Shown here: positions 1 to 64,000 of the stretch, in pieces | Numbering within the stretch: position 1 is the first letter of the stretch | Layout of the letters: each line of letters begins with the position of its first letter | Assembly: GCF_055900595.2 (NCBI RefSeq) | Contig: NZ_CM148325.1 | Reading direction: 5' to 3' (one strand) | Length of the DNA stretch: 64,000 bases | Made by a program: the position numbers and the translations under genes | The notes under the pieces: model-generated | What the model saw: only the letters and a program-made list of their open reading frames with translations | The model's database searches: none | Told to the model about the DNA's origin: nothing

Positions 1-501
1 GAACGCCTGCTTTCCCCATTTCAGGAACACATAACGTTCGTGGTTGCGCTCCATTTCCAGGCGCACGTTTTCTTCAAATGCCTCATCATCACCAAAACGA
101 TCGACGGTCACCGAGTGGTCAATGACCAGGTCGACCGCTGAGAGCGGGTTAACCTTTGCAGTATCGCCGCCGAGGCGTTTAACCGCTTCGCGCATTGCCG
201 CCAGATCAACAACGGCAGGTACGCCGGTAAAGTCCTGCATCAGCACCCTTGCCGGGCGGTAGGCAATTTCACGGTCAGCATGGGCATTTTTCAGCCATCC
301 CACCAGCGCGTAGATATCCTCTTCGGTAACCGAGTTACCATCCTGCCAGCGCAGCAGGTTTTCGAGCAAAACTTTGAGTGACTTAGGCAGACGGGTGATA
401 TCGCCCAGTGATTTGGCAGCAAGCGGCAGGCTGTAGTAGTGGTAAGTTTTATCTTTGGCCTGCAACGTGTCCTTACTGGCTTCTCGTAGGGTTGACGACA
501 T
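1..501 (-). CDS. acnA: Aconitate hydratase A, N-terminal part (gene runs off the window start)
   Basis: Minus-strand ATG at 499-501; translation begins MSSTLREASKDTLQAKDKTYHYYSLPLAAKSLGDITRLPKSLKVLLENLL, matching the recalled AcnA N-terminus; frame stays open to position 1. Confidence 0.88.
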   Translation of the reverse strand, partial: MSSTLREASKDTLQAKDKTYHYYSLPLAAKSLGDITRLPKSLKVLLENLLRWQDGNSVTEEDIYALVGWLKNAHADREIAYRPARVLMQDFTGVPAVVDLAAMREAVKRLGGDTAKVNPLSAVDLVIDHSVTVDRFGDDEAFEENVRLEMERNHERYVFLKWGKQAF

Positions 502-664
502 AGCTCCTCCTTAATGACAGGGTTGCGAAGCCCTGATTCTCTTCAGGGTGAATATTAAAGATAACACAAACATTGCGTAACGATTTGATAACAACCCAAA
601 TTGATAAAAGAGGAGAAACCTTGTGGCAAAGCAAATGAAAACCCCGCCGCAGCGGGGTCAGGGA

Positions 665-745
665 TCAGTGAGTAATGATCCAGAGGAGTTCGGCCCAGAA
701 GAGCATCGACAGAGAAAATGCGCCCATCCAGGACCAATATTTCAT
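665..745 (-). CDS. Small hydrophobic protein, 26 aa (MKYWSWMGAFSLSMLFWAELLWIITH), at the K-12 ymiA/yciX position
   Basis: Short ORF found by manual translation between cysB and acnA; hydrophobic single-helix peptide; below the size cut-off of the ORF track. Confidence 0.4.
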   Translation of the reverse strand: MKYWSWMGAFSLSMLFWAELLWIITH

Positions 746-873
746 ATTTGTGTTGATCATAGGCTACACCCTTAACGGTTATTACTTTGTGTTGAGATAA
801 CTCAACCTGTTATTGCTGCGGTGTATTAAAAGCCCTTTAATTCATTAAAAATGGGTAATAAGAATGATGATAA

Positions 874-1062
874 TTATTGTTTCGGCTGATCATCTACAGC
901 AAACAGTTCTATAAAGGCTTGCTGCTGCGTTGTTAGTTGCCAGTCGTCTGGAATAACGACGGAACATTCCCGTTTCGTTACTGGTTCATTGTCACTATGC
1001 TGACATAATGGTGACGACTCCAGTTGCTCCTGACCGACCATAGTTATCCCCACACTTTCCAA
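874..1062 (-). CDS. Small hypothetical protein, 62 aa, between cysB and acnA
   Basis: ORF track 874..1062; same strand and position as the small-protein genes that sit between cysB and acnA in K-12; no recognisable domain. Confidence 0.35.
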   Translation of the reverse strand: MESVGITMVGQEQLESSPLCQHSDNEPVTKRECSVVIPDDWQLTTQQQAFIELFAVDDQPKQ

Positions 1063-1502
1063 ATCAGCAGTGCGACAACCACCCAGAAAAGTGCAGAACC
1101 AAGAAATACCGCTAGCCAGGCTTTGCGTTTTAATTCAGGGTCCCGGCGGGGTTCCTGATTTCCAGAAGGCATTGCTAACCTCATATAATCGCCATCACTT
1201 ATCAGCAAGACGTTGAACGATTGGTGTAATTAATCATGCGATGAGACAAATCCTAAAGAAACTTTAGTCAAAAATCCAGCGAATTTACGAATCGTCTCCA
1301 GTGAATAATTCAATCTTTTGACCTGAAATAGATATTTGAAAACTGGAGTTTGCGAGGCGGGTAATTAGACACTACTTTACAGGTAATTTACCCTATAAAT
1401 ATGAGGGATAAAAATATTGTGCACGGTATACAAATAAGCAACAAAAGAGAATATATTCCGGCACCTTCGCTACATAAAAGGTGCCGAAAATAACGCAAGA
1501 AA

Positions 1503-2501
<999 letters not shown>

Positions 2502-2686
2502 TCAGAACATCGTTTTTTCGTCACACCTGGCGGGTGACTAATACGATTTAATAATAAAAAAGGTGCTAACTATAACCACTATATCATTTATAGCCTTAGT
2601 GTATAGGTGTGAAGAAAAAATAATATGCAATAAAAAAGGGCCGCTTTCGCGACCCTTTGTTTATAATAACCTGACAGAATTAAAGG

Positions 2687-5284
2687 TTATTTTTTCCCTT
2701 CAACCCATTTGCCATCAACATAAAATGCTGACCAGCCAGTCGCCTTTCCGTCTTTTTCCGAAGAGACATATTGCTGTTTGGTTTTACGGCTAAAGCGAAC
2801 CATGGTCTTATTACCTTCCGGATCCTGCTGTGGCGCATCGGCCAGATAACGCAGTTTTTCCGGCAGACGGTCGCGGAAGCGATAAAGCTCTTCCACCAGT
2901 GGCGCACGTGTTTCACGCGATTTCGGGAAGGTATTGGCCGCCAGGAACACACCGGCAGCACCGTCACGCAGCACGAAATAAGCATCTGATTTTTCGCACG
3001 GCAGCTCCGGTAATGGCACCGGATCTTCCTTCGGTGGTGCCACTTCGCCGTTACGTAAAATCTTACGTGTGTTTTTACACTCTTCGTTAGTGCAGGCCAT
3101 GTATTTACCGAAACGCCCCATTTTCAGGTGCATTTCAGATCCACATTTTTCACACTCAACGATCGGGCCGTCATAACCCTTAATGCGGAATTCGCCCTCT
3201 TCGATCTCGTAACCGTCGCAGGTTGGGTTATTACCACAGACATGCAACTTACGTTTCGGATCGATGAGATAGCTGTCCATCGCCGTGCCGCATTTCGGGC
3301 AACGACGTTTTGCGCGCAGCGCGTTGGTTTCAGCGTCTTCACCTTCCAGCACGTTCAGCACTTCGTTTTCCGGCACCAGGTTGATGGTGGTTTTGCAACG
3401 CTCTTTCGGTGGCAGAGCGTAGCCGGAACAGCCAAGGAATACCCCGGTGCTCGCTGTGCGAATACCCATTTTGCGACCACAGGTCGGGCAGTCGATGCTG
3501 GTCAGAACCATCTGGTTCGGGCGCATACCCCCCTCTTCGGGATCTTTTTCAGCTTTATCTAACTGCTGGGTGAAATCCGAGAAGAAGTGATCCAGTACAG
3601 CTTTCCACTCTGCTTCGTGATTTGCCACCTGGTCGAGGCTGTTTTCCATCTGTGCGGTGAAGTCGTAGTTCATTAACTCACGGAAATTCTCTTCCAGGCG
3701 ATCGGTGACGATTTCGCCCATTTTTTCCGCATAGAAACGACGATTTTCTACTCGCACATAGCCACGATCCTGAATGGTCGAAATGATCGACGCGTAGGTA
3801 GACGGACGACCGATACCGCGTTTTTCCAGCTCTTTAACCAGCGATGCTTCACTGAAACGGGCTGGCGGCTTGGTAAAGTGCTGGGCTGGTGTCAGTTCAA
3901 CGAGCGTCAGAGCATCGCCTTTATCGACTGCCGGTAAGATACGATCTTCATCGCCTTTACGCAGCGCAGGCATCACTTTCGTCCAGCCATCAAAGCGCAA
4001 AATACGACCGCGTGCTTTCAGGCGGAAATCGCCCGCACCAACGGTCAGCGTCGTGGAGTCATATTTCGCTGGGGTCATCTGGCAGGCAACGAACTGACGC
4101 CAGATTAACTGGTACAGTTTCTGCGCATCTGCTTCCATATCCTTCAGCGATTCCGCCATCACATTGACGTCAGAAGGACGAATCGCTTCGTGCGCTTCCT
4201 GTGAGTTTTCTTTGCTGGCGTACTGATTCGGACTTTCCGGCAGATATTTCTTACCAAAATTATCGCTGATATAACCGCGAACCATATTTACTGCGTCCTG
4301 ACTCAGGTTGGTGGAGTCGGTACGCATGTAAGTGATATAGCCTGCTTCATACAAACGCTGCGCCATCATCATGGTTTTTTTCACGCCAAAACCAAGACGG
4401 GTGCTGGCAGCTTGTTGCAGCGTAGAGGTAATAAAAGGAGCGCCAGGTTTACTGGTTGTCGGTTTGTCTTCACGTTCCAGCACGCTGTAGCGCGCTTTTT
4501 CCAGCAGACTTACCGCAGCCTGAGTTTGTTCTTTGTTGACCGGGCGGAACGGTTTGTCGTTCTGATGAGTCACCTGCAACGCCAACGCATCACCAGATGG
4601 CGTGGTCGTGCTGGCATCGACTTCCCAGAACTCTTCCGGTACGAACGCTTTAATTTCACGCTCACGCTCGACCACCAGGCGGACCGCCACCGACTGCACA
4701 CGACCTGCAGACAGACCACGAGCGATCTTTTTCCACAGCAGCGGCGAAACCATATATCCCACCACGCGGTCCATAAAACGACGCGCCTGCTGGGCATTAA
4801 CACGATCAATATTCAGCTCACCCGGTTTGTTAAATGCCTGGCGGATCGCGTTTTTAGTAATTTCGTTAAACACCACTCGGCTATAGCGCGCATCATCACC
4901 ACCAATCACTTCCCGCAGGTGCCATGCAATGGCTTCCCCTTCGCGGTCAAGGTCGGTTGCGAGATAGATGTGGTCGGCTTTTTCAGCCAGTTGTTTCAGT
5001 TCAGAGACGACCTTCTCTTTACCAGGCAACACTTCATAGTGCGCCTCCCAATTGTGCCACGGGTCAACCCCCATACGGTTGACGAGAGCGCCACGTTCAT
5101 CCTTTTTAGGCTTTTTAGCCGTCTTGGTGGAGGTAGAGTCGGCACTCTTTTTGGCAGCTGAGCCACTGGTCGGCAAATCGCGGATGTGACCGACGCTGGA
5201 TTTCACCACGTAGTCACTACCCAGATACTTGTTGATCGTTTTGGCTTTTGCCGGGGACTCAACGATGACAAGAGCTTTACCCAT
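2687..5284 (-). CDS. topA: DNA topoisomerase I
   Basis: ORF track 2687..5326; start set at internal Met ([22 protein letters not shown]) giving 865 aa; C-terminal zinc-ribbon Cys clusters present. Confidence 0.95.
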
Positions 5285-5663
5285 ATTCACCTTACCTAAT
5301 TTGATTCTTCCAGGAATGCGTCGCACGTTGATAAACCTTCCACTGGCAACGAGTTACCGATATGGACTCGTTCTCTGCGGATATCAACCCCTTGTCGTGA
5401 CTCTGTTCACGAAAATTCAGGTGACTGAGTTAACAGGTCTTGGCCTACAGGCGCTATAGCACGACGGAATTTTGGTCGAATGTCAAGCAAATCTATTGCC
5501 AGATTGACGAAAGCGTCACACTGTACCTGATAAAATCCGATACGCAACTTTATTAGCATGCAAAATCCAAAGTTGCCAGTAAGGCGCTCTTGCCACCAGC
5601 GTGGTATATTTGTCTGCAAGCCATGCCTGGCGTAGACTAATGTCCTTGTTTAAGGAGTAAATA

Positions 5664-5915
5664 ATGAACAAAGAGACACAACCCATCGACCGCGAAACGC
5701 TGTTGAAAGAGGCCAATAAAATCATTCGTGAGCATGAGGATACGCTCGCAGGGATTGAAGCCACCGGCGTCTCGCAGCGTAATGGCGTGCTGGTCTTTAC
5801 CGGCGACTACTTTTTAGATGAACAAGGATTGCCAACAGCCAAAAGCACCGCGGTGTTTAATATGTTCAAACACCTGGCCCATGTGCTTTCAGAAAAATAT
5901 CACCTGGTTGATTAA
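5664..5915 (+). CDS. yciN: YciN family small protein
   Basis: 83-aa [33 protein letters not shown], divergent from topA as in K-12. Confidence 0.85.
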
Positions 5916-5950
5916 AGCAAAACGCGAGGTCTTACCCTCGCGTTTGTCTT

Positions 5951-7000
5951 TTACATCAATGGCTTTTGCCCCCGCTGCCACCAGCGTAGCAACAATCGAT
6001 CGGCGCTCTCTGCCGCGCTGCCGGTGAATCGGTCAATGAGTCTTTTACGCTGCATATAGCGTACATTGACCACTTCACGGCCTTCCATCAGGCTAAGAAT
6101 AACTTCATCACTGGTGTTGATTTCATCAACCAGGCCTTTCTCTACCGCCTGTTGTCCGTACCAGTGTTCACCCGTTGCCACCTGTTCAATATCCAGAGAC
6201 GGACGCATACGCTTCACAAAATCTTTAAATAACTGATGCGTTTCGTTCAGCTCTTCGCGGAATTTCTCCCGCCCTTCTTCGGTGTTTTCACCCAGCAAGG
6301 TCAGCGTGCGCTTATACTGCCCGGCGGTGTGCAGTTCGATATCAATATCTTTGCTTTTCAGGAAGCGGTTAAAGTTGGGCATTTGCGCCACCACCCCAAT
6401 GGAACCCACAATAGCAAACGGTGCGGAAACAATTTTGTCCGCCACACAGGCCATCATGTAACCGCCGCTGGCAGCAACTTTGTCTACCGTAACAGTTAAA
6501 GGAATGTTTTTATCACGCAGACGCTGCAGCTGCGAAGCCGCCAGCCCGTAACCATGCACCATGCCACCAGGGCTTTCCAGACGTAGCACAACCTGATCCT
6601 GCGGTTTAAATGCTGCGAGTACCGCCGTTATCTCTTCACGTAGCGAGTTCACTTCATGGGCGTCCATGCTGCCTTTAAAATCCAGCACCCAGACGCGAGG
6701 TTTACTGTCAGTTGCCACCTCGCCCAGTTTGGCTTTCGCTTTTGCGGCTTTCGCTTCTTGCTTGTGCTTTTTCTTCTGCGCTTTATGCCACTGTTTTTGC
6801 TGATGAGTGTCCATCAGCGCCGCGGCCAGTTCTTCTTTCATCTCCTTATACTGTTCGCTGAGATTGTTGACCCGTAATTCGCCACGCTGGCGTTTATTAC
6901 GTTGAGCAACATTGACAATAATGGCGGCAATCGCCGCAATCGCTAGCACAACGGTAACGATTTTCGCCAAAAACAAACCATATTCAGACAACAATTCCAC
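5951..7000 (-). CDS. sohB: S49-family inner-membrane peptidase SohB
   Basis: 349-aa ORF with N-terminal membrane helix and the S49 motif GGYMMACVADKIVSAPFAIVGSIGV. Confidence 0.9.
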   Translation of the reverse strand: MELLSEYGLFLAKIVTVVLAIAAIAAIIVNVAQRNKRQRGELRVNNLSEQYKEMKEELAAALMDTHQQKQWHKAQKKKHKQEAKAAKAKAKLGEVATDSKPRVWVLDFKGSMDAHEVNSLREEITAVLAAFKPQDQVVLRLESPGGMVHGYGLAASQLQRLRDKNIPLTVTVDKVAASGGYMMACVADKIVSAPFAIVGSIGVVAQMPNFNRFLKSKDIDIELHTAGQYKRTLTLLGENTEEGREKFREELNETHQLFKDFVKRMRPSLDIEQVATGEHWYGQQAVEKGLVDEINTSDEVILSLMEGREVVNVRYMQRKRLIDRFTGSAAESADRLLLRWWQRGQKPLM

Positions 7001-7219
7001 GAGTCCCCACCTTGGTTAAACAACGCTTTGGCTCACAGTTTACAACAGGCATGTTAAGCCGTCTCGCAGAGATGTTATTGCAGCGAAAGTATGACAAAGT
7101 ATCCATTTTGCGGTGTTATCGCCCCAGGCTGATTGAAATGCCCTTCTGTTTCAGGCATAAAGCCCCAAAGTCTTAAAGTACACTGGCAGCGCGACAGACA
7201 ACGTCGTTGAGGAGTAGCC

Positions 7220-7978
7220 ATGCATTACCAGCCAAAACAAGATTTACTCAATGATCGCATTATCCTGGTGACGGGAGCCAGCAATGGTATTGGTCGTGAA
7301 GCCGCGATGACGTATGCACGCTATGGTGCGACAGTGATTCTGTTGGGCCGTAATGAAGAAAAATTACGTCAGGTAGCCAGCCACATAAACGAAGAAACTG
7401 GGCGTCAGCCACAGTGGTTTATTCTCGATTTGCTGACCTGCACGTCCGAAGATTGCCAACAACTGGCACAGCGCATTGCCGTTAATTATCCGCGTCTGGA
7501 TGGTGTTTTGCATAATGCCGGATTGCTCGGCGATGTTTGCCCAATGAGCGAACAAAATCCGCAGGTCTGGCAGGACGTCATGCAGGTCAACGTTAATGCC
7601 ACCTTTATGCTCACCCAGGCACTGCTTCCTTTATTACTCAAATCGGACGCCGGTTCACTGGTCTTTACTTCATCAAGCGTTGGACGTCAGGGGCGTGCAA
7701 ACTGGGGCGCTTATGCAGCGTCGAAATTTGCCACCGAAGGGATGATGCAGGTACTGGCCGATGAATATCAGCAGCGCCTGCGCGTCAACTGCATTAACCC
7801 AGGTGGTACGCGCACCGCAATGCGCGCAAGCGCCTTCCCGACCGAAGATCCACAGAAACTTAAAACACCCGCTGATATCATGCCGCTCTACCTCTGGCTG
7901 ATGGGCGATGACAGCCGCCGTAAAACCGGCATGACCTTTGACGCCCAACCGGGCCGTAAACCAGGAATATCCCAATGA
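7220..7978 (+). CDS. yciK: Short-chain dehydrogenase/reductase YciK
   Basis: 252-aa ORF; Rossmann motif VTGASNGIGRE; catalytic YAASK motif; stop overlaps btuR start (ATGA). Confidence 0.9.
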   Translation: MHYQPKQDLLNDRIILVTGASNGIGREAAMTYARYGATVILLGRNEEKLRQVASHINEETGRQPQWFILDLLTCTSEDCQQLAQRIAVNYPRLDGVLHNAGLLGDVCPMSEQNPQVWQDVMQVNVNATFMLTQALLPLLLKSDAGSLVFTSSSVGRQGRANWGAYAASKFATEGMMQVLADEYQQRLRVNCINPGGTRTAMRASAFPTEDPQKLKTPADIMPLYLWLMGDDSRRKTGMTFDAQPGRKPGISQ

Positions 7979-8565
7979 GTGATGAACGCTACCAACAGCG
8001 TCAGCAGCGTGTAAAAGATAAAGTGGATGCCCGTGTGGCCCAGGCCCAGGATGAACGCGGTATTATCATCGTCTTTACCGGCAATGGAAAAGGCAAAACC
8101 ACCGCAGCATTTGGTACGGCAACACGCGCAGTTGGTCACGGAAAAAAAGTGGGCGTCGTGCAGTTTATTAAAGGCACCTGGCCTAATGGCGAACGAAATC
8201 TGCTGGAACCACACGGCGTTGAATTTCAGGTGATGGCAACGGGCTTTACCTGGGATACGCAAAACCGCGAATCTGATACCGCGGCCTGCCGTGAAGTCTG
8301 GCAACATGCCAAACGAATGCTGGCCGATCCTTCACTGGATATGGTTTTGCTCGATGAGCTGACTTATATGGTGGCGTATGACTATTTGCCACTGGAAGAA
8401 GTGGTGCAGGCGTTAAATGAACGTCCACATCAACAGACGGTGATTATCACGGGTCGTGGTTGTCATCGGGATATTCTTGAACTGGCGGATACGGTAAGTG
8501 AATTACGCCCCGTCAAACATGCGTTTGATGCCGGTGTTAAGGCGCAAATCGGGATTGATTATTAA
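7975..8565 (+). CDS. btuR: Cob(I)yrinic acid a,c-diamide adenosyltransferase
   Basis: 196-aa ORF with P-loop GNGKGKTTAAFG; translationally coupled to yciK. Confidence 0.9.
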   Translation: MSDERYQQRQQRVKDKVDARVAQAQDERGIIIVFTGNGKGKTTAAFGTATRAVGHGKKVGVVQFIKGTWPNGERNLLEPHGVEFQVMATGFTWDTQNRESDTAACREVWQHAKRMLADPSLDMVLLDELTYMVAYDYLPLEEVVQALNERPHQQTVIITGRGCHRDILELADTVSELRPVKHAFDAGVKAQIGIDY

Positions 8566-8570
8566 GGGAA

Positions 8571-8608
8571 AGCACCTCAAAAGTTCGCCTCTTGAGGTGC
8601 TAATTTTA
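8571..8608 (+). terminator. Intrinsic terminator downstream of btuR
   Basis: 10-bp perfect stem AGCACCTCAA/TTGAGGTGCT immediately followed by AATTTTA. Confidence 0.5.
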
Positions 8609-8621
8609 GATACTGAATGGC

Positions 8622-8930
8622 TTAATTAGCCACGGCAAAATTAAGAAGAGCTTGAATTTTATTCAAGTGTGCGGGATATTCCATGTCATTATCCGCATTG
8701 ACGTCTTCAATAAACAGTATTAATTCAGTGATCAAATCATTAGCATCTTCATAACTAATACCAGTCAGTTCTGGTGACGTTTGCGAGCCATAATTAATTG
8801 TCAGATTATTCATTACCGACAAAACCAGAATAAAATATTTGTGACATATATCGCAAGTTGTTCGGTTTCCTAAGGCATAGTACAGCATATTGAGCAATGC
8901 CAGTATTCGTCGATTTTGCACATCGTTCAT
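8622..8930 (-). CDS. Hypothetical protein, 102 aa (AT-rich islet, gene 3)
   Basis: ORF track; AT-rich codon usage unlike the flanking core genes; no recognisable domain. Confidence 0.5.
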   Translation of the reverse strand: MNDVQNRRILALLNMLYYALGNRTTCDICHKYFILVLSVMNNLTINYGSQTSPELTGISYEDANDLITELILFIEDVNADNDMEYPAHLNKIQALLNFAVAN

Positions 8931-8939
8931 AATGACCTC

Positions 8940-9296
8940 CTATAACATAACTCCGCTGGCAATAAGAAGTTTTGCCAGCTCCTCTGACGCCTGTAGACCA
9001 CTAATAAATTGAGAACGCAGGATCTCATTCCTACGCTCTAAATCCGCTTTAGAAAGAGATTTATTAGAGTATAAATCTTGTAGATGATTTCCTTTATCCA
9101 TGAAGGCATTAATAGCTTGTATTGCTGGAGCCGCCGGATCAGATGAACGCAATCTGCTTTCATTAAGATTAATTACTGCACTCAAAAATTCCTGTCTACT
9201 CTTTAATGTTTTAAATTCTATGTTTTTAGTATTTGCTCGGGCCTTATTATAGTAATAAAAATTATTGCTGATGTTCGCAAAATTATTCCAATCCAT
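8940..9296 (-). CDS. Hypothetical protein, 118 aa (AT-rich islet, gene 2)
   Basis: ORF track; tightly spaced with the neighbouring islet ORFs on the same strand; Asn/Lys-rich. Confidence 0.5.
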   Translation of the reverse strand: MDWNNFANISNNFYYYNKARANTKNIEFKTLKSRQEFLSAVINLNESRLRSSDPAAPAIQAINAFMDKGNHLQDLYSNKSLSKADLERRNEILRSQFISGLQASEELAKLLIASGVML

Positions 9297-9313
9297 TTGC
9301 TGCTGTTTCGTTG

Positions 9314-9961
9314 CTATATCATCGAGTAAATCTTGTAAATTTCTTTGAAGTCGTGGCCAGTACTACCTACCGTTTTACCAACATTTTCTGATTTAATCTT
9401 CTCTTTATATAATCCATTGAAATATTGAACTAAATCTTTAACAGCTACAGCTGACTTAGTCAGTTCTTCACCTTCTGAAAGGCCAAGTAGTTTTTGGGCG
9501 TTGTTTGCATGATCGAGCGCCTGATTAAGTAATATAATTTGTTTACTATCGTCAACATCCATATCCACCGTCAACAACTCCACATAGGAGCTCATACTGT
9601 TAACGACCTCAAGTGAAGCCAGTAGCTTTTGTTTTTCTGTGGTTGCCAATTGAACTTTAGTAACGTCTTTATACGATGTTTTGTCCCCTTTCTCTGATTG
9701 CATACATAAGGACTCTTTATTAGTATTATTTTCCATAATCGTTTCATAATCAGGTCGCAATGCACAATCCGGATTAGCCGCATAAAAATTAACAAGGAAG
9801 TTTTCACGAGAAGCATAGTATTGTTTAAAGAAACTTGCATTCGCCGCAACCGCCTTGTTACCCGCAGTAATAACAGTTTCAGCTTGTTCATTTTTCAATG
9901 TTTCAGTTGCACAACCTGAAAGCATTAACAGCGATAGAAATAATCCACTATATCTAATCAT
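9314..9961 (-). CDS. Putative lipoprotein, 215 aa (AT-rich islet, gene 1)
   Basis: N-terminal signal peptide with lipobox LLMLSGC; largely helical, Lys/Glu-rich mature region. Confidence 0.55.
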   Translation of the reverse strand: MIRYSGLFLSLLMLSGCATETLKNEQAETVITAGNKAVAANASFFKQYYASRENFLVNFYAANPDCALRPDYETIMENNTNKESLCMQSEKGDKTSYKDVTKVQLATTEKQKLLASLEVVNSMSSYVELLTVDMDVDDSKQIILLNQALDHANNAQKLLGLSEGEELTKSAVAVKDLVQYFNGLYKEKIKSENVGKTVGSTGHDFKEIYKIYSMI

Positions 9962-10090
9962 AACCCACCTCTTGACGTTGAGTTTATCTCAGATAATTAA
10001 ATAGTAATGTGGCTATTCCCTGGCATTATTCATAAGCAAGTATGAAATTAAATTAAAATACTGCGACTATTTATCATGCTTCAAATGAAG

Positions 10091-10115
10091 AAAAGGCCCC
10101 GCAGGGCCTTTATTT
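10091..10115 (-). terminator. Intrinsic terminator downstream of rluB
   Basis: GC hairpin AAGGCCCCGCAGGGCCTT followed by a T-run on the minus strand. Confidence 0.45.
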
Positions 10116-10130
10116 AATACTTAACTTAAA

Positions 10131-11006
10131 TTAACCGTTATTATTACGTCCACCAGAACGACGACCGCCGCTGACCTGGCTGTGACGTTTCACCGCACGA
10201 CGAATTTGATTCGCCTTCATACGACGACGGTCTTTTTCTACAGCAACTTTAGAGCTGGTTTCTGGCGGTAGTTCCACCAGCTCACGCAGATAGTTAGTCT
10301 GGGCAAGATCCAGCTCAGTCCAGCCACCGCGTGGCAGACCTTTCGGCAGTGGGATATCACCGTAACGCACGCGGATCAGACGGCTCACCTGCACACCAAC
10401 AGCTTCCCAAAGACGACGAACTTCACGGTTACGGCCTTCGGTCAGAGTAACGTTGTACCACTGGTTGATCCCTTCGCCGCCGCTGAACTTAATGGTTTTA
10501 AAGGCTGCCGGACCATCTTCCAGCTGCACGCCACGACTCAAATCACGCAGTTTCGCGTCGTCAACCTGACCAAATACACGCACGGCATATTCACGTTCAA
10601 CTTCACGGCTTGGGTGCATTAAACGGTTTGCCAGCTCACCGTCGGTGGTGAACAGCAGCAGACCACAGGTGTTAACGTCCAGACGACCTACGGCAATCCA
10701 GCGTGCGCCACGCAGCTTTGGCAGACGGTCAAATACCGTTGGACGCCCTTCCGGATCGTTACGGGTACACAACTCACCTTCCGGTTTGTAATAGGCCAGA
10801 ACGCGACAAATTTGTTCAGCGGACTCACGTACCGAAATCAGGTGACCATCGATACGGATTTTCAATCCAGGGGTAATTTCAACACGATCGCCGAGTTTAG
10901 CAATTTTGCCATCAACACTCACACGACCGGCTTCAATAATAGATTCGATTTCACGGCGAGAACCGTGGCCGGCACGCGCCAGCACTTTCTGTAGCTTTTC
11001 GCTCAT
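10131..11006 (-). CDS. rluB: 23S rRNA pseudouridine synthase RluB
   Basis: 291-aa ORF; S4 domain N-terminus ([21 protein letters not shown]), pseudouridine synthase core ([17 protein letters not shown]), basic RG-rich tail. Confidence 0.95.
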
Positions 11007-11218
11007 AGAGCTTCCTTTTGGTGTCGCCTTCCCAGGCGTCTGATATGCTTTTGTGCAACAATGAGTCAGAACTTACATCTGACTCACTGATAGTAAAGTC
11101 TGTTTGAACTCTCCTGGCCTTAAGTAAACGACTCGACGTTTTAACTGGCCTGGCTTTGAGGCGCAACATACTACACTATCTTTATGGTTAAAGCTTGTTT
11201 CGATTAACATAAGCTTTA

Positions 11219-13113
11219 TTACCAGCCACCACCGCCTCCGCCACCCGCACCGCCGCCAGCACCACCACCGGAATAGCTTCGCCCCAACAAACTGGTATTG
11301 GCCCCCAGACTCAGGTGCATCTGTAATGAAAACAAAACGCCACTACGGGCAATTTCCGGGGCGTGAACAGCCGCTGTGAGTGACGGCGTGATACGTGCTG
11401 CCCATTCTTTTCCAAGGTTTGCCGAGACTGCCCAACCTAGCAACGCGTAATCCAGTTTCCGTGTTTCCCCTTTCCGCCGACGCCCACTGTGTGTTGCTGC
11501 CTCTTTACGCGCAAGATAGTTAACGATAGCTTCACCGTGGGCATAACGTTGCTGCCCAGTTTGGGTAAACTTTGGCAGAAAAATATACCCCATGCCAGTG
11601 AGATAACCGGTCAGGAAAACAGCGCTAAAATAACCCGCAGGCATATACCAGTAAAAGAATACATCTCCGACATTGATGTAGAGAGAGTAAAAAGCCACAC
11701 CTGAACAAATCAGTGGTAAAAACAAAGTGATGATTACACGATTAACGCAAGGCTTGTCATCATCGCGTGCAAACAAAAGATCAAGGGAACAAAATAAAAA
11801 AGGAAGAAGCCAGCAGATCATAATAAACATATCGCCTACCAGACTCATTCCTGCCCAGCCTACGGGACTCAGGTTACCGTAGAGAATGACCGCCAATATT
11901 GCCATTCCGCCCCATTGCAAAAACGCATCAGGTCGGTAAAACGAAGACTTTTTACGCGGCAGATAAAATTTCTGCATCCGTAAAAATGCCCTGCGTAAGA
12001 CTCTGTTACGCCCCCCGTAAGAACGACCTTGTCGCCTTTACGAAATAACGTTTCCAGTAATATCTGCTCTGCGGGCAGTAATACCGCATTATTCCTGGTC
12101 GCACCTTCATTAACACGGATCAGGGTTTGCTGATTTTTGTCATACTGATCTTCCAGATGAATTTTTCCTTTCACAATCAGATTTACGATATCGGCACAAA
12201 AACCTTTATCGTCGTAAACCAGCTTCGCATCGAGACGTAACATTCCGGGCGTGTAATCTGGCGGAATGACATCGGTTTCAATCACATCTACCGGCGTAAA
12301 TTGCGGCCTGCGCTTCCAGAGATATAACCATCCACACGCCAGGAACAGACACGGAAACCAAATTAACAACGATGACGTAGAGGGTAAAAGAAGATGGCTG
12401 AAAATATTCGTCGTTTGTGGTGCCGGGGCATTACCAAGTAAAGCGTGAGGCCAGCGGTAGAGGACCGTGAAATCTTCACGATAAAACGGATCGCGGGATT
12501 CAATTCTTCCGTCCTCAAGGATGCGGCCATTTCGATATGTGTCGCCCTCTTCTCCGGTAAAGAGATCGATTTCGCTAAATGGATTACCCGCAATTTTAGA
12601 GAACTGGAGAGAAAATCGGGTCTTATAAATTTCAAACGGCCAGTTGTTACCGGTCACGTTCCAGATTAGCAGATCAGAATCCCCCTCACGCAGGAAAGCA
12701 TTTTTAACCTGATAATGAATTTGATAATGATAGTCGCCCTGAGGCAAGAAACGTTGTTTATCGCCCACGACAATGCTCATTAACCCGATATGCCAGTCAA
12801 GATGCCAGGGTTCAGGAACGCCGTCACGGGTGACGCCAACAATACGATAGTTCAGCACTGCTGCGTCCCCATCAGGCTGCATCCAGAGTCGTGGTAAATC
12901 ACGATAAAATCCGTGCTTAATCTGCTGATTTCGCGCCTGAAAATGAATGTTCTCTTTGATGTCGAGCACCCCATCCAGTTGCAGGGTGGCTTCAACATCA
13001 AAGAGCGAGATCCCTTCTTCATAAAAAGGGATCTCCGTGTTTTTCGCATAACTCAACGAAGAGAAAAAAAGCCCAACTATCAACAGCAAAATGCAGCGAA
13101 ACTTCCCTGCCAT
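11219..13113 (-). pseudogene. yciQ: yciQ (DUF2207 membrane protein) split by a frameshift into a 414-aa N-terminal ORF (11869..13113) and a 252-aa C-terminal ORF (11219..11977)
   Basis: Two overlapping minus-strand ORFs in different frames that together approximate the ~631-aa K-12 YciQ; signal peptide at the N-terminus, glycine-rich C-terminal tail; frame change lies within 11869-11977. Confidence 0.6.
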
Positions 13114-13140
13114 AGTCTTCCATCCGTGGAACGCAATTTG

Positions 13141-13761
13141 TTATAAGAAAGGCTTTACATCACCTACGCCTTCACGTATCACGACTGGCGTATCATCGGT
13201 AAGATCGATAACTGTTGTCGGTTTCTGTCCGAGATAGCCACCGTGAATAATCAAATCCACCTGTTTTTCCAGACGGTCTTTAATCTCTTCCGGATCAGAT
13301 TCGGTAAATTCGCTGCCCGGCAGCATCAGTGATGTGGAAAGCATCGGTTCGCCCAATGCTTCAAGCAACGCCTGCGCAATCGGGTTAGAAGGCACACGCA
13401 TACCGATGGTTTTGCGTTTTTCCTGTAGCAGACGGCGCGGCACTTCTTTCGTCCCTTTCAGAATGAAGGTGTAGTTACCCGGCGTGTTGTTTTTCATCAA
13501 ACGAAACGCAACGTTATCGACAAATGAATAGGTCGAGAGTTCAGAAAGATCGCGACACATCAGGGTAAAGTTGTGACCGTCCGGCAGCTGGCGAATACGA
13601 CAAATACGCTCCATGGCGTTTTTATCTTCAATTTTACAGCCGAGCGCATAGCCGGAATCAGTTGGATAAACAATCACCCCGCCTTTACGCACGATCTCCA
13701 CCGCCTGGTTGATCAGACGTTGCTGCGGGTTATCAGGATGAATATAAAAAAACTGGCTCAT
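13141..13761 (-). CDS. yciO: YciO (Sua5/YrdC/YciO family) protein
   Basis: ORF track 13141..13797; start set at MSQFFYIHPDNPQ (206 aa), ATG confirmed at 13759-13761. Confidence 0.9.
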   Translation of the reverse strand: MSQFFYIHPDNPQQRLINQAVEIVRKGGVIVYPTDSGYALGCKIEDKNAMERICRIRQLPDGHNFTLMCRDLSELSTYSFVDNVAFRLMKNNTPGNYTFILKGTKEVPRRLLQEKRKTIGMRVPSNPIAQALLEALGEPMLSTSLMLPGSEFTESDPEEIKDRLEKQVDLIIHGGYLGQKPTTVIDLTDDTPVVIREGVGDVKPFL

Positions 13762-14639
13762 AATTCCCTCTCTGTGGTGTTCTGCGGCTGTTCCCATAGC
13801 TGCCAGACGCCTTCAACGCCTGCGGGCAGCCAGAGTTTACGACCCAGTTCGATCCACGGACATGGCTGATGAAAATCAGATCCTTGTGATGCCCATAAAT
13901 GATGCTGACGCGCAAGTGTCGCCAGCTGGGTGCGTTCATTGGGCGATTGCTGGCACTGCGCGACTTCCATCGCGTCGCCGTGGTGTTCGGCAAAATGCGC
14001 AACCAATCTTTTCAGCCATTTAGCACTAAGATTGTACCGCCCAGGATGAGCTAGCACCGCCTTACCGCCAGAATGATGAATGACATCAATAGCTTGTTCT
14101 ATTGTACACCACTGTGGCGGAACGTATCCGGTTTTCCCGCGCGCCAGATATTTTTTAAAGATATCCGCCATTGAACTGGCTTTGCCACATTCAACCAAGA
14201 AACGAGCAAAATGACCGCGCGTCACCGCACCGCCCTGCGCCAGTCGTTGCGCGCCTTCCAGCGCCCCAGGTATTTGCGCTTTTTCCAGTCTTTCAGCAAT
14301 TAACTTCGCCCGCTGATTGCGCCGTTCTGTCTGCTGCGCGAGGAACTCACACATTAGCGGATGAGTAATATCAATATTCAGCCCGACAATATGAATTTCA
14401 TGATTTTCCCAGACGGTGGATATTTCCACGCCAGGAATAAGATTCAGTGCCAGTCCTGAACGTGAAATTTCTTCTCTTGCTGGCGCGATTGCCGCTGTGG
14501 TGTCATGGTCGGTGATCGCCAGGGTGCCGACGCGCATCTCGACTGCACGGTGCACCAATGCTTCTGGCGTCAGGCAGCCATCGGAAGCTGTGGTATGGCT
14601 GTGCAGGTCATAAATCACTGCGTAATTCGTGTCGCTCAA
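13758..14639 (-). CDS. yciV: PHP-domain phosphoesterase YciV/TrpH
   Basis: ORF track 13758..14720; PHP motif YDLHSHTTASDG; a TTG start at 14639 gives the 293-aa length of the K-12 protein; stop overlaps yciO start. Confidence 0.85.
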   Translation of the reverse strand: MSDTNYAVIYDLHSHTTASDGCLTPEALVHRAVEMRVGTLAITDHDTTAAIAPAREEISRSGLALNLIPGVEISTVWENHEIHIVGLNIDITHPLMCEFLAQQTERRNQRAKLIAERLEKAQIPGALEGAQRLAQGGAVTRGHFARFLVECGKASSMADIFKKYLARGKTGYVPPQWCTIEQAIDVIHHSGGKAVLAHPGRYNLSAKWLKRLVAHFAEHHGDAMEVAQCQQSPNERTQLATLARQHHLWASQGSDFHQPCPWIELGRKLWLPAGVEGVWQLWEQPQNTTEREL

Positions 14640-14713
14640 GGCGCACTCCCGTTTTGGATAATGTTTTTGCGCCGACATCATAACGGTTCTGGCAAATATT
14701 CTGAAATGAGCTG

Positions 14714-14750
14714 TTGACAATTAATCATCGAACTAGTTAACTAGTACGCA
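14714..14750 (+). promoter_or_regulatory. trp promoter with TrpR operator
   Basis: -35 TTGACA (14714-14719), -10 TTAACT (14737-14742), operator palindrome ACTAGTTAACTAGT (14732-14745); the canonical sequence TGTTGACAATTAATCATCGAACTAGTTAACTAGTACGCAAG is present. Confidence 0.9.
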
Positions 14751-14775
14751 AGTTCACGTAAAAAGGGTATCGACA

Positions 14776-14820
14776 ATGAAAGCGATTTTCGTACTGAAAG
14801 GTTGGTGGCGCACTTCCTGA
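14776..14820 (+). CDS. trpL: trp operon leader peptide
   Basis: ATGAAAGCGATTTTCGTACTGAAAGGTTGGTGGCGCACTTCCTGA encodes [14 protein letters not shown] with tandem Trp codons. Confidence 0.92.
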
Positions 14821-14861
14821 AACGGGCAGTGTATTCACCATGCGTAAAGCAACCAGATACC

Positions 14862-14889
14862 CAGCCCGCCTAATGAGCGGGCTTTTTTT
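14862..14889 (+). terminator. trp attenuator (3:4 hairpin and U-tract)
   Basis: CAGCCCGCCTAATGAGCGGGCTTTTTTTT immediately upstream of trpE. Confidence 0.88.
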
Positions 14890-14911
14890 TGAACAAAATT
14901 AGAGAATAACA

Positions 14912-16474
14912 ATGCAAACACAAAAACCGACTCTCGAACTGTTAACCTGCGAAGGTGCTTATCGCGATAATCCGACCGCGCTTTTTCATCAGTTGTGTGG
15001 GGATCGTCCGGCAACGCTGCTGCTGGAATCCGCAGATATCGACAGCAAGGATGATTTAAAAAGCCTGCTGCTGGTGGACAGTGCGCTGCGCATTACAGCA
15101 TTAGGTGACACTGTCACTATTCAGGCACTTTCCGGCAATGGCGAAGCTCTGCTGGCATTACTGGATAACGCCCTGCCTGCGGGTGTGGAAAATGAACAAT
15201 CACCAAACTGCCGCGTGCTGCGCTTCCCTCCTGTCAGTCCATTGCTGGATGAAGACGCCCGCTTATGCTCCCTTTCGGTTTTTGACGCTTTCCGCTTATT
15301 GCAGAATCTGTTGAATGTACCGAAGGAAGAACGGGAAGCGATGTTCTTTGGCGGCCTGTTCTCTTATGACCTTGTGGCGGGGTTTGAAGATTTACCGCAA
15401 CTGGCAGCGGAAAATAACTGCCCTGATTTCTGTTTTTATCTCGCTGAAACGCTGATGGTTATCGATCATCAGAAAAAAAGTACCCGTATTCAGGCCAGCC
15501 TGTTTGGTCAAAATGAAGAAGAAAAACAACGTCTCACTGCTCGCCTGAACGAACTTCGCCAGCAACTGACCGAAACCGCGCCACCGCTGCCGGTAGTTTC
15601 CGTGCCGCATATGCATTGTGAATGTAATCAGAGCGATGAAGAGTTCGGTGGCGTAGTGCGTTCGTTGCAAAAAGCGATTCGCGCCGGAGAAATTTTCCAG
15701 GTCGTGCCATCTCGCCGTTTCTCGCTGCCCTGCCCGTCACCGCTGGCGGCCTATTACGTGCTGAAAAAGAGTAATCCCAGCCCATACATGTTTTTTATGC
15801 AGGATAATGATTTCACCCTGTTTGGTGCGTCGCCGGAAAGTTCGCTCAAGTATGACGCCACCAGCCGCCAGATTGAGATCTACCCGATTGCCGGAACACG
15901 TCCACGAGGACGTCGCGCCGATGGTTCACTGGACAAAGACCTCGACAGCCGCATTGAACTGGAGATGCGTACCGACCATAAAGAGCTTTCTGAACATCTG
16001 ATGCTGGTGGATCTCGCCCGAAATGACCTTGCGCGCATTTGCACTCCTGGCAGCCGCTACGTTGCCGATCTGACCAAAGTTGACCGTTACTCTTACGTGA
16101 TGCATCTCGTCTCCCGCGTGGTCGGTGAGCTGCGCCACGATCTTGACGCCCTGCACGCTTACCGCGCCTGTATGAACATGGGTACGTTAAGCGGTGCCCC
16201 GAAAGTGCGCGCCATGCAGTTAATTGCCGAAGCGGAAGGTCGTCGACGCGGCAGCTACGGCGGTGCGGTAGGTTATTTCACCGCACATGGCGATCTGGAC
16301 ACCTGCATTGTCATCCGTTCGGCGCTGGTGGAAAACGGTATCGCCACCGTGCAAGCCGGTGCTGGCGTAGTCCTTGATTCTGTTCCGCAGTCGGAAGCCG
16401 ACGAAACCCGTAATAAAGCCCGCGCTGTACTGCGCGCTATCGCCACCGCGCATCATGCACAGGAGACTTTCTGA
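14912..16474 (+). CDS. trpE: Anthranilate synthase component I
   Basis: 520-aa [31 protein letters not shown]; stop overlaps trpD start. Confidence 0.96.
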
Positions 16475-18069
16475 TGGCTGACATTCTGCTGCTCGATAAT
16501 ATCGACTCTTTTACTTATAACCTGGCAGATCAGTTGCGCAGCAATGGACATAACGTGGTGATTTACCGCAACCATATCCCAGCGCAAACATTAATTGAAC
16601 GTCTGGCGACCATGAGCAATCCGGTGCTGATGCTTTCTCCTGGCCCCGGAGTGCCGAGCGAAGCCGGTTGTATGCCGGAACTCCTCACCCGCTTGCGCGG
16701 CAAGCTGCCAATTATCGGCATTTGCCTCGGTCATCAGGCGATTGTCGAAGCTTACGGGGGCTATGTCGGTCAGGCGGGCGAAATTCTTCACGGTAAAGCG
16801 TCGAGCATTGAACATGATGGTCAGGCGATGTTTGCCGGATTAACAAACCCGCTGCCAGTGGCGCGTTATCACTCGCTGGTTGGCAGTAATATTCCGGCCG
16901 GTTTAACCATCAACGCCCATTTTAATGGCATGGTGATGGCGGTGCGTCATGATGCGGATCGCGTTTGTGGATTCCAGTTCCATCCGGAATCCATTCTCAC
17001 CACCCAGGGCGCTCGCCTGCTGGAACAAACGCTGGCCTGGGCACAACAGAAGCTGGAGCCGACCAACACACTGCAACCAATTCTGGAAAAACTGTATCAG
17101 GCGCAGACGCTTAGCCAACAAGAAAGCCACCAGCTGTTTTCAGCGGTGGTGCGTGGCGAGCTGAAACCGGAACAACTGGCGGCTGCATTGGTCAGCATGA
17201 AAATTCGCGGCGAGCACCCGAACGAAATCGCCGGGGCAGCAACTGCCCTTCTGGAAAATGCTGCGCCGTTCCCACGCCCTGATTATCTGTTTGCCGATAT
17301 CGTCGGCACCGGCGGTGACGGCAGCAACAGTATCAATATTTCTACCGCCAGTGCGTTTGTCGCCGCTGCCTGTGGGCTGAAAGTGGCGAAACACGGTAAC
17401 CGCAGCGTCTCCAGTAAATCCGGCTCGTCGGATCTGCTGGCGGCATTCGGTATTAATCTTGATATGAACGCCGATAAATCGCGCCAGGCGCTGGATGAGT
17501 TAGGCGTCTGTTTCCTCTTTGCGCCGAAATATCACACCGGATTTCGCCATGCGATGCCGGTTCGCCAGCAACTGAAAACCCGCACCCTGTTCAACGTGCT
17601 GGGGCCACTGATTAACCCGGCGCATCCGCCGCTGGCGCTAATTGGTGTCTACAGCCCGGAACTGGTGCTGCCAATTGCCGAAACCTTGCGCGTGCTGGGG
17701 TATCAACGCGCAGCGGTGGTGCACAGCGGGGGGATGGATGAAGTTTCATTACACGCGCCGACAATCGTTGCCGAACTGCATGACGGCGAAATTAAGAGCT
17801 ATCAGTTGACCGCTGAAGATTTTGGCCTGACACCCTACCATCAGGAGCAACTGGCAGGCGGAACACCGGAAGAAAACCGTGACATTTTAACACGCTTGTT
17901 ACAAGGTAAAGGCGACGCAGCCCATGAAGCAGCTGTCGCGGCGAATGTCGCCATGTTAATGCGCCTGCATGGCCAGGAAGATCTGCAAACCAATGCGCAA
18001 ACCGTTCTTGAGGTACTGCGCAGTGGTTCCGCTTACGACAGAGTCACCGCACTGGCGGCACGAGGGTAA
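16474..18069 (+). CDS. trpD: Bifunctional anthranilate synthase component II / anthranilate phosphoribosyltransferase
   Basis: 531-aa [25 protein letters not shown]; glutamine amidotransferase N-domain plus PRT C-domain. Confidence 0.96.
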
Positions 18070-19431
18070 ATGATGCAAACCGTTTTAGCGAAAATCGTCG
18101 CAGACAAGGCGATTTGGGTAGAAGCCCGCAAACAGCAGCAACCGCTGGCCAGTTTTCAGAATAAGGTTCAGCCGAGCACGCGACATTTTTATGATGCGCT
18201 ACAGGGTGCACGCACGGCGTTTATTCTGGAGTGCAAGAAAGCGTCGCCGTCAAAAGGCGTGATACGTGATGATTTCGATCCGGCACGCATTGCCGCCATT
18301 TATAAGCATTACGCTTCGGCAATTTCTGTACTGACTGATGAGAAATATTTCCAGGGGAGCTTTGATTTCCTCCCCATCGTCAGCCAAATCGCCCCGCAAC
18401 CGATTTTATGTAAAGACTTTATTATCGACCCTTACCAGATCTATCTGGCGCGCTATTACCAGGCCGATGCCTGTTTATTAATGCTGTCGGTGCTGGACGA
18501 CGATCAGTATCGCCAGCTCGCTGCTGTAGCCCACAGTCTGGAGATGGGCGTGCTGACCGAAGTCAGTAATGAAGAGGAGCTGGAGCGCGCCATTGCATTG
18601 GGAGCAAAAGTCGTTGGCATTAACAACCGCGATCTGCGTGATTTGTCGATTGATCTTAACCGTACCCGCGAGCTTGCGCCGAAACTGGGGCACAACGTGA
18701 CGGTAATCAGCGAATCCGGCATCAATACTTACGCCCAGGTGCGTGAGTTAAGCCACTTCGCTAACGGCTTTCTGATTGGTTCGGCGCTAATGGCCCATGA
18801 TGATTTGAACGCCGCCGTGCGCCGGGTGTTGCTGGGTGAGAATAAAGTGTGTGGTCTGACGCGTGGGCAAGATGCTAAAGCAACTCATGACGCGGGCGCG
18901 ATTTACGGTGGATTGATATTTGTTACAACGTCACCCCGTTGCGTCAGCGTTGAACAGGCGCAGGAAGTGATGGCTGCGGCACCGTTGCAATACGTTGGCG
19001 TGTTCCGCAATCACGATATTGCCGATGTGGTGGACAAAGCTAAGGTGTTATCGCTGGCGGCAGTGCAACTGCATGGTAATGAAGATCAGCTGTATATCGA
19101 CACTCTGCGTGAGGCTCTGCCAGCAAACGTCGCCATCTGGAAGGCTTTAAGTGTCGGTGAAACTCTTCCCGCGCGCGATTTTCAGCACATCGATAAATAT
19201 GTATTCGACAACGGTCAGGGCGGGAGCGGACAACGTTTCGACTGGTCACTGTTAAACGGTCAATCGCTTGGCAACGTTCTGCTGGCGGGTGGCTTAGGCG
19301 CAGATAACTGCGTGGAAGCGGCACAAACCGGCTGCGCCGGGCTTGATTTTAATTCTGCTGTAGAGTCGCAACCGGGCATCAAAGACGCACGTCTTTTGGC
19401 CTCGGTTTTCCAGACGCTGCGCGCATATTAA
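18070..19431 (+). CDS. trpC: Bifunctional indole-3-glycerol-phosphate synthase / phosphoribosylanthranilate isomerase
   Basis: 453-aa [32 protein letters not shown]. Confidence 0.95.
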
Positions 19432-19442
19432 GGAAAGGAACA

Positions 19443-20636
19443 ATGACAACATTACTTAACCCGTATTTTGGTGAGTTTGGCGGCATGTACGTGCCACAAA
19501 TCCTGATGCCTGCTCTGCGCCAGCTGGAAGAAGCTTTTGTCAGCGCGCAAAAAGATCCTGAATTTCAGGCCCAGTTCAACGACCTGCTGAAAAACTATGC
19601 CGGGCGCCCAACCGCGCTGACCAAATGTCAGAACATTACAGCCGGCACTAACACTACGCTGTATCTGAAGCGTGAAGATTTACTGCACGGTGGCGCGCAT
19701 AAAACTAACCAGGTGCTCGGTCAAGCTTTACTGGCGAAGCGGATGGGTAAAACTGAAATCATTGCCGAAACCGGTGCAGGTCAGCATGGCGTGGCTTCTG
19801 CGCTTGCCAGCGCCCTGCTCGGCCTGAAATGCCGTATTTATATGGGTGCCAAAGACGTTGAACGCCAGTCGCCTAACGTTTTTCGTATGCGCTTGATGGG
19901 TGCGGAAGTGATCCCGGTGCATAGCGGTTCCGCGACGCTGAAAGATGCCTGTAACGAGGCGCTACGCGACTGGTCCGGCAGTTATGAAACCGCGCACTAT
20001 ATGCTGGGCACTGCAGCTGGCCCGCATCCTTACCCGACCATTGTGCGTGAGTTTCAGCGGATGATTGGCGAAGAAACGAAAGCGCAGATTCTGGAAAGAG
20101 AAGGTCGTCTGCCGGATGCCGTTATTGCTTGTGTTGGCGGCGGTTCGAATGCCATCGGCATGTTTGCTGATTTCATCAACGAAACCGACGTCGGGCTGAT
20201 CGGCGTGGAGCCTGGTGGTCACGGTATCGAAACTGGCGAGCACGGCGCACCGTTAAAACATGGTCGCGTGGGCATCTATTTCGGTATGAAAGCGCCAATG
20301 ATGCAAACCGAAGACGGGCAGATTGAAGAATCTTACTCGATTTCTGCCGGACTGGATTTCCCGTCAGTCGGCCCGCAACACGCTTATCTCAACAGCATTG
20401 GACGCGCTGATTATGTGTCAATCACCGATGATGAAGCTCTGGAAGCCTTCAAAACGCTGTGCCTGCACGAAGGGATTATCCCGGCGCTGGAATCCTCCCA
20501 CGCGCTGGCCCACGCACTGAAAATGATGCGCGAAAACCCGGAAAAAGAGCAGCTACTGGTGGTTAACCTTTCCGGTCGCGGCGATAAAGACATCTTCACC
20601 GTTCACGATATTTTGAAAGCACGAGGGGAAATCTGA
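19443..20636 (+). CDS. trpB: Tryptophan synthase beta subunit
   Basis: 397-aa ORF; PLP-binding region [22 protein letters not shown]. Confidence 0.96.
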
Positions 20637-21442
20637 TGGAACGCTATGAATCTCTGTTTGCCCAACTGAAGGAGCGCAAAGAAGGCGCATTCGTTCCTTT
20701 CGTCACCCTCGGTGATCCGGGCATTGAGCAGTCGCTGAAAATTATCGATACGCTAATTGAAGCCGGTGCTGACGCGCTGGAGTTAGGTATCCCCTTCTCC
20801 GACCCACTGGCAGATGGTCCGACGATTCAAAACGCCACACTGCGTGCTTTTGCGGCGGGAGTAACCCCGGCGCAGTGCTTTGAGATGCTGGCACTCATTC
20901 GCCAGAAGTACCCGACCATTCCGATCGGCCTTTTGATGTATGCCAACCTGGTGTTTAACAAAGGCATTGATGAGTTTTATGCCCAGTGCGAAAAAGTCGG
21001 CGTCGATTCGGTGCTGGTTGCCGATGTGCCCGTGGAAGAGTCTGCGCCCTTCCGCCAGGCCGCGTTGCGCCATAATGTCGCACCTATCTTTATTTGCCCG
21101 CCGAATGCCGACGAGGATTTGCTGCGCCAGATTGCCTCTTATGGCCGTGGTTACACCTATTTATTGTCGCGTGCGGGCGTGACCGGAGCTGAAAACCGCG
21201 CCGCGTTACCTCTCAATCATCTGGTTGCGAAGCTGAAAGAGTACAACGCTGCGCCTCCATTGCAAGGATTTGGTATTTCCGCCCCGGATCAGGTAAAAGC
21301 AGCGATTGATGCAGGAGCTGCGGGCGCGATTTCTGGTTCGGCAATTGTTAAAATCATCGAGCAACATATTAATGAGCCAGAGAAAATGCTGGCGGTACTG
21401 AAAGCTTTTGTACAACCGATGAAAACAGCGACGCGCAGTTAA
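20636..21442 (+). CDS. trpA: Tryptophan synthase alpha subunit
   Basis: 268-aa [32 protein letters not shown]; start overlaps trpB stop. Confidence 0.96.
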
Positions 21443-21448
21443 TCCCAC

Positions 21449-21476
21449 AGCCGCCAGTTCCGCTGGCGGCATTTTA
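21449..21476 (+). terminator. trp operon terminator
   Basis: Hairpin GCCGCCAGTTCCGCTGGCGGC followed by ATTTT directly after the trpA stop. Confidence 0.8.
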
Positions 21477-21822
21477 ACTATCTTTAATGAAGCAGGAAAA
21501 ATCCTAAATTCATTTATTATTTATCTTTTTACCGTTTCGCTTACCCCTGACGTACGTCAACTTACGTCATTTTTCCGCCCAAAAGTAATATAATCAAACA
21601 AATTAATCCCGCAACAAAACACTACTAAAATCAATAATTTTCTCTAACCCACTTATTTCTTGGGTATTTATGAATATATCGAAAGTTTTTTTCAAAATAT
21701 ATTTTTCACATTCCTTCTCACTTTGCTCAATTTGACTAATCCTCATTACCGACTAATTTTAATGAGTGTCGACACACAACACTCATATTTATGAAACAAT
21801 ACAACGCAACGGGAGAAATAAC

Positions 21823-22002
21823 ATGGCCGAACATCGTGGTGGTTCAGGAAATTTCGCCGAAGATCGTGAGAAGGCATCAGACGCAGGCCGTAAAGGCGGT
21901 CAACACAGCGGCGGTAATTTTAAAAATGATCCGCAACGCGCATCCGAAGCGGGTAAAAAAGGCGGTCAGCACAGCGGTGGAAATAAATCAGGAAAATCCT
22001 GA
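21823..22002 (+). CDS. yciG: Stress-induced small protein YciG
   Basis: ORF track 21766..22002; start set at MAEHRGGSGNFAEDREKASDAGRKGGQHSGGN with a GGGAG Shine-Dalgarno at 21811-21815. Confidence 0.85.
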   Translation: MAEHRGGSGNFAEDREKASDAGRKGGQHSGGNFKNDPQRASEAGKKGGQHSGGNKSGKS

Positions 22003-22093
22003 TCCGCCGTTAATTATTAATATCAGCTGACGTTGATAAAGATAATTGCATCTGCGGGCCGTATGGCTCGCAGTGATTTCACTGGAGAAAAAT

Positions 22094-22594
22094 ATGAATA
22101 TGAAGTCCATTGAAGATGTATTTATTCACCTGCTTTCAGACACCTACAGTGCAGAAAAACAATTAACACGGGCACTAGCAAAACTCGCCAGAGCAACATC
22201 AAACGAAAAATTAAGTCAGGCTTTTCATGCACACCTCGAGGAAACTCATGGACAGATTGAACGTATTGATCAAGTTGTGGAGTCCGAATCGAACCTGAAA
22301 ATTAAGCGCATGAAATGTGTGGCAATGGAAGGTCTCATTGAAGAAGCTAATGAGGTCATCGAAAGCACCGAGAAAAACGAAGTGCGTGATGCCGCACTGA
22401 TTGCCGCTGCACAGAAAGTCGAGCACTATGAGATCGCCAGTTACGGGACCTTAGCGACGCTGGCTGAACAATTAGGTTATCGTAAAGCAGCGAAGCTTCT
22501 GAAAGAAACCCTGGAAGAAGAAAAGGCCACCGACATCAAATTGACTGATCTGGCCCTTAATAACGTAAATAAGAAAGCCGAAAATAAAGCCTGA
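22094..22594 (+). CDS. yciF: Ferritin-like DUF892 protein YciF
   Basis: ORF track 22046..22594; start set at MNMKSIEDVFIHLLSDTYSAEKQ (166 aa) preceded by GGAG. Confidence 0.88.
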   Translation: MNMKSIEDVFIHLLSDTYSAEKQLTRALAKLARATSNEKLSQAFHAHLEETHGQIERIDQVVESESNLKIKRMKCVAMEGLIEEANEVIESTEKNEVRDAALIAAAQKVEHYEIASYGTLATLAEQLGYRKAAKLLKETLEEEKATDIKLTDLALNNVNKKAENKA

Positions 22595-22639
22595 AATATG
22601 AACTTTAACTTTTAGTCATTTTATAAAGAGGACATTTTC

Positions 22640-23146
22640 ATGAATCGTATTGAACATTATCATGACTGGTTACGTGACGCCCACGCAATGGAAAAGCAAG
22701 CCGAATCTATGCTTGAATCCATGGCCAGCCGCATAGATAATTATCCTGAGCTACGCGCTCGTATTGAACAACATCTTAGTGAAACCAAAAACCAGATTGT
22801 ACAACTGGAAACTATTCTTGATCGTAATGACATTTCACGCTCAGTCATTAAAGATTCTATGAGTAAAATGGCTGCACTTGGGCAGTCAATCGGTGGTATA
22901 TTCCCTTCTGATGAAATAGTCAAAGGCTCTATTAGCGGATATGTCTTCGAGCAATTTGAAATCGCCTGTTATACCTCACTCTTAGCAGCAGCAAAAAATG
23001 CCGGTGATACAGCCTCAATTCCGATTATCGAAGCGATTTTAAATGAGGAAAAGCAAATGGCCGACTGGCTGATTCAGCATATTCCGCAAACAACGGAGAA
23101 ATTTTTAATTCGCTCTGAAACTGATGGCGTAGAAGCGAAGAAATAA
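22640..23146 (+). CDS. yciE: Ferritin-like DUF892 protein YciE
   Basis: 168-aa ORF MNRIEHYHDWLRDAHAMEKQAESMLESMA. Confidence 0.88.
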   Translation: MNRIEHYHDWLRDAHAMEKQAESMLESMASRIDNYPELRARIEQHLSETKNQIVQLETILDRNDISRSVIKDSMSKMAALGQSIGGIFPSDEIVKGSISGYVFEQFEIACYTSLLAAAKNAGDTASIPIIEAILNEEKQMADWLIQHIPQTTEKFLIRSETDGVEAKK

Positions 23147-23170
23147 TACCCTTTATACCATGTCCTTATT

Positions 23171-23196
23171 GACCCCGTAATTACGGGGTCATTTTT
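23171..23196. terminator. Bidirectional intrinsic terminator between yciE and ompW
   Basis: Palindrome GACCCCGTAATTACGGGGTC followed by ATTTTTGTG on the plus strand. Confidence 0.6.
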
Positions 23197-23204
23197 GTGC
23201 GGAA

Positions 23205-23320
23205 TTAAAAACGATATCCTGCTGAGAACATAAACACCCACGGATCAAGACGTACGCTATCGTGTTGCTGCGCACCACCCAGCTTATAATTTGCGGTGGT
23301 GTCAATATCCATGTACCAGA
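23205..23320 (-). pseudogene. ompW: ompW 3' fragment (last ~38 codons); the gene is interrupted by prophage integration
   Basis: Minus-strand translation ...VWYMDIDTTANYKLGGAQQHDSVRLDPWVFMFSAGYRF-stop matches the recalled OmpW C-terminus; similarity stops at about 23320, beyond which the sequence is AT-rich phage DNA. Confidence 0.8.
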
Positions 23321-23671
23321 CTGGCAGGTTTTAAAAAATCAAATAAGATATTGTATCTGAAAGAAAAAACAGGATTTTGAGATGCTTTTTTATACCGTTT
23401 TTCAGCGTTTTTAACTGCCTGATTTTATTGAAATCTTTTTTAGTTTTGCAGAAAGGATTTTTTGATCGATTGCTTTAATTTTATACATTCCTGATAACGG
23501 AAATTTTTTACCCGTTGACAGTTTTTATCCTCCGGGGCTATATTTCCAACGCGTCAGCAAAATCTGGCGTCGGGATTGGAACCCCGGATGTTTACGGAGC
23601 GATATGAGACGCGCCCGCGTCTTTTTTCATATCGTTTGCACAGTCACATTCGCGATTTATGGCGGGCTGTG

Positions 23672-23697
23672 TGGGGGAGCCGAAAGGCTCGCCGGTT
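23672..23697 (+). repeat. 26-bp direct repeat copy 1 (TGGGGGAGCCGAAAGGCTCGCCGGTT)
   Basis: Exact 26-bp match to 24412..24437; contains a GAGCC-GAAA-GGCTC tetraloop hairpin. Confidence 0.7.
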
Positions 23698-23791
23698 TCC
23701 GTACCCGGTAGTTCCAACCCCGCACAGTTCGCCACCATGATGATTGGAACCTGAAGGTGGCGATAATTTTCAAATGTACGGAGTTATCGTT

Positions 23792-24352
23792 ATGCCCACT
23801 CAAATTTCTGTCGACACTCTTCCTGCAATCACCCACAACCAGGTCCCCGTTATTACAACTGAACTTCTGGCGCAGTTATACGGAACAAAAATCAAAAACA
23901 TTTCTGATAACTTTCTGAACAACACGACGCGATTCGTGGTAGGAAAGCATTACTTTAAAATTGAAAAAAACGAATTACGCGAGTTTAAGAACAGACCCGA
24001 AACAATCGGGTTAGTTGGTAAAAATGCCCGCTCCCTTATCCTCTGGACAGAACGTGGCGCAGCCCGCCATGCCAAAATGCTCGAAACCGATCAGGCATGG
24101 GAAGTGTTCGAAAAACTGGAAGACTGTTATTTCAGCCAAAAACAACCACCAGCAACACAAAACTCACCCACCCCAAATGATGGATGCGCATTACTGATCC
24201 ACTTTGATAAACACGGTCAGGTAGAGTTCACAGAAAAAGTCCCCGCCGATGCGATGGTATGCACTCTGGAACGGTTTAAATTTTATCTGGAGCAACACGG
24301 CTGGCTCGTTGCCCGTAAAGAACAACTGGTGGAAAGGCTGATGCAGCTTTAG
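23792..24352 (+). CDS. ORF6N-domain phage regulatory protein (antirepressor-like)
   Basis: ORF track 23744..24352; start set at MPTQISVDTLPAI preceded by GGAG; N-terminal motif PVITTELLAQLYGTKIKNISDNFLNNTTRFVVGKHYFKI resembles the ORF6N/Rha-like DNA-binding domain. Confidence 0.6.
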   Translation: MPTQISVDTLPAITHNQVPVITTELLAQLYGTKIKNISDNFLNNTTRFVVGKHYFKIEKNELREFKNRPETIGLVGKNARSLILWTERGAARHAKMLETDQAWEVFEKLEDCYFSQKQPPATQNSPTPNDGCALLIHFDKHGQVEFTEKVPADAMVCTLERFKFYLEQHGWLVARKEQLVERLMQL

Positions 24353-24411
24353 CAGATATAACAAGTGTTTTTTCTCGTATGCACGCGCACATATGAATTA
24401 TTGTGGGGCGC

Positions 24412-24458
24412 ATGGGGGAGCCGAAAGGCTCGCCGGTTCAACTCCCGCCAGCTCCACC
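24412..24458 (+). repeat. 26-bp direct repeat copy 2 fused to a tmRNA (ssrA) 3'-end-like sequence GGTTCAACTCCCGCCAGCTCCACCA
   Basis: Exact repeat of 23672..23697, then a 25-nt stretch matching my recollection of the E. coli ssrA 3' terminus (T-arm, acceptor 3' strand, CCA). Confidence 0.55.
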
Positions 24459-24730
24459 ATTTTTGACAGGACTGCAACCGGACATCGACAATAAAAACAG
24501 ATAATTACGGACACTGACCAGACAACAAACAGACCTGAACAAGACAAAAATATACACGTGAAATGCACGTGCACTTTATAAAAACCCCAGATTTCACAGT
24601 CTGGGGTTTTTCTGTTTGTAAATAATGGTAACAAAAACACATCACCTTTTGGCGTTCCGTTCCTCTTGACACTGTTTATCCATACAGTTAAAAATAACAC
24701 TGTATACAAACACAGTGTAGAGGGATTTTT

Positions 24731-24979
24731 ATGCGTATTGAAATCTGTATCGCTAAAGAAAAATTCAGTAAAATGCCAAAAGGCTCTGTACCTGCTCTAC
24801 AACAGGAAATGTCTAGCCGTATCAGAAAACGATATGACGATGTGGAGGTTATAGTAAAATCCGCCAGTAATGACGGACTGACCATTTTAAGAGCCGTAGA
24901 TAAAGAAAACGCTCAGAAGTTCATACAGGAAACGCTGCAGGAAGTCTGGGAAACTGCTGATGACTGGTTTTTTCACTAA
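24731..24979 (+). CDS. DinI-family protein
   Basis: 82-aa [15 protein letters not shown]...[17 protein letters not shown]; the C-terminal ETWExADDWF motif is typical of DinI. Confidence 0.75.
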
Positions 24980-25362
24980 TCAGGACGTCAAATAAATAAC
25001 AACTGTAATTATTCTCTCCAAATTAACAATCTCTGTATACATACTCAGGCGTGTTCACGCATACAACACGCCTTTCTGATATTTAATTGTTTACAGAAAT
25101 ATTGCCGAATAAAAATATAAACCATAGTCTTAAAAAAATAATAATTCCACTATAGCTATCCCAGAACAACCAGTACAAATAATAAAAGACATATCACAGC
25201 AACACTCCACACTGACAGCGCAAAAATAAATGCCGCCTTTGTTATCTTCATATACAAGCAACCTGTCCTGATAATCACCAACTCATGTTTTATTCTTAAC
25301 CATTCGTCACAAATACAACAAAAAATAACAGCAGCAGCACCGATATCACAATATAAGATACA

Positions 25363-25818
25363 TTATTCAACACCTGAATCCCCCGCCGCTTCTCTCCCCT
25401 TTATAAAACGCCCCTTCCGGAATCCAGACCGCTGCAGTGCACGACGAAGATGACCGTATACCGTCTTGTCATTCTGCCCCGTCTCTTCTGTAATCTCCGC
25501 AATACTTAAACCTCTGTAATACCGGTTCAGTACCGCTCTGCGCTCTTCCAGCGTCAACACACCTCCGGCCGCTCTCAGATTCATCATCGACTTATTCAGA
25601 ATACAGCAGGCCTCTCCGGTAAAAAGAATACGAACAATATCTGTATACTCATCATCACAGAATACAAAATAATATCTGAATGACCTGCCTGACTGCACCC
25701 TTCTTCTGTCTGATATGGCATCTTCTATATATCTGATTCGACTGCTTACGGTTCCAAATATCTCTCGCAGGGCTTTTTCAAAATAAATATCTCTCGTCGC
25801 CAGGATTATATCCAGCAT
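25363..25818 (-). CDS. LuxR/GerE-type helix-turn-helix transcriptional regulator
   Basis: 151-aa ORF; C-terminal LTLEERRAVLNRYYRGLSIAEITEETGQNDKTVYGHLRRA resembles the GerE HTH; sits immediately downstream of the adhesin gene. Confidence 0.6.
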   Translation of the reverse strand: MLDIILATRDIYFEKALREIFGTVSSRIRYIEDAISDRRRVQSGRSFRYYFVFCDDEYTDIVRILFTGEACCILNKSMMNLRAAGGVLTLEERRAVLNRYYRGLSIAEITEETGQNDKTVYGHLRRALQRSGFRKGRFIKGREAAGDSGVE

Positions 25819-25879
25819 CTCTGTACCTCATTATATCCCGGGGGACTCCCCCCGGGACAGATATCTAAATCCTGACCTG

Positions 25880-27520
25880 TCAGAACTCAAAATTCACACC
25901 AGCATTCCACGATGCGGATGACCCACCTGCAGCAACTGCAACTTTTCCTGCCACATTCTCTGTGAAACGGTAGCCCACGCCCACCGCAATGGCCTGCTCA
26001 TCACGGTAACCACCAACGGCTGCTGTCGCGTTAAATTTTCCAACACTGTATGGCTGGAAAAGACCGGCCAGTGCCGCGCTCTGGGCTGCACTCTCCCTTA
26101 ACTCCTTCCGGTTCTCTTTAATCTGCTCCTGCATATTATTCATTCTCTCTGTCGCCATCTTCTGCCAGGCTTCCGTCAAATCCAGACGATGACTGTTATT
26201 CCTTATCGCTGCTGTATTTGAGGCTATTGCTGCATCCGTCTGCGCCACCGCTGCCGATGTGACTGCAATAATATCCCTGCTGAGTTCATCACGTACTGCT
26301 GTAACCTGACTGTCAGTATGAGCACGGGCATCTCTGTATACACCGCCTATCTCACCACGCAGACTGTCTCCCTCTGCCTTCAGTTCATCACGTACTGCTG
26401 TGACCTGACTGTCAGTATGAGCACGGGCATCTCTGTATACACCACCTATCTCACCACGCAGACTGTCTCCCTCTGCCTTCAGTTCATCACGTACTGCTGT
26501 GACCTGACTGTCAGTATGAGCACGGGCATCTCTGTATACACCGCCTATCTCACCACGCAGACTGTCTCCCTCTGCCTTCAGTTCATCACGTACTGCTGTG
26601 ACCTGACTGTCAGTATGAGCACGGGCATCTCTGTATACACCACCTATCTCACCACGCAGACTGTCTCCCTCTGCCTTCAGTTCATCACGTACTGCTGTGA
26701 CCTGACTGTCAGTATGAGCACGGGCATCTCTGTATACACCGCCTATCTCACCACGCAGACTGTCTCCCTCTGCCTTCAGTTCATCACGTACTGCTGTGAC
26801 CTGACTGTCAGTATGAGCACGGGCATCTCTGTATACACCACCTATCTCACCACGCAGACTGTCTCCCTGTGATTTCACTTCAACCCCAAGGTTGCGGGTA
26901 CGATTATCCAGCTCCACGACGAATTCTTTAACAGGGACTGTCTGAGCATTTCCGTCAGCCCTTCCGTCAGCAGTGATTCGGCCTGATGAATCCAGAACAA
27001 AATTCTGGCCTTCAACTACATTTTTATACAATGATGACAATCCCGATGTTGTATTACTAATTTTAATAAAATCCTCAGCGGTACCACCAGCATTAACAGC
27101 GGCGATATAATCATCCTTGTTTTCTGGCTTGATTATTTTTTGTAGTGATTCTTTTGTATCAACAATGGACTTTATATCTTCTGCTTTTATATTTCTGATG
27201 TTTTCGGCTTTTAATGCATCTGAGTAGATGGGGTAAGTTAGCAAATCCTGAGCAACAATATGCCTAGCATTCTCAGGAGCTGCTAATATAGCACGCGTAA
27301 TAGAATCATTCGGGACAATACGCCCTGTATTAGCTCCAGTAATAGTATTAATAAGATTAACATCATTACCTTTTGATATTACTGCCGCACCATTATCATA
27401 CAGAGTAACCTCATATCCATCTACATTAAAACTCTCTTCTGCCATAACCCCCACAGAGTAACATAACAGCGCACCGGTAACCGCCATTGCCAATACATTC
27501 TTTGCCATTATAAATTTCAT
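25880..27520 (-). CDS. YadA-like trimeric autotransporter adhesin (Eib immunoglobulin-binding-family-like)
   Basis: 546 aa; signal peptide; six tandem 33-aa coiled-coil repeats; C-terminal anchor [63 protein letters not shown] resembles YadA/Eib membrane anchors. Confidence 0.75.
26283..26872. repeat. Six tandem copies of a 99-bp repeat (two alternating variants) inside the adhesin gene
   Basis: GTCAGTATGAGCACGGGC recurs at 26312, 26411, 26510, 26609, 26708 and 26807 (period exactly 99); variants alternate CACCGCC/CACCACC. Confidence 0.9.
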
Positions 27521-27915
27521 ATGGTATATCCTGTTAAGAAGATTAAACTGTAACCCCCCCTGAATAAGCAGGCGAGATTCTTTTCCAGGATACCTTTCAG
27601 AGTCACCACTGCATTGATTTTAACAATCAATACAGTTAACATGGAATTATAGGATAAATGCACCCCGATAAAACAATATGAGCGTTCTTGTCCCCATATG
27701 TCAGCAGAGCATTCAGATATAGCTGTCAGAATAACCGTTTCCTACATCAGTCATTCATCACAGACTCAATTGTGAATCAGTTCACCTTTTTTGCAATTCC
27801 TTTATTGATCGAAAGCAGTTAATCACAGAAATTAATTACCGGAGTGAAAGCATTTGCTATGTAAACATTCCCAGAAGACATCTTCATGTTGAATATTATT
27901 CCCTTATTGACTACA

Positions 27916-27948
27916 CCCCTCTGACAGAATTTTCAGAGGGGTTTTTTT
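27916..27948 (+). terminator. Plus-strand intrinsic terminator-like hairpin between tfa and the adhesin gene
   Basis: CCCCTCTGA-CAGAATTT-TCAGAGGGG followed by TTTTTTT. Confidence 0.4.
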
Positions 27949-27955
27949 ATCAGTT

Positions 27956-28531
27956 TCACCATCCAACCCTGTACGCCAGAATGGTTTCACTGTCACTCAG
28001 TTCTGCTATTGCCTTTTTCATCTCCCTTTGCCTTATATGTATTTCAAGGCCTTTCCTGAACATCGCTTTACCAGCAGCATCACTCAGGGATATCAGTTCA
28101 TCTGCCGTCATCGGTACATCATTATTCTCTGCGTCCGTCCAGAAAAATCCTTCCGGCAACACACCGCCTCTGGCCGCTGATGCCGACATTCCAAGACGTG
28201 TCATGGCTTCCTTTCCATAATCCCATTTCCGTCCTCTGTGCTCAAAAACATACCCTGACGCCTCCATCGCATCACGCCAGGCATTTATCTCCGCGTTTTT
28301 CATCCTGCGTGCTTCTTCCACAGCCATATCATCATTTGCCCGGTACTCACCTACCGGCCCTGCATCACCTCTTATGCAGGCTTCAAATATTTCACGACCG
28401 TAAGACTCAGGATCATCCGCACTTGCTGTAAATACACATTCTGTTTCCGCGTCTGAAAACTTCACTATACAGTTTATGGTCGTATGACCCCTGTCAGCCC
28501 ACACTGGTGACGTGATTTTATCGACCTTCAT
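27956..28531 (-). CDS. Tail fibre assembly protein (lambda Tfa-like)
   Basis: 191 aa, immediately downstream of the side tail fibre gene; Tfa-like composition and conserved Trp/Asp pattern. Confidence 0.75.
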   Translation of the reverse strand: MKVDKITSPVWADRGHTTINCIVKFSDAETECVFTASADDPESYGREIFEACIRGDAGPVGEYRANDDMAVEEARRMKNAEINAWRDAMEASGYVFEHRGRKWDYGKEAMTRLGMSASAARGGVLPEGFFWTDAENNDVPMTADELISLSDAAGKAMFRKGLEIHIRQREMKKAIAELSDSETILAYRVGW

Positions 28532-28545
28532 TCATTTCTCCCCTG

Positions 28546-30396
28546 TCACCGTATTCTCTGAAACAGGCCCCAAATCGTCCCAATGATATTATTGACTGTC
28601 ATGTTAGTTGTGCATAACATCCATGTACCAAGCATATGATTGCCAAATAAAAAGCGGATATCTGTAAGTTTATCCGATGACGACGACACAATAACGGCCT
28701 GTCTGATACGATACCCGGGTATTTCACGGGTATTTGTTACCTCATGATTTCGTTCTATGATCCCCAGAACATAAGACCCCACGGAATAAACACTTCCGAC
28801 GCTCGCTGGCTGCCCCGGCTGTCCCTGCGGACCTGCCGGGCCGCGTGCACCTGTATCGCCCTTTAGTCCCTGAGGACCTGCCGGGCCGCGTTCACCTGTA
28901 TCCCCCTTTAGTCCCTGTGGACCTGCCGGACCGCGTTCACCTGTATCGCCCTTTGGTCCCTGTGGGCCACGCTCCCCCTGGGCTCCCAGCTCTTTCCATT
29001 CAGACCAGGGGCCATTACCGGTAAAATTACCAGTAACAGTTCTTACGAACTTTCGTGGTGGGTTCCAGGTTGTATATTCATGCTGGCAATATCCCCATGC
29101 ACCAACTCTTACCTGAAGATAACCCGCTCTCTGAATCGGATAATTATTTTCTCGTGTAGCCCCACTGTCTGATGGCTGATAATAATCACCCTGATCGGTC
29201 ACTCGTCCCAGTCGGTTCAGATCACCATTCAGCAGTTGTCCACGGGCTGACTCTCCTCTTGGTCCCTGAGGGCCTTCCGGACCACGTGCACCTGTTTCGC
29301 CCTTTGCTCCCTGTGGACCTGCCGGGCCGCGTTCACCTGTTTCACCTTTTGGTCCCTGTGGACCTGCCGGGCCGCGTTCACCTGTATCCCCCTTTAGTCC
29401 CTGTGGACCTGCCGGACCGCGTTCACCTGTTTCACCTTTTGGTCCCTGTGGTCCTGCCGGGCCGCGTTCACCTGTTTCACCCTTTGCTCCCTGTGGACCT
29501 TCCGGGCCACGTTCACCTGTATCGCCCTTTAGTCCCTGTGGACCTGCCGGACCGCGTTCACCTGTTTCACCTTTTGGTCCCTGTGGACCTCCCGGATCTC
29601 CTTTATCCCCCTTAGGGCCTTTTTCTCCTCGCTCACCCTTTTCTCCCTTCAGACCCTGAGGGCCTTCCGGACCACGTGCACCTGTTTCGCCCTTTGCTCC
29701 CTGTGGACCTGCCGGGCCGCGTTCACCTGTTTCACCTTTTGGTCCCTGTGGACCTGCCGGGCCGCGTGCACCTGTTTCACCCTTTGGTCCCTGAGGACCT
29801 GCCGGGCCGCGTTCACCTGTATCGCCCTTTAGTCCCTGTGGACCTGCCGGACCGCGTTCACCTGTTTCACCTTTTGGTCCCTGTGGTCCTGCCGGGCCAC
29901 GTGCTCCTGTTTCACCTTTTGGCCCCTGTGGCCCGGTAATGCCTCTTTCACCACGTGCGCCGGTATCCCCTTTCTCTCCTCGTGGTCCCCGGGCAGATGC
30001 AGCTCGTTTCCGGGCTTCCTCCGCCTCAGATGCCGCGGACTCTGCTCTGTGCAGTATGGACTGCACCACAGCCTCCAGCTCTGACAACGCCTTCGGATAA
30101 TAAGGAGCATCTTCCATCTCCATCAGAAATTTATTCAGTGTTCCCGGTGAAGAATCCTCCCTGACCACGATATCTCCCACATACGAAGGACGGTAACCTT
30201 CTGTATTGAGTGTCACCCTGTATATTCCTGGCTCCACATCCATACTGTAACTCCCCGTCTCTTCCGGCATGCCATAAGCCACTGTCGTGGCGATGACTGT
30301 CTCGCTGGTTCTCTTCGCTTTCAGCTCAATAATGCATCCCGGTACCGGTTTTCCGGTTCCGTCCCTCAGCACGCCTGAAATTTTTACAGCCGCCAT
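28546..30396 (-). CDS. Side tail fibre protein with collagen-like Gly-X-Y repeats (lambda Stf-like N-terminus)
   Basis: 616 aa; N-terminus [29 protein letters not shown] resembles lambda Stf; long [19 protein letters not shown] collagen-like tracts. Confidence 0.85.
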
Positions 30397-30468
30397 ACTC
30401 GCTCCATAAAAAATAATCCCGCAAAATTGCGGGCGTCGTCATTCATTTACAATCGGGTGTTTTTATGA

Positions 30469-30714
30469 TTACTTCACGCACGAAACTTTCGTAAACATAT
30501 CTTCACTCACCCACTGACCATAAAATCTCGGAGCTGATACTTTATACACAGTGCCGCTTTTCGTTTCTATTTTCCCTGTAAGATCTACCGTATAAGCTCG
30601 CTGTAAAACCCCGGGACTCAGCACACCGGTGCACCGGACTCTCTCCGTAACGGAACGGTACCCCGCGCAACCTGATACAAGAAACAGCAAAAAAGTGCAG
30701 ACGATTATTTTCAT
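30469..30714 (-). CDS. Small lipoprotein, 81 aa (possible Cor-like superinfection-exclusion protein)
   Basis: Signal peptide with lipobox LVSGC; size and position just distal to J match Cor-type lipoproteins of lambdoid phages; sequence similarity unverified. Confidence 0.45.
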   Translation of the reverse strand: MKIIVCTFLLFLVSGCAGYRSVTERVRCTGVLSPGVLQRAYTVDLTGKIETKSGTVYKVSAPRFYGQWVSEDMFTKVSCVK

Positions 30715-30735
30715 TACATGCCCTCAACATAACTA

Positions 30736-31398
30736 TCAGTACGCATCATAAATTTCTGCATTTATGTAATAACAGAGGTTATTAACAACACCTGAATTAT
30801 CATTGGGCGCCGCTACGTTATCTTCAGCAAAAGTTGACTGACGCCATAACTGTGAGTTTCTGGCATTAAAACTGGCGGTATACCAGTAATAACTCTCCCC
30901 TTCCTGAACTGTCGTCCACTGGGTACACCCCGGCATTACGGCCACATCATGTCCCACACTGATCGGTACATCCTTTTCCCATATTCGCGTCATTTTTACT
31001 TCCAGTGGCAGCATTTCCGTGTTCCAGACCACCCTGCCATGACTGTCGCACAACTGTATTCCCCATTGCGGCCATACATTCACCATGTTGGCAAAAACAT
31101 AAACAACATATGTGCTGTCCTGTTCCATGCCCGGCTCCTGCCCTGTACCAGCGCTGAAAATGTCATACTGCCAGGTACCGTTAAGCTGAACCATTTCACC
31201 ATGGAAGGACTGATTACCGCTTATCTGTTTAATAAAAATCACGCAACGATAATTCGTCGGCACCCCGGTGTCGATAAACTGCATCACCGCATCACGCGCA
31301 CTCAGTGTGAAATGAAAACGGCGCACAAGGTTCAGTGGCGGCGCAACAGGTGATATCCATTCTCTCCCCCGCTCATCAGTTAATTTAAGTGCAAACAT
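30736..31398 (-). CDS. Hypothetical phage protein, 220 aa
   Basis: ORF track; Trp/Tyr-rich; sits where lambda carries lom. Confidence 0.5.
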   Translation of the reverse strand: MFALKLTDERGREWISPVAPPLNLVRRFHFTLSARDAVMQFIDTGVPTNYRCVIFIKQISGNQSFHGEMVQLNGTWQYDIFSAGTGQEPGMEQDSTYVVYVFANMVNVWPQWGIQLCDSHGRVVWNTEMLPLEVKMTRIWEKDVPISVGHDVAVMPGCTQWTTVQEGESYYWYTASFNARNSQLWRQSTFAEDNVAAPNDNSGVVNNLCYYINAEIYDAY

Positions 31399-31658
31399 CA
31401 GATCCCCCTTATCATGACCAGCACGGGTCTTAGCCAGCTTGTGTTGGCATAGTGCACTGTCCAGCCGGATACACTGGCACTGGTATGACTTCCCTGACCG
31501 TTAATCAGAATGGCCGGTGAACAGACTTCCAGACGCCAGCCCTGCAAAGGAGTATAAGAACGCTGCCCCGTCCCTTCAGTGATCACATCCAGCACCCCTG
31601 TTGGGTTTATTTCATGTGTCACAAGGCGCCCTTTGCGCCATACCCGGACTCCGAACAT
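31398..31658 (-). CDS. Hypothetical phage protein, 86 aa
   Basis: ORF track; start overlaps the J stop; coupled to the downstream ORF. Confidence 0.45.
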   Translation of the reverse strand: MFGVRVWRKGRLVTHEINPTGVLDVITEGTGQRSYTPLQGWRLEVCSPAILINGQGSHTSASVSGWTVHYANTSWLRPVLVMIRGI

Positions 31659-34600
31659 TACAGTCTCCCCAGTCGTACTCTTAACACATTGTTATCGTCA
31701 TATACGTCGATTCGCTCGCCATTGAAAAACAGGCGGCCTGCGCCGGGCCTTCCTGAGTTAATTTCAAGGCTGCCGTTTCTTGATAAACGCCACCCCGGAC
31801 TACCGGAATGAAAATTATCTGACCGGATATCTCCCGTCACTCTGGCAAAATCCACGGTCAGTTTTTTCATGAAAACATCATTCATGAACAGCTGATCACC
31901 CTGAGCCACAAACAAAGGTGTTGTATTGCCATTTTCCGGGTTAATCATCACAATACGATCTGCCTGCATCAGGATCTGACTCTGAATTCCGTCAGACGTA
32001 TTTTCGATTCCGGCACCAATACCTGCAATATAGAGACGTCCATCCCGTGTCTGCTGCAGCTTCACAGCCCACATGCTGTTCAGGTTCCGGCGCGTGTCCT
32101 CCTGAACTTTCTGTATCTGCTCAATGCTGGCATTCCAGGATCCCAGTTTTTTATCCGTGCTCTGTTTGATCTGACTTCCCTTATCATCAACATACTGTCT
32201 GATCTGCGCTATCTGTCGGCTGTTCTCCTCCGTGCTCCTGCTTACTGTCTGCCGGATTTCGCTGCCCATCCTGTCAACTTTTCTGTCAACTTCCGCAATG
32301 GCCATTGACTGTTCACCGCTCTTTTTCGCCACAACCGTACTTATTTCCGCACTTTTATCATCAACATACTGCCTGACCTGCGCTATCTGTCGGCTGTTCT
32401 CCTCCGTGCTCCTGGTTACTGTCTGCCGGATTTCACTGCTCACGCTGTCAACTTTCCTGTCGACTTTCGCAATGGCCAGCGACTGTTCACCGCTCTTTTT
32501 CGCCACCAGTTCCGTTATGCTGTTTTCAGACGCCGTGATTTTTTTCGTCACCTCTGCGATATCACGCTCCGCACGCTGCCTCACATCTTTCTCCAGCTGC
32601 GTCATTTCGCGGTTAATCTCATTCTCCAGTTGCTCAACTTCAGTGCGCAGTGCAGAGGCATCAATGCGTTCATTGATCTCCCGTCCCAGATGCGTTTTAT
32701 TTATCGCCCCCCTGAAAAAATTAAGGTAAGCGGCAGGATCATTACTCGGTTGACCGACTGCCTCCACGAATGCCGATTTACCGACAGTGTTAACACTGCG
32801 GATATAAAAGTAATAATCATGGCCCGGCTTAATATTGATACTGGCGGCTATCCAGTACAGCGCCGTGCCAAGATAGCGGGCTGTGGTTTCAACCTGCCTG
32901 ATATCGGTAATCCGCGTTTCCGAGAACCAGAACTCAAACTGTACCGTCGGGTCATAAACGGCAAGATGCGGCGTGGCGGTTATCTGAAAATAGCCCGGCG
33001 TCAGCTCAATCCGCGACGGCGCTGCCGGTGCGGCAATCCGGAACGATACCGACGCCGGGTCTCCCTGCTGCCCCCGGGCATTTACCGCCCGGACCGTCAG
33101 CGTGTAACGCCCCAGCGCCAGTTGCCTGAAGCGGTATGTGGTTTCCGTCGTCCGGGCCGTGCTGACCAGCCGCTCACTGCCGTCATCCGCTGCCACGGTC
33201 AGGCGAAGCAGGAAGCTCACGCCCTTCACCACCTTCGGCGTGTCCCAGCGCGCCAGCACCTGATATTCCCCGCTGTCTGCGGTGACTTCTGCGGTCAGGT
33301 GCTGCACCGCTGGCGGCGTGACACCATTCACCGTTCCGCTCTGGTCGCCGTCAAAGTGCGCCCCGTTATCCACGATGGCCTCTTTTTCCGGTACATGCTG
33401 CACGGCAGTGATGGCATACGTGCCGTCGTCGTTCTCACGGATACTCACGCAGCGGAACAGGCGCTGGCGCAGCGTCGGCAGCTTCAGCCCCCACACGCTG
33501 TATTCAGCAACGCCGTCAGGAACACTGCTCACTTTCACCTTCACGCCGTCAGTGACGGACTGAACCTCCACGCTGACCGGATTGCCACTTCCGTCAACCA
33601 GGCTTATCAGCGTGGTACCGGAGGATGGCAGCGTGATTTCACGATCGAGCGTCAGCGTCCGGGTCTGGCTGTTCACCGCCAGCACGCGCCCACCGGTGCT
33701 GATACCGGCATAGTCATCATCACAGATTTCAATGACATCGCCCGGCACATGGCGAAGCCCTTCGGCACCCACGCTGAAGTCCACGGTCTGCGTTTCCAGC
33801 AGCTCCGTTTTAATCAGCCACAGCCCGGCGCGGTGTGCCTGCCCCCGGCTGGTACAGCCAAAGGCATCCATCTTCGTGACGTTACGACCGTAACGGGCAA
33901 TGGCCTGCGTGTCCTCCACAAGCTCTGTCGCCGTCTCCTGGCCGTTATCCGGGTCACTCCAGTTCACCTCAACGGCATTATGGCGGTCCTTCAGGGCGCT
34001 GAAGCTGTAGCGGAACGGCGCGCCATCATCCGGCATCACCACATTACTGCGGTTATAGGTCCACACCTTATCCGACGGTCGGTCCTGCACGAACGTCAGC
34101 GTCTGCCCGTTCCATACCGGCATACAGCGCATCGCCGAGCAGAAATCACTGAGCACATCCCACGCCTTACGCTGCCTGGTCAGCCAGGCATTACAGGTGA
34201 TGCGCGGCTCCGTGCCACCAGAGCCGTCCGGCACCGACTGGTCGCAGTACTGGCCGATGACATACAGCGCCCATTTGTCCACATCCGCTGCGCCAACACG
34301 TTTCCCCATGCCGTAGCGCGGGTGGGTCAGCATATCCCACAGACACCAGGCCGGGTTATCGCTGTATGCCGGTTTAAACGTTCCGTCCCAGATACCGCTG
34401 TATTGCCGCGTCTGCGGGTTATAGTTCGACGGCACCTGCAGAATGCGCCCGCGAAAATGATAATTACGGCTCACCTGCTGGCTGCCGAACTCCTCCGAAT
34501 CCACCTGCACACCGACCAGTGCCGTGTTCGGGTAGCACTGTTTCACATCGATGATTTCGGTGTATGACGACCAGAGCGTTTTGTTCTGCAGCTGGTCTGT

Positions 34601-35167
34601 GGTGCTGTCCGGTGTCATCCTGCGCATCCGGATATTGAACGGGCGCGGCGGCAGGTTATCCACCACCACCGAAGCCAGATACTGTGAAGTGGTTTTTCCC
34701 TTAATGGTGATGTCTTTTTCCGTTAACCAGCGACCGTTACGCTGTATCTGAACCAGCAGGCGGACTTCCGACGGATTCCGGTCCCCCTTTGAGGTGGTTT
34801 CCACCAGTGCCTGCACACCGAAGGTCAGGCGCAGACGGTCGATGTTTGCCGACGTGATGGTCCGGGTAATCGGCGTGTCGTACTTCACTTCCGTACCCAG
34901 CACCGTCTCGGAGCCGGAGGATTCAAATCCCTCCGGCGGCGTCTGCTCCTGCTCACCGGCCCGGAACACCACCGTGACGCCGGAGATATTGGTATTCCCC
35001 TCACTGTCCAGCACCGGCGTACCGTTCAGCAGCACGCTTTTTAATCCATCCACCGGTCCTTGTATCGGCCCTTCGCTGATGACATCGATCACACTCAGCA
35101 ACTGCGTGGACTTCAGGTTGTCCTTCGCTTCGCGCGGGGTATGCCCCTTACTGCTGCCTTTACCCAT
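31658..35167 (-). CDS. Tail tip host-specificity protein (lambda J-like)
   Basis: 1169 aa; N-terminal two-thirds resemble lambda J; C-terminal region divergent with an internal duplicated ~49-aa segment. Confidence 0.9.
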
Positions 35168-35227
35168 TCCTCACGCTCCATAAACGACAAAACCGCCCGG
35201 AGGCGGTTTCACATAAAACGTTTTTCA

Positions 35228-35869
35228 TCAGCGACCAATCACCACAACCTGACCACCATCACCTTCATCTGCTGTGCTGATCTCCTGAGATACCACACGT
35301 GATCCCACGCGCATTTCACCGTACAGAACGGGCAGAACATTGCCCTGGGCAACCATATTATCCAGTGAAGAAGAATAGGTGTTCTGTTTGCCGTTATCCG
35401 TTGTCTGTGTGCGGGGGGTTTTGGGTTTAGGGGCCAGCATCTGTGCAACACCGCCAAGCGTCATACTGGCACCGAGAGAAAACAGCAGATTACTCGCCAT
35501 AATTCCTACCCCCGGCATCCATATAGCAACCGCCATAACAGCCGCCCCCAGCACAGCCTGAAACACACCACCACGTTTGGCTCCCGCCAGACGCGGCACG
35601 ATGTGGATCACGGCACCATTTGCCAGCGGTTCATTAAGACGGGCTGATAATTCGTTTTCGCCTGTATCACGCCCGGCAATACGCACCTGATACCAGCCGT
35701 CGCTCAGTTTCTGACGAAACGCAGGGAGCTGCGTGGCCAGCGCCCGGATGGCTTCGGCTCCCGTTTTCACACGAAGGTCGATGCGGCGGCCAAATCGTTG
35801 CAAATCCCCGTAAAGGCAGATGCGTGCCATGCCCGGTGACGCCAGAGGGAGTGTGTGCGTCGCTGCCAT
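35228..35869 (-). CDS. Tail assembly protein (lambda I-like)
   Basis: 213 aa; overlaps the K gene 3' end as in lambda; hydrophobic central segment. Confidence 0.8.
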   Translation of the reverse strand: MAATHTLPLASPGMARICLYGDLQRFGRRIDLRVKTGAEAIRALATQLPAFRQKLSDGWYQVRIAGRDTGENELSARLNEPLANGAVIHIVPRLAGAKRGGVFQAVLGAAVMAVAIWMPGVGIMASNLLFSLGASMTLGGVAQMLAPKPKTPRTQTTDNGKQNTYSSSLDNMVAQGNVLPVLYGEMRVGSRVVSQEISTADEGDGGQVVVIGR

Positions 35870-36510
35870 TTGTCGGTATACCTCTCTCGTTTGCTCAGTT
35901 GTTCAGGAATATGGTGCAGCAGCCCGCCGTCGCCGCAGTAAATGGCGGCATGATTCGGCACCGATGAACCAAAACAGCACAGCAGCACGTCGCCGGGCTG
36001 CGCCTCTGTCAGTGCGACACGGTAAAAACCAGTCGCCTCCATATTGTCAAGATAGAGATTCTGACCGTTACGCCACCAGTCATCCCCGCGATGAAAATCC
36101 GGCATCTCAATTCCCGCCAGATGGTAAGCATCCCGGAACAGCGTGTAACAGTCCGTCACCCCGTGCTCAAAGCACCGCCCGGTGAGATGCGGCACACAGC
36201 GGAACTTGTGAATCGCCCCCCGGCAGACCAGCCACCACGGCAAATCACTCTGCACCTGCAGCCGCCGGTCGGCCTCACTCAGCCAGGGCAGACCACCGGG
36301 GTGACTGTGGACCAGTGCCACAATCTCACCCTGCATCTCTGCCTGCAGCCAGTCCTCCGGCGACATCCGGAAATACGCCTCCGGCTCACCGGAGATATTC
36401 ACGCAGGGGAAATATCTTTCCCCCTCCGGCGCTCTCACCACGAAGCCGCACGACTCCGCTGGCGCACATCGCCGGGCGTGCGCCAGAATCGCTGATTCTG
36501 TCTCTGTCAT
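35767..36510 (-). CDS. Tail assembly protein K (NlpC/P60-type)
   Basis: ORF track 35767..36552; start set at MTETESAILAHARRCAPAESCGFVV (247 aa), near-identical to recalled lambda K. Confidence 0.9.
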   Translation of the reverse strand: MTETESAILAHARRCAPAESCGFVVRAPEGERYFPCVNISGEPEAYFRMSPEDWLQAEMQGEIVALVHSHPGGLPWLSEADRRLQVQSDLPWWLVCRGAIHKFRCVPHLTGRCFEHGVTDCYTLFRDAYHLAGIEMPDFHRGDDWWRNGQNLYLDNMEATGFYRVALTEAQPGDVLLCCFGSSVPNHAAIYCGDGGLLHHIPEQLSKRERYTDKWQRRTHSLWRHRAWHASAFTGICNDLAAASTFV

Positions 36511-36514
36511 GGGA

Positions 36515-37213
36515 TTACTGCGAAAGTTTGTTAATGGAAAGGAAGCCGCCAAAGTTGCCGACGTTATTGCGAAACTTACAGCCGCTCAGGCATTTGCTGC
36601 ATTTATCCTTCGTGATATCGGACGTCGGCTGGTCATATTCATCCGCGACTGCCGGACCGTGATAACCGCACTCATCACCGCGATAGGTCCAGGTGCAGGT
36701 GTTGGCCAGCATGATACGTCCCGGAAAAACAGCGCCATCCGTTTCCGTCGGCGTGGCCAGTACAAAGGTCGCGCTGACCGCTGTCAAATCACTGCACTGC
36801 TCGATGCGCCAGCGGCTGATCACCTCCTGCTCCGGATCGGCGTCACTGTTTCCGTTGACGAAGTTCACCGCATCCAGAAAACGGGCGTAAACCTTACGCC
36901 GGACCACCGTTCCGCCGACCAGACTCTGCATATCTTCCGCCATCCCGGTGACCATACCGTACAGGTTAGAAACCGTCAGCGTGGGGCGCGTACTGGTGCC
37001 TTTGCCATTCAGTTCAAAACCGCTCCCCTGAATGGGATACGGCTGATACTGTCGCACCTGCCAGGTGACCGGCTCACCTTTTTCGTTCTGCTCATTACAG
37101 AAAAAATAACGTTCTCCACCGACCTCTGTCAGGTCGATTTCCCAGAGCACCACGCTGGCCGACTGCTCCGCACGGGTGCATTCATTCAGTGTTTCCTGCC
37201 GGATATCCTGCAT
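36515..37213 (-). CDS. Minor tail protein L
   Basis: 232 aa MQDIRQETLNECTRAEQSASVVLWEIDLTEVGGERYFFCNEQNEKGEP, near-identical to recalled lambda L; ATGA overlap with M. Confidence 0.92.
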   Translation of the reverse strand: MQDIRQETLNECTRAEQSASVVLWEIDLTEVGGERYFFCNEQNEKGEPVTWQVRQYQPYPIQGSGFELNGKGTSTRPTLTVSNLYGMVTGMAEDMQSLVGGTVVRRKVYARFLDAVNFVNGNSDADPEQEVISRWRIEQCSDLTAVSATFVLATPTETDGAVFPGRIMLANTCTWTYRGDECGYHGPAVADEYDQPTSDITKDKCSKCLSGCKFRNNVGNFGGFLSINKLSQ

Positions 37214-37542
37214 CAGTTCACCACCTGTTCAAACTCTGCGCTGAACTCAACACGCAGCATACTGACCCGCGACGACCATTTTGCGCAGGTCACCTTTATC
37301 TGCCGCCACTCATAAGGCGGCGTCCACAGAAAGGCTTTCCAGCCCCCGTGCTCTTCCAGAAACGACTCCAGCGCCGTGGCCTCCCAACGGGGGACAGAAA
37401 GCGTCACGCTGTACGTTTTCAGGTTGGCATTCAGCCCGGCAGGCGCTCGCTGGGAATAGCCATCACCAAAGCGCACCTTTCTTACAGAAGGGGCCGAAGC
37501 CACATCCATACCGGGTTTCACTTTCCAGCGGAAGGTTTTCAT
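37213..37542 (-). CDS. Minor tail protein M
   Basis: 109 aa MKTFRWKVKPGMDVASAPSVRKVRFGDGYSQRAP, lambda M-like. Confidence 0.9.
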   Translation of the reverse strand: MKTFRWKVKPGMDVASAPSVRKVRFGDGYSQRAPAGLNANLKTYSVTLSVPRWEATALESFLEEHGGWKAFLWTPPYEWRQIKVTCAKWSSRVSMLRVEFSAEFEQVVN

Positions 37543-40118
37543 CGTCCACCTCCGGAGAACAGGCCACCATCGCGCATCTGTGCCTGGATTTCATCACGGG
37601 CACCCTTGCGGGCCATGTCATACACCGCCTTCATCATCTGTGGACCTGGCAGACCATTCGTACCGTCGTTCTGAATCACCACGTTGTTGTTCTGCTCAAA
37701 CCTGATACCCTCTGAACGCCGCATTTGCGCCGGACTTCCGGTGCCACCGACATAACCGCCGGTGGCATAGCCGCGCATCAGCCGGTAGAGATTTCCCACG
37801 CCAATCCGGCTGGTTGCCTCCTTCGTGAAGACAAACTCACCACGGTGAACAATCCCCGCTGGCTCATATTTGCCGCCGGTTCCCGTAAATCCTCCGGTTG
37901 CAAAATGGAATTTCGCCGCAGCGGCCTGAATGGCTGTACCGCCTGACGCGGATGCGCCGCCACCAACAGCCCCGCCAATGGCGCTGCCGATACTCCCGAC
38001 AATCCCCACCATTGCCTGCTTAAGCAGAATTTCTGTCATCATGGACAGCACGGAGCGGGTGAAGCTGCGCCAGTTCTGTTCACTGCCGGTCAGCATCGCC
38101 GCCATATTCTGCGCAATACCATCAAAGGTCTGCGTGGCAGCACTTTTAACCTGCGACATACTGTCCGTGGCGCTCTCTTCCCACTCACTCCAGCCGGACT
38201 TCAGGCCTGCCATCCAGCTCCCGCGAAGCAGGTCTTCAGCCGCCCAGGTCTTTTTCTGCTCTGACATGACGTTATTCAGCGCCAGCGGATTATCGCCATA
38301 CTGTTCCTTCAGGCGCTGTTCCGTGGCTTCCCGTTCTGCCTGCCGGTCAGTCAGCCCCCGGCTTTTCGCATCAATGGCGGCCCGTTTTGCCCGTTGCTGC
38401 TGTGCGAATTTATCCGCCTGCTGCGCCAGCGCGTTCAGGCGCTCCTGATACGTAACCTTGTCGCCAAGTGCAGCCAGCTGGCGTTTGTACTCCAGCGTCT
38501 CATCTTTATGCGCCAGCAGGGATTTCTCCTGTGCAGACAGCTGGCGACGTTGCGCCGCCTCCTCCAGTACCGCGAACTGACTCTCCGCCTTCCACAAATC
38601 CCGGCGCTGCTGGCTGATTTTCTCATTTGCTCCGGCATGCTTCTCCAGCGTCCGGAGTTCAGCCTGAAGCGTCAGCAGGGCAGCATGAGCACTGTCTTCC
38701 TGACGCTCTCCCGCAGACACCTTCACGCCGGACTGTTTCGGCTTTTTCAGCGTCGCTTCATAATCCTTTTTCGCCGCCGCCATCAGCGTGTTGTAATCTG
38801 CCTGCAGGATTTTCCCGTCTTTCAGTGCCTTGTTCAGTTCTTCCTGACGGGCGGTATATTTCTCCAGCGGTGTCTGCAGCCGTTCGTAAGCCTTCTGCGC
38901 CTCTTCGGTATATTTCAGCCGTGATGCCTCAGAGTCGGCCCAGTCCTTTGCTGCCATCTCTCTGGCCTTTTCAAGATCGGCCTGCAACGTGGCGGCTGAA
39001 AGCCCAAGTTGCGCATTCGCTCTGTCCTCCCATGCTCCCCGGAGATTGGCAAGAAATGCTGAGGTTTTACCGCGCCGGTGGCTCCGGCTCTGATACCACT
39101 GCCATTTTTTGTCCGCCTCATCAAAAGCCTTTTCTGCTTTCTCCAGCATTTCCCGGGCAGTGTCCGGGCGACCAATATCCAGCACCGAATCCCACATGGA
39201 TTTGAATGCCCGCGCTGTCCTGTCTGCCCAGGTCTCCAGCGTGCCCATGTTCTCTTTCAGGCGGCGGGTCTGGTCATCAAACCCTTTCGTTGCGGCCTCG
39301 TTCGCCGCCTGCAATGCCCCTGCCTCATCGCCGGAACGCTGCAACTGAGCAACATACGCAATCTGCTCCGCCGTCACGTTATGGAACTGGCGCGCCATCG
39401 CCGTCAGCCCCGACGTCGGGTCTGTGGTCAGCTTCCCGAAGGCTTCAGCGACCTTGTCCACCTCCACGCCGGATGCAGAGGAGAAACGCGCCACACTCTG
39501 GCTGATGGACGCAATCTGAGCCTCACCGCTTACCCCCGCCTTAACCAGTGCGCTGAGTGACTCGCTGGTCTGGTTAAACGTCAGCCCTGCCGCCTGCCCG
39601 GCTCTGGACAGGACCAGCATACGATCTGCCGTCAGACCCGACTGATTGCCGGAAAGGACCAGCGTTTTGTTGAAATCGGACAGGGTTGAGTTGCCCTGAT
39701 ACCAGGCATACGCCAGCGCACCGGTCGCCACCGCCAGCGAGGTGGCCCCGACCATCGGCAGGGTGATCGCACCGGCAAGCCCCCTGAACATGGGGATCAT
39801 CCCGCCGAAGGAGTCCTTCACCTGACCGCCCTGTTGCAGCAGGATCAGCCACGGACTCTGCCCGCCTGCAAGCTGTGTGGCCACGTCGGTGAACTGTGCA
39901 GGCAGCATACGCATGGCGGCTTTATACTGTCCGACGGAAATCCCCGCTTTCTGTGCAGCCAGCGCCTGTCGGCTCAGCGACTGTTCAACGACTGCCGCTG
40001 TTTTTTTCGCATCACTTTCCGTACCGGAAAAATGACGCCTGACTCTGGCCATCTGCTCGTCAAATCTGGCCGCATCCAGACTTAAATCAACGACCAGATC
40101 GCCTACCGGTTCAGCCAT
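37539..40118 (-). CDS. Tail tape measure protein (lambda H-like)
   Basis: 859 aa MAEPVGDLVVDLSLDAARFDEQMARVRRHF; coiled-coil-rich; lambda H-like length and sequence. Confidence 0.92.
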   Translation of the reverse strand: MAEPVGDLVVDLSLDAARFDEQMARVRRHFSGTESDAKKTAAVVEQSLSRQALAAQKAGISVGQYKAAMRMLPAQFTDVATQLAGGQSPWLILLQQGGQVKDSFGGMIPMFRGLAGAITLPMVGATSLAVATGALAYAWYQGNSTLSDFNKTLVLSGNQSGLTADRMLVLSRAGQAAGLTFNQTSESLSALVKAGVSGEAQIASISQSVARFSSASGVEVDKVAEAFGKLTTDPTSGLTAMARQFHNVTAEQIAYVAQLQRSGDEAGALQAANEAATKGFDDQTRRLKENMGTLETWADRTARAFKSMWDSVLDIGRPDTAREMLEKAEKAFDEADKKWQWYQSRSHRRGKTSAFLANLRGAWEDRANAQLGLSAATLQADLEKAREMAAKDWADSEASRLKYTEEAQKAYERLQTPLEKYTARQEELNKALKDGKILQADYNTLMAAAKKDYEATLKKPKQSGVKVSAGERQEDSAHAALLTLQAELRTLEKHAGANEKISQQRRDLWKAESQFAVLEEAAQRRQLSAQEKSLLAHKDETLEYKRQLAALGDKVTYQERLNALAQQADKFAQQQRAKRAAIDAKSRGLTDRQAEREATEQRLKEQYGDNPLALNNVMSEQKKTWAAEDLLRGSWMAGLKSGWSEWEESATDSMSQVKSAATQTFDGIAQNMAAMLTGSEQNWRSFTRSVLSMMTEILLKQAMVGIVGSIGSAIGGAVGGGASASGGTAIQAAAAKFHFATGGFTGTGGKYEPAGIVHRGEFVFTKEATSRIGVGNLYRLMRGYATGGYVGGTGSPAQMRRSEGIRFEQNNNVVIQNDGTNGLPGPQMMKAVYDMARKGARDEIQAQMRDGGLFSGGGR

Positions 40119-40545
40119 ACCGGACTCCTCCTGCGATCCCTTCTGATACTGTCATCAGCATTACGTCATCCTCCGTCATGTCCGCCACATCCGTGGATGC
40201 AGGGATAACTTCATTCCCGTCCGGACCAAAGCGGACGCCTCCGGCAAGCCCTGCCGCTTTCTGCATCAGCACATCATCTTCAGGCTCTTCGTCAGCCTCG
40301 CGCCGGTTCAGCAGACTGAAATCCAGCGGATGCATCTCCGGATCGCTGAAAAACAGGCTGAGCACGGTGTACGTCAGCCCGGAAAAGTGCATATCCAACA
40401 GAACATCATGAAAATAATGGGTACTGTAAAAACGGTGCCAGTCGGCATACTCCGTGGATGACATCCCGGCAAGCATGGCACGCCAGTCGGGTCGCCCCAT
40501 CTCACGCGCCAGTTTCAGGGCAAAACTCAGCTCACCGTCGAACAC
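40111..40545 (-). CDS. T-frame segment of the tail assembly chaperone GT (expressed by -1 frameshift from G)
   Basis: 144-aa ORF in the -1 frame overlapping the G 3' end; lambda T-like sequence. Confidence 0.75.
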   Translation of the reverse strand: MFDGELSFALKLAREMGRPDWRAMLAGMSSTEYADWHRFYSTHYFHDVLLDMHFSGLTYTVLSLFFSDPEMHPLDFSLLNRREADEEPEDDVLMQKAAGLAGGVRFGPDGNEVIPASTDVADMTEDDVMLMTVSEGIAGGVRYG

Positions 40546-40949
40546 TTTCCCGCAGAAACAGGCTCTGCAGGCCCGGCGTCCTCTGTCTGTTCAGGGGCAT
40601 TATTCACAACAAACTCATACATACCAGACAGCCGGTACACCACGTTTTCAGCATGAGAAATTGCCTCCGTGGGCCAGGTGGTAAGCACTTCCTGCTCAAT
40701 CTGTTTAACGGCTTCATTCATGGAAGGCAGCTTTGTCTTCTGCGGATGGTTATGCCACAGGGACATCGCCACCACAAAAGCACCGGTTCTGATGGCGTCT
40801 TCCACAGTAAACTTCCGGTTGCTGTCTGACTCCGCCTGTTCTGCCTGCCGTTTCATCAGGGCGAGATGCTCAATACGCTGCAGGGCTGACAGTTCAGAAA
40901 GCGTGACGGTCACACCGTTATGTTCAAATGATTCGGTTTTCAGGAACAT
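40527..40949 (-). CDS. Tail assembly chaperone G
   Basis: 140 aa MFLKTESFEHNGVTVTLSELSALQRIEHLALMKRQ, lambda G-like. Confidence 0.88.
   Translation of the reverse strand: MFLKTESFEHNGVTVTLSELSALQRIEHLALMKRQAEQAESDSNRKFTVEDAIRTGAFVVAMSLWHNHPQKTKLPSMNEAVKQIEQEVLTTWPTEAISHAENVVYRLSGMYEFVVNNAPEQTEDAGPAEPVSAGKCSTVS
40545..40551 (-). other. Programmed -1 ribosomal frameshift slippery heptamer GGGAAAG (G to GT)
   Basis: Minus-strand GGGAAAG (plus CTTTCCC) at the G/T overlap, as in lambda. Confidence 0.7.
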
Positions 40950-40964
40950 CGCTGACTCTCCGGA

Positions 40965-41705
40965 TTAACTGGCGGTGACGTTGATTTCTGCAACCGCAGC
41001 AAGTTCACCATTACCGGATACGACCGGAATGTTGACCTTGCCTGCAGCAACGCCGTTCACGGTGATGGTCATACCACTGACCGACACGGTGGCTTTTGTT
41101 TTATCCGCAGACACCGCACGGAAGCTCTTGTCGGTTGCGCCTTCCGGCTGGAATGCCACGGTCAGCGTCGTGCTCTTCCCTTTCACCACCGAGGTGCTGG
41201 CAGGCGTCACGGTCATGCCGGTTGCCGCTGTTACCGTGCTGCGATCTTCTGCCATCGACGGACGTCCCACATTGGTGACTTTCACCGTGCGGGTGATCAC
41301 TTCCTTCGCCGTCACCGCCTTACCGATACTGCTGACCCAGCCGCGGAACACATCGATCGTGCCGTTCGGGAAGCGGATTTTATAGGCACGGGTATCACCT
41401 TCATTAAACCACGCCAGCAGCGCCTGCTGCCCCTGCTCTCCGGGCATCCACGCCAGCGTGAAGCTGGTATCTCCGGCAGATTTCTGCCCCTGTCCGGTCG
41501 CGGTCCAGTCCGCATCTTCATCATCGAGATAACTGTCGTCATAGGACTCAGCGGTCAGTTCGCCGGGCGTCAGGTCTTTAACCTTTGCCAGACGCGACCA
41601 GTCATTGTCTGAAAGCGGGTTTGCATAAGGGTCGCCGCTCCCGTTATAAACCCACAGTGTGGTCCCGGCCCCTTTCACCGGTGCCAGAGGATTTGGTGTT
41701 GGCAT
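40965..41705 (-). CDS. Major tail protein V
   Basis: ORF track 40965..41735; start set at [20 protein letters not shown] (246 aa); lambda V-like including the C-terminal Ig-like domain. Confidence 0.9.
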
Positions 41706-41712
41706 ATCGTCC

Positions 41713-42108
41713 TCACATTTCATAGGTAATGACATAAGTCAGATCGGCTGAACTCCACAGGCCCGCATCATCGTCGCGCCGGTAGTCATAGCCACTGGCC
41801 ACCATACTGGTGATCAAATCTGACAGTGCCGGGATATCGCTCATCACCGGATAAATCCGGGACTCCATCCACGCATCCAGCTCTGAATCCGGCACCTGAG
41901 CAGGCAGGAAAACTTCAATATGCAGCTCCGCCTGCCAGGTATCGCTGTCCAGCTCTTCGCCCGTGTATTCAGCGCCGGTGAGATAAACGGCAACTGCCGG
42001 AAAATCCGCCTCATCAAAAACAGCGGGGCGACCATCAAAAAACGTCGCCCCGGTGTCATGCTTCTCCAGTGCATCCAGTACGGCTGTACGGATATCAGTA
42101 TTTTTCAT
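41713..42108 (-). CDS. Tail terminator protein U
   Basis: 131 aa [33 protein letters not shown], lambda U-like. Confidence 0.9.
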
Positions 42109-42680
42109 CGCTTTATTACAATCCTCAGTTGTTGTTTCAGCGCATAGCTCAGTTCTTTTGGCAGACGTTCGCGTCGGATACGGTTAACGTTCTCATCAAA
42201 AGCCTGTTTCAGTGGGGCCGACATCGGAATTTTCACCACCTGAATGGGAAGACGATTACGCTTTTTCCTTCCCTTATCGTCATTGCCCTTCGCATACCTG
42301 GCTTCTGGCAGACGTTGCATAACATGCCAGCGCCCATTATTCAGTCGCTGGATGAATGCCCGCTGATAACGATGCTGACCGGCTTTGAGTATGCTGTTCG
42401 GGCGACGTCCCAGCATCCTGATCCCCAGCTTAATCACAGGAAGATCGCCGCGGTTAACGATAATTTTTGCGTTCGGATTTCTGACCGTAGCCCGTTTCAG
42501 TCTGGATCGCTCTTTAACAAGTTTTCTCGGCACCCGGGTTTCACGGGCGACCTGAGACGAAGACTGATTAATCGCCGTTGTGGCCACGCGGTTAATGGCC
42601 ATTGCTGACGCACCGGGCACCGCCGTTCTGCTGATACGGCTGAGGTTTTCAACGGCCTGCTCAAGACCCTGTATGGCCAT
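42105..42680 (-). CDS. Tail completion protein Z
   Basis: 191 aa, lambda Z-like; stop overlaps U start. Confidence 0.88.
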   Translation of the reverse strand: MAIQGLEQAVENLSRISRTAVPGASAMAINRVATTAINQSSSQVARETRVPRKLVKERSRLKRATVRNPNAKIIVNRGDLPVIKLGIRMLGRRPNSILKAGQHRYQRAFIQRLNNGRWHVMQRLPEARYAKGNDDKGRKKRNRLPIQVVKIPMSAPLKQAFDENVNRIRRERLPKELSYALKQQLRIVIKR

Positions 42681-42691
42681 ACATCCCCCTT

Positions 42692-43054
42692 TCAGCGGCG
42701 ACGATTAACGGCAGGCGGTACGCCCCGCCCAAGCCAGAGATGACAGCTTCCGCCATCATCCGGCGAAATCCGGTCTATCCAGAAGTTTTCCTCACCGATG
42801 GTCAGCGTGTCGCCACGCCGCAGTTGCCGCACATCATCAGTCCGGACAAACAGGGACGGGCTGGAGCCTTCAACGCGCACGCCCTGTCCGGCATAGCTGA
42901 TATTTTCAGGGTCATCAAAAACACCACGTATTACTGCGCCGGGCTGCTCACCGGATGTAATGGTGGCTGACGTTCCCATGTACCCGCGTATCGTTTCATC
43001 AGCCCGGGCAATGGCTGTATCAAAACCGTTATCCCTGATATTAATAACTTTCAT
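42692..43054 (-). CDS. Head-tail connector protein FII
   Basis: ORF track 42692..43090; start set at MKVINIRDNGFDTAIARADETIRGYMGTSATITSGEQ; lambda FII-like downstream of a divergent N-terminus. Confidence 0.82.
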   Translation of the reverse strand: MKVINIRDNGFDTAIARADETIRGYMGTSATITSGEQPGAVIRGVFDDPENISYAGQGVRVEGSSPSLFVRTDDVRQLRRGDTLTIGEENFWIDRISPDDGGSCHLWLGRGVPPAVNRRR

Positions 43055-43403
43055 CTGTAACAAGCCCCTCCAGGACAAGTTCCGCAACATTCACTGGATC
43101 AACTCTGACAGTCATACCTGTAACAACAATCTCCATATCACTGTCATCATGCGGATGTTTTCCCGCCACATGCAGGGTTTTGAGTACACGAACAGTGCTC
43201 ATTTCATCCCCGCCAGTGGAGTGGCTATACGTCATCAAATGCCTTTCGTTCTCATCACTCGCCTGGTTTTTGTCCTCTGCTTCCTCTTCCCATTCCGCCA
43301 CCCGCTGCGCTATCTCTGCGGCACTCCCGGATATATCCGGCTCACGCCCCAGAATCCGGGCCAGTTCATCAAGCCGTTTCAGATTTTGCTCTTTCGTTGC
43401 CAT
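43041..43403 (-). CDS. FI-like DNA-packaging/head-completion protein (divergent from lambda FI)
   Basis: ORF track 43041..43451; start set at MATKEQNLKRLDELARILG with an AGAGG Shine-Dalgarno; acidic; FI position between E and FII. Confidence 0.6.
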   Translation of the reverse strand: MATKEQNLKRLDELARILGREPDISGSAAEIAQRVAEWEEEAEDKNQASDENERHLMTYSHSTGGDEMSTVRVLKTLHVAGKHPHDDSDMEIVVTGMTVRVDPVNVAELVLEGLVTDESY

Positions 43404-43454
43404 ATCAGGCCTCTGTGAAAAAAGACACGGGGGCATTTCGCCCCCGCTCACGGA

Positions 43455-44483
43455 TTATTTCACCTGTACCACCACAAACTCATCCGGGTCCGGCAACACC
43501 ATCAGCGGCGCGGACTGCGTCATGGTAAATTCACGGGCGGGATCCCCCACCGTCAGCCAGTGTTTCGGATAACGGGAAGAGGCCACCACTCCTTCAGACA
43601 ACGCCTGTGCATCCTGAATGGCACCGTAACAACGGATCCCATCTGCAGCAGTATTCCCCAGGACCAGCGTGCCGTCTGGCAGATAACGTTTTTCGGTACC
43701 GTCCTCTGCCACATAAGACGTTTTCGCCACCACAATGGCCAGATCACCGTAATACCCTTTGAAAGACACCACCGCCCCCAGGTCTTTCACTGCCGTTTCG
43801 AGTTGCGAATTTGAACCGCGACGGGTATCCAGTTTTTCGCGGAACAGCTTAAAACCATTCAGCAGACGCCAGACGCTACCGTCCATAATGGCAATATTCA
43901 CAAGGCCGCTGGCCTGGTCGCAGTAGAGGTCAATATCATGCGCAGGATCGAACGTGTCACGATCGTGCTCAGACCATTTTTTACCACTGGCCTGCGTAAT
44001 GTTATTCGCCGGCGATCTGCCAAAATCGACCTCAATTTTCTCGAACTGGTCTCCTTCCATGGTGTATTTGCCATACAGCACGGCATTTACCGCCTGCATT
44101 TCTTCCACCTGGACAATCGCGTACTCTTCCTGTTTGAGGTTATCGGTAATGATACGCAGACGGCGGTAAGCCGGATCGTTCAGTTGAGCCGGATCTTCAC
44201 CAGGAAGGCGCTCAACCGCCTGCCGGGAATTAAATTCGTGTTTCGGCTTGACGTAGCCCGGACGCAAGACGCGGGTTTCACCACCACGATGACGCAGCAC
44301 TTTTCCTTCAACAACCGGGGAGACATAGGCCGCCACCGGCGTTTTTCCGGTAATTTTGTCCAGCATCACCTCTTCGGTATGGAAATTCACCGTACGGCGG
44401 AAAAACAGCTCCAGAAACAGCGCACGAAATTTCACTTTTTGTTCGGTATAACCGAGTAACTGGCGGGTCGTAAACAATCCCAT
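43455..44483 (-). CDS. Major capsid protein E
   Basis: 342 aa; lambda E-like along the whole length (KLDTRRGSNS, YPKHW, GDPAREFTM motifs). Confidence 0.9.
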   Translation of the reverse strand: MGLFTTRQLLGYTEQKVKFRALFLELFFRRTVNFHTEEVMLDKITGKTPVAAYVSPVVEGKVLRHRGGETRVLRPGYVKPKHEFNSRQAVERLPGEDPAQLNDPAYRRLRIITDNLKQEEYAIVQVEEMQAVNAVLYGKYTMEGDQFEKIEVDFGRSPANNITQASGKKWSEHDRDTFDPAHDIDLYCDQASGLVNIAIMDGSVWRLLNGFKLFREKLDTRRGSNSQLETAVKDLGAVVSFKGYYGDLAIVVAKTSYVAEDGTEKRYLPDGTLVLGNTAADGIRCYGAIQDAQALSEGVVASSRYPKHWLTVGDPAREFTMTQSAPLMVLPDPDEFVVVQVK

Positions 44484-44540
44484 AAATCAGTTCCTTTCAT
44501 TCAGAAATCAGTCAGGCCACCGCGGTGGCCTGATAACGTG

Positions 44541-44888
44541 TTACGGCAGCGCCGCGTGACTCAGGGCACTGCCAGCAAAGGCGTTGGCCTTTTTGTGTTC
44601 ATCCACACTGTCAGGCCAGCGGATTGCCTCCGTCGCAAAAGTCCCCGACTTGTAATACGTCAGCACCGTCTCTGTGCCTTCAAGCGGCAGTACCAGTATG
44701 CCAACCGCACCTCCGGCTTTCTGTCCGTCCCAGACCACCAGTTTCCCGGTGGCTTCATCCAGCATCAGGGGCGTCAGTGCCGGTGTTGCCGAGGAAATCC
44801 CGCTGCTGCCTGTGGCGGTGTGAGCCGGATCATTACCGGCAAAAATACGTACTTCCGCACGCTGTTCAGTGATGGTTTTCGTTACCAT
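44541..44888 (-). CDS. Head decoration protein D
   Basis: 115 aa with DPAHTAT and TPLMLD motifs, lambda D-like. Confidence 0.85.
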   Translation of the reverse strand: MVTKTITEQRAEVRIFAGNDPAHTATGSSGISSATPALTPLMLDEATGKLVVWDGQKAGGAVGILVLPLEGTETVLTYYKSGTFATEAIRWPDSVDEHKKANAFAGSALSHAALP

Positions 44889-44924
44889 ATTGTCAAAACC
44901 TCCTATTGATGGTCAGCACTGACT

Positions 44925-46430
44925 TCATGGCATGGCCATGAGCATTTTCACGTCCGCATCACCGTCTGCTGACGTCTGTGGCACGCCACCCTGTACCGCT
45001 GCCGGTGAATGGTTCGCCATGAAATGTTCAAACATGGCGGTTGTGGATGCAGAGACCGGTTCTGCCTTACCTGATCCCGCAGCCAGCACAGCCCGGGCGT
45101 TCTCCACGGTCATTCCCGGGCAGGCAGCCAGCTGTTCAGCCTGCGCCTCAGCCCCTTTTGCCTCATCCAGGGCCATGATCTGATCACGGAGTGATGGTCC
45201 GGCATCCGCCTGCGGTGAAGCTGCCAGGATCGGGCGGGCTTTTTCCACCGTCATCTCCGGCATCGCCGCCAGCGTTGCCGCCAGTTGTTCACGACCTTTC
45301 GCCTCTTCACACGCCATAATGCGATCGGCTTCACTCTGCGCGGATGCCACCGGCTGCTGTGGTGCCGCCGCGGCCAGGATCTCCCGGGCCTGTTCAACGC
45401 TCATGCCCTGTTGTCCCGCCAGCATCGTGGCAAGCTGTTCACGTCCTTTCGCTTCCTTACTCGTCAGGATCCCCATCACTCGCTGGTTCTCCTGCGCGGC
45501 GGCTTCCGTTGCAGTTAATTGCGGCATAGTGCCTCCTGTATCATGTGTGTACAGCGCCGTGGTCATCACACTGATGGCATCCGACGCATTGACTAATTCA
45601 TCCGCCAGCCCGGCCTCAATGCCGGACTGACCTTCAAAAACGGCGGCCTCTGTTCCCGTGACCACATCCACAGACAGCCCGGTATACATCGCCACTTTTT
45701 CGGCAAACATCCGGTGTGCCGCATCAATGCGCTGCTGCATGTCCTGACGCACCTCTTCCGGTAAGGCTTCAAACTGATTGCCATCCACCTTGTGCGCCCC
45801 GGCATAAATCAGCGTGATATCCACACCGGCCTGCGCCAGATGACCGGCATAGCTGAGATGGCTCATCATCACGCCAATGGAGCCGATACGGGATGTCTGG
45901 GTAACCAGCCGTCGGGAGCAGGCCGACGCCAGCAGCATGGCTGCAGAACAGGCCGTGTCATTGCACAGTGCCCAGACCGGCTTCTGCTGACGGAGGCGGT
46001 AAATCATGTCAGCGCAGTCAAACGCGCCTGCGGCCTGCCCGCCCGGACTGTCAATGTCCAGCAGTACGCCCCGGACAGCGGTGTCCGCCATTGCCTGCTG
46101 AAGACAGGCGACAATGCCGTCATAGCCTGTCATTCCGGAAAATGGCCGCATACCACCCAGCCGGTGCACCAGCATGCCGGTCACCGGCAGTACAGCAATA
46201 CCGTTCACCACCCGGTAAACACGGGCCGGTCGTTTACCTCCGGCCATGTACTCGTCCGTTTCAGCCAGCATTCCGGGAGCATCAAGCTGTACCTGCTGTT
46301 GTGGTACCGAAAGACTTGCTGCCCCCATCTCGCGCCCGAGCGCGCAAAAGAAAACCCGCGCATAGGCGGGCTCCAGAAGCAGCGGTTCATTGAATGCTGC
46401 GGCAATAATGTGTGAAAGATTACGTCTCAC
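44925..46430 (-). CDS. Head maturation protease C with scaffold-like C-terminal repeats (lambda C/Nu3-like)
   Basis: 501 aa; lambda C-like N-terminus (AFNEPLLLEPAYARVFFCAL), S49 protease core, repeated EAKGREQLA...TVE.AR.ILAA segments. Confidence 0.85.
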   Translation of the reverse strand: MRRNLSHIIAAAFNEPLLLEPAYARVFFCALGREMGAASLSVPQQQVQLDAPGMLAETDEYMAGGKRPARVYRVVNGIAVLPVTGMLVHRLGGMRPFSGMTGYDGIVACLQQAMADTAVRGVLLDIDSPGGQAAGAFDCADMIYRLRQQKPVWALCNDTACSAAMLLASACSRRLVTQTSRIGSIGVMMSHLSYAGHLAQAGVDITLIYAGAHKVDGNQFEALPEEVRQDMQQRIDAAHRMFAEKVAMYTGLSVDVVTGTEAAVFEGQSGIEAGLADELVNASDAISVMTTALYTHDTGGTMPQLTATEAAAQENQRVMGILTSKEAKGREQLATMLAGQQGMSVEQAREILAAAAPQQPVASAQSEADRIMACEEAKGREQLAATLAAMPEMTVEKARPILAASPQADAGPSLRDQIMALDEAKGAEAQAEQLAACPGMTVENARAVLAAGSGKAEPVSASTTAMFEHFMANHSPAAVQGGVPQTSADGDADVKMLMAMP

Positions 46431-48012
46431 GTGGTGTTGTCTCCTCTTCCGGCCTGCGACTCGCCGCTATCTGCTGCTGATACGCCTGCGCTATCCACAC
46501 CGGACGTGAGAGTCCGGCTTTTTCCCGCTCTGCAGATTCCCTGACCTGCTGGCGGAAAATGTCCTGATAATCCTCACCCATCAGCGCCAGCTCTTTCTCA
46601 TACGTGCTCAGTCCGGCCTCAATGCGCATCACCGATTCCTGGACCTCCTTGAGCCCGTCAATGGCCATTCTTCCGGCTCCAATCCACTCTGCCCGTGACC
46701 AGGATGAACGCGCCTGATAAAAATCAAAACGCGCCCGTGGCGGACGAATAATCCCCCGCAGAAGAGCCTCTTCCAGCCAGCAGGAAAACATCTGCGTGGC
46801 CAGCCGGGCCGCAATAAATTTTCGCCGCCCCATAAAATAGCGCCACGACTCATTGGCGGAGGCGCGGGCACTTGAATAACTGACCTTCGAGTAATCACGG
46901 GACAACTGTTCGTAGGAAACGCCAAGACCGGCGGCGATATACCGCAGCAGCGCCTGTTCAAGCGCAGAAAATCCATTGTCTGAATCCTGCGCAGTCTGTA
47001 GTTTCAGATCATCACCGGGGAAAAGGTGCGGAATTTTGACACCGCCCAGTGTCACGTTATTCGTGTCATACCAGCTGGAAAACTTCTCCAGAATATTAAT
47101 AAGCGGATTATCCTTCTGCTCCTGCGGCGCACCGGCGATATATTCAAAGGCCTTTTCGGTATCAAGTTCACTTTCAATCGTCGCTGCATACATGGCCCTC
47201 ACTATGGCCGACTGAAGCTGTGTTGCCTGCAGGGAATCGAGCATCTTCAGCCGTTCCATGACGCTGTAAAACTGATTAGCCCCACGGGTCTGCCCGTCCT
47301 CCACCGGCTCGAAAATATGCAGCATGGCCGGACGCCCGGTGGGAAGTTCACGCGGGATCCGTTCCCATCGTCCACTACCAGAGAACGGAAAATCATCCTC
47401 ACAGATATGGTACGCGACGGCACGGCCATATCGATCGACCTCCACACCGGCCCGCAGAAAACGGTTCCCCATACCGTGTCCTGGCGTGTCCACCCGTTTC
47501 GGACTCACGGCTTTAAAACGCGTACGGAATAACTGCGTGGTTTCCGTATCCCAGACCGGCTGAACAAAGATTTCGCCGTTAAACGCATGAACGCCCACAC
47601 CTTCACGGATAAATTCCGTGAACGTGCGTTTTCCTTCCACATCGATCTCGCCAGACATCCCTTCGGCGTATTCCGACCAGGCCGCCTCCACCTCATCGAC
47701 AAAGCTTTTTGCTGCGGTCTCCCGCATCCCCAGCCAGCGCCAGTTCGGACGGTAGCTGATCAGAAACATATGCCCGACTATGTGATCCTTATGCAGAGCC
47801 ACCGCATTAGCCGCTATTCCGTTATTGCGCACCAGATCATCTGCCCGGGCATTCCCCAGACGCAACGCGGGCAGCAGGGCCGCATCGACACTCTGTGCCG
47901 GTGGCAACCACTCCTCCATTTGCCCGCCAAATCCTGCGCCGCCCCCGTTGTAGCTGAGACTCTCACGAAGCGGAACGCCGTTCACATCAATCAGGACAGG
48001 CGTTCTTTTCAT
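46420..48012 (-). CDS. Portal protein B
   Basis: 530 aa, lambda B-like length and sequence. Confidence 0.9.
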   Translation of the reverse strand: MKRTPVLIDVNGVPLRESLSYNGGGAGFGGQMEEWLPPAQSVDAALLPALRLGNARADDLVRNNGIAANAVALHKDHIVGHMFLISYRPNWRWLGMRETAAKSFVDEVEAAWSEYAEGMSGEIDVEGKRTFTEFIREGVGVHAFNGEIFVQPVWDTETTQLFRTRFKAVSPKRVDTPGHGMGNRFLRAGVEVDRYGRAVAYHICEDDFPFSGSGRWERIPRELPTGRPAMLHIFEPVEDGQTRGANQFYSVMERLKMLDSLQATQLQSAIVRAMYAATIESELDTEKAFEYIAGAPQEQKDNPLINILEKFSSWYDTNNVTLGGVKIPHLFPGDDLKLQTAQDSDNGFSALEQALLRYIAAGLGVSYEQLSRDYSKVSYSSARASANESWRYFMGRRKFIAARLATQMFSCWLEEALLRGIIRPPRARFDFYQARSSWSRAEWIGAGRMAIDGLKEVQESVMRIEAGLSTYEKELALMGEDYQDIFRQQVRESAEREKAGLSRPVWIAQAYQQQIAASRRPEEETTPRET

Positions 48013-48215
48013 AACCTCACTCCCAGCGGACGACGGCGACGTCGGGTTGTCCCCAGTACCGACTCCGCATCATTGATCGCCCGGTTAAGCTCATCCAGAG
48101 AAGCCGCCGTATATTCAATTCTGCGACCATCTTTCTGGACAGACACCACCCGTTTACCGGTTAATAAATCAAGGCGCGCCTGACGCAGCGCCTGCAGTTC
48201 AGCGACTGTAACCAT
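48009..48215 (-). CDS. Head-tail joining protein W
   Basis: 68 aa with LTGKRVVSVQKDGRRIEYTAASLDEL, lambda W-like. Confidence 0.85.
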   Translation of the reverse strand: MVTVAELQALRQARLDLLTGKRVVSVQKDGRRIEYTAASLDELNRAINDAESVLGTTRRRRRPLGVRL

Positions 48216-48546
48216 TCACTCCTCCGGACAGCTTCGCTGCCAGTTCTTTAAGGGTTGGCCGGGTCGTCTCTTCTTCCCGGGATTTTGCCAGTACAGCCAG
48301 ATCAAGCTGCCAGCGTTGCACGGACACACGTAATGCCGCGTAGGCATACACCAGGCAGTCCAGCGCTTCGTTACGCCGCTTTTTGTTATCCCACAGCAGA
48401 CGCATCTTTCCTTTTTCCCACTTCTCCACAAGCTCTTCCGCGGCCAGTTGCTGCGCCTCTGTCTGCGAAAAAATCTCCGGATCATCAGGAAAACGGATGG
48501 CATACGACGTGGCTTCATCCGCAGGCGTGGGATCGGCTTTCATACG
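48199..48546 (-). pseudogene. Terminase large subunit A, C-terminal fragment (separated from the rest by an IS insertion)
   Basis: Translation MKADPTPADEATSYAIRFPDDPEIFSQTEAQQLAAEELVEKWEKGKMRLLWDNKKRRNEALDCLVYAYAALR matches the lambda gpA C-terminus; abuts the IS left end at 48547. Confidence 0.85.
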
Positions 48547-48599
48547 GTAACCGGCTCATTTAAACCGTCTGGTCTGTTTCCTCCGGCTCTACAAAAATA

Positions 48600-49277
48600 A
48601 TGTCCATCATTTTTAATGGACACTATCGTATGAAACACCGGACCTGGATCACTGAAGCTTTACGTCTTCACTTTGAAGAACATTTACCCCGGGTTGTGGC
48701 CGGGCGTCGCCTGGGTGTACCAAAATCAACAGTTTGTAGTATGTTCGTGCGCTTTCGGAGAGCTGGCCTTTCGTGGCCTTTGCCCGCAGGCATGTCGGAG
48801 CAGGAACTTGATGCCTGCCTTTACGGACAATTTTCCACGGTACCAGTCGTACGTCCTGAAAGCACCGTTATATCCGAAGCCCCCGTGGTAAAAAAACGTC
48901 CCCGGCGGCCCAACTTCCCTTATGAGTTTAAAATCGCCTTAGTGGAGCAGTCACTGCAGCCCGGAGCCTGTGTGGCGCAGATCGCCCGGGAAAACGGAAT
49001 CAACGATAACCTGCTCTTCAACTGGCGCCATCAATACCGGAAAGGTGGCCTGCTGCCTTCCGGAAAAAATATGCCGGCACTGCTTCCCGTGACGTTAACG
49101 CCGGAGCCGGATAATAAAATCCCGGCCCCCGCACAGGAACCAGAGCGGATAAATACACCGTCCGACAGTCTGTGTTGTGAGCTGGTTCTGCCGGCCGGAA
49201 CTCTCAGGCTTAAAGGTAAACTGACGCCGGCGTTATTACAGACACTTATCCGCGAAATAAAAGGGAGCAGCCACTGA
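48600..49277 (+). CDS. IS66-family accessory protein (orfA/TnpA-like)
   Basis: First ORF of the IS; start uncertain (alternative Met at 48630); HTH-like N-terminal region. Confidence 0.65.
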   Translation: MSIIFNGHYRMKHRTWITEALRLHFEEHLPRVVAGRRLGVPKSTVCSMFVRFRRAGLSWPLPAGMSEQELDACLYGQFSTVPVVRPESTVISEAPVVKKRPRRPNFPYEFKIALVEQSLQPGACVAQIARENGINDNLLFNWRHQYRKGGLLPSGKNMPALLPVTLTPEPDNKIPAPAQEPERINTPSDSLCCELVLPAGTLRLKGKLTPALLQTLIREIKGSSH

Positions 49278-49624
49278 TGATATCTCTCCCTGCAGGTTCG
49301 CGTATCTGGCTGGTTGCAGGTATCACCGATATGCGAAATGGCTTTAACGGCCTGGCATCAAAAGTTCAGAACGTCCTGAAGGATGACCCGTTCTCCGGAC
49401 ACCTGTTCATCTTCCGCGGACGCCGGGGTGACCAGATAAAAGTGTTGTGGGCTGACAGTGACGGACTGTGCCTCTTCACCAAACGCCTGGAGCGGGGCCG
49501 CTTCGTCTGGCCAGTCACCCGTGACGGCAAGGTGCACCTTACTCCGGCTCAGTTATCCATGCTTCTTGAAGGTATCAACTGGAAGCACCCGAAACGAACG
49601 GAACGCGCTGGAATCCGCATATAA
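49277..49624 (+). CDS. IS66-family Orf2/TnpB protein
   Basis: 115 aa MISLPAGSRIWLVAGITDMRNGFNGLASKVQNVL, a signature IS66 Orf2 sequence; overlaps orfA stop. Confidence 0.85.
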   Translation: MISLPAGSRIWLVAGITDMRNGFNGLASKVQNVLKDDPFSGHLFIFRGRRGDQIKVLWADSDGLCLFTKRLERGRFVWPVTRDGKVHLTPAQLSMLLEGINWKHPKRTERAGIRI

Positions 49625-49643
49625 CCCGTTGTAAAGTGAGGAT

Positions 49644-51215
49644 ATGGACACCTCACTTGCTCATGAGAACGCCCGCCTGCGGGCACTGTTGCAGACGCAA
49701 CAGGACACCATCCGCCAGATGGCTGAATACAACCGCCTGCTCTCACAGCGGGTGGCGGCTTATGCTTCCGAAATCAACCGGCTGAAGGCGCTGGTTGCGA
49801 AACTGCAACGTATGCAGTTCGGTAAAAGCTCAGAAAAACTTCGTGCAAAAACCGAACGGCAGATACAGGAAGCACAGGAGCGAATCAGCGCACTTCAGGA
49901 AGAAATGGCGGAAACGCTGGGTGAGCAATATGACCCGGTACTGCCATCCGCCCTGCGCCAGTCTTCAGCCCGTAAACCGTTACCGGCCTCACTTCCCCGT
50001 GAAACCCGGGTTATCCGGCCGGAAGAGGAATGCTGTCCTGCCTGTGGTGGTGAACTCAGTTCTCTGGGATGTGATGTGTCAGAGCAACTGGAGCTTATCA
50101 GCAGCGCCTTTAAGGTTATCGAAACACAACGTCCGAAACAGGCCTGTTGCCGGTGCGACCATATCGTGCAGGCACCAGTACCTTCAAAACCCATTGCACG
50201 CAGTTATGCCGGAGCGGGGCTTCTGGCCCATGTTGTCACCGGGAAATATGCAGACCATCTGCCGTTATACCGCCAGTCAGAAATATACCGTCGTCAGGGA
50301 GTGGAGCTGAGCCGTGCCACACTGGGGCGCTGGACAGGTGCTGTTGCTGAACTGCTGGAGCCGCTGTATGACGTCCTGCGCCAGTATGTGCTGATGCCCG
50401 GTAAAGTCCATGCTGATGATATCCCCGTCCCGGTCCAGGAGCCGGGCAGCGGTAAAACCCGGACAGCCCGGCTGTGGGTCTACGTCCGTGATGACCGTAA
50501 CGCCGGTTCACAGATGCCCCCGGCGGTCTGGTTCGCGTACAGTCCGGACCGGAAAGGTATCCATCCACAAAATCACCTGGCCGGTTACAGCGGTGTGCTT
50601 CAGGCCGATGCTTACGGTGGTTACCGGGCGTTATACGAATCCGGCAGAATAACGGAAGCCGCGTGTATGGCTCATGCCCGGAGAAAAATCCACGATGTGC
50701 ATGCAAGAGCGCCCACCTACATCACCACGGAAGCCCTGCAGCGTATCGGTGAACTGTATGCCATCGAGGCAGAGGTCCGGGGCTGTTCAGCAGAACAGCG
50801 TCTGGCGGCAAGAAAAGCCAGAGCCGCGCCACTGATGCAGTCACTGTATGACTGGATACAGCAACAGATGAAAACACTGTCGCGTCACTCAGATACGGCA
50901 AAAGCGTTCGCATACCTGCTGAAACAGTGGGATGCACTGAACGTGTACTGCAGTAATGGCTGGGTGGAAATCGACAACAACATCGCAGAGAACGCCTTAC
51001 GGGGAGTGGCCGTAGGCCGGAAAAACTGGATGTTCGCGGGTTCCGACAGCGGTGGTGAACATGCGGCGGTGTTGTACTCGCTGATCGGCACATGCCGTCT
51101 GAACAATGTGGAGCCAGAAAAGTGGCTGCGTTACGTCATTGAACATATCCAGGACTGGCCGGCAAACCGGGTACGCGATCTGTTGCCCTGGAAAGTTGAT
51201 CTGAGCTCTCAGTAA
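49644..51215 (+). CDS. IS66-family transposase (orfC)
   Basis: 523 aa with leucine-zipper N-terminus, CxxC zinc motif (CPACGG) and DDE core. Confidence 0.88.
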
Positions 51216-51245
51216 ATATCAATACGGTTCTGACGAGTCGCTTAC

Positions 51246-52834
51246 TTCATACGGGCATAGAGAATTTCTTTTGCGGTGTCCGTCCCCACTTCACACAGAT
51301 ACACGCCCCGCTGATTGCGGGTTTTTGGCATGGTGATCACCGGCTTGCCATAGACAGATGCGCCTTTTACCGGCAGCACCCGGAAAACACCGTGTTTTTT
51401 TGACCTCTGATAAACGATTTCGCCATCGATCCCCCCGATGTCCCAGCAGACACGGGAAATGGTCATTTCGGTTCCGTCTGCATGGCGGTATTTTTTGTTG
51501 ATCGCTGCATCCACACGTAACAGCGTCTCTTCCTCATCGGGACGTCCCATAATAATGATTTTATCCACCAGAAAGGCTTCCTCTCCCGGAGCCCATCCCC
51601 AGACATACATCTCAAAACGGTTTCGCTGCGAGTCAATGCCCGCCGTCAGATAAACCACCCGGGCAGGCACCGCCGCCGTGTAACGCACAACCTTATCCAT
51701 CAGTACCTGGTGATCGAGTTTTTCGCCCACGGCCTCTTCCCAGGTCTCGCCCAGCGTGGTGTTCACAAAGGTTTTCAGGCCGTTGGGATCTTTCAGTGCA
51801 TCCAGCCAGTCATAGACTATCTGTACCCAGGTGGTGAACGGACTGTACGCCGTCCAGATATGGAAAGTGATGGAGCGCGGCGGCGGAATTTCATCACCCC
51901 GGGCGCTGAAAAACATCAGGCCGTCACGGGTCCACATGCCCGTGTTTTCAGAGATCCACCGCCCGTTACTCTGGTCAAGCTCAGACTGATGGATCACACA
52001 GCCATGATGCTCACAAAGGTAGAAAACGCTTTCGGGGCTGTCCTTCTCCCATTTAAGGCCAAAAGGCGTGGATTCATCGCCAAATTTCAGATACTGCTCC
52101 TCCCCACAGTGCGGGCAGGGCACATAAAAACGCATGAAATGTGCCGACTCGTTAGCGGCTTTTTCGATCTGGCAGGAGCCTTTGATTTTAGGCGTCGAGC
52201 CGCGAATGGATTTTGGCCATACAGAGCCCTCAATACGCTTATCCCCCAGCAGGGTTGGCGAGCCCTCTTTTTCAACATCAGGTTCAAACGATGAGAGTTC
52301 GTCATAGCAGACCACGTCCACGGATTTTTCACGGTAGTTTTTTGCTGCCGCACCACCCAGGCACCAGAAGCCCACACCCGATGAAAAGCGTTTCAGCGTG
52401 AGAGTATTGTCACGATGTTTACGCCCCAGCCATGGAGAAAGGTCTTTCAGACATGGCACATCCCGAATCGTCGCCTCCACGTGAGACTTCATAAAATCTT
52501 CAGCGGCAGAATCCGTGGGCTGAAAAAGCAGACTGTTTCGGGATTTATGCTCAATAAAATACCCGACCACCCCCAGCAACATCTTTGTATAACCAACACG
52601 GGCAGATTTAATCAGGTTAACAGTGCGAATCAGATCGTTGCCCATACAGTTCATGATGGCGATCTGGAACGGCAGCGTTTTCCATTCTCCCTCACCATAT
52701 GAAGATTCTTTAGGCAGATAATAATTTTGATCAGCCCATTCAACTGCCGTCACCGGCAATGCCCTTATCAGGGGCTGTAATGCTGTTGTGACAGCACTCA
52801 TCATATTATTCAGTTGTTGCTCTGATATATTCAT
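51246..52834 (-). pseudogene. Terminase large subunit A, N-terminal fragment (truncated by the IS insertion)
   Basis: ORF track 51242..52891; lambda gpA-like from MNISEQQLNNMMSAVTTALQ through ...GTDTAKEILYARMK, then a stop contributed by the IS end (GTAAGC). Confidence 0.85.
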
Positions 52835-53315
52835 CGAGTAAATCCGGTAATTTATCCCCTGCCCGCGCACACTGATTTGCCCCCTTCGCAATAAGGGTTT
52901 TCAGATGGTCAAGATGGCGCGGTGTTAAATCAGGAAACTGTCGTTGCATGGATAAAGGGATGGAATCAAGCGTACTGGATAACGCCATTGCCAGCTTGCT
53001 GAGGGCAAAAATACAGAACCCGGTGTCAATAAGTTTTCCTTTTGACACCTCATTTTTTAACTGCTGTGTAACAGCCTGTTCTGCTGTCAGTTCCCATCTG
53101 GCAATAAGCAATTTCTCCTCATAGTCGTCTTCGCTATCGCCATCAGGCACATCGTTTTTACTTCTTCTCAGATACGATATGTAAAAATCACGCCAGGCAT
53201 CCAGATCCAGTTGCCCTCGCTTATTCGATATCGGGGCACCCGGCAATTTCTGCAGTCTGCGAAGCTGGCGATCGGTCAGACTCAAATGCCTGGCAACTTC
53301 AGTCTGCGTAGCCAC
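52806..53315 (-). CDS. Terminase small subunit Nu1
   Basis: 169 aa; N-terminal HTH MATQTEVARHLSLTDRQLRRL; C-terminal half lambda Nu1-like; 3' end overlaps the A start. Confidence 0.82.
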   Translation of the reverse strand: MATQTEVARHLSLTDRQLRRLQKLPGAPISNKRGQLDLDAWRDFYISYLRRSKNDVPDGDSEDDYEEKLLIARWELTAEQAVTQQLKNEVSKGKLIDTGFCIFALSKLAMALSSTLDSIPLSMQRQFPDLTPRHLDHLKTLIAKGANQCARAGDKLPDLLDEYIRATTE

Positions 53316-53479
53316 TGTTCACCTCGCAAAAAATCTCCCCTCATGCGTTTTAAACATGCATCTTGCGAGCAACTTTATGCAAACGCACGCATATGTCCGG
53401 TTTGTTTGTACATTTTTTGCACATGTCCGGTTCGCAGAAAGCATGTTTTTATATTTTTCATATAGTTAACTTGCAGAGA

Positions 53480-53545
53480 AACCGGACATGGATCCCGGAA
53501 AATTTTCATAAATAGCGAAAACGCGCGAGGTCGACGCCCCGTAAC
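53480..53545. other. cos site (cosN cohesive-end region)
   Basis: Minus-strand GGGCGTCGACCTCGCGCGTTTTCGCTATTTATGAAAATTTTCCGG closely matches the lambda left end GGGCGGCGACCTCGCGGGTTTTCGCTATTTATGAAAATTTTCCGG; cosN 12-mer at 53528-53539, about 210 bp upstream of Nu1. Confidence 0.85.
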
Positions 53546-53690
53546 CTGTTGGATCGCCGGAAAGGACCCGAAAAAAACGAGAATAATTATCACTTACAGC
53601 AAGAATCGAATCTGATCTATTCTGATGCTTGCTATTATGTGCCGGCACAAGTGCGTCGTTTACCGTCATTTCACACAGAGGCATCATCAA

Positions 53691-53942
53691 ATGAAAATCA
53701 GAAATATTCTCGCTATCTCCCTTGCAACATCATCCTTCAGTTGCCTGGCATTTAAACCCTCGCCCAATGTGCTACCAGGACCAACGAATCAACTAACTGC
53801 GGTAGAAAGTAAAATTATCGGACATTTTTATGCCCCACACAGTGCATTACCCGGAACAACCATCACAGGGACATGTGACGCCTCCCCCATTCCGGGATGC
53901 ACCTGTCCGTTTTGTACTATGCTGCGTAGCCAAAACCGATAA
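53691..53942 (+). CDS. Small secreted cysteine-rich protein, 83 aa
   Basis: ORF track 53625..53942; start set at MKIRNILAISLATSSFSCLA (signal peptide) with an AGAGG Shine-Dalgarno; C-terminus GTCDASPIPGCTCPFCT has five Cys in 17 residues; opposite strand to the late operon. Confidence 0.45.
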   Translation: MKIRNILAISLATSSFSCLAFKPSPNVLPGPTNQLTAVESKIIGHFYAPHSALPGTTITGTCDASPIPGCTCPFCTMLRSQNR

Positions 53943-62852: not shown

Positions 62853-63025
62853 TCATCACCCCACTCATCACAATATGCTTCGACCGGATTTTTTCCTGCT
62901 TCATAATCATCACGCCATGCTTCAGCATCAGCAGCACTGCCACCACGTAACTCTGCATAGTCCATTAACAGTTCATGCCATTCTTCAAAACTGACGTTGT
63001 ATTTAGTTGAACCAAAATCAGCCAT
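62849..63025 (-). CDS. Hypothetical small acidic protein, 58 aa
   Basis: Manual translation MADFGSTKYNVSFEEWHELLMDYAELRGGSAADAEAWRDDYEAGKNPVEAYCDEWGDE; stop overlaps the downstream start. Confidence 0.35.
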   Translation of the reverse strand: MADFGSTKYNVSFEEWHELLMDYAELRGGSAADAEAWRDDYEAGKNPVEAYCDEWGDE

Positions 63026-63200
63026 TTTGCTCTTCCTCTTCGTCTTTTATTTCGTGATATGAGTAATTGCAGTAGTTAAAGAAAATTTCTTTTGCTTCGT
63101 CATGAATTTCATCAGGTGTTGCGTCATCGTCCACTTCGAATACATCCTCAAAATCTCCACCAGCTATTCCAGTTTCAATAATTATTTTGAACTTTCGCAT
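63018..63200 (-). CDS. Hypothetical small acidic protein, 60 aa
   Basis: ORF track; highly acidic. Confidence 0.35.
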   Translation of the reverse strand: MRKFKIIIETGIAGGDFEDVFEVDDDATPDEIHDEAKEIFFNYCNYSYHEIKDEEEEQNG

Positions 63201-63293
63201 TTCACTACCGCCCTTTCGGGTGGCCTCCTGCTGTTCTGAAGGTGCAGAAATCCCTCCGGTTAAGGATTAAATTTTTAACAGTGCTAAATTTAA

Positions 63294-63650
63294 TTATTCA
63301 GTTCTGGATTTTGTCACCCTGCGTATCCGCGCTTTCGCGTTACGCTCAATCTGAATTAGCTTTTCTATATTTTTTCGCCTTTCCCGTTCCTCCTGGCGCA
63401 AGAGCCTTACATCATCTGCCAGTCTGGTTTCTCTTTTCGCCACAGAGAGCATCCAGTCAAATGGCTCCACAACTGCACCGCAGATTTTACAGCGGACCTG
63501 ACGCTCTTTTTCGTCAACGCGGACAGAGGCGTGATGACAATATGGTCTTTCCGATGGCTCATAAAGAAAATTAACCTGATTACGTGGGTCATCCTCTTTT
63601 ACCGGAAATAAAACAATATTACTTAACTCATCTTCTGGTTTTATTTCCAT
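63294..63650 (-). CDS. Hypothetical protein with CxxC zinc-finger-like motif, 118 aa
   Basis: ORF track; CHH...CKIC motif and basic C-terminal tail. Confidence 0.45.
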   Translation of the reverse strand: MEIKPEDELSNIVLFPVKEDDPRNQVNFLYEPSERPYCHHASVRVDEKERQVRCKICGAVVEPFDWMLSVAKRETRLADDVRLLRQEERERRKNIEKLIQIERNAKARIRRVTKSRTE

Positions 63651-63703
63651 GCTCCTCTCCTTTGATGCGAATGCCAGCGATAATTGAAGCCTGATAGCTA
63701 ATT

Positions 63704-64000
63704 TTACTCACAGCCCCCCTGATAATTTCCCTGATAAAACGCCAGCACGCGCTGCATAACTTCGCTCTTCCTGCACTCGCAACAGATTATGTTCTGACGC
63801 CTGTCGTAGCGGCGTATTTCTCCGTCTGGTAATGACCAGATAAGGTCAGGATCAACCACAACCGGTTTTTTCACCTTTTCCCTTGATAGTTTTTTGCGGG
63901 CGTTTTGCCAGTCTTTACGCGCCTGCTCAGACGGGAATAATCCGTAGCCTGAATTGTATACATCACCACTGGCAACCAGCTCTCTGGCAAGAACGCTCAG
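63704..64000 (-). CDS. Hypothetical nin-region protein, 3' part (gene continues beyond the window end)
   Basis: Open minus-strand frame ending ...QGGCE-stop at about 63704 and running to the window edge. Confidence 0.3.
   Translation of the reverse strand: MSVLARELVASGDVYNSGYGLFPSEQARKDWQNARKKLSREKVKKPVVVDPDLIWSLPDGEIRRYDRRQNIICCECRKSEVMQRVLAFYQGNYQGGCE

What the first reader, a model, noticed from the sequence alone, without database searches (positions are those of the whole stretch)
8566..10130. AT-rich three-gene islet inserted in the convergent btuR-rluB intergenic region
Between the btuR terminator and the rluB terminator lies about 1.4 kb of strongly AT-rich DNA carrying three tightly spaced minus-strand ORFs: a 215-aa lipoprotein (lipobox LSGC), a 118-aa protein and a 102-aa protein. 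None shows a domain I recognise. As I recall the K-12 map, btuR and rluB are adjacent with no genes between them, so this looks like a horizontally acquired accessory operon in a core backbone. Compact lipoprotein-plus-small-partner modules of this kind are typical of toxin/immunity, exclusion or defence functions. The 215-aa and 118-aa ORFs are 17 nt apart in different frames and could also be one 333-aa lipoprotein gene split by a frameshift.
Basis: partly seen in the sequence, partly recalled or inferred. Interest (0 to 1): 0.65.

Follow-up and report, generated by a model that had tools for sequence, protein, structure and literature searches.

The report
Broken lipoprotein-plus-partner accessory cassette
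Between two core E. coli genes sits a decayed copy of an uncharacterised two-gene cassette, a lipoprotein plus a small helical partner, that about a quarter of E. coli carry; relatives sit beside mobile-element, defence and bacteriocin genes in other bacteria, so it is a candidate, unproven, conflict module.

Summary
Window 8566-10130 is AT-rich DNA (GC 0.30-0.41, flanks about 0.5) that fills the btuR(cobO)-rluB gap, which is only 39 bp in K-12.

It holds two genes, not three. The 215-aa and 118-aa ORFs are one 340-aa lipoprotein gene broken by a 1-nt deletion at 9361/9362. The 102-aa gene downstream is intact.

The cassette is present in 1234 of 5426 complete E. coli genomes, always at this site. 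It occupies the same site in E. albertii, E. whittamii and Citrobacter. At least three deeply diverged allele classes exist (dS about 1), and both genes are under purifying selection.

There is no integrase and there are no flanking repeats. This looks like an old polymorphic locus, not a recent insertion.

A profile search found about 30 remote full-length homologues in Proteobacteria and Chlorobi. All 11 distinct genomic settings examined have a 96-107-aa gene directly downstream. Neighbours include a P2-like prophage moron slot, Hachiman, putAbiC, toxin-antitoxin genes, colicin genes and transposases.

Pfam, NCBIfam, PADLOC, PHROGs and PDB gave no significant match for either protein.

Function is unknown. 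My best guess, at low confidence, is envelope-level exclusion or defence. In this window the lipoprotein gene is a pseudogene.

The parts
8940..9961 (-). Pseudogene of a 340-aa predicted outer-membrane lipoprotein. It has a signal peptide with lipobox L-S-G-C (Cys17) and the family-invariant residues Cys66, Cys86 and Tyr126.
   Evidence: Alignment with the intact genes of strains A24 and CT282; family alignment A5.
9314..9961 (-). The 5' ORF of 215 aa: 200 native residues followed by 15 out-of-frame residues (TGHDFKEIYKIYSMI) and a stop.
   Evidence: This exact product is recorded on 186 contigs.
9361..9362 (-). Site of the 1-nt (G) deletion that shifts the frame at codon 201.
   Evidence: alignment column 780.
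8940..9296 (-). The 3' ORF of 118 aa, equal to residues 223-340 of the intact lipoprotein in the original frame.
8622..8930 (-). Intact 102-aa partner gene. It has no signal peptide and is predicted to be a four-helix bundle. Cys26, Cys29, His30 and His88 are invariant within the Escherichia/Citrobacter group. An AGGAGG Shine-Dalgarno sequence overlaps the lipoprotein stop codon, with 9 nt between the genes.
9962..10091 (-). Non-coding upstream region carrying the lipoprotein Shine-Dalgarno sequence. It is almost identical between allele classes and is the presumed promoter region, but no strong sigma-70 consensus was found.
10092..10111 (-). rluB terminator hairpin (AAAGGCCCTGCGGGGCCTTT followed by a T run).
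8571..8601 (.). Inverted repeat acting as a bidirectional terminator hairpin between btuR/cobO and the small gene.
7975..8565 (+). Flank: btuR/cobO, cob(I)yrinic acid a,c-diamide adenosyltransferase.
10131..11006 (-). Flank: rluB, 23S rRNA pseudouridine(2605) synthase.

Best explanation
Shown: window 8566-10130 is a decayed copy of a self-contained two-gene cassette. In intact form the cassette encodes a roughly 340-aa all-helical lipoprotein and a roughly 100-aa four-helix-bundle protein without a signal peptide, with the second gene placed to be translationally coupled to the first. The lipoprotein has a lipobox Cys and no Asp at position +2, so it is predicted to be sorted to the outer membrane. 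It carries a variable loop bounded by two invariant cysteines. The cassette is an old, polymorphic occupant of the rluB-cobO gap in Escherichia and Citrobacter. Remote versions of the same pair occur across Proteobacteria and Chlorobi. In this window a 1-nt deletion has broken the lipoprotein gene, while the partner gene is intact.

Inferred, at low confidence: the cassette is a conflict module acting at the cell envelope. The lipoprotein would use its variable disulfide loop to bind or mask something that crosses the outer membrane or periplasm, such as a phage tail or receptor-binding protein, a colicin, or their receptor. This would give exclusion or defence. The cytoplasmic partner would regulate, chaperone or signal for it. 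In this genome the function would be lost or reduced to a 200-residue lipoprotein stub.
For: Anatomy and frameshift. The frameshifted product is recorded on 186 contigs, and strain E200086 carries the same lesion annotated as a pseudogene, so it is inherited and not a sequencing error.

These are real genes. Between allele classes, lipoprotein dN/dS is 0.25 with dS about 1. The partner has pN 0.15 against pS 0.79.

Allelic structure. There are three allele classes of 64-66% amino-acid identity that cross species boundaries. Non-synonymous divergence peaks (pN 0.33-0.44) around the Cys66-Cys86 loop, which also carries indels, while codons 1-60 and the upstream region are nearly identical. Loci exposed to antagonists often show this pattern.

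The pair is conserved. All 11 distinct genomic settings examined keep a 96-107-aa gene directly after the lipoprotein gene.

Neighbours in remote homologues:
- An AT-rich moron in a P2-like prophage, in the S-V slot where P2 itself carries the nonessential orf30.
- Beside HamA plus helicase (Hachiman) and an integrase in Klebsiella.
- In an island with an integrase, AlpA, putAbiC and HicB in Raoultella.
- Near VapBC and Fic in Methylomonas.
- Near colicin DNase/immunity genes, TacA and IS3.
- Near a pore-forming colicin and resolvases in Rahnella.

Only Cys17, Cys66, Cys86 and Tyr126 are invariant in the wide family. This argues for a binding or structural protein rather than an enzyme.
Against: No experiment or paper links these proteins to any phenotype.

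There is no significant match to PADLOC, PHROGs, Pfam, NCBIfam or PDB sequences.

No relatives were found in 50,697 phage genomes or in IMG/VR, so it is not a typical phage exclusion gene.

Several contexts are ordinary chromosome: E. coli, Citrobacter, Pantoea and Chlorobi. The context evidence is anecdotal, from 11 distinct genomic settings with no statistics.

The two products are predicted to lie in different compartments, so a direct partnership is unexplained.

Overall dN/dS is well below 1, so positive selection is not demonstrated.

The lipoprotein structure model is unusable (pLDDT 45).

The descriptive part of the statement is near certain. The 0.35 confidence refers to the functional inference.
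Confidence: 0.35

Rival explanations
1. Abortive-infection or addiction module. The small four-helix-bundle protein would be a membrane-disrupting executioner, like the MLKL, HeLo or plant CC domains. The lipoprotein would be the envelope sensor or the restraining antidote.
Confidence: 0.12
2. Host-interaction factor: a surface-exposed or envelope lipoprotein that affects serum resistance, adhesion or colonisation, in the manner of the lipoproteins Bor, Iss and TraT. The allele classes would reflect antigenic diversification.
For: The cassette is present in extraintestinal lineages such as O25:H4 ST131. It has a variable disulfide-bounded loop and deep allele classes shared across species. One homologue is a prophage moron.
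Against: Remote homologues occur in free-living bacteria (Methylomonas, Chlorobiaceae, environmental metagenomes), where host immunity is irrelevant. There is no sequence similarity to Bor, Iss or TraT families in Pfam, NCBIfam or PHROGs. The conserved cytoplasmic partner is unexplained.
Confidence: 0.13
3. An ancestral, dispensable envelope-maintenance gene pair of the Escherichia/Citrobacter lineage that is simply being lost in many lineages, with no conflict role.
For: The position is the same in E. coli, E. albertii, E. whittamii and Citrobacter. Divergence is roughly graded with host distance: 84-86% to E. albertii and 51-57% to Citrobacter. There are no mobility genes or repeats. Independent inactivations exist: the frameshift plus IS1 in E200086, and probably a frameshift in the E. 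albertii type strain.
Against: The strong AT bias relative to the host is also seen in the Buttiauxella prophage copy (GC about 0.35 against 0.58). The pair turns up in unrelated mobile contexts in other taxa. Allele classes are shared across species: E. coli allele B is 96% identical to the E. whittamii protein but 64% identical to E. coli allele A. That is not simple vertical descent.
Confidence: 0.15
4. Spurious ORFs in AT-rich intergenic DNA, with no genes present.
For: None beyond the lack of annotation and of family matches.
Against: Purifying selection with saturated synonymous divergence. Full-length homologues exist across phyla with an invariant lipobox and a conserved cysteine pair. 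The gene pairing is conserved in all 11 distinct genomic settings examined. The partner gives a confident predicted fold.
Confidence: 0.01

Closest known systems
Lipoproteins of phages and plasmids that exclude incoming phage or DNA at the envelope (T5 Llp, phi80/N15 Cor, F-plasmid TraT, Streptococcus phage TP-J34 Ltp). Named from my own knowledge.
   Same: The large protein is a lipoprotein predicted to sit at the envelope. It is encoded in AT-rich accessory DNA. One homologue is a moron inside a P2-like prophage. It is polymorphic in the population.
   Different: There is no sequence similarity in PHROGs, Pfam or NCBIfam. It is much larger than Llp or Cor, which are about 60-80 aa by my recollection. 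It is always paired with a cytoplasmic partner. It is absent from phage genome collections. No exclusion phenotype has been tested.
Two-gene anti-phage defence systems of defence islands, as catalogued in PADLOC-DB.
   Same: It is a compact, self-contained two-gene cassette with a patchy distribution. Some homologues lie next to Hachiman, putAbiC, toxin-antitoxin genes and integrases.
   Different: No PADLOC model matches either protein, or the remote homologues. No enzymatic effector domain is recognisable. In Escherichia it sits in the core backbone, not in a defence island.
Four-helix-bundle cell-death domains (MLKL 4HB, fungal HeLo, plant CC and RPW8).
   Different: The match is no better than to designed helical bundles. 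Foldseek E-values are not significant. There is no attached sensor, kinase or NLR domain. The N-terminal helix of remote partners is charged.
P2 orf30 and similar nonessential cargo in the S-V slot of P2-like phages.
   Same: The Buttiauxella homologue pair occupies this slot between gpS-like and gpV-like genes and is AT-rich relative to the prophage.
   Different: P2 orf30 is a single gene on the opposite strand. tblastn of the Buttiauxella lipoprotein against the phage collection, which includes P2, found nothing.

Membership tests
Bacterial lipoproteins (Lgt/LspA substrates) | An N-terminal signal peptide ending in a lipobox [LVI][ASTVI][GAS]C. | tested here: met
   The sequence MIRYSGLFLSLLMLSGC is read directly. 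The lipobox Cys is invariant in 24 diverse family members. Lipidation itself was not tested.
Bacterial lipoproteins (Lgt/LspA substrates) | Outer-membrane sorting, indicated by no Asp at position +2 (the Lol avoidance rule of Enterobacteriaceae). | tested here: met
   The residue at +2 is Ala in Escherichia and Citrobacter. It is Ala, Thr, Ser or Gly in remote members and never Asp. Localisation is inferred, not measured.
Known anti-phage defence systems (PADLOC-DB v2) | A significant match of at least one component to a system HMM. | tested here: not met
   The best hit is TIR-TM at E 0.039 and 11.8 bits for one allele only. Nothing was found for the partner or for remote homologues.
Known anti-phage defence systems (PADLOC-DB v2) | Enrichment next to known defence genes. 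| tested here: inconclusive
   Hachiman, putAbiC, HicB, VapBC and TacA are neighbours in 4 of 11 contexts. Other contexts are ordinary chromosome. No statistics were possible.
Phage superinfection-exclusion lipoproteins (Llp, Cor, TraT-like) | Homology to a described exclusion protein family. | tested here: not met
   PHROGs, Pfam and NCBIfam gave only weak signal-peptide-level hits (E above 0.01).
Phage superinfection-exclusion lipoproteins (Llp, Cor, TraT-like) | Encoded by phages or prophages. | tested here: inconclusive
   One P2-like prophage copy was found. There is no match in the INPHARED phage collection or in IMG/VR.
Phage superinfection-exclusion lipoproteins (Llp, Cor, TraT-like) | Blocks a receptor or DNA entry. 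| not testable with these tools
   This needs adsorption and plating assays.
Type II toxin-antitoxin modules | A cytoplasmic toxin of a known fold plus a cognate antitoxin, usually with a DNA-binding domain. | tested here: not met
   The large protein is an exported lipoprotein. Neither protein matches a toxin or antitoxin family. The partner survives intact without the lipoprotein in this lineage.
MLKL / HeLo / CC four-helix-bundle executioner domains | Fold similarity that is specific, meaning better than to generic helical bundles. | tested here: inconclusive
MLKL / HeLo / CC four-helix-bundle executioner domains | Membrane permeabilisation on activation. | not testable with these tools
   This needs toxicity and membrane-integrity assays.
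c-type cytochromes (CXXCH haem attachment) | A CXXCH motif in an exported protein. | tested here: not met
   CDICH or CNVCH is present and invariant in the Escherichia/Citrobacter partners. The protein has no signal peptide. In remote partners only a single Cys following the first helix recurs (Cys26 is the one invariant column in alignment A4; the larger alignment A7 has no invariant column).
Integrase-mobilised genomic islands | An integrase or transposase gene and flanking direct repeats (att sites). | tested here: not met
   There is no such ORF in the islet. The only direct repeat is an internal 14-mer, and none are flanking. The junctions fall right at the stop codons of cobO and rluB.

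The most novel reading that the evidence does not exclude
The cassette is a previously undescribed kind of envelope-triggered immunity. An outer-membrane lipoprotein with a hypervariable disulfide loop would detect an incoming phage or bacteriocin. A cytoplasmic MLKL/HeLo-like four-helix-bundle partner would execute or relay the response. The allele classes would be kept by balancing selection across Escherichia species.
Probability: 0.08. Interest if true: 0.8.

Novelty: new variant of a known kind. Interest (0 to 1): 0.4.

Why it matters
About 23% of complete E. coli genomes, including ST131-type O25:H4 strains, carry this gene pair. Public annotation calls both genes 'hypothetical protein'.

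This analysis shows that the pair belongs to a family of conserved lipoprotein-plus-partner cassettes that spans phyla. No Pfam, NCBIfam, PADLOC, PHROGs or PDB relative exists. Both genes are under purifying selection. Deep allele classes are shared across species. The family recurs next to mobile, defence and bacteriocin genes.

That makes it a well-defined and cheap-to-test candidate for a new envelope-level exclusion or defence function. K-12 offers a natural empty site for complementation.

For this particular window the practical message is more modest. The locus is a pseudogenised copy, and the 'three-gene islet' is two genes.

Tried and rejected
1. Family searches. Pfam, NCBIfam, PADLOC and PHROGs were run on both alleles of both proteins, on remote homologues and on the family alignment. 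Nothing was significant (49/52, 95, 96).

2. PDB sequence-profile searches with the lipoprotein alignment A5 and the partner alignment A3 gave only chance-level coiled-coil and zinc-finger hits.

3. AlphaFold2 of the lipoprotein with an 11-sequence alignment gave pLDDT 45. The model is all-helical but unusable, so no fold search was run on it.

5. A CXXCH haem or CCHH zinc site in the partner was considered. It was rejected as a family feature because remote partners keep only one Cys. A Tat signal (QNRRILAL) was rejected because remote partners have charged N-terminal helices and the model packs this helix into the bundle.

6. A possible relationship between the partner and part of the lipoprotein was tested by hhalign and not found (probability 0.1%).

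7. Phage origin was tested by tblastn against 50,697 phage genomes and by three IMG/VR scans. No relatives were found. An IMG/VR scan with the wide alignment A5 failed because it had no conserved stretch to search with.

8. The plasmid hits were mis-assigned chromosomal fragments.

9. Literature searches by accession numbers, gene names and P2 orf30 found no paper on these proteins.

10. Rfam found no RNA family in the islet. The promoter scan found no strong sigma-70 site upstream of 9961.
Full report
OBSERVATION. The window holds sohB, yciK and btuR/cobO (7975-8565, plus strand), then rluB (10131-11006, minus strand), then yciQ, as in E. coli. Between the stop codons of cobO and rluB lie 1565 bp with GC 0.30-0.41, against about 0.50-0.57 in the flanks. 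This stretch carries three minus-strand ORFs of 215, 118 and 102 aa at the stated coordinates. A GC-rich hairpin with a T run follows rluB (10092-10111). A 13-nt inverted repeat (8571-8601) lies between cobO and the 102-aa gene. A K-12 derivative and strain Rb-50 have only 39 bp, with a different hairpin, between cobO and rluB.

TWO GENES, ONE BROKEN. In strains A24 and CT282, RefSeq annotates two CDSs here: 340 or 333 aa, and 102 aa. A DNA alignment shows that the window lacks one G (AGTGACTGG becomes AGTACTGG) between positions 9362 and 9361. The 215-aa ORF is therefore residues 1-200 plus 15 out-of-frame residues. The 118-aa ORF is residues 223-340 in the original frame. The exact 215-aa product is on record on 186 contigs, the longest 5.49 Mb, and the 118-aa product on 102 contigs. 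The closest complete genome, E200086 at 99.9% identity, has the gene annotated as frameshifted and additionally hit by IS1. The lesion is therefore inherited in a lineage and is not a sequencing error. The 102-aa gene is intact. Its AGGAGG Shine-Dalgarno sequence overlaps the lipoprotein stop codon, with a 9-nt spacer, so translational coupling is likely (inference).

DISTRIBUTION AND HISTORY.
- A sensitive blastn of the islet interior finds it in 1234 of 5426 complete E. coli genomes. There is one chromosomal place in each, apart from one genome with a second place, on a record labelled as a plasmid. In 775 genomes the identity to the window is at least 95%, and in 459 it is 60-80% (diverged alleles).
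- The same pair lies between rluB and cobO in E. albertii, E. whittamii, Citrobacter sp. and an unnamed enterobacterial contig.
- Among 100,044 species representatives, only E. albertii and E. whittamii have a close relative.
- Protein identities define at least three allele classes within Escherichia. Class A is E. coli A plus E. albertii (86% identical). Class B is E. coli B plus E. whittamii (87-96%). Class C is P0004. The classes are 64-66% identical to each other, and 51-57% identical to Citrobacter.
- Between classes A and B, synonymous sites are saturated (lipoprotein dS about 1; partner pS 0.79). Non-synonymous change is restrained (dN/dS 0.25; partner pN 0.15).
- Codons 1-60 and the upstream 170 bp are almost identical between classes. 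pN peaks at 0.33-0.44 over codons 61-112.
- There is no integrase and there are no flanking repeats. The junctions sit at the two stop codons.
- I read this as an old polymorphic locus kept at one site, lost in many lineages, and exchanged by recombination through its conserved flanks. It does not look like a recent site-specific insertion. cobO next to the islet is also unusually diverged between an allele-A and an allele-B strain (91.7% nucleotide identity, against 98.5% for rluB), which fits such recombination tracts.

THE PROTEINS.
- The large protein starts MIRYSGLFLSLLMLSGC, a signal peptide with a lipobox. Ala at position +2 predicts outer-membrane sorting by the Lol rule (established knowledge; not tested here).
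- AlphaFold2 with 11 sequences gave an all-helical but unreliable model (pLDDT 45).
- The small protein has no signal peptide and is confidently predicted as a four-helix bundle (pLDDT 82).
- Within Escherichia and Citrobacter the small protein has invariant Cys26, Cys29, His30 and His88 and a nearly invariant N-terminal helix.
- Neither protein has a significant match in Pfam, NCBIfam, PADLOC, PHROGs or PDB sequences.

A WIDER FAMILY.
- A profile of the Escherichia/Citrobacter lipoproteins, searched against 1.84 billion representatives, gave 55 hits. About 30 are full-length proteins of 324-357 aa. They come from Buttiauxella, Raoultella, Klebsiella, Rahnella, Pantoea, Methylomonas, Chlorobiaceae and GC-rich metagenomic bacteria.
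- All begin with a lipobox. Only Cys17, Cys66, Cys86 and Tyr126 are invariant. I take this to indicate a disulfide-bounded variable loop and no conserved catalytic site (inference).
- All are named 'hypothetical protein' and have no Pfam domain.
- In all 11 distinct genomic settings examined, a 96-107-aa ORF follows within 2-50 nt.
- These partners are very diverged. A single Cys after the first helix recurs (Cys26 is the only invariant column in the 7-sequence alignment A4; the 12-sequence alignment A7 has no invariant column). Profile-profile comparison with the Escherichia group is weakly positive (E 2.5e-4, probability 43%).
- Neighbourhoods differ each time, so the pair is a self-contained unit:
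  - An AT-rich insert (GC about 0.35 against 0.58) between gpS-like and gpV-like genes of a P2-like prophage in Buttiauxella. This is the slot where P2 carries the nonessential orf30.
  - An island with an integrase, AlpA, putAbiC, HicB and DUF3800 in Raoultella.
  - Directly beside HamA plus helicase (Hachiman) and an integrase in Klebsiella variicola.
  - VapBC, Fic and a Y1 transposase in Methylomonas.
  - Colicin DNase/immunity genes, SRAP, IS3 and TacA.
  - Resolvases, a pore-forming colicin and IS3 in Rahnella.
  - An H-NS gene in Pantoea.
  - Ordinary chromosome in Chlorobi.
- No relative was found in phage genomes or in IMG/VR.

MECHANISM.
What is shown:
- The cassette is conserved and mobile on an evolutionary time scale.
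- It consists of a lipoprotein and a small helical partner.
- Both genes are under purifying selection.
- Allelic diversification concentrates around the disulfide loop.
- In this window the lipoprotein gene is inactivated.

What is inferred:
- Such a pattern and such neighbourhoods are most often seen in genes involved in conflict with phages, bacteriocins or other mobile elements.
- The most economical reading is an envelope-level exclusion or defence function. The lipoprotein would be the contact element and the cytoplasmic protein a regulator, chaperone or relay.
- I put this at about 0.35.

Rivals:
- An abortive-infection or addiction module with the small bundle as membrane effector (0.12). 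This is weakened by the generic fold match and by the viability of this lineage with the partner alone.
- A host-interaction surface lipoprotein (0.13). This is weakened by homologues in free-living bacteria.
- A dispensable ancestral envelope gene pair undergoing loss (0.15). This is weakened by the mobile contexts elsewhere and by alleles shared across species.
- Spurious ORFs, which is excluded.

COMPARISON WITH KNOWN SYSTEMS. The cassette works most like, at the level of hypothesis only, the envelope exclusion lipoproteins of phages and plasmids (Llp, Cor, TraT, Ltp; named from my own knowledge) or a compact two-gene defence system. It fails the membership tests for all of them, because it has no homology to any described family. 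It passes the sequence tests for a bacterial lipoprotein. It is not an integrase-borne island, not a recognisable toxin-antitoxin pair, and not a cytochrome, despite a CXXCH motif in one subgroup.

NOVELTY AND VERDICT. The proteins are in public databases as hypothetical proteins, and no paper in the searched library mentions them. The family, its obligatory pairing, its allele structure and its contexts appear not to have been described. This is a well-circumscribed candidate, not a demonstrated new system, and the copy in this window is a pseudogene. Interest is 0.4.

LIMITS.
- The context evidence is anecdotal.
- Localisation, expression and phenotype are untested.

Noticed in passing
window 11219-13113 (minus strand): yciQ (a DUF2207 protein, 631 aa in K-12) is split into overlapping ORFs of 414 aa and 252 aa. 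It is annotated 'frameshifted' in the closest genome, E200086. This is a second pseudogene within 3 kb of the broken lipoprotein gene, which suggests a lineage that is accumulating gene decay.
   Followed up: partly
window 7975-8565 (btuR/cobO); L002 2569-3159 against L003 2576-3166: cobO next to the islet is only 91.7% identical in DNA between an allele-A strain and an allele-B strain, whereas rluB on the other side is 98.5% identical. The 3' end of cobO ranges from 91% to 97% identity to the window across E. coli genomes. The recombination or divergence tract of the islet seems to extend into cobO.
   Followed up: partly
L029 2898-3916 (E. albertii NBRC 107761): The lipoprotein gene of the E. 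albertii type strain matches in two tblastn segments in different frames (residues 1-242 and 244-340). This is a possible independent frameshift, or a draft-assembly error.
   Followed up: no
L012 4533-4751; L013 315-533; L023 and L024 6434-6652: In the Raoultella/Klebsiella subfamily, a conserved 72-aa ORF without any family match lies about 250-350 bp upstream of the lipoprotein gene. It may be a third component or a regulator in that subgroup. E. coli has no counterpart.
   Followed up: partly
hit H68, NZ_CM142805.1 (strain GPEC673): RefSeq names the 102-aa partner 'amino acid kinase family protein' in this genome. The name probably stems from the chance-level arcC similarity also seen here (E 0.13), so it is likely a mis-annotation.
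   Followed up: no
window 23551-23739: Rfam finds isrK and C4 antisense RNA side by side just downstream of the trp operon (14912-21442). RNAs of this type are usually carried by prophages, so a prophage or its remnant probably starts near 22 kb.
   Followed up: no
window 61048-61223; 631-833; 57612-57762: Rfam also finds a sok antitoxin RNA (of the hok/sok type), the sRNA STnc180 and two adjacent tRNA genes.
   Followed up: no
L011 4800-6500 (Buttiauxella agrestis prophage): The homologous gene pair forms an AT-rich insert (GC about 0.35 against about 0.58) between the gpS-like and gpV-like genes of a P2-like prophage. This is the slot that holds the nonessential orf30 in P2 itself, and it may be an under-studied cargo site of P2-like phages.
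   Followed up: partly
L022 4297-4698 (Pantoea sp.): An H-NS family gene lies about 1.3 kb upstream of the Pantoea copy of the cassette. This is anecdotal, but the cassette is AT-rich everywhere, so xenogeneic silencing is plausible.
   Followed up: no

What the first reader, a model, noticed from the sequence alone, without database searches (positions are those of the whole stretch)
11869..11977. yciQ reading frame is broken into two overlapping ORFs
The conserved DUF2207 membrane protein gene is represented by a 414-aa N-terminal ORF and a 252-aa C-terminal ORF in different frames overlapping by about 100 nt, which points to a single-base indel. It is either a genuine pseudogene in this strain or a sequencing error in a region with short homopolymer runs (GCAAAAACG, GACTTTTTACG).
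Basis: seen in the sequence. Interest (0 to 1): 0.3.

Follow-up and report, generated by a model that had tools for sequence, protein, structure and literature searches.

The report
Inherited frameshift pseudogene of yciQ
The yciQ membrane-protein gene really is broken, by loss of one G from a run of Gs, and the same break occurs in hundreds of independently sequenced strains of this Escherichia lineage, so it is an ordinary inherited pseudogene and not a sequencing error.

Summary
On the minus strand, a 414-aa ORF (11869-13113) and a 252-aa ORF (11219-11977) overlap by 109 nt and together are collinear with the 631-aa YciQ (DUF2207) protein.

It lies in a G6 run on the gene strand (C6 on the + strand, 12011-12016), 34 nt outside the reported interval. 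Intact alleles read GGGGAGA there.

It is not a sequencing error. The exact 414-aa product is on 334 public contigs. Four independent assemblies are 99.95-99.98% identical to the window over 6.2 kb, and all carry G6.

The window fits Escherichia cryptic clade I. A sister sub-lineage carries G9 at the same site, which NCBI's PGAP annotation pipeline marks "frameshifted", with rare G8 and in-frame G10 variants.

Substitution patterns reject long neutral decay, so the breaks are young and probably independent slippage events. yciQ is dispensable: it is absent from 1442 of 5426 complete E. coli genomes.

Verdict: a genuine, lineage-wide homopolymer-slippage pseudogene. Ordinary, low interest.

The parts
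11219..13113 (-). The whole yciQ pseudogene (1895 nt; intact alleles are 1896 nt), lying between yciO (13141-13797, -) and rluB (10131-11006, -).
   Evidence: collinear with annotated yciQ of E. coli at 94-98.7% identity, with the same neighbouring genes.
12011..12016 (-). The frameshift site: a G6 run on the gene strand (C6 on the + strand). Intact alleles have 7 nt here (GGGGAGA). The sister sub-lineage has G9, rarely G8 or G10.
   Evidence: alignment and coordinates; tract-length variants.
11869..13113 (-). N-terminal ORF of 414 aa. Residues 1-367 are collinear with YciQ (signal/TM1, DUF2207 N-terminal domain, TM2, part of the next domain). Gly368 is the codon altered by the tract, followed by 46 out-of-frame residues and a stop.
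11872..12009 (-). Out-of-frame tail of the N-terminal ORF (VTESYAGHFYGCRN...STVT, 46 codons).
   Evidence: this is the translation downstream of the tract.
11219..11977 (-). C-terminal ORF of 252 aa. It corresponds to residues 380-631 of the repaired protein, with four hydrophobic segments and a Gly-rich tail. It has no Pfam match on its own, and I saw no convincing Shine-Dalgarno sequence before its ATG (manual reading of the sequence).
   Evidence: Gene callers in other assemblies start it at Met25 or Met44 instead.
11869..11977 (-). It is a by-product of the upstream frameshift and holds no indel itself.

Best explanation
yciQ in this window is a genuine, inherited frameshift pseudogene.

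Shown: in cryptic clade I (C-I), the codons that read ACG GGG AGA CGC in E. coli sensu stricto are a pure G run.

Inferred: two A-to-G substitutions created a G7 run, and replication slippage then removed one G in the window's sub-lineage (G7 to G6). The G7 intermediate was not observed.

Shown: translation leaves the YciQ frame after residue 368, runs 46 nonsense codons and stops at 11869. This cuts the DUF2207 C-terminal domain (PF20990) in two and removes four C-terminal hydrophobic segments and the Gly-rich tail.

Shown: the lesion is fixed in the sub-lineage.

Inferred: it is young. It is tolerated because yciQ is dispensable in Escherichia.

Inferred: the sister sub-lineage broke the same tract independently (G10 to G9).
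For: - One internal indel only, against intact alleles of K-12 type, B2 type and Escherichia sp. MOD1-EC7003. The window has G6 where they have GGGGAGA; E. whittamii has TGGTGGA.
- The exact 414-aa product is on 334 contigs and in 402 index blocks, including the complete genome AP025754.1, Escherichia sp. KS167_9B.
- Four independent assemblies are 99.95-99.98% identical over 6245 nt, with zero gaps, and all have G6.
- The sister sub-lineage has G9 in 8 complete genomes, which PGAP annotates as 'frameshifted', and in 1 metagenome contig; its product is on 58 contigs.
- G10 (an intact 630-aa ORF) and G8 variants occur in DNA with no mismatch to G9 strains over 4.9 kb for G10. This shows the tract slips.
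- Between the G6 and G9 sub-lineages there are 10 nonsynonymous and 12 synonymous changes. This rejects neutrality (binomial p = 0.0013) and fits omega of about 0.15, as among intact alleles. The breaks are therefore recent relative to the split.
- Dispensability: yciO and rluB are directly adjacent, with no yciQ, in 1442 of 5426 complete E. coli genomes. There is an IS1 insertion in the two lab strains listed, T7Express and BLK9, and O157:H7 strains match over only 85% of the query. yciQ appears in several metabolic-engineering strain-construction papers; from my own knowledge it is used there as a chromosomal integration site, but I did not read those passages.
- The frameshift splits PF20990, which scores 41.3 bits in intact YciQ but 21.9 bits, below the cut-off of 33, in the 414-aa ORF.
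Against: - Both sub-lineages are off by the same phase (G6 and G9 are both -1 mod 3). That could also mean a shared ancestral frameshift or a selected out-of-frame state.
- The C-terminal ORF is still fully open, with omega = 0.12 between the sub-lineages. This is what a young pseudogene looks like, but also what a gene still expressed in some way would look like.
- The inferred in-frame G7 ancestor was not found as an exact product in either background.
- No expression data exist here.
Confidence: 0.86

Rival explanations
1. Sequencing or assembly error: the genome really has an in-frame tract, and one G was dropped in a homopolymer.
For: The lesion is in a homopolymer, the class of site where long-read consensus errors concentrate.
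Against: The identical 414-aa product is on 334 contigs from NCBI, ENA and Logan assemblies. Four independent assemblies that differ from the window by 1-3 SNPs all have G6 and no gaps over 6.2 kb. No G7 product exists in this background. A 6-nt run is short for a systematic error.
Confidence: 0.01
2. Phase-variable contingency locus: the poly-G tract switches YciQ ON and OFF by slipped-strand mispairing, and the window shows an OFF state.
For: In the sister sub-lineage the tract is G9, with G8 and in-frame G10 variants. The G10 strains have no mismatch to G9 strains over 4.9 kb; the G8 contig was checked for its tract length only. The downstream reading frame is still intact.
Against: In the window's own sub-lineage only G6 was seen: 334 contigs, and none of the G4, G5, G7, G8, G9 or G10 products tested. 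By general knowledge, G6 is too short for high-frequency switching in a mismatch-repair-proficient enterobacterium. The tract is mid-gene (codon 367 of 631), and OFF dominates about 58 to 5 in the G9 lineage. G8 and G10 in short-read assemblies could partly be errors.
Confidence: 0.06
3. Recoding: a full-length YciQ is still made, by +1 ribosomal frameshifting or by RNA polymerase adding a G at the run.
For: Both sub-lineages need the same +1 correction, and the C-terminal part shows purifying selection between them.
Against: No known +1 signal is visible. There is no stop or rare 'hungry' codon at the site, and the shifted frame runs on for 46 codons (my own reading of the sequence). Orthologues in E. 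coli sensu stricto, MOD1-EC7003 and E. whittamii are a single frame, so the frameshift is not a conserved feature. By general knowledge, G6 is shorter than the runs known to give productive transcriptional slippage. An in-frame G10 allele coexists.
Confidence: 0.02
4. Functional split gene: the 414-aa N-terminal and about 209-252-aa C-terminal polypeptides are both made and work together.
For: Both ORFs are open, and only about 12 native residues (368-379) are lost between them. Gene callers do call a downstream ORF.
Against: The break falls inside one Pfam domain, PF20990. There is no convincing ribosome-binding site before ATG 11977 (manual reading). Gene callers disagree on the start: 209, 228 or 252 aa. 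The N-terminal piece carries a 46-aa nonsense tail.
Confidence: 0.04

Closest known systems
PGAP-annotated 'frameshifted' yciQ pseudogene in E. coli (cryptic clade I type) strains Z0117EC0005, AST85 and E200086
   Same: Same gene, same synteny, same poly-G tract and the same resulting reading phase, with 98.5-98.7% nucleotide identity.
   Different: Their tract is G9, not G6. The tail of their gene also lacks two Gly codons (GGTGGT). They belong to a different sub-lineage.
Other natural yciQ losses in E. coli sensu stricto: clean absence, IS1 insertion in T7Express/BLK9 lab strains, partial loss in O157:H7
   Same: Loss of the same dispensable gene. Absence is seen in 1442 of 5426 complete genomes.
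   Different: The mechanisms differ (deletion or IS insertion rather than homopolymer slippage). I did not examine the O157 and IS1 cases beyond the hit table.
Homopolymeric-tract contingency loci (slipped-strand phase variation, as in Neisseria, Haemophilus and Campylobacter; general knowledge)
   Same: An intragenic poly-G run whose length sets the reading frame. G8, G9 and G10 all occur in the sister sub-lineage.
   Different: The window's tract is short (G6) and invariant in hundreds of assemblies. The tract is recent, mid-gene and mostly OFF. No switching has been shown.

Membership tests
YciQ / DUF2207 membrane protein family | Match to Pfam PF09972 (DUF2207 N-terminal domain) above the gathering score | tested here: met
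   78.5 bits against a cut-off of 24.4, residues 35-175 of the 414-aa ORF.
YciQ / DUF2207 membrane protein family | Complete PF20990 (DUF2207 C-terminal domain) in one polypeptide | tested here: not met
   21.9 bits (cut-off 33) in the 414-aa ORF and no hit in the 252-aa ORF. Intact K-12 YciQ scores 41.3 bits over residues 284-535. The domain is cut by the frameshift.
YciQ / DUF2207 membrane protein family | Orthologous position between yciO and rluB | tested here: met
Frameshift pseudogene by homopolymer slippage | An indel not divisible by three, inside a mononucleotide run, relative to intact orthologues, giving a premature stop | tested here: met
   G6 against a 7-nt GGGGAGA, with a stop 46 codons later.
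Frameshift pseudogene by homopolymer slippage | The lesion is reproducible in independent assemblies, so it is not an artefact | tested here: met
   334 contigs carry the exact product, and 4 independent assemblies were checked at the DNA level.
Frameshift pseudogene by homopolymer slippage | Relaxed selection (dN/dS near 1) after inactivation | tested here: inconclusive
   omega is 0.24 between the G6 and G9 sub-lineages and neutrality is rejected. This fits young, independent lesions. Diversity within the G6 lineage is too low to test (1-3 SNPs per 6.2 kb).
Phase-variable contingency locus (slipped-strand mispairing) | Tract-length polymorphism, with both ON and OFF states, among otherwise near-identical isolates | tested here: not met
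   In the window's sub-lineage only G6 was seen. The feature is met in the sister sub-lineage only: G8, G9 and G10.
Phase-variable contingency locus (slipped-strand mispairing) | A high switching rate within a clonal culture | not testable with these tools
   This needs read pile-ups or fluctuation assays.
Programmed frameshift / transcriptional slippage gene | The frameshift is conserved across orthologues and has a recognisable recoding signal | tested here: not met
   orthologues outside C-I are a single frame. No stop or hungry codon is present at the site (manual reading).

The most novel reading that the evidence does not exclude
The poly-G run that arose in cryptic clade I yciQ acts as a young contingency switch. 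Slippage (G6, G8 and G9 OFF; G7 and G10 ON) would toggle production of a DUF2207 envelope protein. That would be a rare example of homopolymer-based phase variation in the E. coli lineage.
Probability: 0.06. Interest if true: 0.4.

Novelty: new member of a known kind. Interest (0 to 1): 0.1.

Why it matters
It matters mainly for annotation. The two ORFs should be annotated as one frameshifted yciQ pseudogene, not as two hypothetical proteins, and the assembly should not be "polished" at this site.

It gives a simple candidate marker inside cryptic clade I: G6 against G9 at one tract.

It is one more sign that yciQ is expendable in Escherichia. It is also a small textbook case of point substitutions creating a slippery run that then destroys the gene. 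It opens no larger question.

Tried and rejected
- Scan of one genome per species with YciQ peptide patterns. It returned only two loci (Escherichia sp. MOD1-EC7003 and E. whittamii). These gave the ancestral state of the site but no broad survey.
- Metagenome scan for GGTCGTTCTTACGGGGGG. It gave three hits, two of them unrelated chance matches and one true yciQ, with G9. It did not yield a tract-length distribution.
- Exact look-up of ten hypothetical tract-length products. None exists in the window's background. Only G8 and G10 exist, in the sister background. An exact look-up misses any product that differs by even one residue elsewhere.
- The complete E. coli genome collection has no G6 genome (best match 98.8%). 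G6 evidence therefore had to come from the protein and contig index.
- The idea that the A5/T5 runs inside the overlap hold the indel was rejected.
- A shared ancestral frameshift (G6 changing to G9 or the reverse, by 3 nt) was considered. I judge it less likely than two independent -1 events, because neutrality is rejected between the sub-lineages and an in-frame G10 allele exists next to G9. It is not excluded.
- The literature on yciQ and DUF2207 gives no established function. One review table lists yciQ co-expression among strains used to express membrane proteins (PMC3120638). A Streptococcus mutans DUF2207 mutant was studied for stress tolerance and biofilm formation (PMC10457818, title and abstract only).

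Full report
**Observation.** The ORF list shows two minus-strand ORFs: 11869..13113 (414 aa) and 11219..11977 (252 aa). They are in different frames and overlap by 109 nt, exactly as reported. The 414-aa ORF matches Pfam PF09972 (DUF2207) at 78.5 bits against a cut-off of 24.4. The locus lies between yciO and rluB, as annotated yciQ does in E. coli.

**Where the break is.** I aligned the window gene with intact 1896-nt yciQ alleles: K-12 type (L001), B2 type (L003), Escherichia sp. MOD1-EC7003 (L007) and E. whittamii (L008).
- There is one internal indel only.
- Intact E. coli alleles read ...CTT ACG GGG AGA CGC... (L-T-G-R-R). The window reads ...CTT ACG GGG GGC GTA....
- So a 7-nt GGGGAGA is replaced by a pure G6 run. 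This is C6 on the + strand at 12011-12016.
They are not involved.
- After residue 368 the ORF reads 46 out-of-frame codons and stops at 11869. The downstream ORF picks up the native frame at residue 380 of the repaired protein.

**Is it a sequencing error? No.**
- The exact 414-aa product is in the public protein collection on 334 contigs from NCBI, ENA and Logan. One of them is BDI50752.1, from the complete genome of Escherichia sp. KS167_9B.
- The contig index lists the product in 402 blocks.
- Four independent assemblies (L012-L015) differ from the window by 1-3 substitutions over 6245 nt. They have no gaps, and all carry G6.

**What lineage this is.**
- Over 23 kb the window is 98.8% identical to only eight complete "E. 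coli" genomes, and 96.4-96.6% identical to the next-best listed.
- These figures match those given for cryptic clade I (C-I): more than 98.3% within C-I and more than 95.9% against E. coli sensu stricto (PMC10100065).
- The locus-tag prefix EsCd1 of the KS167_9B record is consistent with this. That reading of the prefix is my inference.

**The same tract in relatives.**
- All eight of those genomes, and one metagenome contig (L011), have G9 at the site.
- In the three genomes whose annotation I fetched, PGAP (NCBI's annotation pipeline) marks yciQ as a "frameshifted" pseudogene.
- The 415-aa product of the G9 allele is on 58 contigs.
- I built the products expected for other tract lengths and looked them up exactly.
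  - In the window's background, none of G4, G5, G7, G8, G9 or G10 exists.
  - In the G9 background, G10 exists as an intact 630-aa ORF on 5 contigs (L016, L017).
  - In the G9 background, G8 exists on 2 contigs (L019).
  - These were confirmed.
- The G10 loci have no mismatch to the G9 genome L002 over 4893 nt; the only difference is the one-base tract gap.
- So the longer tract slips by one base either way, or is occasionally mis-assembled. G6 is stable.

**Age and origin.**
- With frames repaired, the G6 and G9 alleles differ by 12 synonymous and 10 nonsynonymous changes, giving omega = 0.24. Intact alleles give 0.14-0.17.
- Under neutrality about 17 of the 22 changes should be nonsynonymous. 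The observed split rejects that (binomial p = 0.0013) and is compatible with omega = 0.15 (p = 0.17).
- Most divergence between the two sub-lineages therefore accumulated while the gene was under purifying selection.
- Together with the in-frame G10 allele, this favours two young, independent -1 slippage events (G7 to G6, and G10 to G9) over one old shared frameshift. This step is inference. G7 itself was not observed.

**Consequence.**
- The break falls inside the DUF2207 C-terminal domain. PF20990 scores 41.3 bits over residues 284-535 in intact YciQ, but only 21.9 bits, below the cut-off, in the truncated ORF. The 252-aa ORF has no hit.
- The truncated product keeps the N-terminal hydrophobic segment, the DUF2207 N-terminal domain and the second hydrophobic segment.
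- It loses four hydrophobic segments (about residues 397-516) and the Gly-rich tail.
- I see no convincing ribosome-binding site before ATG 11977 (manual reading). Gene callers disagree on the downstream start.
- I conclude loss of function. No expression data were available.

**Why it is tolerated.** yciQ is dispensable.
- yciO and rluB are directly adjacent, with no yciQ, in 1442 of 5426 complete E. coli genomes.
- T7Express and BLK9 lab strains carry an IS1 in it, and O157:H7 strains match over only 85% of the query.
- yciQ turns up in several metabolic-engineering strain-construction papers. I believe it serves there as a chromosomal integration site, but that is from memory; I did not read those passages.
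- No function is established. A review table lists yciQ co-expression among strains used for membrane-protein expression (PMC3120638). An S. mutans DUF2207 mutant was studied for stress tolerance and biofilm formation (PMC10457818; title and abstract only).

**Rivals.**
- Sequencing error is excluded, as shown above.
- Phase variation is conceivable for the G9 sub-lineage but is not supported for the window. G6 is invariant there, it is short, and it sits mid-gene.
- Programmed recoding lacks any signal, and the frameshift is not conserved in orthologues.
- A functional split gene is unlikely, because the cut is inside a domain and the downstream start is poor.

**Verdict.** This is a real, lineage-wide frameshift pseudogene caused by homopolymer slippage. 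It is ordinary biology, useful for annotation and perhaps as a sub-lineage marker. Interest is low.

Noticed in passing
window 8940-9961 (-): The hypothetical gene next to rluB starts with a lipoprotein-like signal (MIRYSGLFLSLLMLSGC). It is also split, into ORFs of 215 aa and 118 aa. The sister C-I genome has the same 1-nt gap against a divergent intact allele, and PGAP marks it 'frameshifted'. This is a second, apparently older pseudogene right beside yciQ.
   Followed up: partly
window ~23300 to beyond 48000: Similarity to the C-I relatives ends at about 23330, after the yciG/yciF/yciE/ompW region. What follows matches lambdoid prophage genes (gpJ, tape measure, portal). GC skew is strongly negative (-0.13 to -0.23) and GC reaches 0.59.
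   Followed up: partly
yciO-rluB interval in E. coli generally (L004 4061-4160): yciQ is a presence/absence polymorphism. In 1442 of 5426 complete E. coli genomes, yciO and rluB are directly adjacent with a spacer of about 100 bp.
   Followed up: yes
window 11219-12010 vs 12017-13113 (-): Synonymous divergence between the G6 and G9 sub-lineages is about 7 times higher in the C-terminal part of yciQ (dS 0.059) than in the N-terminal part (dS 0.008). This hints at a recombination breakpoint inside the gene.
   Followed up: no
window 11222-11260 (-): The Gly-rich C-terminal tail of YciQ varies in length. The G9 sub-lineage lacks GGTGGT (two Gly codons), and MOD1-EC7003 and E. whittamii also differ in this region.
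   Followed up: no
whole window: Runs of five or more G or C are strongly strand-biased: 48 C runs against 8 G runs on the + strand. Of the 30 runs lying only in long minus-strand ORFs, 29 are G on the coding strand. Eleven runs of 6 or more occur in the window, so a G6 run is not rare in itself.
   Followed up: partly

What the first reader, a model, noticed from the sequence alone, without database searches (positions are those of the whole stretch)
23660..24460. Duplicated 26-bp element with tRNA/tmRNA 3'-end-like tails flanking the ORF6N gene
TGGGGGAGCCGAAAGGCTCGCCGGTT occurs twice in direct orientation 740 bp apart (23672 and 24412), bracketing the ORF6N regulator gene. The second copy runs into GGTTCAACTCCCGCCAGCTCCACCA, which matches my recollection of the last 25 nt of E. 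coli ssrA (tmRNA) including the CCA end, a classic integration core for ssrA-targeting elements. The first copy is followed by a different tRNA-3'-end-like tail ending CGCCACCA. Each copy also contains a perfect GAGCC-GAAA-GGCTC tetraloop hairpin. This looks like attachment-site relics of one or two tRNA/tmRNA-targeting integrative elements captured in this prophage arm, or a pair of small structured RNA genes.
Basis: partly seen in the sequence, partly recalled or inferred. Interest (0 to 1): 0.55.

Follow-up and report, generated by a model that had tools for sequence, protein, structure and literature searches.

The report
Phage immunity RNA plus truncated copy
The repeated 26-mer is the conserved core of a known phage regulatory RNA (C4 antisense RNA) that controls an antirepressor gene; the first copy is an intact gene and the second is a broken copy fused to the tmRNA-gene attachment core of a different prophage type, which is an ordinary recombination scar.

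Summary
The 26-mer occurs exactly twice, at 23672 and 24413 (not 24412). The second tail is 25/25 identical to the 3' end of E. coli ssrA. Copy 1 is not an attachment relic. It is a complete C4-type antisense RNA gene (Rfam RF01695, 78.9 bits) within a standard isrK/a1b1 - C4 - antirepressor (ORF6N) module, the same architecture as the studied Gifsy-1 isrK-anrP locus. Its CGCCACCA tail is the normal C4 3' end. The hairpin-2 loop pairs with the antirepressor gene's Shine-Dalgarno, and this pairing co-varies across 11 alleles. Copy 2 is the 5' half of a second, tandem C4 gene, which is intact in E24377A-type strains. It is cut inside hairpin 2 and joined at GGTT to the attachment core and dinI arm of ssrA-integrating lambdoid phages (PhiR12_1, CP-1639, O157 Sp17 type). 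It has lost both antisense determinants and its target gene. In strain LR-31 the joint lies inside a single ompW-integrated prophage, so it is a mosaic scar and not a live boundary. No reciprocal junction was found. Interest is low: the family is known and the junction is an ordinary kind.

The parts
23205..23330 (-). Truncated ompW fragment, marking the chromosome/prophage boundary (attachment site of the ompW-type prophage)
   Evidence: RefSeq annotation of near-identical genomes and the alignment. PPompW prophages are described in PMC8112680.
23515..23544 (+). Promoter-like site TTGACA-18-TATATT (11/12), predicted to drive isrK, C4 and ant
   Evidence: This is the positional equivalent of the Gifsy-1 isrK promoter, which was shown to drive anrP (PMC4825925).
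23551..23627 (+). isrK-type sRNA carrying the upstream C4 target sites b1 (TTGGAAC, 23576-23582) and a1 (TACGGA, 23593-23598), ending in an intrinsic terminator (23606-23623 plus a T run)
   Evidence: Rfam isrK 72.7 bits (GA 50). The overlapping c4-a1b1 match is 44.6 bits, just under its GA of 46.7. Complementarity is and the terminator.
23655..23739 (+). Intact C4-type antisense RNA gene (copy 1). It has a long closing stem, a GNRA hairpin 1, a hairpin 2 whose loop is a' (UCCGUAC, 23698-23704), a single-stranded b' (GUUCCAA, 23711-23717) and a 3' end ...CGCCACCA. The 26-mer is at 23672-23697.
   Evidence: Rfam RF01695 78.9 bits, full length. Fold -48.9 kcal/mol, z -5.6. Compensatory changes in hairpin 1 are visible among alleles.
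23659..23754 (+). 31-codon ORF overlapping C4, the positional equivalent of Gifsy-1 orf45
   Evidence: The orf45 model is in PMC4825925. Not tested further here.
23744..23783 (+). Downstream C4 targets: b2 (TTGGAAC, 23744-23750) and a2 (GTACGGA, 23776-23782). The a2 site overlaps the Shine-Dalgarno GGAG (23780-23783) of the antirepressor gene.
   Evidence: The a'/a2 pairing co-varies in 11 alleles.
23792..24352 (+). Antirepressor gene (186 aa, ORF6N domain)
   Evidence: Pfam ORF6N 2.5e-20. PHROG 2379 anti-repressor 2.6e-93. 81% DNA identity to the Gifsy-1 anrP region.
24403..24438 (+). 5' half of a second C4 gene (copy 2): the 5' strand of the closing stem (GTGGGGCGCA), hairpin 1 and the 5' side of hairpin 2 (26-mer at 24413-24438). 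The gene is truncated here.
   Evidence: It is collinear with the intact second C4 of E24377A and PapM-36-2 (58.4 bits). The C4 model scores only 20.9 bits here.
24435..24459 (+). ssrA 3'-end core (T-loop, 3' T-stem, acceptor 3' strand, CCA). GGTT (24435-24438) is shared with C4 and contains the joint. CAACTCCCGCCAGCTCCACCA (24439-24459) comes from ssrA only.
   Evidence: 25/25 identity to annotated ssrA. The same core lies at both ends of prophage PhiR12_1.
24460..24979 (+). Arm of an ssrA-integrating lambdoid phage, carrying a LexA-box-like site (24672-24687) and a dinI-like gene (24731-24979)
   Evidence: About 83% identical to the DNA directly after genuine ssrA in about 390 genomes. 84.5% identical to PhiR12 phages and 75.7% to CP-1639, whose record annotates dinI and ssrA together. 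PHROG 189 DinI.

Best explanation
The two 26-mers are the conserved core of two paralogous C4-type antisense RNA genes. That core comprises the top of the closing stem, the GNRA hairpin 1 and the 5' side of hairpin 2. The genes belonged to tandem antirepressor-control modules at the ompW-proximal end of a lambdoid prophage. Copy 1 is intact and is expected to work as the family does. One promoter gives the short isrK RNA and, by read-through of its terminator, a longer transcript. C4 is cut out of that transcript; its stem-plus-CCA end is the RNase P substrate feature known for P1/P7 C4. C4 then pairs through a' and b' with b2 and a2, covering the antirepressor Shine-Dalgarno and keeping the antirepressor off. 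IsrK carries decoy copies of the same targets (a1/b1) and can relieve the block. Copy 2 is a dead remnant. The second C4 gene was broken within hairpin 2, and at GGTT it was joined to the attachment core (the ssrA 3' end) and dinI/tail-fibre arm of an ssrA-integrating phage. This removed a', b' and the second antirepressor gene. The identities of both copies are shown by the data. The route that made the joint is inferred. I favour (about 0.5) integrase-mediated recombination of an ssrA-type attP with the C4 hairpin as a secondary site inside the resident ompW prophage, followed by loss of the intervening DNA through recombination between the two similar prophages. Microhomology-driven illegitimate recombination is the main alternative (about 0.35).
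For: Copy 1: Rfam C4 78.9 bits, isrK 72.7 bits, a1b1 44.6 bits. The fold has z -5.6. Complementary sites lie upstream and downstream, with a2 on the Shine-Dalgarno. In 11 distinct alleles the hairpin-2 loop differs, and each time a 6-11-nt complement lies 31-36 nt downstream, abutting the next gene's SD. The downstream protein is an antirepressor. The experimentally studied Gifsy-1 locus has the same isrK-C4-anrP layout (PMC4825925). RNase P processing of P1/P7 C4 is from Hartmann 1995 as cited in PMC4919922. Copy 2: E24377A and PapM-36-2 have an intact second C4 (58.4 bits) plus a second ORF6N gene at this position. The window sequence follows them up to the hairpin and then switches to the ssrA core and arm. 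That arm follows genuine ssrA in about 390 genomes and in phages PhiR12_1 and CP-1639. In LR-31 the joint lies inside one prophage bounded by ompW and its integrase. For the integrase route: the joint falls at the 5' edge of the T-loop, which is the left edge of the identity block shared by the two PhiR12_1 ends. No P-arm or upstream ssrA sequence was carried along. Prophage-in-prophage integration is documented for ompW prophages (PMC8112680).
Against: No expression, processing or regulation data exist for this locus; the function of copy 1 rests on homology and co-variation. No reciprocal junction was found. C4 is not a better-than-chance mimic of the 29-nt ssrA core: it scores 10 against a shuffled maximum of 9-14. 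The secondary-site idea therefore rests only on the break position and the CGC.GGTT microhomology. No sampled intact second-position allele has exactly the 26-mer, so a short gene conversion or a recombination within the hairpin may also have occurred. The hybrid also exists joined to a different C4 5' strand and isrK allele (L007/L008), and the order of events cannot be resolved.
Confidence: 0.82

Rival explanations
1. The joint between the C4 5' half and the ssrA-type arm arose by illegitimate or microhomology-mediated recombination, or by deletion between two prophages, without any integrase.
For: C4 (CGCCGGTT) and ssrA (CGCGGGTT) share 7 of 8 bases at the break. C4 is not otherwise similar to the ssrA core beyond chance. 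No reciprocal product exists in 5426 complete genomes or in viral contigs. In L009 the same arm abuts a different sequence at a different break point, with the relic reaching 5-7 nt further left next to attB-in-PP_2.
Against: The break lies exactly at the left edge of the phage-borne identity block, at the T-loop, where tRNA/tmRNA-type integrases are expected to exchange strands (that expectation rests on my own knowledge). No P-arm or upstream ssrA bases were retained. A random break landing within those few bases is unlikely a priori.
Confidence: 0.35
2. Copy 2 is a functional chimeric small RNA: a tRNA-like minihelix with the tmRNA acceptor end (G-U at the third pair, CCA), a T-loop and the C4 hairpin, released from the 3' end of the ant transcript.
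For: The C4#2 5' strand GUGGGGC can pair with the ssrA 3' strand GCUCCAC to give a 7-bp stem with a 3' CA overhang. The hybrid is 100% conserved in 17 genomes.
Against: The fold is no better than shuffled sequence (z -1.6). The T-stem has a C-C mismatch (seen directly in the sequence). ARAGORN finds nothing, the tmRNA model scores 22.5 against 47 and the C4 model 20.9 against 45. Identity among 17 closely related copies carries no covariation signal. Both antisense determinants are gone.
Confidence: 0.04
3. Both copies are attachment-site relics of tRNA/tmRNA-targeting elements.
For: Both end in CCA-type tails. Copy 2's tail is truly ssrA.
Against: Copy 1 is a full-length C4 RNA with its target sites and a co-varying partner. 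Its tail is the family's conserved 3' strand. No tRNA or tmRNA gene matches it.
Confidence: 0.02

Closest known systems
C4 antisense RNA / immI module of phages P1 and P7 (Rfam RF01695, with a1/b1 targets RF03163)
   Same: Full-length covariance-model match. Closing stem plus two hairpins and a CCA-type 3' end. Two antisense segments with target copies both upstream and downstream, the downstream one over the ribosome-binding site. Controls an antirepressor.
   Different: Here the RNA sits directly before an ORF6N-type antirepressor in a lambdoid prophage, with no icd-like gene annotated between them. It lies at the prophage edge next to the ompW attachment site. Tandem second modules exist in relatives.
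Gifsy-1 isrK - orf45/STnc1160 - anrP - isrJ locus of Salmonella (Hershko-Shalev et al. 2016, PMC4825925)
   Same: Same order of Rfam elements, isrK/a1b1 - C4 - antirepressor. 81% DNA identity. Gifsy-1 carries 25 of the 26 bases of the repeat. A short ORF overlaps the C4 region in both.
   Different: Gifsy-1 has isrJ after the antirepressor, not a second C4. It has a different b'/b1 specificity (ACGCCAA/TTGGCGT). The published model stresses IsrK acting in trans plus orf45 translational coupling, rather than C4 antisense repression.
P4 CI RNA with seqA/seqC
   Same: A processed immunity RNA with complementary sites on both sides. The Rfam C4 and isrK models detect CI and seqA relatives (PMC10111431).
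   Different: P4 CI acts by causing transcription termination of replication genes. Here the visible target is a ribosome-binding site.
ssrA (tmRNA gene) attachment sites of lambdoid prophages (PhiR12_1, CP-1639, O157 Sp17-type)
   Same: Identical 25-nt ssrA 3' core followed by a homologous dinI arm.
   Different: Here the left partner is a C4 gene, not ssrA. The core is single, with no second copy in the window. It lies inside a prophage whose integrase sits next to ompW or yecE.
Prophage-in-prophage integration and attB-in-PP sites of ompW prophages (Nakamura et al. 2021, PMC8112680)
   Same: Same prophage type and chromosomal site, and the same general process invoked for the mosaic joint. 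A relative (L009) carries the same arm next to the paper's attB-in-PP_2-type sequence.
   Different: The described attB-in-PP sites derive from chromosomal yecE, ykgJ/ecpE and ompW sequences. A phage RNA gene as the recombination partner and an ssrA-type core are not among them. Here there is only a scar and no resident inner prophage.

Membership tests
C4 antisense RNA (RF01695): copy 1 | Covariance-model score at or above the curated gathering score, over the full model | tested here: met
   78.9 bits against 45, model positions 1-87/87
C4 antisense RNA (RF01695): copy 1 | Long closing stem enclosing two hairpins, folding better than chance | tested here: met
   MFE -48.9 kcal/mol, z -5.6, 0 of 200 shuffles as good. 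Compensatory hairpin-1 variants among alleles.
C4 antisense RNA (RF01695): copy 1 | Two antisense segments with complementary targets upstream (a1/b1) and downstream (a2/b2), the downstream one at the ribosome-binding site | tested here: met
   b1 at 23576, a1 at 23593, b2 at 23744, a2 at 23776 overlapping GGAG. The a'/a2 pairing co-varies in 11 alleles.
C4 antisense RNA (RF01695): copy 1 | Controls an antirepressor gene immediately downstream | tested here: met
   ORF6N domain and PHROG anti-repressor. The regulation itself was not tested.
C4 antisense RNA (RF01695): copy 1 | Released from a longer transcript by RNase P | not testable with these tools
   The stem plus ...CACCA end is present in the sequence. 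Processing is known for P1/P7 (Hartmann 1995, cited in PMC4919922).
C4 antisense RNA (RF01695): copy 2 | Model score at or above the gathering score, with a' and b' present | tested here: not met
   20.9 bits against 45. The sequence after GCCGGTT is the ssrA core, so the a' loop and b' are absent.
isrK sRNA (RF01394) | Model score at or above the gathering score, ending in an intrinsic terminator | tested here: met
   72.7 bits against 50. Terminator at 23606-23623.
tmRNA or tRNA gene: copy 2 | Recognised by ARAGORN or by the Rfam model at the gathering score | tested here: not met
   No ARAGORN call. tmRNA 22.5 bits against 47, covering only the 3' end.
Relic of an ssrA-type phage attachment site: copy 2 tail | Identity to the ssrA 3' end, followed by DNA homologous to the arm next to genuine ssrA in lysogens | tested here: met
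   25/25 identity. Arm homology in about 390 genomes and in PhiR12/CP-1639 phages.
Active attachment site (attL/attR) of the present prophage: copy 2 tail | Lies at the prophage boundary, with a second copy of the core at the other end next to the integrase | tested here: not met
   The core is unique in the window. In LR-31 the prophage runs from the ompW-side integrase to the ompW fragment, with the joint inside it. In LH50-c the integrase is next to yecE.

The most novel reading that the evidence does not exclude
The hybrid at 24403-24459 is not a dead scar but an expressed chimeric tRNA-like RNA. In this reading the C4 5' strand pairs with the tmRNA acceptor strand (third pair G-U, 3' CCA). 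RNase P releases the RNA from the antirepressor transcript, and it interacts with tmRNA partners (alanyl-tRNA synthetase, SmpB) or with RNase P as a decoy. A less radical version, which I rate at about 0.5, is that the tRNA-like C4 gene served as a secondary attachment site for a tmRNA-gene-specific integrase and so drove an arm swap between prophage types.
Probability: 0.04. Interest if true: 0.65.

Novelty: new member of a known kind. Interest (0 to 1): 0.22.

Why it matters
The finding explains an odd-looking repeat with two known components: an antisense-RNA immunity switch for an antirepressor, and a mosaic joint between two prophage types. It offers three modest points of value. First, it links the well-studied Gifsy-1 IsrK locus explicitly to the C4 family, with clear loop/target co-variation across alleles. 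Second, it gives a dated example of how ompW prophages swap their tail-side arm with ssrA-type phages. Third, it raises a testable question: can the hairpins of phage tRNA-like RNAs act as secondary sites for tRNA/tmRNA-specific integrases? None of these would surprise a specialist.

Tried and rejected
(1) C4 as a good mimic of the whole ssrA core. MAFFT aligned the ssrA tail to C4's hairpin 2 and b' region. A scan of every window position put C4 at score 10, inside the shuffled range of 9-14 and below a phage tRNA 3' end at 17. Rejected.

(2) Three left partners sharing one break point. I first read L009 this way. On re-inspection its ssrA-like stretch extends further left (28/29 identity), and its left partner is the attB-in-PP_2-type repeat. 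Withdrawn.

(3) Reciprocal junction. The exact hybrid pattern gave 0 hits in viral contigs. The reciprocal-type pattern returned only intact C4 alleles. The C4#2 3' half plus ant2 is present at 99% or more only in 6 tandem-type genomes, and in none of the 15 hybrid genomes.

(4) L007/L008 as a simple deletion between the two 26-mers. This is unlikely as the only step, because their isrK allele differs.

(5) An intact second-position allele with the exact 26-mer. None was found in E. coli, although Gifsy-1 shows that such a combination exists.

(6) The 21-bp yecE-type attB-in-PP_1. It is absent from the window.

(7) Two papers were not held: Williams 2002 (PMC100330) and Hartmann 1995 (PMC41593). 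The statements that crossovers fall at the T-loop sublocation and that CCA is recognised by RNase P therefore rest on my own knowledge.

Full report
OBSERVATION. The 26-mer TGGGGGAGCCGAAAGGCTCGCCGGTT is present exactly twice in the 64-kb window, at 23672-23697 and 24413-24438 on the + strand. No further copy appears with up to three mismatches, and none is expected by chance. The copies flank an intact 186-codon gene (23792-24352) with a Pfam ORF6N domain and strong PHROG anti-repressor matches. The second copy continues as GGTTCAACTCCCGCCAGCTCCACCA. This is identical to the last 25 nt of an annotated E. coli ssrA gene and occurs only once in the window. The first copy continues to ...GTTCGCCACCA.

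COPY 1 IS A C4 ANTISENSE RNA GENE. An Rfam scan gives a full-length match of 23655-23739 to C4 antisense RNA (RF01695, 78.9 bits, gathering score 45). Immediately upstream it gives isrK (23551-23627, 72.7 bits, gathering 50), which overlaps the a1/b1 target model (44.6 bits, just under its 46.7 threshold). The RNA folds into a long closing stem with two hairpins at -48.9 kcal/mol, z = -5.6.

The family's antisense logic can be read directly from the sequence. The hairpin-2 loop UCCGUAC (a') and the single-stranded GUUCCAA (b') have complements upstream, inside isrK (TTGGAAC at 23576, TACGGA at 23593). They also have complements downstream (TTGGAAC at 23744, GTACGGA at 23776). The last of these overlaps the GGAG Shine-Dalgarno, 8 nt before the ATG at 23792. 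A near-consensus promoter (23515-23544) precedes isrK, and an intrinsic terminator (23606-23623) ends it.

I tested the mechanism across relatives. In 11 distinct alleles, from E. coli genomes and viral contigs, the hairpin-2 loop differs. In every case a 6-11-nt complement lies 31-36 nt beyond the C4 3' end and runs into the Shine-Dalgarno of the next gene, while b'/b2 stay constant. Hairpin 1 shows compensatory variants in the alignment: GAGCC/GGCTC, CCGAC/GTCGG, GCGTC/GACGC, CAGCC/GGCTG, GAACC/GGTTC and GAGCT/AGCTC.

The studied Gifsy-1 locus has the same Rfam layout, a1b1/isrK - C4 - anrP - isrJ, and is 81% identical in DNA. In that system the isrK promoter drives anrP, the read-through transcript is translationally silent, a processed RNA (STnc1160) arises from the region I identify as C4, and IsrK supplied in trans activates anrP translation (PMC4825925). 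IsrK carries the a1/b1 decoy sites, which fits it acting as a competitor for C4. That last step is my inference. The co-occurrence of C4 and isrK near Bro/ORF6N-type genes has been noted before (PMC7313666; PMC10111431).

COPY 2 IS A TRUNCATED SECOND C4 FUSED TO AN ssrA-TYPE PHAGE ARM. In E24377A and PapM-36-2 the same antirepressor gene is followed by a complete second C4 (58.4 bits) and a second, partial ORF6N gene. That second C4 has its own a'/a2 pair, GGUUUCC/GAAACC. The window follows these genomes through the 5' strand GTGGGGCGCA and the hairpin, then departs after GCCGGTT into the ssrA core.

To the right of the core, the DNA (with a dinI-like gene at 24731-24979) is homologous to three things:
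- the DNA directly after the genuine ssrA gene in about 390 O157/O145/O111 genomes;
- the end of prophage PhiR12_1, whose record has 49 nt of true ssrA at one end and ...GGATACGGGTTCAACTCCCGC at the other, as expected for a prophage excised from ssrA;
- CP-1639, which is annotated with dinI and ssrA together.

As an RNA gene copy 2 fails every test. ARAGORN finds nothing. The tmRNA model scores 22.5 against 47 and the C4 model 20.9 against 45. The fold is no better than shuffles, z -1.6. The T-stem carries a C-C mismatch, and both antisense segments and the target gene are gone.

CONTEXT. The window is E. coli chromosome (cysB-topA-trp-yciGFE), followed by a truncated ompW fragment (23205-23330) and a lambdoid prophage. 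In strain LR-31 the same hybrid lies inside one prophage. That prophage runs from an intact ompW plus integrase/excisionase, through the early, lysis, head and tail genes and dinI, to the hybrid, ant, C4, isrK and the ompW fragment. This is a PPompW in the sense of Nakamura et al. 2021 (PMC8112680). The joint is therefore an internal mosaic scar. In LH50-c the integrase end lies next to yecE instead, which implies a rearrangement between prophages in that strain.

The exact hybrid occurs in only 15 of 5426 complete genomes, mostly from poultry. Two further genomes (L007, L008) have the same 26-mer::core::arm joined to a different C4 5' strand and a Gifsy-1-like isrK allele, with no antirepressor gene. 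One genome (L009) has the arm next to an attB-in-PP_2-type sequence, with the ssrA-like stretch reaching further left.

WHY THE TWO COPIES ARE IDENTICAL. The 26-mer equals the consensus of the C4 alignment, and 25 of its 26 bases are present in Salmonella Gifsy-1 together with a #2-like 5' strand. It is simply the most conserved part of the family. The sampled intact second-position alleles in E. coli differ from it at three or more positions. The parent was therefore either an unsampled allele, or a short conversion or recombination occurred within the hairpin. I cannot resolve which.

HOW THE JOINT AROSE (inferred). The break falls within GGTT, at the 5' edge of the ssrA T-loop. This is the left edge of the block that the two PhiR12_1 ends share. 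From my own knowledge, tRNA/tmRNA-type integrases are expected to exchange strands there, and the phage supplies everything 3' of that point. No P-arm or upstream ssrA bases are present. This favours integrase-mediated recombination of an ssrA-type attP with the C4 hairpin of a resident ompW prophage, followed by recombination between the two collinear prophages that removed the inner DNA. Prophage-in-prophage integration is documented for this prophage type (PMC8112680).

Three results count against this route. No reciprocal junction was found. C4 does not resemble the ssrA core beyond chance. The 7-of-8 microhomology could equally serve illegitimate recombination. I put the integrase route at about 0.5 and the microhomology route at about 0.35.

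VERDICT. Copy 1 is a member of a known RNA family in a known regulatory module. Copy 2 is a non-functional remnant of a paralogue joined to an ssrA-type attachment core. The locus is a new member of known kinds and of low general interest. It leaves one modest testable question, namely whether phage tRNA-like RNA genes serve as secondary integration sites.

Noticed in passing
window 24672-24687: LexA-box-like palindrome CTGTTTATCCATACAG lies within a promoter-like site (TTGACA at 24666), about 45 nt upstream of the dinI-like gene. This suggests SOS control of the prophage-borne dinI.
   Followed up: no
window 61048-61223 (-): Strong Rfam match to the sok antitoxin RNA (112.4 bits), indicating a hok/sok-type toxin-antitoxin locus in the early region of the prophage.
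   Followed up: no
window 57609-57762 (-): Two adjacent phage-borne tRNA genes. ARAGORN calls them Lys(ttt) and Met(cat). The homologous pairs are annotated tRNA-Ile + tRNA-Lys in LH50-c and tRNA-Ile + tRNA-Arg in LR-31, so the CAT tRNA is probably an Ile2 type and the second tRNA varies between strains.
   Followed up: partly
L004 (NZ_CP100500.1 2340672-2341985) with L001: In strain LH50-c the prophage carrying the hybrid has its integrase and excisionase next to yecE, while its tail end abuts the ompW fragment. This implies an inversion or exchange between a yecE prophage and an ompW prophage. LH50-c also has a further C4 gene in the early region (L004, about 23880-23965) that the window lacks.
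   Followed up: partly
L009 4907-5026 (NZ_CP135671.1): The same dinI arm with its ssrA relic (tGCGGtTTCAACTCCCGCCAGCTCCACCA) directly abuts a roughly 90-nt sequence present in 5249 of 5426 E. coli genomes. That sequence corresponds to the ykgJ/ecpE-derived attB-in-PP_2 of Nakamura et al. The junction lies next to a truncated serU tRNA fragment near yodB. It is a second, different mosaic joint at the same core.
   Followed up: partly
L007 4860-5026 and L008: An orphan module consisting of an isrK allele with Gifsy-1-type b1 (TTGGCGT) plus a C4 5' half, fused to the ssrA core, with no antirepressor gene at all. An IS1414 lies just downstream of dinI.
   Followed up: partly
L002 6992-7336 (E24377A): A tandem second immunity module. 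It has an intact C4 with a different a' specificity (GGUUUCC pairing with GAAACC upstream of AGAGGA) followed by a frameshifted, partial second ORF6N gene. It has no isrK of its own, only a T-run remnant after the first antirepressor gene.
   Followed up: partly
window 23659-23754 (+): A 31-codon ORF (MAGCVGEPKGSPVSVPGSSNPAQFATMMIGT) lies wholly within and just after C4 and ends 38 nt before the antirepressor start. It is the positional equivalent of Gifsy-1 orf45, which was reported to couple translation into anrP.
   Followed up: partly
window 631-833 (-): Enterobacterial sRNA STnc180 (202.7 bits) in the cysB-topA region. The Trp leader is at 14797-14890. Both are ordinary chromosomal features.
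   Followed up: no
window 24580-24611 (+): Strong terminator-like hairpin (14 pairs, AAAAACCCCAGATTTCACAGTCTGGGGTTTTT) between the ssrA core and dinI, preceded by an ACGTG-rich palindrome (24552-24574). It is conserved in part in PhiR12_1.
   Followed up: no

Follow-up and report, generated by a model that had tools for sequence, protein, structure and literature searches.

A dinI-like gene and an adhesin-linked helix-turn-helix gene at the att-proximal end of a lambdoid prophage in Escherichia coli ompW

In the Gifsy prophages, LexA control of dinI homologues and terminator-like palindromes upstream of these genes have been shown experimentally (PMC3121763). The Gifsy dinI gene belongs to an operon, dinI-gfoA/gftA-irsA, which lies near the replication genes, and deletions of dinI left induction unaltered (PMC3121763). 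In BP-4795 (dinI ORF85), PhiR12 and the Stx phages, a dinI-like gene is found in att-proximal position, as it is in the prophage studied here.

Trimeric adhesins of the Eib type are also encoded by prophages. Expression of EibG is regulated by growth conditions, according to two papers which mention no downstream ORF (PMC4352079, PMC5450701). In the P-Eib prophage records an ORF, ORF-156, has been present downstream of the eib adhesin genes since 2000; ORF-156A, C, D and E belong to the prophages P-EibA, P-EibC, P-EibD and P-EibE, respectively (GenBank AF151091, AF151674-6). ORF-156 was not mentioned together with eib in the literature searched. Since the two EibG papers are silent on a downstream ORF, an ORF-156-type gene is an obvious candidate regulator.

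Here we describe an interval in which counterparts of both systems lie side by side. The window, i.e. the whole stretch of 64,000 nucleotides analysed, covers trpDCBA-yciGFE of E. coli, where a lambda-like prophage has integrated in ompW. The interval is probably the place at which two independent modules of this ompW-inserted lambdoid prophage abut, an SOS-regulated dinI gene and an adhesin cassette.

The prophage arm and the dinI-like gene

The integration junction is marked by a truncated ompW fragment (approximately 23206-23331), about 1.4 kb to the left of the dinI-like ORF. The tail genes, J, the gene of a collagen-like tail fibre, and a 191-aa DUF4376 gene resembling tail fibre assembly genes are all encoded on the minus strand and point to this junction. 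The interval with the dinI-like and helix-turn-helix (HTH) genes is the arm between tail fibre and att, on the attR side by lambda gene order, and is an ordinary mosaic prophage accessory arm. The tail fibre gene (28546-30396, minus strand) contains long collagen-like GXY repeat tracts comparable to those of prophage tail fibres in pathogenic E. coli. Genes for tRNA-Lys(UUU) and tRNA-Met(CAU) are located side by side within the apparent prophage (57609-57762, minus strand) and are probably phage-borne.

The tip of the prophage carries what looks like an RNA-controlled antirepressor module (23538-24352, plus strand). Its predicted elements are the c4 targets a1/b1 (23538-23590; Rfam 44.6 bits, just under the gathering score of 46.7), isrK (23551-23627; Rfam 72.7 bits), a C4 antisense RNA (23655-23739; Rfam 78.9 bits), and the ant gene for an ORF6N antirepressor of 202 aa (23744-24352; phrog_2379 at 3.5e-93). 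The combination of c4 targets, isrK, C4 and ORF6N presumably is of the P1 immI type. It resembles the isrK-anrP locus of Gifsy-1 (PMC4825925). A near-consensus promoter was noticed at 23515-23544, and according to RefSeq ant is frameshifted in two close relatives; in the window the 202-aa ORF is open. The module is independent of the dinI and HTH genes. An earlier note on this DNA had counted ORF6N as the third regulatory gene of the arm; the antirepressor stands behind isrK and C4 RNA elements and forms a further module of its own.

The dinI-like gene (24731-24979, plus strand) encodes a protein of 82 aa, identified through Pfam, PHROGs and alignment with the E. coli DinI structure 1GHH. It matched the Pfam family DinI (PF06183) with an E-value of 8.6e-19 and 68.1 bits (cut-off 24.2) and phrog_189, 'RecA filament binding protein DinI', at 3e-26, and residues 1-79 of 1GHH align with its residues 1-81, which is the whole length. 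The acidic C-terminal helix, a DNA mimic, is conserved (motif ...LQE.WE.ADDWF, with LQETWESADDWF in the 1GHH alignment), so that the protein resembles E. coli DinI in fold family, size and this helix. It is 46% identical to what we take to be the K-12 DinI sequence, in agreement with the 1GHH alignment. With 68.5 bits it stayed under the cut-off of 111 of the NCBIfam DinI equivalog NF007893 and is therefore considered a DinI-like paralogue rather than an orthologue of chromosomal dinI. No second dinI-like sequence was found anywhere in the 64-kb window.

A DinI homologue at the attR-proximal end had been proposed in the earlier note, and the agreement of PF06183, phrog_189 and 1GHH as well as the att-proximal location of the arm bear this out. 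The arrangement is already known in lambdoid and Stx phages. In 133 phage records the extreme genome end is a DinI homologue, and homologues at 65-83% identity end many lambdoid and Stx phage genomes. With regard to dinI the locus thus offers nothing new, being another apparently SOS-controlled prophage dinI, though with a clean and conserved double operator.

This operator is part of a compact regulatory region. A predicted sigma-70 promoter (24666-24695, plus strand) combines the -35 hexamer TTGACA (24666-24671), an 18-nt spacer and the -10 hexamer AAAAAT, matches the consensus at 10 of 12 positions, and is conserved in three other phages. The first predicted LexA box, CTGTTTATCCATACAG, is placed within the promoter spacer (24672-24687) and is intact in three of the four aligned phages. 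The second, CTGTATACAAACACAG, covers the predicted transcription start (24700-24715), and its CTGT and ACAG arms are invariant in all four. These two perfect CTGT-N8-ACAG sites lie 28 bp apart, compared with a chance expectation of 0.85 for the whole 64-kb window. The promoter-operator block is common to BP-4795, PhiR12_2 and P-EibC, the sequences directly upstream being unrelated among them. The search for LexA boxes suggested in the earlier note was hence positive: two perfect predicted boxes are located upstream of dinI and overlap its promoter. As both are conserved and cover the promoter, the dinI-like gene is almost certainly SOS-induced through LexA, as judged from its sequence.

Upstream of the promoter, a terminator-like hairpin with a 14-bp stem and a T run (24580-24611, plus strand) would insulate it from transcription of ant. 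Downstream, a terminator of dinI was read from the sequence at 25048-25084 (plus strand), consisting of a hairpin (GGCGTGTT, 9-nt loop, AACACGCC) followed by the T-rich tract TTTCTGATATTT. Our terminator scan, which allowed loops of up to 8 nt, did not include it because of its 9-nt loop. The element separates the two convergent units and is not part of the adhesin cassette. Between the dinI stop codon and the terminator, the sequence CTGTATACATACTCAG (25033-25048), AT-rich in its centre, differs from a LexA box by one mismatch and may be due to chance or represent a weak third site.

In its predicted LexA box over a sigma-70 promoter and the terminator-like palindrome preceding it, the gene is similar to dinI of the Gifsy prophages (PMC3121763). 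In contrast to the Gifsy operon, the window dinI is monocistronic, is followed neither by an antirepressor gene nor by irsA, and is located at the att end rather than near replication genes. A further difference lies in its two predicted LexA boxes in tandem.

The adhesin cassette

The second module extends from 25144 to 28035 on the minus strand and comprises the 3'-end of the tfa gene, a hairpin, the adhesin gene, the HTH gene, and a small ORF. Several observations characterize it as a mobile cassette. Two parts of it are shared with non-prophage islands at 97-99.5% identity. The first (27789-28035) corresponds to the last 80 nt of tfa and the hairpin, the second (25144-26246 plus repeats) to the adhesin stalk and anchor, the HTH gene and the small ORF. 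In a pairwise comparison the adhesin promoter and head were completely different between the prophage and island contexts. The HTH gene is present in 183 of 5426 complete E. coli genomes, in up to six copies per genome, and in 163 of the 183 the small ORF, the HTH gene and the adhesin anchor are contiguous. Many of the listed cassette carriers are from poultry or humans.

The adhesin (25880-27520, minus strand) is a trimeric autotransporter of 546 aa with a YadA-type anchor and shares 43% identity with EibC over its C-terminal 200 aa. Its stalk contains six tandem repeats of 99 nt, i.e. 33 aa (26184-26975). In related genomes adhesins range from 421 to 546 aa with differing repeat numbers, and wholly different N-terminal heads and promoters are joined to the same anchor. 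Comparison of these sequences suggests that the number of repeats varies and that heads are exchanged. A possible promoter-operator specific to this adhesin variant was noticed upstream of the gene (27613-27650, minus strand), where the imperfect palindrome TTGATTGTTAAAATCAA comes after a perfect TATAAT.

The HTH ORF (25363-25818, minus strand; 151 aa) begins 61 nt after the adhesin stop codon on the same strand, with a GAGG Shine-Dalgarno sequence 7 nt before the ATG. Two hairpins are predicted in between, a G+C-rich one of 11 bp (25834-25859, minus strand) and a second one overlapping the adhesin stop codon (25864-25891), with -38.4 kcal/mol and a z-score of -3.1. Neither is followed by a U tract, which suggests that the HTH gene is expressed by read-through of the hairpin, at a level reduced relative to the adhesin. 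P-EibC has a canonical terminator before orf-156, unlike the window, where the hairpin at this place is without a U tract. Two different adhesin promoter regions linked to the HTH gene had no k-mer in common above the shuffle control, which speaks against a simple, conserved operator for autoregulation.

The cassette ends with an ORF for a hydrophobic peptide of 31 aa (MKITKAAFIFALSVWSVAVICLLLFVLVVLG; 25156-25251, minus strand), whose stop codon is 12 nt away from the edge. The ORF is annotated by some pipelines as an unnamed gene (approximately 200 contigs), and it accompanies the HTH gene in prophage and island contexts alike. In P-EibC and PhiR12_2 its place is taken by another small ORF, orf-60C (phrog_9340), which encodes a membrane helix. 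The peptide could not be aligned meaningfully with orf-60C, so that the two correspond in position only. The 31-aa product may be a small membrane protein or a toxin.

The HTH protein and its relation to ORF-156

The P-EibC record (AF151674) contains, in this order, orf-191C (DUF4376), a stem-loop, eibC, a stem-loop, orf-156C, orf-60C, eaaC, and an unannotated dinI homologue. The resemblance to the window concerns both position and sequence. As in the case of ORF-156, the HTH gene is located directly downstream of a YadA-type adhesin gene, which itself comes after a 191-aa DUF4376 gene, and is followed by an ORF for a small membrane peptide. The order tfa (DUF4376), YadA adhesin, HTH gene is common to P-EibA/C/D/E, the PhiR12 phages, prophages on the yehV side, and the window. 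In BLASTP, ORF-156C matched the HTH protein over the full length with 22% identity and an E-value of 8e-5. A profile of 22 ORF-156 relatives compared with the HTH protein by hhalign yielded a probability of 95.3% and an E-value of 2.4e-8 over 129 columns. The full-length alignment is colinear, with T8, Y12, E14, R40, D55, G68, L88, G114 and K118-T119-V120 invariant. ORF-156C represents phrog_6585, listed with 'unknown function' in PHROGs; a direct hmmscan of the HTH protein against phrog_6585 gave 3.4e-4 for the N-terminal part only. By these sequence comparisons the HTH protein is a very divergent member of the ORF-156 / phrog_6585 family, differing from the ORF-156 proteins in its match to Sigma70_r4_2, as those have no Pfam match, and in an identity of just 22%.

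This relationship emerged only via the P-EibC record and the profile comparison. Direct searches with the HTH protein in 5.8 billion clusters and 1.84 billion representatives returned only copies of at least about 90% identity and generic HTH matches, and in tblastn against phages no GenBank phage record was found to carry the gene. All members of the ORF-156 family come from E. coli, and a dN/dS of 0.14-0.25 indicates that the family is under purifying selection. Relatives without an adhesin occur in an Stx1a phage, in phage 2B8 and in the hpaBC island. In the hpaBC-side island of other E. coli, the relative is a solitary ORF of 164 aa (P0083, 391 contig-collection blocks) with a PerC-like gene nearby and no adjacent adhesin gene.

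It is unlikely that the HTH ORF is a decaying, non-functional hitchhiker of the adhesin 3'-end. The lack of directly detectable relatives below about 90% identity would be compatible with decay, and truncated versions are common in draft assemblies. Furthermore, the seven copies of the allele compared differ at three positions, all three of them non-synonymous and none synonymous, numbers too small for an analysis of selection within the allele, and in one inspected genome with a non-contiguous cassette an IS3 insertion parts the HTH gene from the adhesin gene. Against decay, the ORF is intact and full length in 182 of the 183 complete genomes, its best copy being at least 99% identical in 182 of them, and it has a good Shine-Dalgarno sequence. 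RefSeq also calls it intact, as 'sigma factor-like helix-turn-helix DNA-binding protein'. The HTH scores above the Pfam cut-off, the protein is homologous over its full length to a family that evolves under purifying selection, and its model folds confidently given the family alignment.

Structure prediction depended on this alignment. From the single sequence AlphaFold2 gave an unusable model (pLDDT 38). With the joint family alignment pLDDT rose to 75, with residues 1-130 well predicted as four beta-alpha units followed by three helices. The predicted domains are a receiver-like domain (aa 1-80) and an HTH of the sigma-4/GerE type (aa 87-130). In Foldseek searches the full-length model matched FixJ, RcsB, StyR and VpsT, the N-terminal domain matched receiver domains, and the C-terminal domain matched sigma-4 domains, GerE and the DNA-binding domain of NarL. 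In the receiver-like domain Asp55 is kept where strand 3 ends, and the acidic pair following beta1 reads TRD or TRN. At the sequence level residues 87-130 matched Pfam Sigma70_r4_2 (PF08281) with 31.1 bits (cut-off 25.7). The protein alone gave neither a GerE (PF00196) match at E of at most 0.1 nor a Response_reg match. The best match of the family profile to a solved structure was GerE (1FSE, E-value 4.3e-4), and one annotation pipeline labels the protein a NarL/FixJ response regulator.

The arrangement of a receiver-like alpha/beta domain before a GerE/sigma-4-type HTH is shared with NarL/FixJ response regulators and atypical orphans such as RcsB. Unlike the NarL/FixJ regulators, the modelled receiver has four strands only, lacking beta5-alpha5 and the conserved Lys, and thus is no complete (beta-alpha)5 receiver. 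The model also lacks the fourth helix of GerE domains, which serves dimerisation, as the C-terminal domain ends after the recognition helix. A comparison of the family with what we take to be the RcsB sequence (hhalign) revealed no significant similarity beyond the HTH register. PADLOC reported no defence-system match for DinI or either HTH protein. As the receiver is shortened, the HTH protein cannot be a canonical phospho-receiver. The designation 'canonical two-component response regulator' was rejected on account of the truncated receiver, as was 'sigma factor' on account of the absent region 2. In at least one defining feature the protein departs from each of the GerE, response-regulator and sigma families. 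According to the model it is best described as a pseudo-receiver combined with a sigma-4/GerE-type HTH. The earlier description as GerE-type or LuxR regulator directly downstream of the adhesin gene is hence correct in position and roughly so in architecture, whereas a standard LuxR/GerE protein is not supported.

An action on RNA polymerase rather than on DNA, by a free-standing mimic of sigma region 4 in competition for the beta-flap or an anti-sigma factor, appears improbable. Region 4 of ECF sigma factors provided the best single-sequence matches, Foldseek assigned probabilities of about 1.0 to ECF sigma-4 domains, several of them from sigma/anti-sigma complexes, and the modelled C-terminal domain stops after the recognition helix like sigma-4, without the GerE dimerisation helix. 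On the other hand, the protein has no match to sigma region 2, its N-terminal domain models as a receiver-like alpha/beta fold, the family profile prefers GerE, and the full-length structural matches are response regulators.

Small HTH regulators at the ends of adhesin operons are represented by MrpJ of Proteus and PapX of uropathogenic E. coli, which cross-regulate motility and belong to the Xre and MarR families, respectively. The window protein is comparable to these in position only, as a small HTH protein encoded at the 3'-end of an adhesin transcription unit behind a hairpin; its HTH family is a different one. We tentatively propose, as a possibility that is itself rather doubtful, that the HTH protein and ORF-156 / phrog_6585 constitute one unrecognised prophage family of pseudo-receiver/HTH proteins which are dedicated partners of Eib-type trimeric adhesins. 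If so, such regulators might, for instance, set adhesin expression or switch host motility or aggregation when the adhesin is made, and the cassette would have a third conserved component in the small downstream membrane peptide. In any case, the ORF-156 gene behind Eib-type adhesins gains a model-based fold assignment (pseudo-receiver plus sigma-4/GerE HTH) and evidence of purifying selection, and its family gains a highly divergent second branch that travels with the adhesin cassette.

Neighbouring modules at the att-proximal tip

In the earlier note the DinI homologue and the HTH protein were regarded as a regulatory pair. The distribution of the two genes contradicts this. The dinI gene adjoins the HTH gene in only 22 of the 183 genomes with the HTH gene. 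In approximately 160 of them the match starts exactly at window position 25144, the cassette edge, and no dinI follows. Four such loci were inspected and proved to be non-prophage chromosomal islands with the HTH gene directly behind a YadA-like adhesin gene and dinI absent. Within the window, the two genes are convergent and separated by the hairpin terminator described above. Since the HTH gene moves with the adhesin gene and the match ends at the cassette edge, the HTH gene belongs to the adhesin cassette and dinI to the phage backbone. The two are probably neighbours only because both are located at the att-proximal tip in this group of phages.

An SOS-coupled set of DinI, HTH protein and ORF6N that controls adhesin expression or prophage induction could draw on the predicted LexA boxes upstream of dinI. 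It could also draw on the recurrence, with diverged genes, of the order adhesin, HTH gene, small ORF facing a convergent dinI at att in PhiR12_2 and in prophages on the yehV (btsSR) side. The cassette is moreover located directly downstream of the late tail operon and co-oriented with it, so that post-SOS antiterminated read-in is conceivable. Owing to this orientation, late antiterminated transcription would be the only, and an indirect, route by which SOS could reach the cassette. Such a set is nevertheless highly unlikely, because most carriers of the cassette have no adjacent dinI, the cassette is devoid of a perfect LexA box, its only one-mismatch site (27748-27763) being at chance rate, the convergent genes are parted by a terminator and in P-EibC a 4-kb autotransporter gene lies between the dinI homologue and the ORF-156 unit, and dinI deletions in Gifsy did not alter induction (PMC3121763). 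The link to SOS concerns dinI only, and the proposed coupling of the adhesin to SOS through the pair is not supported. The simplest explanation of the recurrent adjacency is that both modules are the last before att, though a functional reason may also play a part.

With the interval read as two independent abutting modules, the following course of events may be envisaged. In the first module, LexA bound to the two operators over the promoter would repress the dinI homologue, and removal of LexA upon DNA damage would lead to synthesis of the small acidic DinI-like protein, which, like E. coli DinI, would be expected to bind RecA filaments and modulate their co-protease activity. The second module would be a moron cassette of the Eib type that encodes the adhesin, then the HTH protein, then the 31-aa membrane peptide. 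Transcription that passes the hairpin behind the adhesin gene probably yields small amounts of the HTH protein, which most likely acts as a DNA-binding transcription regulator of cassette or host genes.

A copy of the 3'-end of ssrA (tmRNA; ...GGTTCAACTCCCGCCAGCTCCACCA) was detected between the ant and dinI modules (24417-24459), despite the insertion of the prophage in ompW. Since the genome of the ssrA-type phage PhiR12_2 ends in the same sequence, the segment on the dinI side seems to be derived from an ssrA-integrating phage, and the copy would be an attP remnant.

What the first reader, a model, noticed from the sequence alone, without database searches (positions are those of the whole stretch)
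25156..25251. Possible 31-aa hydrophobic peptide gene in the DinI-LuxR intergenic region
Minus-strand ORF MKITKAAFIFALSVWSVAVICLLLFVLVVLG is a single predicted transmembrane helix in an AT-rich spacer. Small hydrophobic peptides of this size in prophages are often type I toxins or membrane modulators. It falls below the ORF-track size threshold and could equally be chance.
Basis: inference. Interest (0 to 1): 0.25.

Follow-up and report, generated by a model that had tools for sequence, protein, structure and literature searches.

The report
Unproven small membrane-peptide ORF behind adhesin operon
The 31-codon hydrophobic reading frame is really there and looks more like coding sequence than chance, but it is an E. 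coli-only orphan that cannot be tested by comparison, and nothing supports it being a type I toxin.

Summary
The ORF is exactly as described: window 25251..25156, minus strand, ATG to TAG, MKITKAAFIFALSVWSVAVICLLLFVLVVLG.

It is not a free-standing gene in a spacer. It is the last reading frame of a co-directional cassette: a YadA-like trimeric autotransporter adhesin, a 151-aa sigma-70-region-4 HTH protein, a 25-aa hydrophobic ORF, then this ORF. The cassette occurs in 183 of 5426 complete E. coli genomes, in at least four genomic contexts. Homology to the other contexts ends 12 nt past the ORF's stop codon.

An ORF of this length is unremarkable: 25% of shuffles contain one. Its hydrophobicity is unusual (0.14% of shuffles). 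Two tandem membrane-grade ORFs never arose in 20,000 shuffles. The ORF has a moderate Shine-Dalgarno match (-5.6 kcal/mol).

Conservation is uninformative. All copies are at least 95% identical, no diverged homologue exists anywhere, and even the HTH gene shows almost only non-synonymous polymorphism.

No known toxin family, antisense RNA, own promoter, terminator or RNA structure was found. The true hok/sok pair in the same window was detected.

A 220-aa "fusion" protein in two draft assemblies is a homopolymer sequencing artefact.

Verdict: a plausible but unproven small inner-membrane peptide, with probability about 0.5. Interest is low.

The parts
25156..25251 (-). ORF31: ATG..TAG, 31 aa, MKITKAAFIFALSVWSVAVICLLLFVLVVLG. 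Predicted single-pass membrane peptide with a Lys-rich N-terminus.
   Evidence: hydrophobicity statistics. Gene finders called it in more than 200 public contigs. PGAP did not annotate it in the eight complete-genome regions inspected.
25261..25269 (-). Shine-Dalgarno-like AGGACAGGT, ending 9 nt before the ATG.
   Evidence: Duplex with the 16S 3' end is -5.6 kcal/mol, within roughly the best fifth of all 2132 ATGs in the window (18.9% reach -5, 10.8% reach -6). Compare Eib-like adhesin gene -4.1, YmiA -4.6, HTH -6.9. The alternative TTG start at 25281 scores only -2.2.
25296..25373 (-). ORF25: GTG..TAA, 25 aa, (M)LNNVSYIVISVLLLLFFVVFVTNG. A second hydrophobic small ORF. Its GTG overlaps the HTH stop codon (GTGTTGAATAA).
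   Evidence: The SD-like GGGGGA scores -8.6 kcal/mol. KD19 is 2.85. Variants seen are one synonymous change and one in-frame CTG deletion.
25363..25818 (-). 151-aa sigma-70 region-4-type HTH protein. It is in the same reading frame as ORF31.
   Evidence: Pfam PF08281, E=1.8e-7. Found only in E. coli at 94% identity or more, among 5.8 billion clusters and 1.84 billion representatives. Frame relation shown.
25880..27520 (-). 546-aa YadA-like trimeric autotransporter adhesin with a 99-nt x 6.1 tandem repeat. First gene of the cassette.
   Evidence: PF03895 YadA_anchor, E=1.3e-16. PDB match only to the YadA anchor, 2lme. Tandem repeat at 26283-26882.
25144..25155 (-). The last 12 nt of the cassette after the ORF31 stop. 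Homology to non-DinI contexts ends at 25144.
   Evidence: Most complete-genome hits start at query position 165, which is window 25144. In other contexts the shared sequence runs 35 nt past the stop before diverging.

Best explanation
ORF31 most likely encodes a real, uncharacterised 31-residue single-pass inner-membrane peptide. By the positive-inside rule, the N-terminal MKITK would face the cytoplasm and the C-terminus would lie at the periplasmic face.

It would be translated from its own ATG and moderate Shine-Dalgarno site on the 3' end of the transcript that carries the sigma-like HTH gene, and possibly the adhesin gene upstream. It travels with that cassette as its last cistron, alongside a second 25-residue hydrophobic ORF that is translationally coupled to the HTH stop codon.

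Its probable role is that of other bacterial small membrane proteins: binding and modulating a larger membrane or envelope component. It is less likely to act as an antisense-controlled toxin.

Shown here: the ORF, its hydrophobicity beyond composition, the SD match, co-orientation with the upstream genes, absence of a predicted intervening terminator, and linkage to the cassette.
Inferred: translation, membrane insertion, topology and function.
For: 1. Hydrophobicity at or above the observed value occurs in 0.14% of dinucleotide shuffles of the tail.
2. Two non-overlapping ORFs with KD19 of at least 2.85 on one strand occurred in 0 of 20,000 shuffles; a single one occurred in 0.8%.
3. The T-over-A skew sits in the two ORFs (0.32 and 0.40) and is 0.0 in the 44-nt gap between them.
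4. ORF31 ranks 2nd of 399 small ATG ORFs in the window. Ranks 1 and 4 are bona fide genes: Hok and YmiA.
5. The SD duplex of -5.6 kcal/mol is better than those of the adhesin gene and ymiA.
6. No terminator-like site lies between the HTH stop and the ORF31 stop on the minus strand.
7. The ORF, including its stop, lies inside the cassette in every context. Junctions fall 12 nt and 35 nt downstream of the stop.
8. The frame is intact in 45 of the 46 aligned copies that span the ORF (all but the indel-ridden draft L030) and in none of them is ORF31 itself broken; the best hit covers the region in 182 of 183 complete genomes.
9. Gene finders called it in more than 200 contigs. A few GenBank records list it as a hypothetical protein, e.g. 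EKJ80020.1.
Against: - There is no expression evidence of any kind.
- PGAP left it unannotated in the eight complete-genome regions inspected.
- No homologue below about 94% identity exists, so the amino-acid sequence cannot be shown to be under selection.
- All observed ORF31 polymorphisms are non-synonymous (A6V, F10L, I20M, V28I, L29M) and no synonymous change was seen. The HTH gene shows the same pattern, so this is not informative either way.
- One strain tolerates an IS3 insertion at codon 3.
- A chance ORF of nearly the same hydrophobicity (2.89) exists out of frame inside cysB in this window.
- The SD spacing of 9 nt is at the long end of the usable range.
- No promoter of its own was predicted.
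Confidence: 0.5

Rival explanations
1. ORF31 is an untranslated reading frame in the 3' untranslated tail of the HTH transcript. It is either pure chance in T-rich, C-poor DNA, or a relic of a once longer membrane-protein coding region that no longer makes a product.
For: - ATG ORFs of at least 31 aa arise in 25% of shuffles.
- The coding strand of the whole cassette is C-poor (GC skew 0.25-0.5), which favours hydrophobic codons.
- An equally hydrophobic chance ORF lies inside cysB.
- There is no diverged homologue, no synonymous-only variation, and no PGAP annotation in complete genomes.
- An IS3 insertion in the ORF is tolerated in strain SFE8.
- No promoter was predicted for it.
Against: - After correcting for composition the hydrophobicity is still rare (0.14%), and the tandem pair of hydrophobic ORFs was never reproduced in 20,000 shuffles.
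- The AT skew is confined to the two ORFs.
- A usable SD and a canonical ATG are present.
- The 'relic' variant has no intact ancestor anywhere.
Confidence: 0.37
2. ORF31 is the toxin of a new type I toxin-antitoxin system. In this model its translation is held in check by an antisense RNA transcribed from the plus strand across its 5' leader.
For: - The peptide is as small and hydrophobic as Ibs-type toxins.
- One plus-strand promoter-like site (TTCATA-17-GATAAT, 25247-25275) would start an RNA antisense to the ORF31 leader.
- Prophages do carry such systems; hok/sok is in this same window.
Against: - No match to any type I toxin model in NCBIfam or Pfam at E<=1 (NCBIfam) or E<=0.1 (Pfam), while Hok is recognised in the same NCBIfam call.
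- No Rfam antitoxin even at E<=1.
- Promoter-like sites number 2, against 3.7 expected by chance.
- The plus strand has no terminator and folds worse than its shuffles (z=+1.5). The sense strand is not unusually structured (z=-0.2).
- ORF31 has no promoter of its own and sits in an operon-like tail.
Confidence: 0.05
3. ORF31 is the C-terminal transmembrane helix of a 220-aa membrane-anchored form of the HTH protein. That form would be produced by frame changes at a G5 run (25384) and a T6 run (25326), or would represent an ancestral intact allele.
For: - ORF31 is in the HTH frame, with 68 open codons after the TAA.
- Single-base changes at the G5 and T6 runs join HTH, ORF25 and ORF31 into one ORF.
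- Such a 220-aa protein (MDC9149451.1) is deposited.
Against: - The carrier assembly (L030) differs from its closest complete genome by 8 mononucleotide-run indel events against 3 substitutions in 8.6 kb. This is the signature of homopolymer sequencing error.
- The only other carrier is an assembly with fragmented genes throughout.
- 0 of 18 metagenomic or viral contigs have T7.
- 0 of 183 complete genomes match the G4/T7 allele.
- The intermediate alleles tried (one haplotype each) are not on record.
- The 0-frame context is not a canonical slippery heptamer (read directly from the sequence).
- UAA followed by U is an efficient stop signal in E. coli (established knowledge, not tested here).
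Confidence: 0.04

Closest known systems
Validated E. coli small membrane proteins of 50 aa or fewer (e.g. YmiA, present in this window at 1044-1184; YohP and MgtS recalled from the literature)
   Same: A short ORF with a canonical start. A short polar or basic N-terminus is followed by one uninterrupted hydrophobic helix. There is no Pfam domain, and standard annotation easily misses it. The hydrophobicity is comparable (YmiA KD19 2.54, ORF31 3.0).
   Different: Those proteins have experimental evidence of synthesis and are conserved across enterobacterial species. ORF31 has no expression data and no homologue outside near-identical E. coli copies. It matches none of the curated small-protein models.
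Type I toxins: Hok/Sok (in this window, 60898-61223), Ibs/Sib
   Same: A small hydrophobic peptide encoded on a prophage or mobile element.
   Different: There is no family match, no antisense RNA gene, no promoter of its own, and no structured leader. ORF31 lies in the tail of an operon rather than in a self-contained locus.
Phage 'moron' cassettes at the tail-fibre/attachment-site end of lambdoid prophages (e.g. the loci carrying eib immunoglobulin-binding adhesin genes)
   Same: The adhesin-HTH-small-ORF unit sits between the tail-fibre genes and the prophage end. It recurs in unrelated contexts with sharp homology breakpoints.
   Different: The Eib papers read or term-searched here make no mention of the downstream HTH gene or the small ORFs. 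This adhesin matches solved structures only through its YadA anchor, so it is not shown to be an Eib protein.
ECF sigma factor / membrane anti-sigma factor gene pairs
   Same: A sigma-region-4-like DNA-binding protein is followed by translationally coupled, single-pass membrane ORFs.
   Different: The HTH protein has no region-2 match. ORF25 and ORF31 have at most 5 cytoplasmic residues, so no anti-sigma domain can exist.

Membership tests
Type I toxin-antitoxin system | Small hydrophobic or membrane-active toxin peptide | tested here: met
   31 aa with 26 consecutive uncharged residues; KD19 = 3.0.
Type I toxin-antitoxin system | Sequence membership in a known toxin family (Hok, Ldr, Ibs, TisB, ShoB, Zor, DinQ and others) | tested here: not met
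   No NCBIfam, Pfam, PHROG or PADLOC hit at E<=1 (Pfam at E<=0.1). The Hok control in the window was recognised at E=1e-12.
Type I toxin-antitoxin system | Antisense or overlapping RNA antitoxin with its own promoter and terminator | tested here: inconclusive
   No Rfam match at E<=1. One plus-strand promoter-like site, but fewer sites than chance expects and no terminator. The plus strand is unstructured, z=+1.5. A novel antisense RNA cannot be excluded without RNA-seq.
Type I toxin-antitoxin system | Growth arrest or membrane damage on expression, neutralised by the RNA | not testable with these tools
   Needs an induction experiment.
Bacterial small membrane proteins (sORF products of 50 aa or fewer) | ORF with a canonical start codon and a ribosome-binding site | tested here: met
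   ATG start. AGGACAGGT lies 9 nt upstream, -5.6 kcal/mol, within roughly the best fifth of ATGs in the window.
Bacterial small membrane proteins (sORF products of 50 aa or fewer) | One predicted transmembrane helix, beyond what base composition gives | tested here: met
   0.14% of shuffles reach the observed hydrophobicity. The tandem pair with ORF25 arose in 0 of 20,000 shuffles.
Bacterial small membrane proteins (sORF products of 50 aa or fewer) | Amino-acid conservation under purifying selection in diverged relatives | tested here: inconclusive
   No relative below about 94% identity. Among 46 aligned copies there are 2 non-synonymous and 0 synonymous sites. The HTH gene shows 6 non-synonymous to 1 synonymous among the first 26 copies, and 9 variable sites among 46. 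The test has no power.
Bacterial small membrane proteins (sORF products of 50 aa or fewer) | Demonstrated translation and membrane localisation | not testable with these tools
   Needs Ribo-seq, tagging and fractionation.
ECF sigma / anti-sigma pair | Sigma factor with regions 2 and 4 | tested here: not met
   Only region 4 matches (residues 87-130). All NCBIfam sigma hits are far below their cut-offs.
ECF sigma / anti-sigma pair | Downstream membrane protein with a cytoplasmic anti-sigma domain | tested here: not met
   ORF31 has 5 residues before its helix and ORF25 has about 4. There is no room for a domain.

The most novel reading that the evidence does not exclude
ORF25 and ORF31 are both translated, as a pair of micro-membrane proteins coupled to the orphan sigma-region-4 HTH protein. 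In this reading they tether it to the inner membrane, or gate it there, and so control expression of the adjacent trimeric autotransporter adhesin. That would be a minimal membrane-signalling module carried by an E. coli-specific mobile cassette. The related reading, that recoding at the G5 and T6 runs produces a membrane-anchored 220-aa regulator, is less likely still.
Probability: 0.06. Interest if true: 0.55.

Novelty: new member of a known kind. Interest (0 to 1): 0.2.

Why it matters
If translated, ORF31 (and ORF25) would add one or two unannotated small membrane proteins to a mobile adhesin cassette. That cassette is present in about 3% of complete E. coli genomes, many of them avian-pathogenic and extraintestinal isolates, and occurs in up to eight places per genome. 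Such peptides could affect adhesin display or regulation.

The case also shows the limit of comparative genomics for young orphan cassettes. An intact frame means nothing when all copies are at least 95% identical. Homopolymer errors in draft assemblies can also create convincing-looking 'fusion proteins'. If the ORF is not translated, nothing of consequence is lost.

Tried and rejected
1. Conservation test. Searches with the peptide, a 41-aa extension and a 72-aa hypothetical fusion were run against 5.8 billion protein clusters. The HTH protein was searched against those clusters and against 1.84 billion representatives. tblastn was run against phages and plasmids, and a degenerate back-translated pattern against 100,044 species genomes. 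Only near-identical E. coli copies turned up.

2. dN/dS among 46 copies has no power. The HTH gene itself shows 6 non-synonymous changes to 1 synonymous in the first 26 copies.

3. The 220-aa HTH-ORF25-ORF31 fusion (P0006, P0045) was pursued as a possible ancestral or recoded form. It was rejected as homopolymer sequencing error.

4. Type I toxin features gave nothing for ORF31: Rfam at E<=1, a promoter and terminator scan, and RNA folding of both strands.

5. A 'tmRNA-like' hit at 24417-24459 was first taken for an attachment-site remnant. The whole-window Rfam scan shows the better copy at 23655-23739 is a C4 antisense RNA.

6. The Eib/EibG papers were searched for any description of downstream genes. 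None was found.

7. Stop-codon readthrough of the HTH TAA into ORF31 was considered, since the frames are the same. It was rejected on general knowledge that UAA followed by U is an efficient stop signal. This was not tested.

Full report
**The observation**

On the minus strand, window 25251..25156 reads ATG AAG ATA ACA AAG ... CTG GGA TAG. After the basic N-terminus MKITK come 26 uncharged residues. The maximum Kyte-Doolittle mean over 19 residues is 3.0.

An upstream TTG at 25281 would give 41 aa, but it has essentially no Shine-Dalgarno match (-2.2 kcal/mol). The ATG has AGGACAGGT ending 9 nt upstream (-5.6 kcal/mol). Of all 2132 ATGs in the window, 18.9% reach -5 and 10.8% reach -6. This match is stronger than those of the adjacent adhesin gene (-4.1) and of ymiA (-4.6).

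**The surroundings**

ORF31 is the last of four co-directional minus-strand reading frames:
- a 546-aa YadA-like trimeric autotransporter adhesin at 27520..25880 (PF03895). Its only PDB match is the YadA anchor, so I do not call it an Eib protein;
- a 151-aa protein at 25818..25363 whose only domain match is sigma-70 region 4 (PF08281, E=1.8e-7). It is not a LuxR/GerE protein;
- a 25-aa hydrophobic ORF at 25373..25296, (M)LNNVSYIVISVLLLLFFVVFVTNG. Its GTG overlaps the HTH stop codon and it has a strong SD-like GGGGGA (-8.6 kcal/mol);
- ORF31, after a 44-nt gap.

dinI (24731-24979, plus strand; PF06183) converges on this unit. No terminator-like site is predicted on the minus strand between the HTH stop and the ORF31 stop, and no minus-strand promoter-like site precedes ORF31. 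If ORF31 is expressed, it is therefore most likely expressed from the HTH transcript. This step is inference.

The window beyond 27.9 kb carries large minus-strand ORFs that look like lambdoid tail and tail-fibre genes (identified from ORF layout, not searched). The closest complete genomes place the element next to yciE and a truncated ompW.

**The cassette**

The 24980-25400 stretch matches 183 of 5426 complete E. coli genomes at 293 places, with up to 7 places per genome. Every best hit is at least 95% identical. A sensitive blastn search adds nothing more diverged.

Only 22 genomes match across the whole stretch. In all the others the match begins at query position 165, which is window 25144, 12 nt beyond the ORF31 stop. 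The cassette is found in several contexts:
- beside dinI at prophage ends, next to btsS or ompW;
- in an island beside an MliC lysozyme-inhibitor gene;
- beside an integrase and a decayed IS256;
- beside yaiO.

In the non-DinI contexts the shared sequence runs 35 nt past the stop before the flanks diverge. The 'DinI-LuxR spacer' is thus composite, and ORF31, stop codon included, belongs to the adhesin cassette.

**Chance or coding?**

Length says nothing: 25% of dinucleotide-preserving shuffles of the 219-nt tail contain an ATG ORF of at least 31 aa. Hydrophobicity does carry information. In the shuffles, 6.4% have such an ORF with KD19 of at least 2.0, and 0.14% reach the observed 3.0.

When ORF25 is included, one ORF of at least 25 aa with KD19 of at least 2.85 appears in 0.8% of shuffles. 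Two non-overlapping ones on the same strand appeared in none of 20,000. The T-over-A skew is 0.32 in ORF31 and 0.40 in ORF25, but 0.00 in the gap between them.

Across the whole window, ORF31 ranks 2nd of 399 ATG ORFs of 22-70 aa. Rank 1 is a Hok-family toxin and rank 4 is YmiA, both confirmed by NCBIfam. Rank 3 (KD19 2.89) is an out-of-frame ORF inside cysB. That is a reminder that chance can reach this level about once per window.

I read this as moderately good evidence that the tail is, or once was, coding for transmembrane segments.

**Why conservation cannot decide**

The peptide and the HTH protein are orphans. Searches of 5.8 billion protein clusters and 1.84 billion representatives returned only E. 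coli sequences of at least 94% identity or fragments of them. The exceptions were generic region-4 matches at E of about 1e-3. Phage and plasmid collections have no match at the DNA level (phages) or the protein level. A degenerate pattern encoding MKITKAAFIFA has no match in one genome from each of 100,044 species.

Among 46 aligned copies, ORF31 has two variable sites, both non-synonymous (A6V, V28I). Protein records add F10L, I20M and L29M. The clearly real HTH gene shows 6 non-synonymous changes and 1 synonymous change among the first 26 copies. Polymorphism at this shallow depth therefore does not discriminate.

The frame of ORF31 is intact in all 46 aligned copies. The disrupted copies seen are an IS3 insertion at codon 3 in strain SFE8 and a rearranged copy beside a transposase gene.

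**A lead that failed**

ORF31 is in the same frame as the HTH gene, and 68 codons are open after the TAA. A deposited 220-aa 'sigma factor-like' protein (P0006) joins HTH residues 1-146, the ORF25 frame and the ORF31 frame. It does so through G5 to G4 at 25384 and T6 to T7 at 25326. That would have made ORF31 the membrane anchor of a longer regulator. The lead fails on several counts:
- The carrier contig differs from its closest complete genome, in the same context, by eight mononucleotide-run indel events and three substitutions in 8.6 kb.
- The only other carrier is an assembly with fragmented genes throughout.
- All 17 metagenomic contigs and the one viral contig have T6.
- No complete genome matches the G4/T7 allele.
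- The single-indel intermediate alleles tried are not on record.

I treat the fusion as a homopolymer sequencing artefact.

**The type I toxin idea**

ORF31 matches no toxin family or any other family in Pfam, NCBIfam, PHROGs or PADLOC. No Rfam family matches the region even at E<=1. The sense strand folds no better than its shuffles (z=-0.2), and the antisense strand folds worse (z=+1.5).

One plus-strand promoter-like site at 25247-25275 would give an RNA antisense to the ORF31 leader. However, promoter-like sites are fewer than chance expects (2 against 3.7), and no plus-strand terminator follows. The same tools found the window's real type I system: hok at 60898-61110 and sok at 61048-61223.

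A novel antisense RNA cannot be excluded without transcript data, but nothing points to one.

**Verdict**

ORF31 is real as a sequence feature and more coding-like than chance. It probably belongs, together with ORF25, to the adhesin-HTH cassette as a small inner-membrane peptide gene, with probability about 0.5. The main rival is an untranslated chance or relic frame, at about 0.37.

It is not shown to be a toxin. It has been picked up by automatic gene finders and listed as 'hypothetical protein' in a few records, but I found no characterisation of it. At best it is a new member of a known kind, the small hydrophobic membrane proteins. Interest is low until expression is shown.

Noticed in passing
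window 25296-25373 (-): A second hydrophobic small ORF of 25 aa. Its GTG overlaps the HTH stop codon and it has a strong SD-like GGGGGA (-8.6 kcal/mol). It is arguably a better candidate for translation than ORF31. At 78 nt it is shorter than the 90-nt minimum of common gene finders (my recollection), which may be why the exact sequence is not in the protein collection.
   Followed up: partly
L030:4001-4663 (GCA_028598215.1) and L049 (GCA_019430965.1): Deposited 220- and 225-aa 'sigma factor-like' proteins fuse HTH, ORF25 and ORF31 through G5-to-G4 and T6-to-T7 changes. They are attributable to homopolymer indel errors in those draft assemblies.
   Followed up: yes
window 60898-61223 (-): A genuine type I toxin-antitoxin locus. 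The Hok-family toxin matches NCBIfam at E=1e-12 and the sok antitoxin RNA matches Rfam RF01794 at 112 bits. It served as a positive control.
   Followed up: partly
window 23551-23739 (+) and 24396-24464 (+): An isrK sRNA (RF01394) and a C4 antisense RNA (RF01695) lie upstream of an ORF6N-domain gene (23744-24352). A second, degenerate C4-like copy shares a 44-nt direct repeat 741 nt away. It first appeared as a weak 'tmRNA' hit.
   Followed up: partly
window 24700-24715 and 25033-25048: Two CTG-N10-CAG LexA-box-like sequences: CTGTATACAAACACAG upstream of dinI, and CTGTATACATACTCAG just after dinI, abutting its terminator hairpin. The second has no obvious target gene.
   Followed up: no
window 25837-25856 (-): A G+C-only hairpin (CCCGGGGGG-AGU-CCCCCGGG-like, 11-bp stem) lies between the adhesin stop and the HTH start, with no U-tract. 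It is followed directly by TATAAT and the HTH SD. The 71-nt segment folds at z=-2.5 against its shuffles.
   Followed up: partly
window 26283-26882: A 99-nt tandem repeat (6.1 copies, 98% matches) inside the adhesin gene encodes a 33-aa coiled-coil unit. Adhesin lengths in other copies range from 362 to 548 aa, which suggests variation in repeat number.
   Followed up: no
window 25363-25818 (-): The HTH protein is itself an E. coli-restricted orphan. Only region 4 is recognisable, residues 1-74 weakly match phrog_6585 of unknown function, and there is no homologue below 94% identity in 5.8 billion clusters. The window copy carries a rare L79M change, shared only with strain GF4.
   Followed up: partly
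window 631-833 (-), 1044-1184 (-), 14797-14890 (+), 57612-57762 (-): Other small features in the window: STnc180 sRNA, the small membrane protein gene ymiA, the trp operon leader, and two tRNA genes inside the prophage.
   Followed up: no
L028:4001-4390 (GCA_964257775.1): A 129-aa hypothetical protein (P0040) fuses an unrelated N-terminal region to the ORF31 frame at about window 25345. It lies next to a Transposase_mut gene, with the HTH and adhesin genes inverted 3 kb away. This is a rearranged cassette copy.
   Followed up: no

Follow-up and report, generated by a model that had tools for sequence, protein, structure and literature searches.

A prophage-borne trimeric autotransporter adhesin of Escherichia coli with a stalk of variable repeat number

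INTRODUCTION

Trimeric adhesins encoded by Escherichia coli prophages, namely the Eib proteins and two groups described more recently, Cla and Yal, influence aggregation, chain formation, serum resistance, and virulence. The relatives of these adhesins are mostly unstudied, and the “immunoglobulin-binding protein” labels found on them are propagated names and do not count as evidence. EibA has only the N-terminal domain and no beta-roll head (PMC12511318). In EibG, mutating the Asp of the IgG-Fc segment abolishes Fc binding, and the Eib-related Cla adhesins do not bind IgG (preprint 10.64898/2025.12.25.695649).

For stalks that vary in length, two further systems are relevant. Cha of the Haemophilus cryptic genospecies is a trimeric autotransporter in which adhesive activity changes with the number of repeats (Sheets and St Geme 2011, as cited in PMC9704523). 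The Periscope class is made up of monomeric chains of independently folding repeat domains (of >50 residues in the discovery screen), and trimeric autotransporters are excluded from it (Whelan 2022, PMC9704523).

Here, we analyzed a stretch of 64,000 nucleotides (the window) that carries an adhesin gene with a 99-bp tandem array, and we compared it with the eib locus records AF151091 and AF151674-6. The encoded protein belongs to the family of trimeric autotransporters found in E. coli prophages and has a stalk that varies in length.

RESULTS

Domain plan of the adhesin

The features of the locus are collected in Table 1. Of the original prediction of a 546-residue open reading frame with a signal peptide and a YadA-type C-terminal membrane anchor, the reading frame and the anchor were confirmed. 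In a Pfam scan, aa 488 to 546 matched PF03895 over the full model (1-60 of 60) with an E value of 3.8e-16, and a PDB search returned the YadA anchor structure 2lme_A at 2.1e-17. PGAP names orthologues “YadA C-terminal domain-containing protein.” The signal peptide was accepted on rule-based inspection, with K2 and K7 forming a basic n-region, aa 9 to 24 a hydrophobic core, and V-M-A preceding E28, which places V-x-A at −3/−1; homologues align with an equivalent leader that ends in AMA. Judged by its sequence, the protein belongs to the trimeric autotransporter adhesins (type Vc), is prophage borne, and is predicted to form a homotrimer at the cell surface.

No head, neck, or stalk family in Pfam matched the adhesin. 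The head has just 9 representatives among 1.84 billion proteins, and a search with a head profile retrieved 192 E. coli/Shigella adhesins, mostly of 200 to 415 aa and many of them partial. An AlphaFold2 (AF2) monomer model of the head plus the first repeat unit, built on a 22-sequence alignment, reached a mean pLDDT of 61; at that level of confidence, the head model found nothing below an E value of 0.9 in the PDB with Foldseek. A linked pseudo-trimer (three copies in one chain, joined by 40-residue Gly-Ser linkers) scored a pLDDT of 45 and was unusable.

Table 1. Coordinates of the adhesin gene, its parts, and its neighbors in the window
Feature	Position	Strand	Basis or remark
151-aa HTH protein, directly downstream of adhesin	25363..25818	-	Pfam Sigma70_r4_2, E 3.7e-7
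GC-rich hairpin (CCCGGGGGG-AGU-CCCCCGGG) between adhesin and HTH genes	25834..25859	-	RNA fold
Trimeric autotransporter adhesin gene	25880..27520	-	Complete ORF including stop, 546 aa; ORF listing, Pfam YadA_anchor, PDB 2lme
YadA-type beta-barrel anchor, aa 488-546	25883..26059	-	PF03895 and 2lme_A
Non-repeated membrane-proximal coiled coil (predicted), aa 414-487	26060..26281	-	From ~aa 423 homologous to Eib left-handed coiled coil
99-bp tandem array, 5.86 units, aa 221-413	26282..26860	-	Variable-length part of stalk; TRF and unit-by-unit listing
N-terminal head, aa 28-220	26861..27439	-	No Pfam family; AT-rich, 36-40% GC
Sec-type signal peptide, aa 1-27	27440..27520	-	By inspection: n-, h-, and c-regions, V-x-A at cleavage site
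AT-rich upstream region, 435 bp, presumed own promoter	27521..27955	-	Sequence
191-aa tail-fiber-assembly-like protein (DUF4376)	27956..28531	-	PHROG 1141, E 5e-62; counterpart of eib-locus orf-191
Collagen-like side tail fiber, 616 aa	28546..30396	-	PHROG 366, E 2e-124; 45-bp repeats
Lom-like outer-membrane protein gene	30736-31398	-	PHROG 425
Central tail fiber J gene	31658-35167	-	PHROG 31

The adhesin gene lies in the eib-type slot of a prophage

PHROG matches of the neighboring genes bear out the predicted prophage location beside tail fiber genes. Upstream of the adhesin are the tape measure, J, lom, tail fiber, and tfa genes, with J and lom in the same order as in prophage P-EibA; downstream are DinI and an antirepressor, followed by yciEFG/trp. 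The adhesin gene is placed between the tail-fiber assembly gene and the prophage end. P-EibA/C/D/E and phage GER2, which has been sequenced, have this order of genes as well, and the 191-aa ORF of the window shares 56% identity with ORF-191A. Eighteen phage records include similar adhesin genes. By megablast, the locus DNA had no match in the phage collection, but the Eib records were retrieved when the search was made with protein. An IS66 element adjoins the portal gene. This insertion shows that the prophage element is decaying; the prophage may be defective, which need not prevent expression of the adhesin.

The 435-bp upstream region is 99.5 to 100% identical to that of ten allele loci and 96% identical over the part shared with locus L002. 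It contains a hairpin at 27915-27942, directly after the tfa-like gene. A G7 tract at 27552-27558 was considered as a phase-variation switch and ruled out, as it is invariant in 11 of the 11 loci that include the start codon.

The downstream gene encodes a sigma-70 region-4-like protein

An adjacent LuxR-type regulator had been predicted. The neighbor does carry a helix-turn-helix (HTH), but one that resembles sigma-70 region 4: its Pfam list consists of Sigma70_r4_2, HTH_38, and Sigma70_r4, and GerE, the LuxR-type domain, is absent among Pfam matches with E values of ≤10. Against NCBIfam, the matches were to sigma-70/ECF models and were weak, below the cutoffs. PGAP names the gene product “sigma factor-like helix-turn-helix DNA-binding protein.” One source labels a cluster member NarL/FixJ, and the domain may therefore be a related tetrahelical HTH.

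In all loci with DNA that reaches far enough, the adhesin is followed by the HTH gene, and the product of the HTH gene is collinear with orf-156 of the eib loci at 21 to 22% identity. It is probably the element's own regulator. The RNA that spans the gap between the two genes (25810-25890) folds at −33.7 kcal/mol (z = −3.1). In the eib loci, a stem-loop is annotated at the equivalent position and is there a canonical terminator. We rejected this role for the hairpin in the window, which, unlike the eibA terminator, is not followed by a U-run. The adhesin and HTH genes may therefore be cotranscribed.

A 99-bp tandem array encodes part of the stalk

Tandem Repeats Finder reported an array at 26283..26882 (period 99, 6.1 copies, 98% matches, no indels, score 1144), the strongest tandem repeat within the window. 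The six perfect repeats of the original prediction slightly overstate it. Five identical 33-aa units (aa 221 to 385) are followed by a sixth that matches at 28 of 33 residues (aa 386 to 413) and then diverges into SRDII, which gives ~5.86 units. The two alternating 99-bp variants that had been described, CACCGCC and CACCACC, were seen again in our unit listing: the units alternate between GGT and GGC at unit position 21 (CACCACC/CACCGCC on the plus strand), and the last unit has the further differences 63C>T and 84G>C. The GGT/GGC alternation is synonymous, and the array therefore amounts to a 198-bp super-unit present three times.

The hydrophobic periodicity of the array has a helical harmonic at 3.67 residues (33/9), and its Pfam matches are of the apolipoprotein-like 11/22-mer kind. 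The AF2 monomer drew the first unit as a single helix with low confidence. Searched against the PDB, the repeat unit gave only chance-level coiled-coil matches, EibD not among them. Each 33-residue unit contains four glycines; the array may therefore not be an uninterrupted coiled coil, and any figure in nanometers per unit is an assumption. With this periodicity and the 56% identity to the Eib coil and anchor, the stalk is predicted to be a coiled coil that runs into the anchor. The only PADLOC match, to the candidate family PDC-S02, was discarded as spurious, being repeat driven and 22 residues long with no stretch that passes alone.

The number of units varies in frame among related loci

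In-frame copy-number change at this locus had been predicted from the near identity of the units, and a natural series of one to six units now documents it. Proteins with an identical head (220/220) and C terminus (133/133) have 1, 2, 3, 4, or 5 units in 381, 414, 447, 480, or 513 aa, respectively. The 1- to 4-unit alleles occupy one common chromosomal and prophage locus, in which flanks of 1,671 and 918 bp are 99.4 to 100% identical and the upstream 443 bp are 99.5 to 100% identical while the unit number differs. The T/C patterns of the alleles are nested: [T*]; [T][T*] or [T][C*]; [T][C][T*]; [T][C][T][C*]; and, in the window, [T][C][T][C][T][C*]. At the nucleotide level, the units are 98 to 100% identical, and all differences among complete units across the alleles are synonymous. 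Complete genomes with this head have adhesin genes of 1,311 to 1,617 bp, consistent with ~1 to 5 units; where units were counted directly, GF4 has four and TUM1886 has five. Of the six complete genomes that carry this head, four derive from chicken or chicken meat. Since the units are near identical and their length of 99 bp is divisible by 3, whole units are gained or lost with the frame kept. That related strains have anywhere from one to six units implies that fiber length changes quickly.

Such a series could be neutral noise in recombination-prone DNA, with no functional consequence of stalk length. Copy numbers from 1 to 6 that are all in frame would be expected on that reading, as would the lack of a clearly dominant number among the few alleles with this head. 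We consider it unlikely, however. The exclusively synonymous differences among complete units mean that the peptide is conserved, and the 33-aa unit is kept in a sister family, where the copy number ranges from 2 to 4 and is mostly 3 (57 of 65 full-length clusters). Moreover, the modulation of adhesion by repeat number in Cha (Sheets and St Geme 2011, in the citation of PMC9704523) argues that stalk length can matter.

A second question is whether the window truly has six units. Neither 5,426 complete E. coli genomes nor a 15-billion-protein collection contains the 6-unit allele, and an 80-nucleotide pattern at the head/array junction had no match in species-representative genomes. The count of six thus comes from the present assembly alone. 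The gene could be real and the count an artefact of assembling a 580-bp near-perfect repeat, the true allele having fewer units, e.g., four, as in the closest complete genomes (99.7% identity). Besides the lack of a second six-unit sequence in the searched collections, it fits such an error that short-read assemblies fail here: many “partial” proteins stop within the array (among them P0023-P0025, P0231, P0261, P0262, and P0265), and a 5-unit draft allele has an N within it. Unit counts taken from short-read assemblies are not reliable at this locus. We nevertheless think an artefact quite unlikely in the window, where the strict T/C alternation is kept, as expected from a 4-unit allele plus one 198-bp pair. 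The window is also continuous across IS66, a 15-copy collagen repeat, and prophage genes, which suggests long-read data, and with five-unit alleles present in complete genomes, six is a small step.

The adhesin shares its C-terminal part with the Eib proteins

The description of the protein as YadA/Eib-like held for its last ~124 residues and for the locus but not for the rest, in which the beta-roll head, neck, saddle, and IgG-Fc segment are absent. In BLASTP comparisons with EibA, EibC, EibD, and EibE, similarity of 43 to 56% extended from aa 354 or 423 to the C terminus, and there was none in the first ~350 residues. At the upper end, aa 423 to 546 were 56% identical to EibA, EibE, and the GER2 adhesin; EibD was 43% identical over 213 aa, which comprise the common membrane-proximal left-handed coil and anchor.

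In a MAFFT alignment with EibA, EibC, EibD, and EibE, the IgG-Fc segment SGRTDRID(Y/A)AVG corresponds to a gap in the window protein, and a pairwise alignment places Ser422 where a related Eib-like protein carries the Asp. The saddle-like stretch TTVGV.DG.LTRAEGA..I.VNDGLV is likewise gapped in the alignment; it is present in EibA-E and in other proteins with the window's head type. In the PDB search, EibD 160-418 (2xqh) was unmatched at an E value of ≤1, and EibD 2xzr appeared only at 0.2. Similarity between the heads was weak: BLASTP returned nothing for the head of the window protein, and a head-family profile in a 13-sequence search matched EibA residues 99-184 weakly (i-E 0.008).

These comparisons bear on the proposal that the adhesin is a functional Eib-type protein that binds IgG Fc and/or IgA nonimmunely and confers serum resistance. 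Its appeal lies in the prophage slot shared with eibA/C/D/E, the 43 to 56% identity to the Eib C-terminal coil and anchor, the name “immunoglobulin-binding protein” that databases give to sister proteins, and a loose alignment of one repeat unit to the post-neck coil of EibD via a GGVY(R/D)D motif. However, the segment GLVALSGRTDRID(Y/A), with the Asp that is critical for Fc binding, falls in an alignment gap, and the window protein has no saddle, neck, or beta-roll head. The repeat unit by itself has no match to EibD, the database names are propagated rather than tested, and Cla adhesins, though related to Eib, lack IgG binding (preprint 10.64898/2025.12.25.695649). With both the Fc segment and the saddle gapped, the predicted immunoglobulin-binding and serum-resistance role finds no support in the sequence, and we regard it as very unlikely.

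That the adhesin might instead be a tail-fiber-like virion component, as its place after the tail-fiber genes, the “tail” or “adhesin” labels of some PHROG families matched by its C-terminal part, and the naming of homologues as tail fiber proteins in some phage records could suggest, has a negligible chance of being right. Only a place in the host outer membrane makes sense of a Sec leader combined with a YadA beta-barrel anchor that is embedded in the membrane. In addition, the gene is set apart from the tail operon by a hairpin and 435 bp of AT-rich sequence, and those homologues that have been characterized, the Eib proteins, reside on the bacterial surface.

DISCUSSION

Taken together, we believe it likely that the adhesin gene is a lysogenic-conversion gene (“moron”) of a lambdoid E. 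coli prophage and that its product is secreted by the type Vc route and has a length-variable stalk. By analogy with its relatives, the Sec leader would take the chain to the periplasm, and three C-terminal four-stranded segments would together make up a single 12-stranded outer-membrane barrel. The passenger would then thread out and zip into a trimeric fiber composed of the Eib-like coil, the 33-residue units, and the N-terminal head at the tip. Unequal recombination or replication slippage adds or removes whole 99-bp units in frame. If the coiled coil is continuous, each unit would contribute ~4.9 nm (33 × 0.148 nm), and the head of the 6-unit allele would stand ~25 nm further out than that of the 1-unit allele. 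The likeliest role would be cell-cell or cell-surface adhesion and aggregation, with stalk length setting the clearance of the head from the O-antigen/capsule layer and its exposure to antibody.

The alleles provide a natural series that has its head, anchor, and promoter region in common and varies in the stalk alone, from 1 to 6 units. Since only the stalk differs, the effect of its length on head exposure is directly testable.

A broader proposal is that the eib-type slot holds a general two-gene cassette, in which exchangeable heads sit on a “telescopic” stalk of 33-residue units next to a dedicated small HTH regulator (of the orf-156/151-aa family) and recombination tunes the length in ~5-nm steps to how thick the O-antigen or capsule of the host is or to antibody pressure. 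We offer this only tentatively, as a possibility that is more doubtful than probable.

Among known systems, EibA (P-EibA of E. coli ECOR-9, AF151091) has the most similar locus, with a common order of J, lom, tail fiber, 191-aa tfa-like ORF, stem-loop, adhesin, stem-loop, and ~150-aa ORF. In EibA, as in the window protein, the N-terminal head is not a beta-roll and sits directly on the coiled-coil stalk, although the likeness of the two heads is marginal. EibA carries a saddle and the SGRTDRIDA IgG segment and no perfect tandem array, and the window protein is the reverse. EibC, EibD, EibE, and EibG share the anchor, the membrane-proximal left-handed coil, and the prophage slot; they combine an N-terminal domain with a beta-roll head, neck, right-handed coil, saddle, and Fc-binding Asp, the last five of which the window protein lacks. 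The same 33-aa units as in the window are found in sister E. coli prophage adhesins (e.g., P0048, 397 aa; P0087, 452 aa, on >1000 contigs), and the C-terminal 133 residues of P0048 are identical to those of the window adhesin. These sister proteins have a YadA-like beta-roll head and a neck, in contrast to the Pfam-less N-terminal domain in the window.

Outside the prophage adhesins, Saa, the autoagglutinating adhesin of Shiga toxin-producing E. coli (STEC), is a trimeric autotransporter reported to vary in length with the number of ~37-aa repeats; it is plasmid borne, and its sequence differs from that of the window adhesin. Cha has tandem repeats that vary in number, as in the window, and is a functional precedent for a length-variable stalk, but its sequence, organism, and repeat unit are unrelated, and its gene is chromosomal rather than prophage borne. 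With the Periscope proteins, the window adhesin has in common near-identical DNA repeats in a rod-like stalk, a strain-variable repeat number, and a domain held at variable distance. It shows the variable, near-identical repeats of that class, but its unit is 33 residues of a predicted trimeric coil and not an independently folding domain of a monomer. If the cassette proposal is true, these adhesins would stand beside the Periscope proteins as a counterpart built from trimeric coiled coils, a kind of protein that present definitions leave out.

A predicted trimeric adhesin in an eib-type slot

In this stretch of E. coli chromosome, a lambdoid prophage adjoins trp-yciGFE. On the minus strand, the tape measure gene, J, a lom-like gene, a collagen-like tail fibre gene and a 191-aa tfa-like gene are followed by a hairpin, 435 bp of AT-rich DNA, the adhesin gene, a GC-rich hairpin and a gene for a 151-aa HTH protein. 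DinI and an antirepressor lie beyond it on the opposite strand. The GenBank records of P-EibA, C, D and E have the same order (orf-191, stem-loop, eib, stem-loop, orf-156), which is shared by the sequenced phage GER2, and ORF-191A is 56% identical to the 191-aa protein of the window. Judged by this gene order, the adhesin locus is an eib-type moron slot. In P-EibA (L013, 5932-9939) and P-EibC (L014, 3317-7324), a classical autotransporter gene (eaaA, eaaC; 1335 aa) lies after the eib/orf-156/orf-60 cassette. We found no counterpart of eaaA/eaaC at the window locus, where ~380 bp of AT-rich DNA leads to DinI.

From its sequence, the adhesin is a trimeric autotransporter, because it combines a YadA-type anchor, a Sec leader (of standard look at the N-terminus, by inspection only), a head, the repeat array and a unique coil. 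The sole alpha-helix-compatible hydrophobic harmonic of the array is 3.67 residues (33/9), a hendecad-like pattern, and weak Pfam apolipoprotein matches in the array reflect this 11/22-mer character again.

Features of the adhesin and its surroundings in the window
Feature	Position (nt)	Strand	Residues (aa)	Remarks
cysB-topA	1503-5326			100% identity to many complete E. coli genomes
trpE-trpD	14912-18069			90-95% identity to 4657 complete E. coli genomes; best match 98.2%
HTH gene	25363-25818	-	151
Adhesin ORF	25880-27520	-	546
Head			28-220	no Pfam match
Five identical units			221-385
Sixth unit			386-413	unique sequence after
Unique coil			414-487	between array and anchor
YadA-type anchor			488-546	PF03895, E 3.8e-16; YadA anchor structure 2lme, E 2e-17
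Repeat array	26283-26882
Antisense ORF	26318-26872	+	184
G7 homopolymer	27552-27558			~30 nt upstream of adhesin start codon
Collagen-like side tail fibre gene	28546-30396			repeats at 28821-28965 and 29259-29931
Lambda-type portal gene	46420-48012
IS66 element	48600-51215			TnpA, TnpB-sized ORF, transposase
Large ORF	51242-52891			far side of IS66
tRNA-Lys(ttt), tRNA-Met(cat)	57609-57762	-		adjacent, within prophage region

The original prediction called the neighbouring gene a LuxR-type regulator. This was not supported, since the top Pfam match of the HTH protein was Sigma70_r4_2 and GerE was not listed among its matches; a small HTH fold related to the LuxR type is plausible. An HTH gene of 150-166 aa lies downstream of the adhesin in every compared locus (L001-L017) with DNA reaching that far, among them the four eib loci of ECOR-9 (orf-156) and the GER2 locus. 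Two loci, L007 and L009, have an insertion between the two genes, in L009 a DDE transposase gene. ORF-156 and the window HTH protein align end to end at just 21-22% identity. The conserved small-regulator family beside these adhesins appears to be uncharacterised.

Several other features of the region were recorded. The IS66 element sits directly beyond the portal gene, and the prophage is probably defective. The trp segment beside the prophage, ~10 kb from cysB-topA, appears to be a divergent stretch of recombinant or imported origin. The tail fibre gene carries a 45-bp tandem repeat (five Gly-X-Y triplets; 15.3 copies, 78% identity), and its alleles at the same locus in other strains encode 441, 540, 571 or 616 aa, making it a second length-variable gene adjoining the adhesin. 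The G7 tract, in principle a possible slippage switch, was rejected as one because no variation in it was seen among the window and the eleven loci with the start codon. The antisense ORF was discarded as a gene, being perfectly repetitive and a mechanical by-product of the array.

Repeat number varies in frame

The array is the strongest tandem repeat in the window (Tandem Repeats Finder: period 99, 6.1 copies, 98% matches, no indels, score 1144). Its description as six perfect 99-bp repeats stands except for "perfect," as only 28 of 33 residues match in the sixth unit. Unit position 21 alternates between T and C (GGT/GGC, Gly both ways), so the array amounts to three 198-bp pairs. In the last unit there are extra substitutions, among them 63C>T and 84G>C, both synonymous.

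Within the best 120 database relatives, proteins with 1, 2, 3, 4 and 5 units (381, 414, 447, 480 and 513 aa) had identical heads (220/220) and identical C-terminal 133 residues. When the DNA of the loci was compared, the 1-, 2-, 3- and 4-unit alleles belonged to one prophage at one chromosomal site, with 99.4-100% identity to the window over flanks of 1671 bp (5') and 918 bp (3') and 99.5-100% over the 443-bp upstream region. Written as the base at unit position 21, with the last, truncated unit in parentheses, the unit patterns are nested: (T) for 1 unit, T(T) or T(C) for 2, TC(T) for 3, TCT(C) for 4 and TCTCT(C) for the six of the window, which is the 4-unit allele plus one further T/C pair. 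Complete units differed only synonymously in all alleles compared. The 5-unit allele comes from a short draft contig with N within the array, and a 5.4-unit allele, whose junction differs, occupies another chromosomal site in a complete genome. Taken together, the nested series, the near-identical flanks and the silent differences indicate that unit number outpaces point mutation, always in frame and with the peptide conserved, bearing out the in-frame copy-number change that had been proposed.

We considered whether the count of six could be an assembly artefact. The exact 546-aa protein was absent from a 15-billion-sequence collection and from 5,426 complete E. coli genomes, and many short-read assemblies were broken within the array, but six is a plausible next step of the allelic series and the window array retains the expected T/C order; we consider an artefact unlikely. 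The window head type occurred in only about six of the 5,426 genomes, and the lengths of their adhesin genes fit some 1 to 5 units. Four of the six came from chicken or chicken meat, which may point to a host association, in a very small sample.

A much commoner sister family places a YadA-type head and neck on the same units and anchor, mostly with three copies. Heads have evidently been exchanged on a common module of stalk and anchor. The window head, scanned against the full set of 1.84 billion representative proteins, had just 9 matches at E <= 0.001. A profile search gave 192 proteins, every one from E. coli or Shigella and mostly of 200-415 aa; many were partial, and complete members have a YadA anchor. 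The representative match P0123, a database relative 27% identical to the window protein, joins the window head type to an EibD saddle and Fc-binding coil (2xqh, E 3e-21; 2xzr, E 5e-11). Similarity of the head to the EibA N-terminal domain was marginal (i-E 0.008, 13-sequence search). A monomer model of the head (pLDDT 61) was beta-rich over the first ~40 residues, with helices after; a linked pseudo-trimer model reached pLDDT 45. Foldseek with the predicted head model returned no match.

Proposed mechanism

The domain order, the prophage slot and the allelic series are observed. As in the family, the chain would be exported by Sec, three chains would form the barrel, and the passenger would be extruded to form a trimeric fibre tipped by the head. 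Unequal recombination or slippage in 99-bp or 198-bp registers could change the length of the fibre, each unit adding ~4.9 nm provided that the array forms one continuous coil. Speculatively, stalk length might set how exposed the head is with respect to O-antigen, capsule or antibody, a stalk-length effect for which Cha, as cited in the Periscope-protein review (PMC9704523), is a precedent, and the HTH gene might regulate the adhesin.

Comparison with Eib and other adhesins

The adhesin had been proposed to be of the Eib type, and this applies to its chassis and locus but not to the features of sequence with which immunoglobulin binding is linked. By BLASTP, aa 423-546 were 56% identical to EibA and EibE and aa 354-546 were 43% identical to EibC and EibD, with no similarity to these four proteins upstream. 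We looked for a beta-roll head, neck and saddle in the window protein and found none. The Eib stretch GLVALSGRTDRID(Y/A), the saddle exit, lay opposite a gap of the window protein in a multiple alignment; mutation of the Asp in this stretch abolishes IgG Fc binding by EibG (preprint 10.64898/2025.12.25.695649). The "immunoglobulin-binding protein" names on relatives are propagated labels, and IgG binding is absent from the Eib-related Cla adhesins (preprint 10.64898/2025.12.25.695649). By analogy with relatives (PMC12511318), aggregation or adhesion is the likely phenotype. EibA, whose head is an N-terminal domain only and, as in the window protein, not a beta-roll, forms small clumps, not chains (PMC12511318).

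Prophage trimeric adhesins, and variation of their repeat number, were already known; the window adhesin adds an uncharacterised member whose allelic series is unusually clean and whose head has no Pfam match. The Periscope-protein review describes trimeric autotransporters as lacking tandem repeat domains (PMC9704523), and the window locus is, in spirit, a modest counter-example to that statement.
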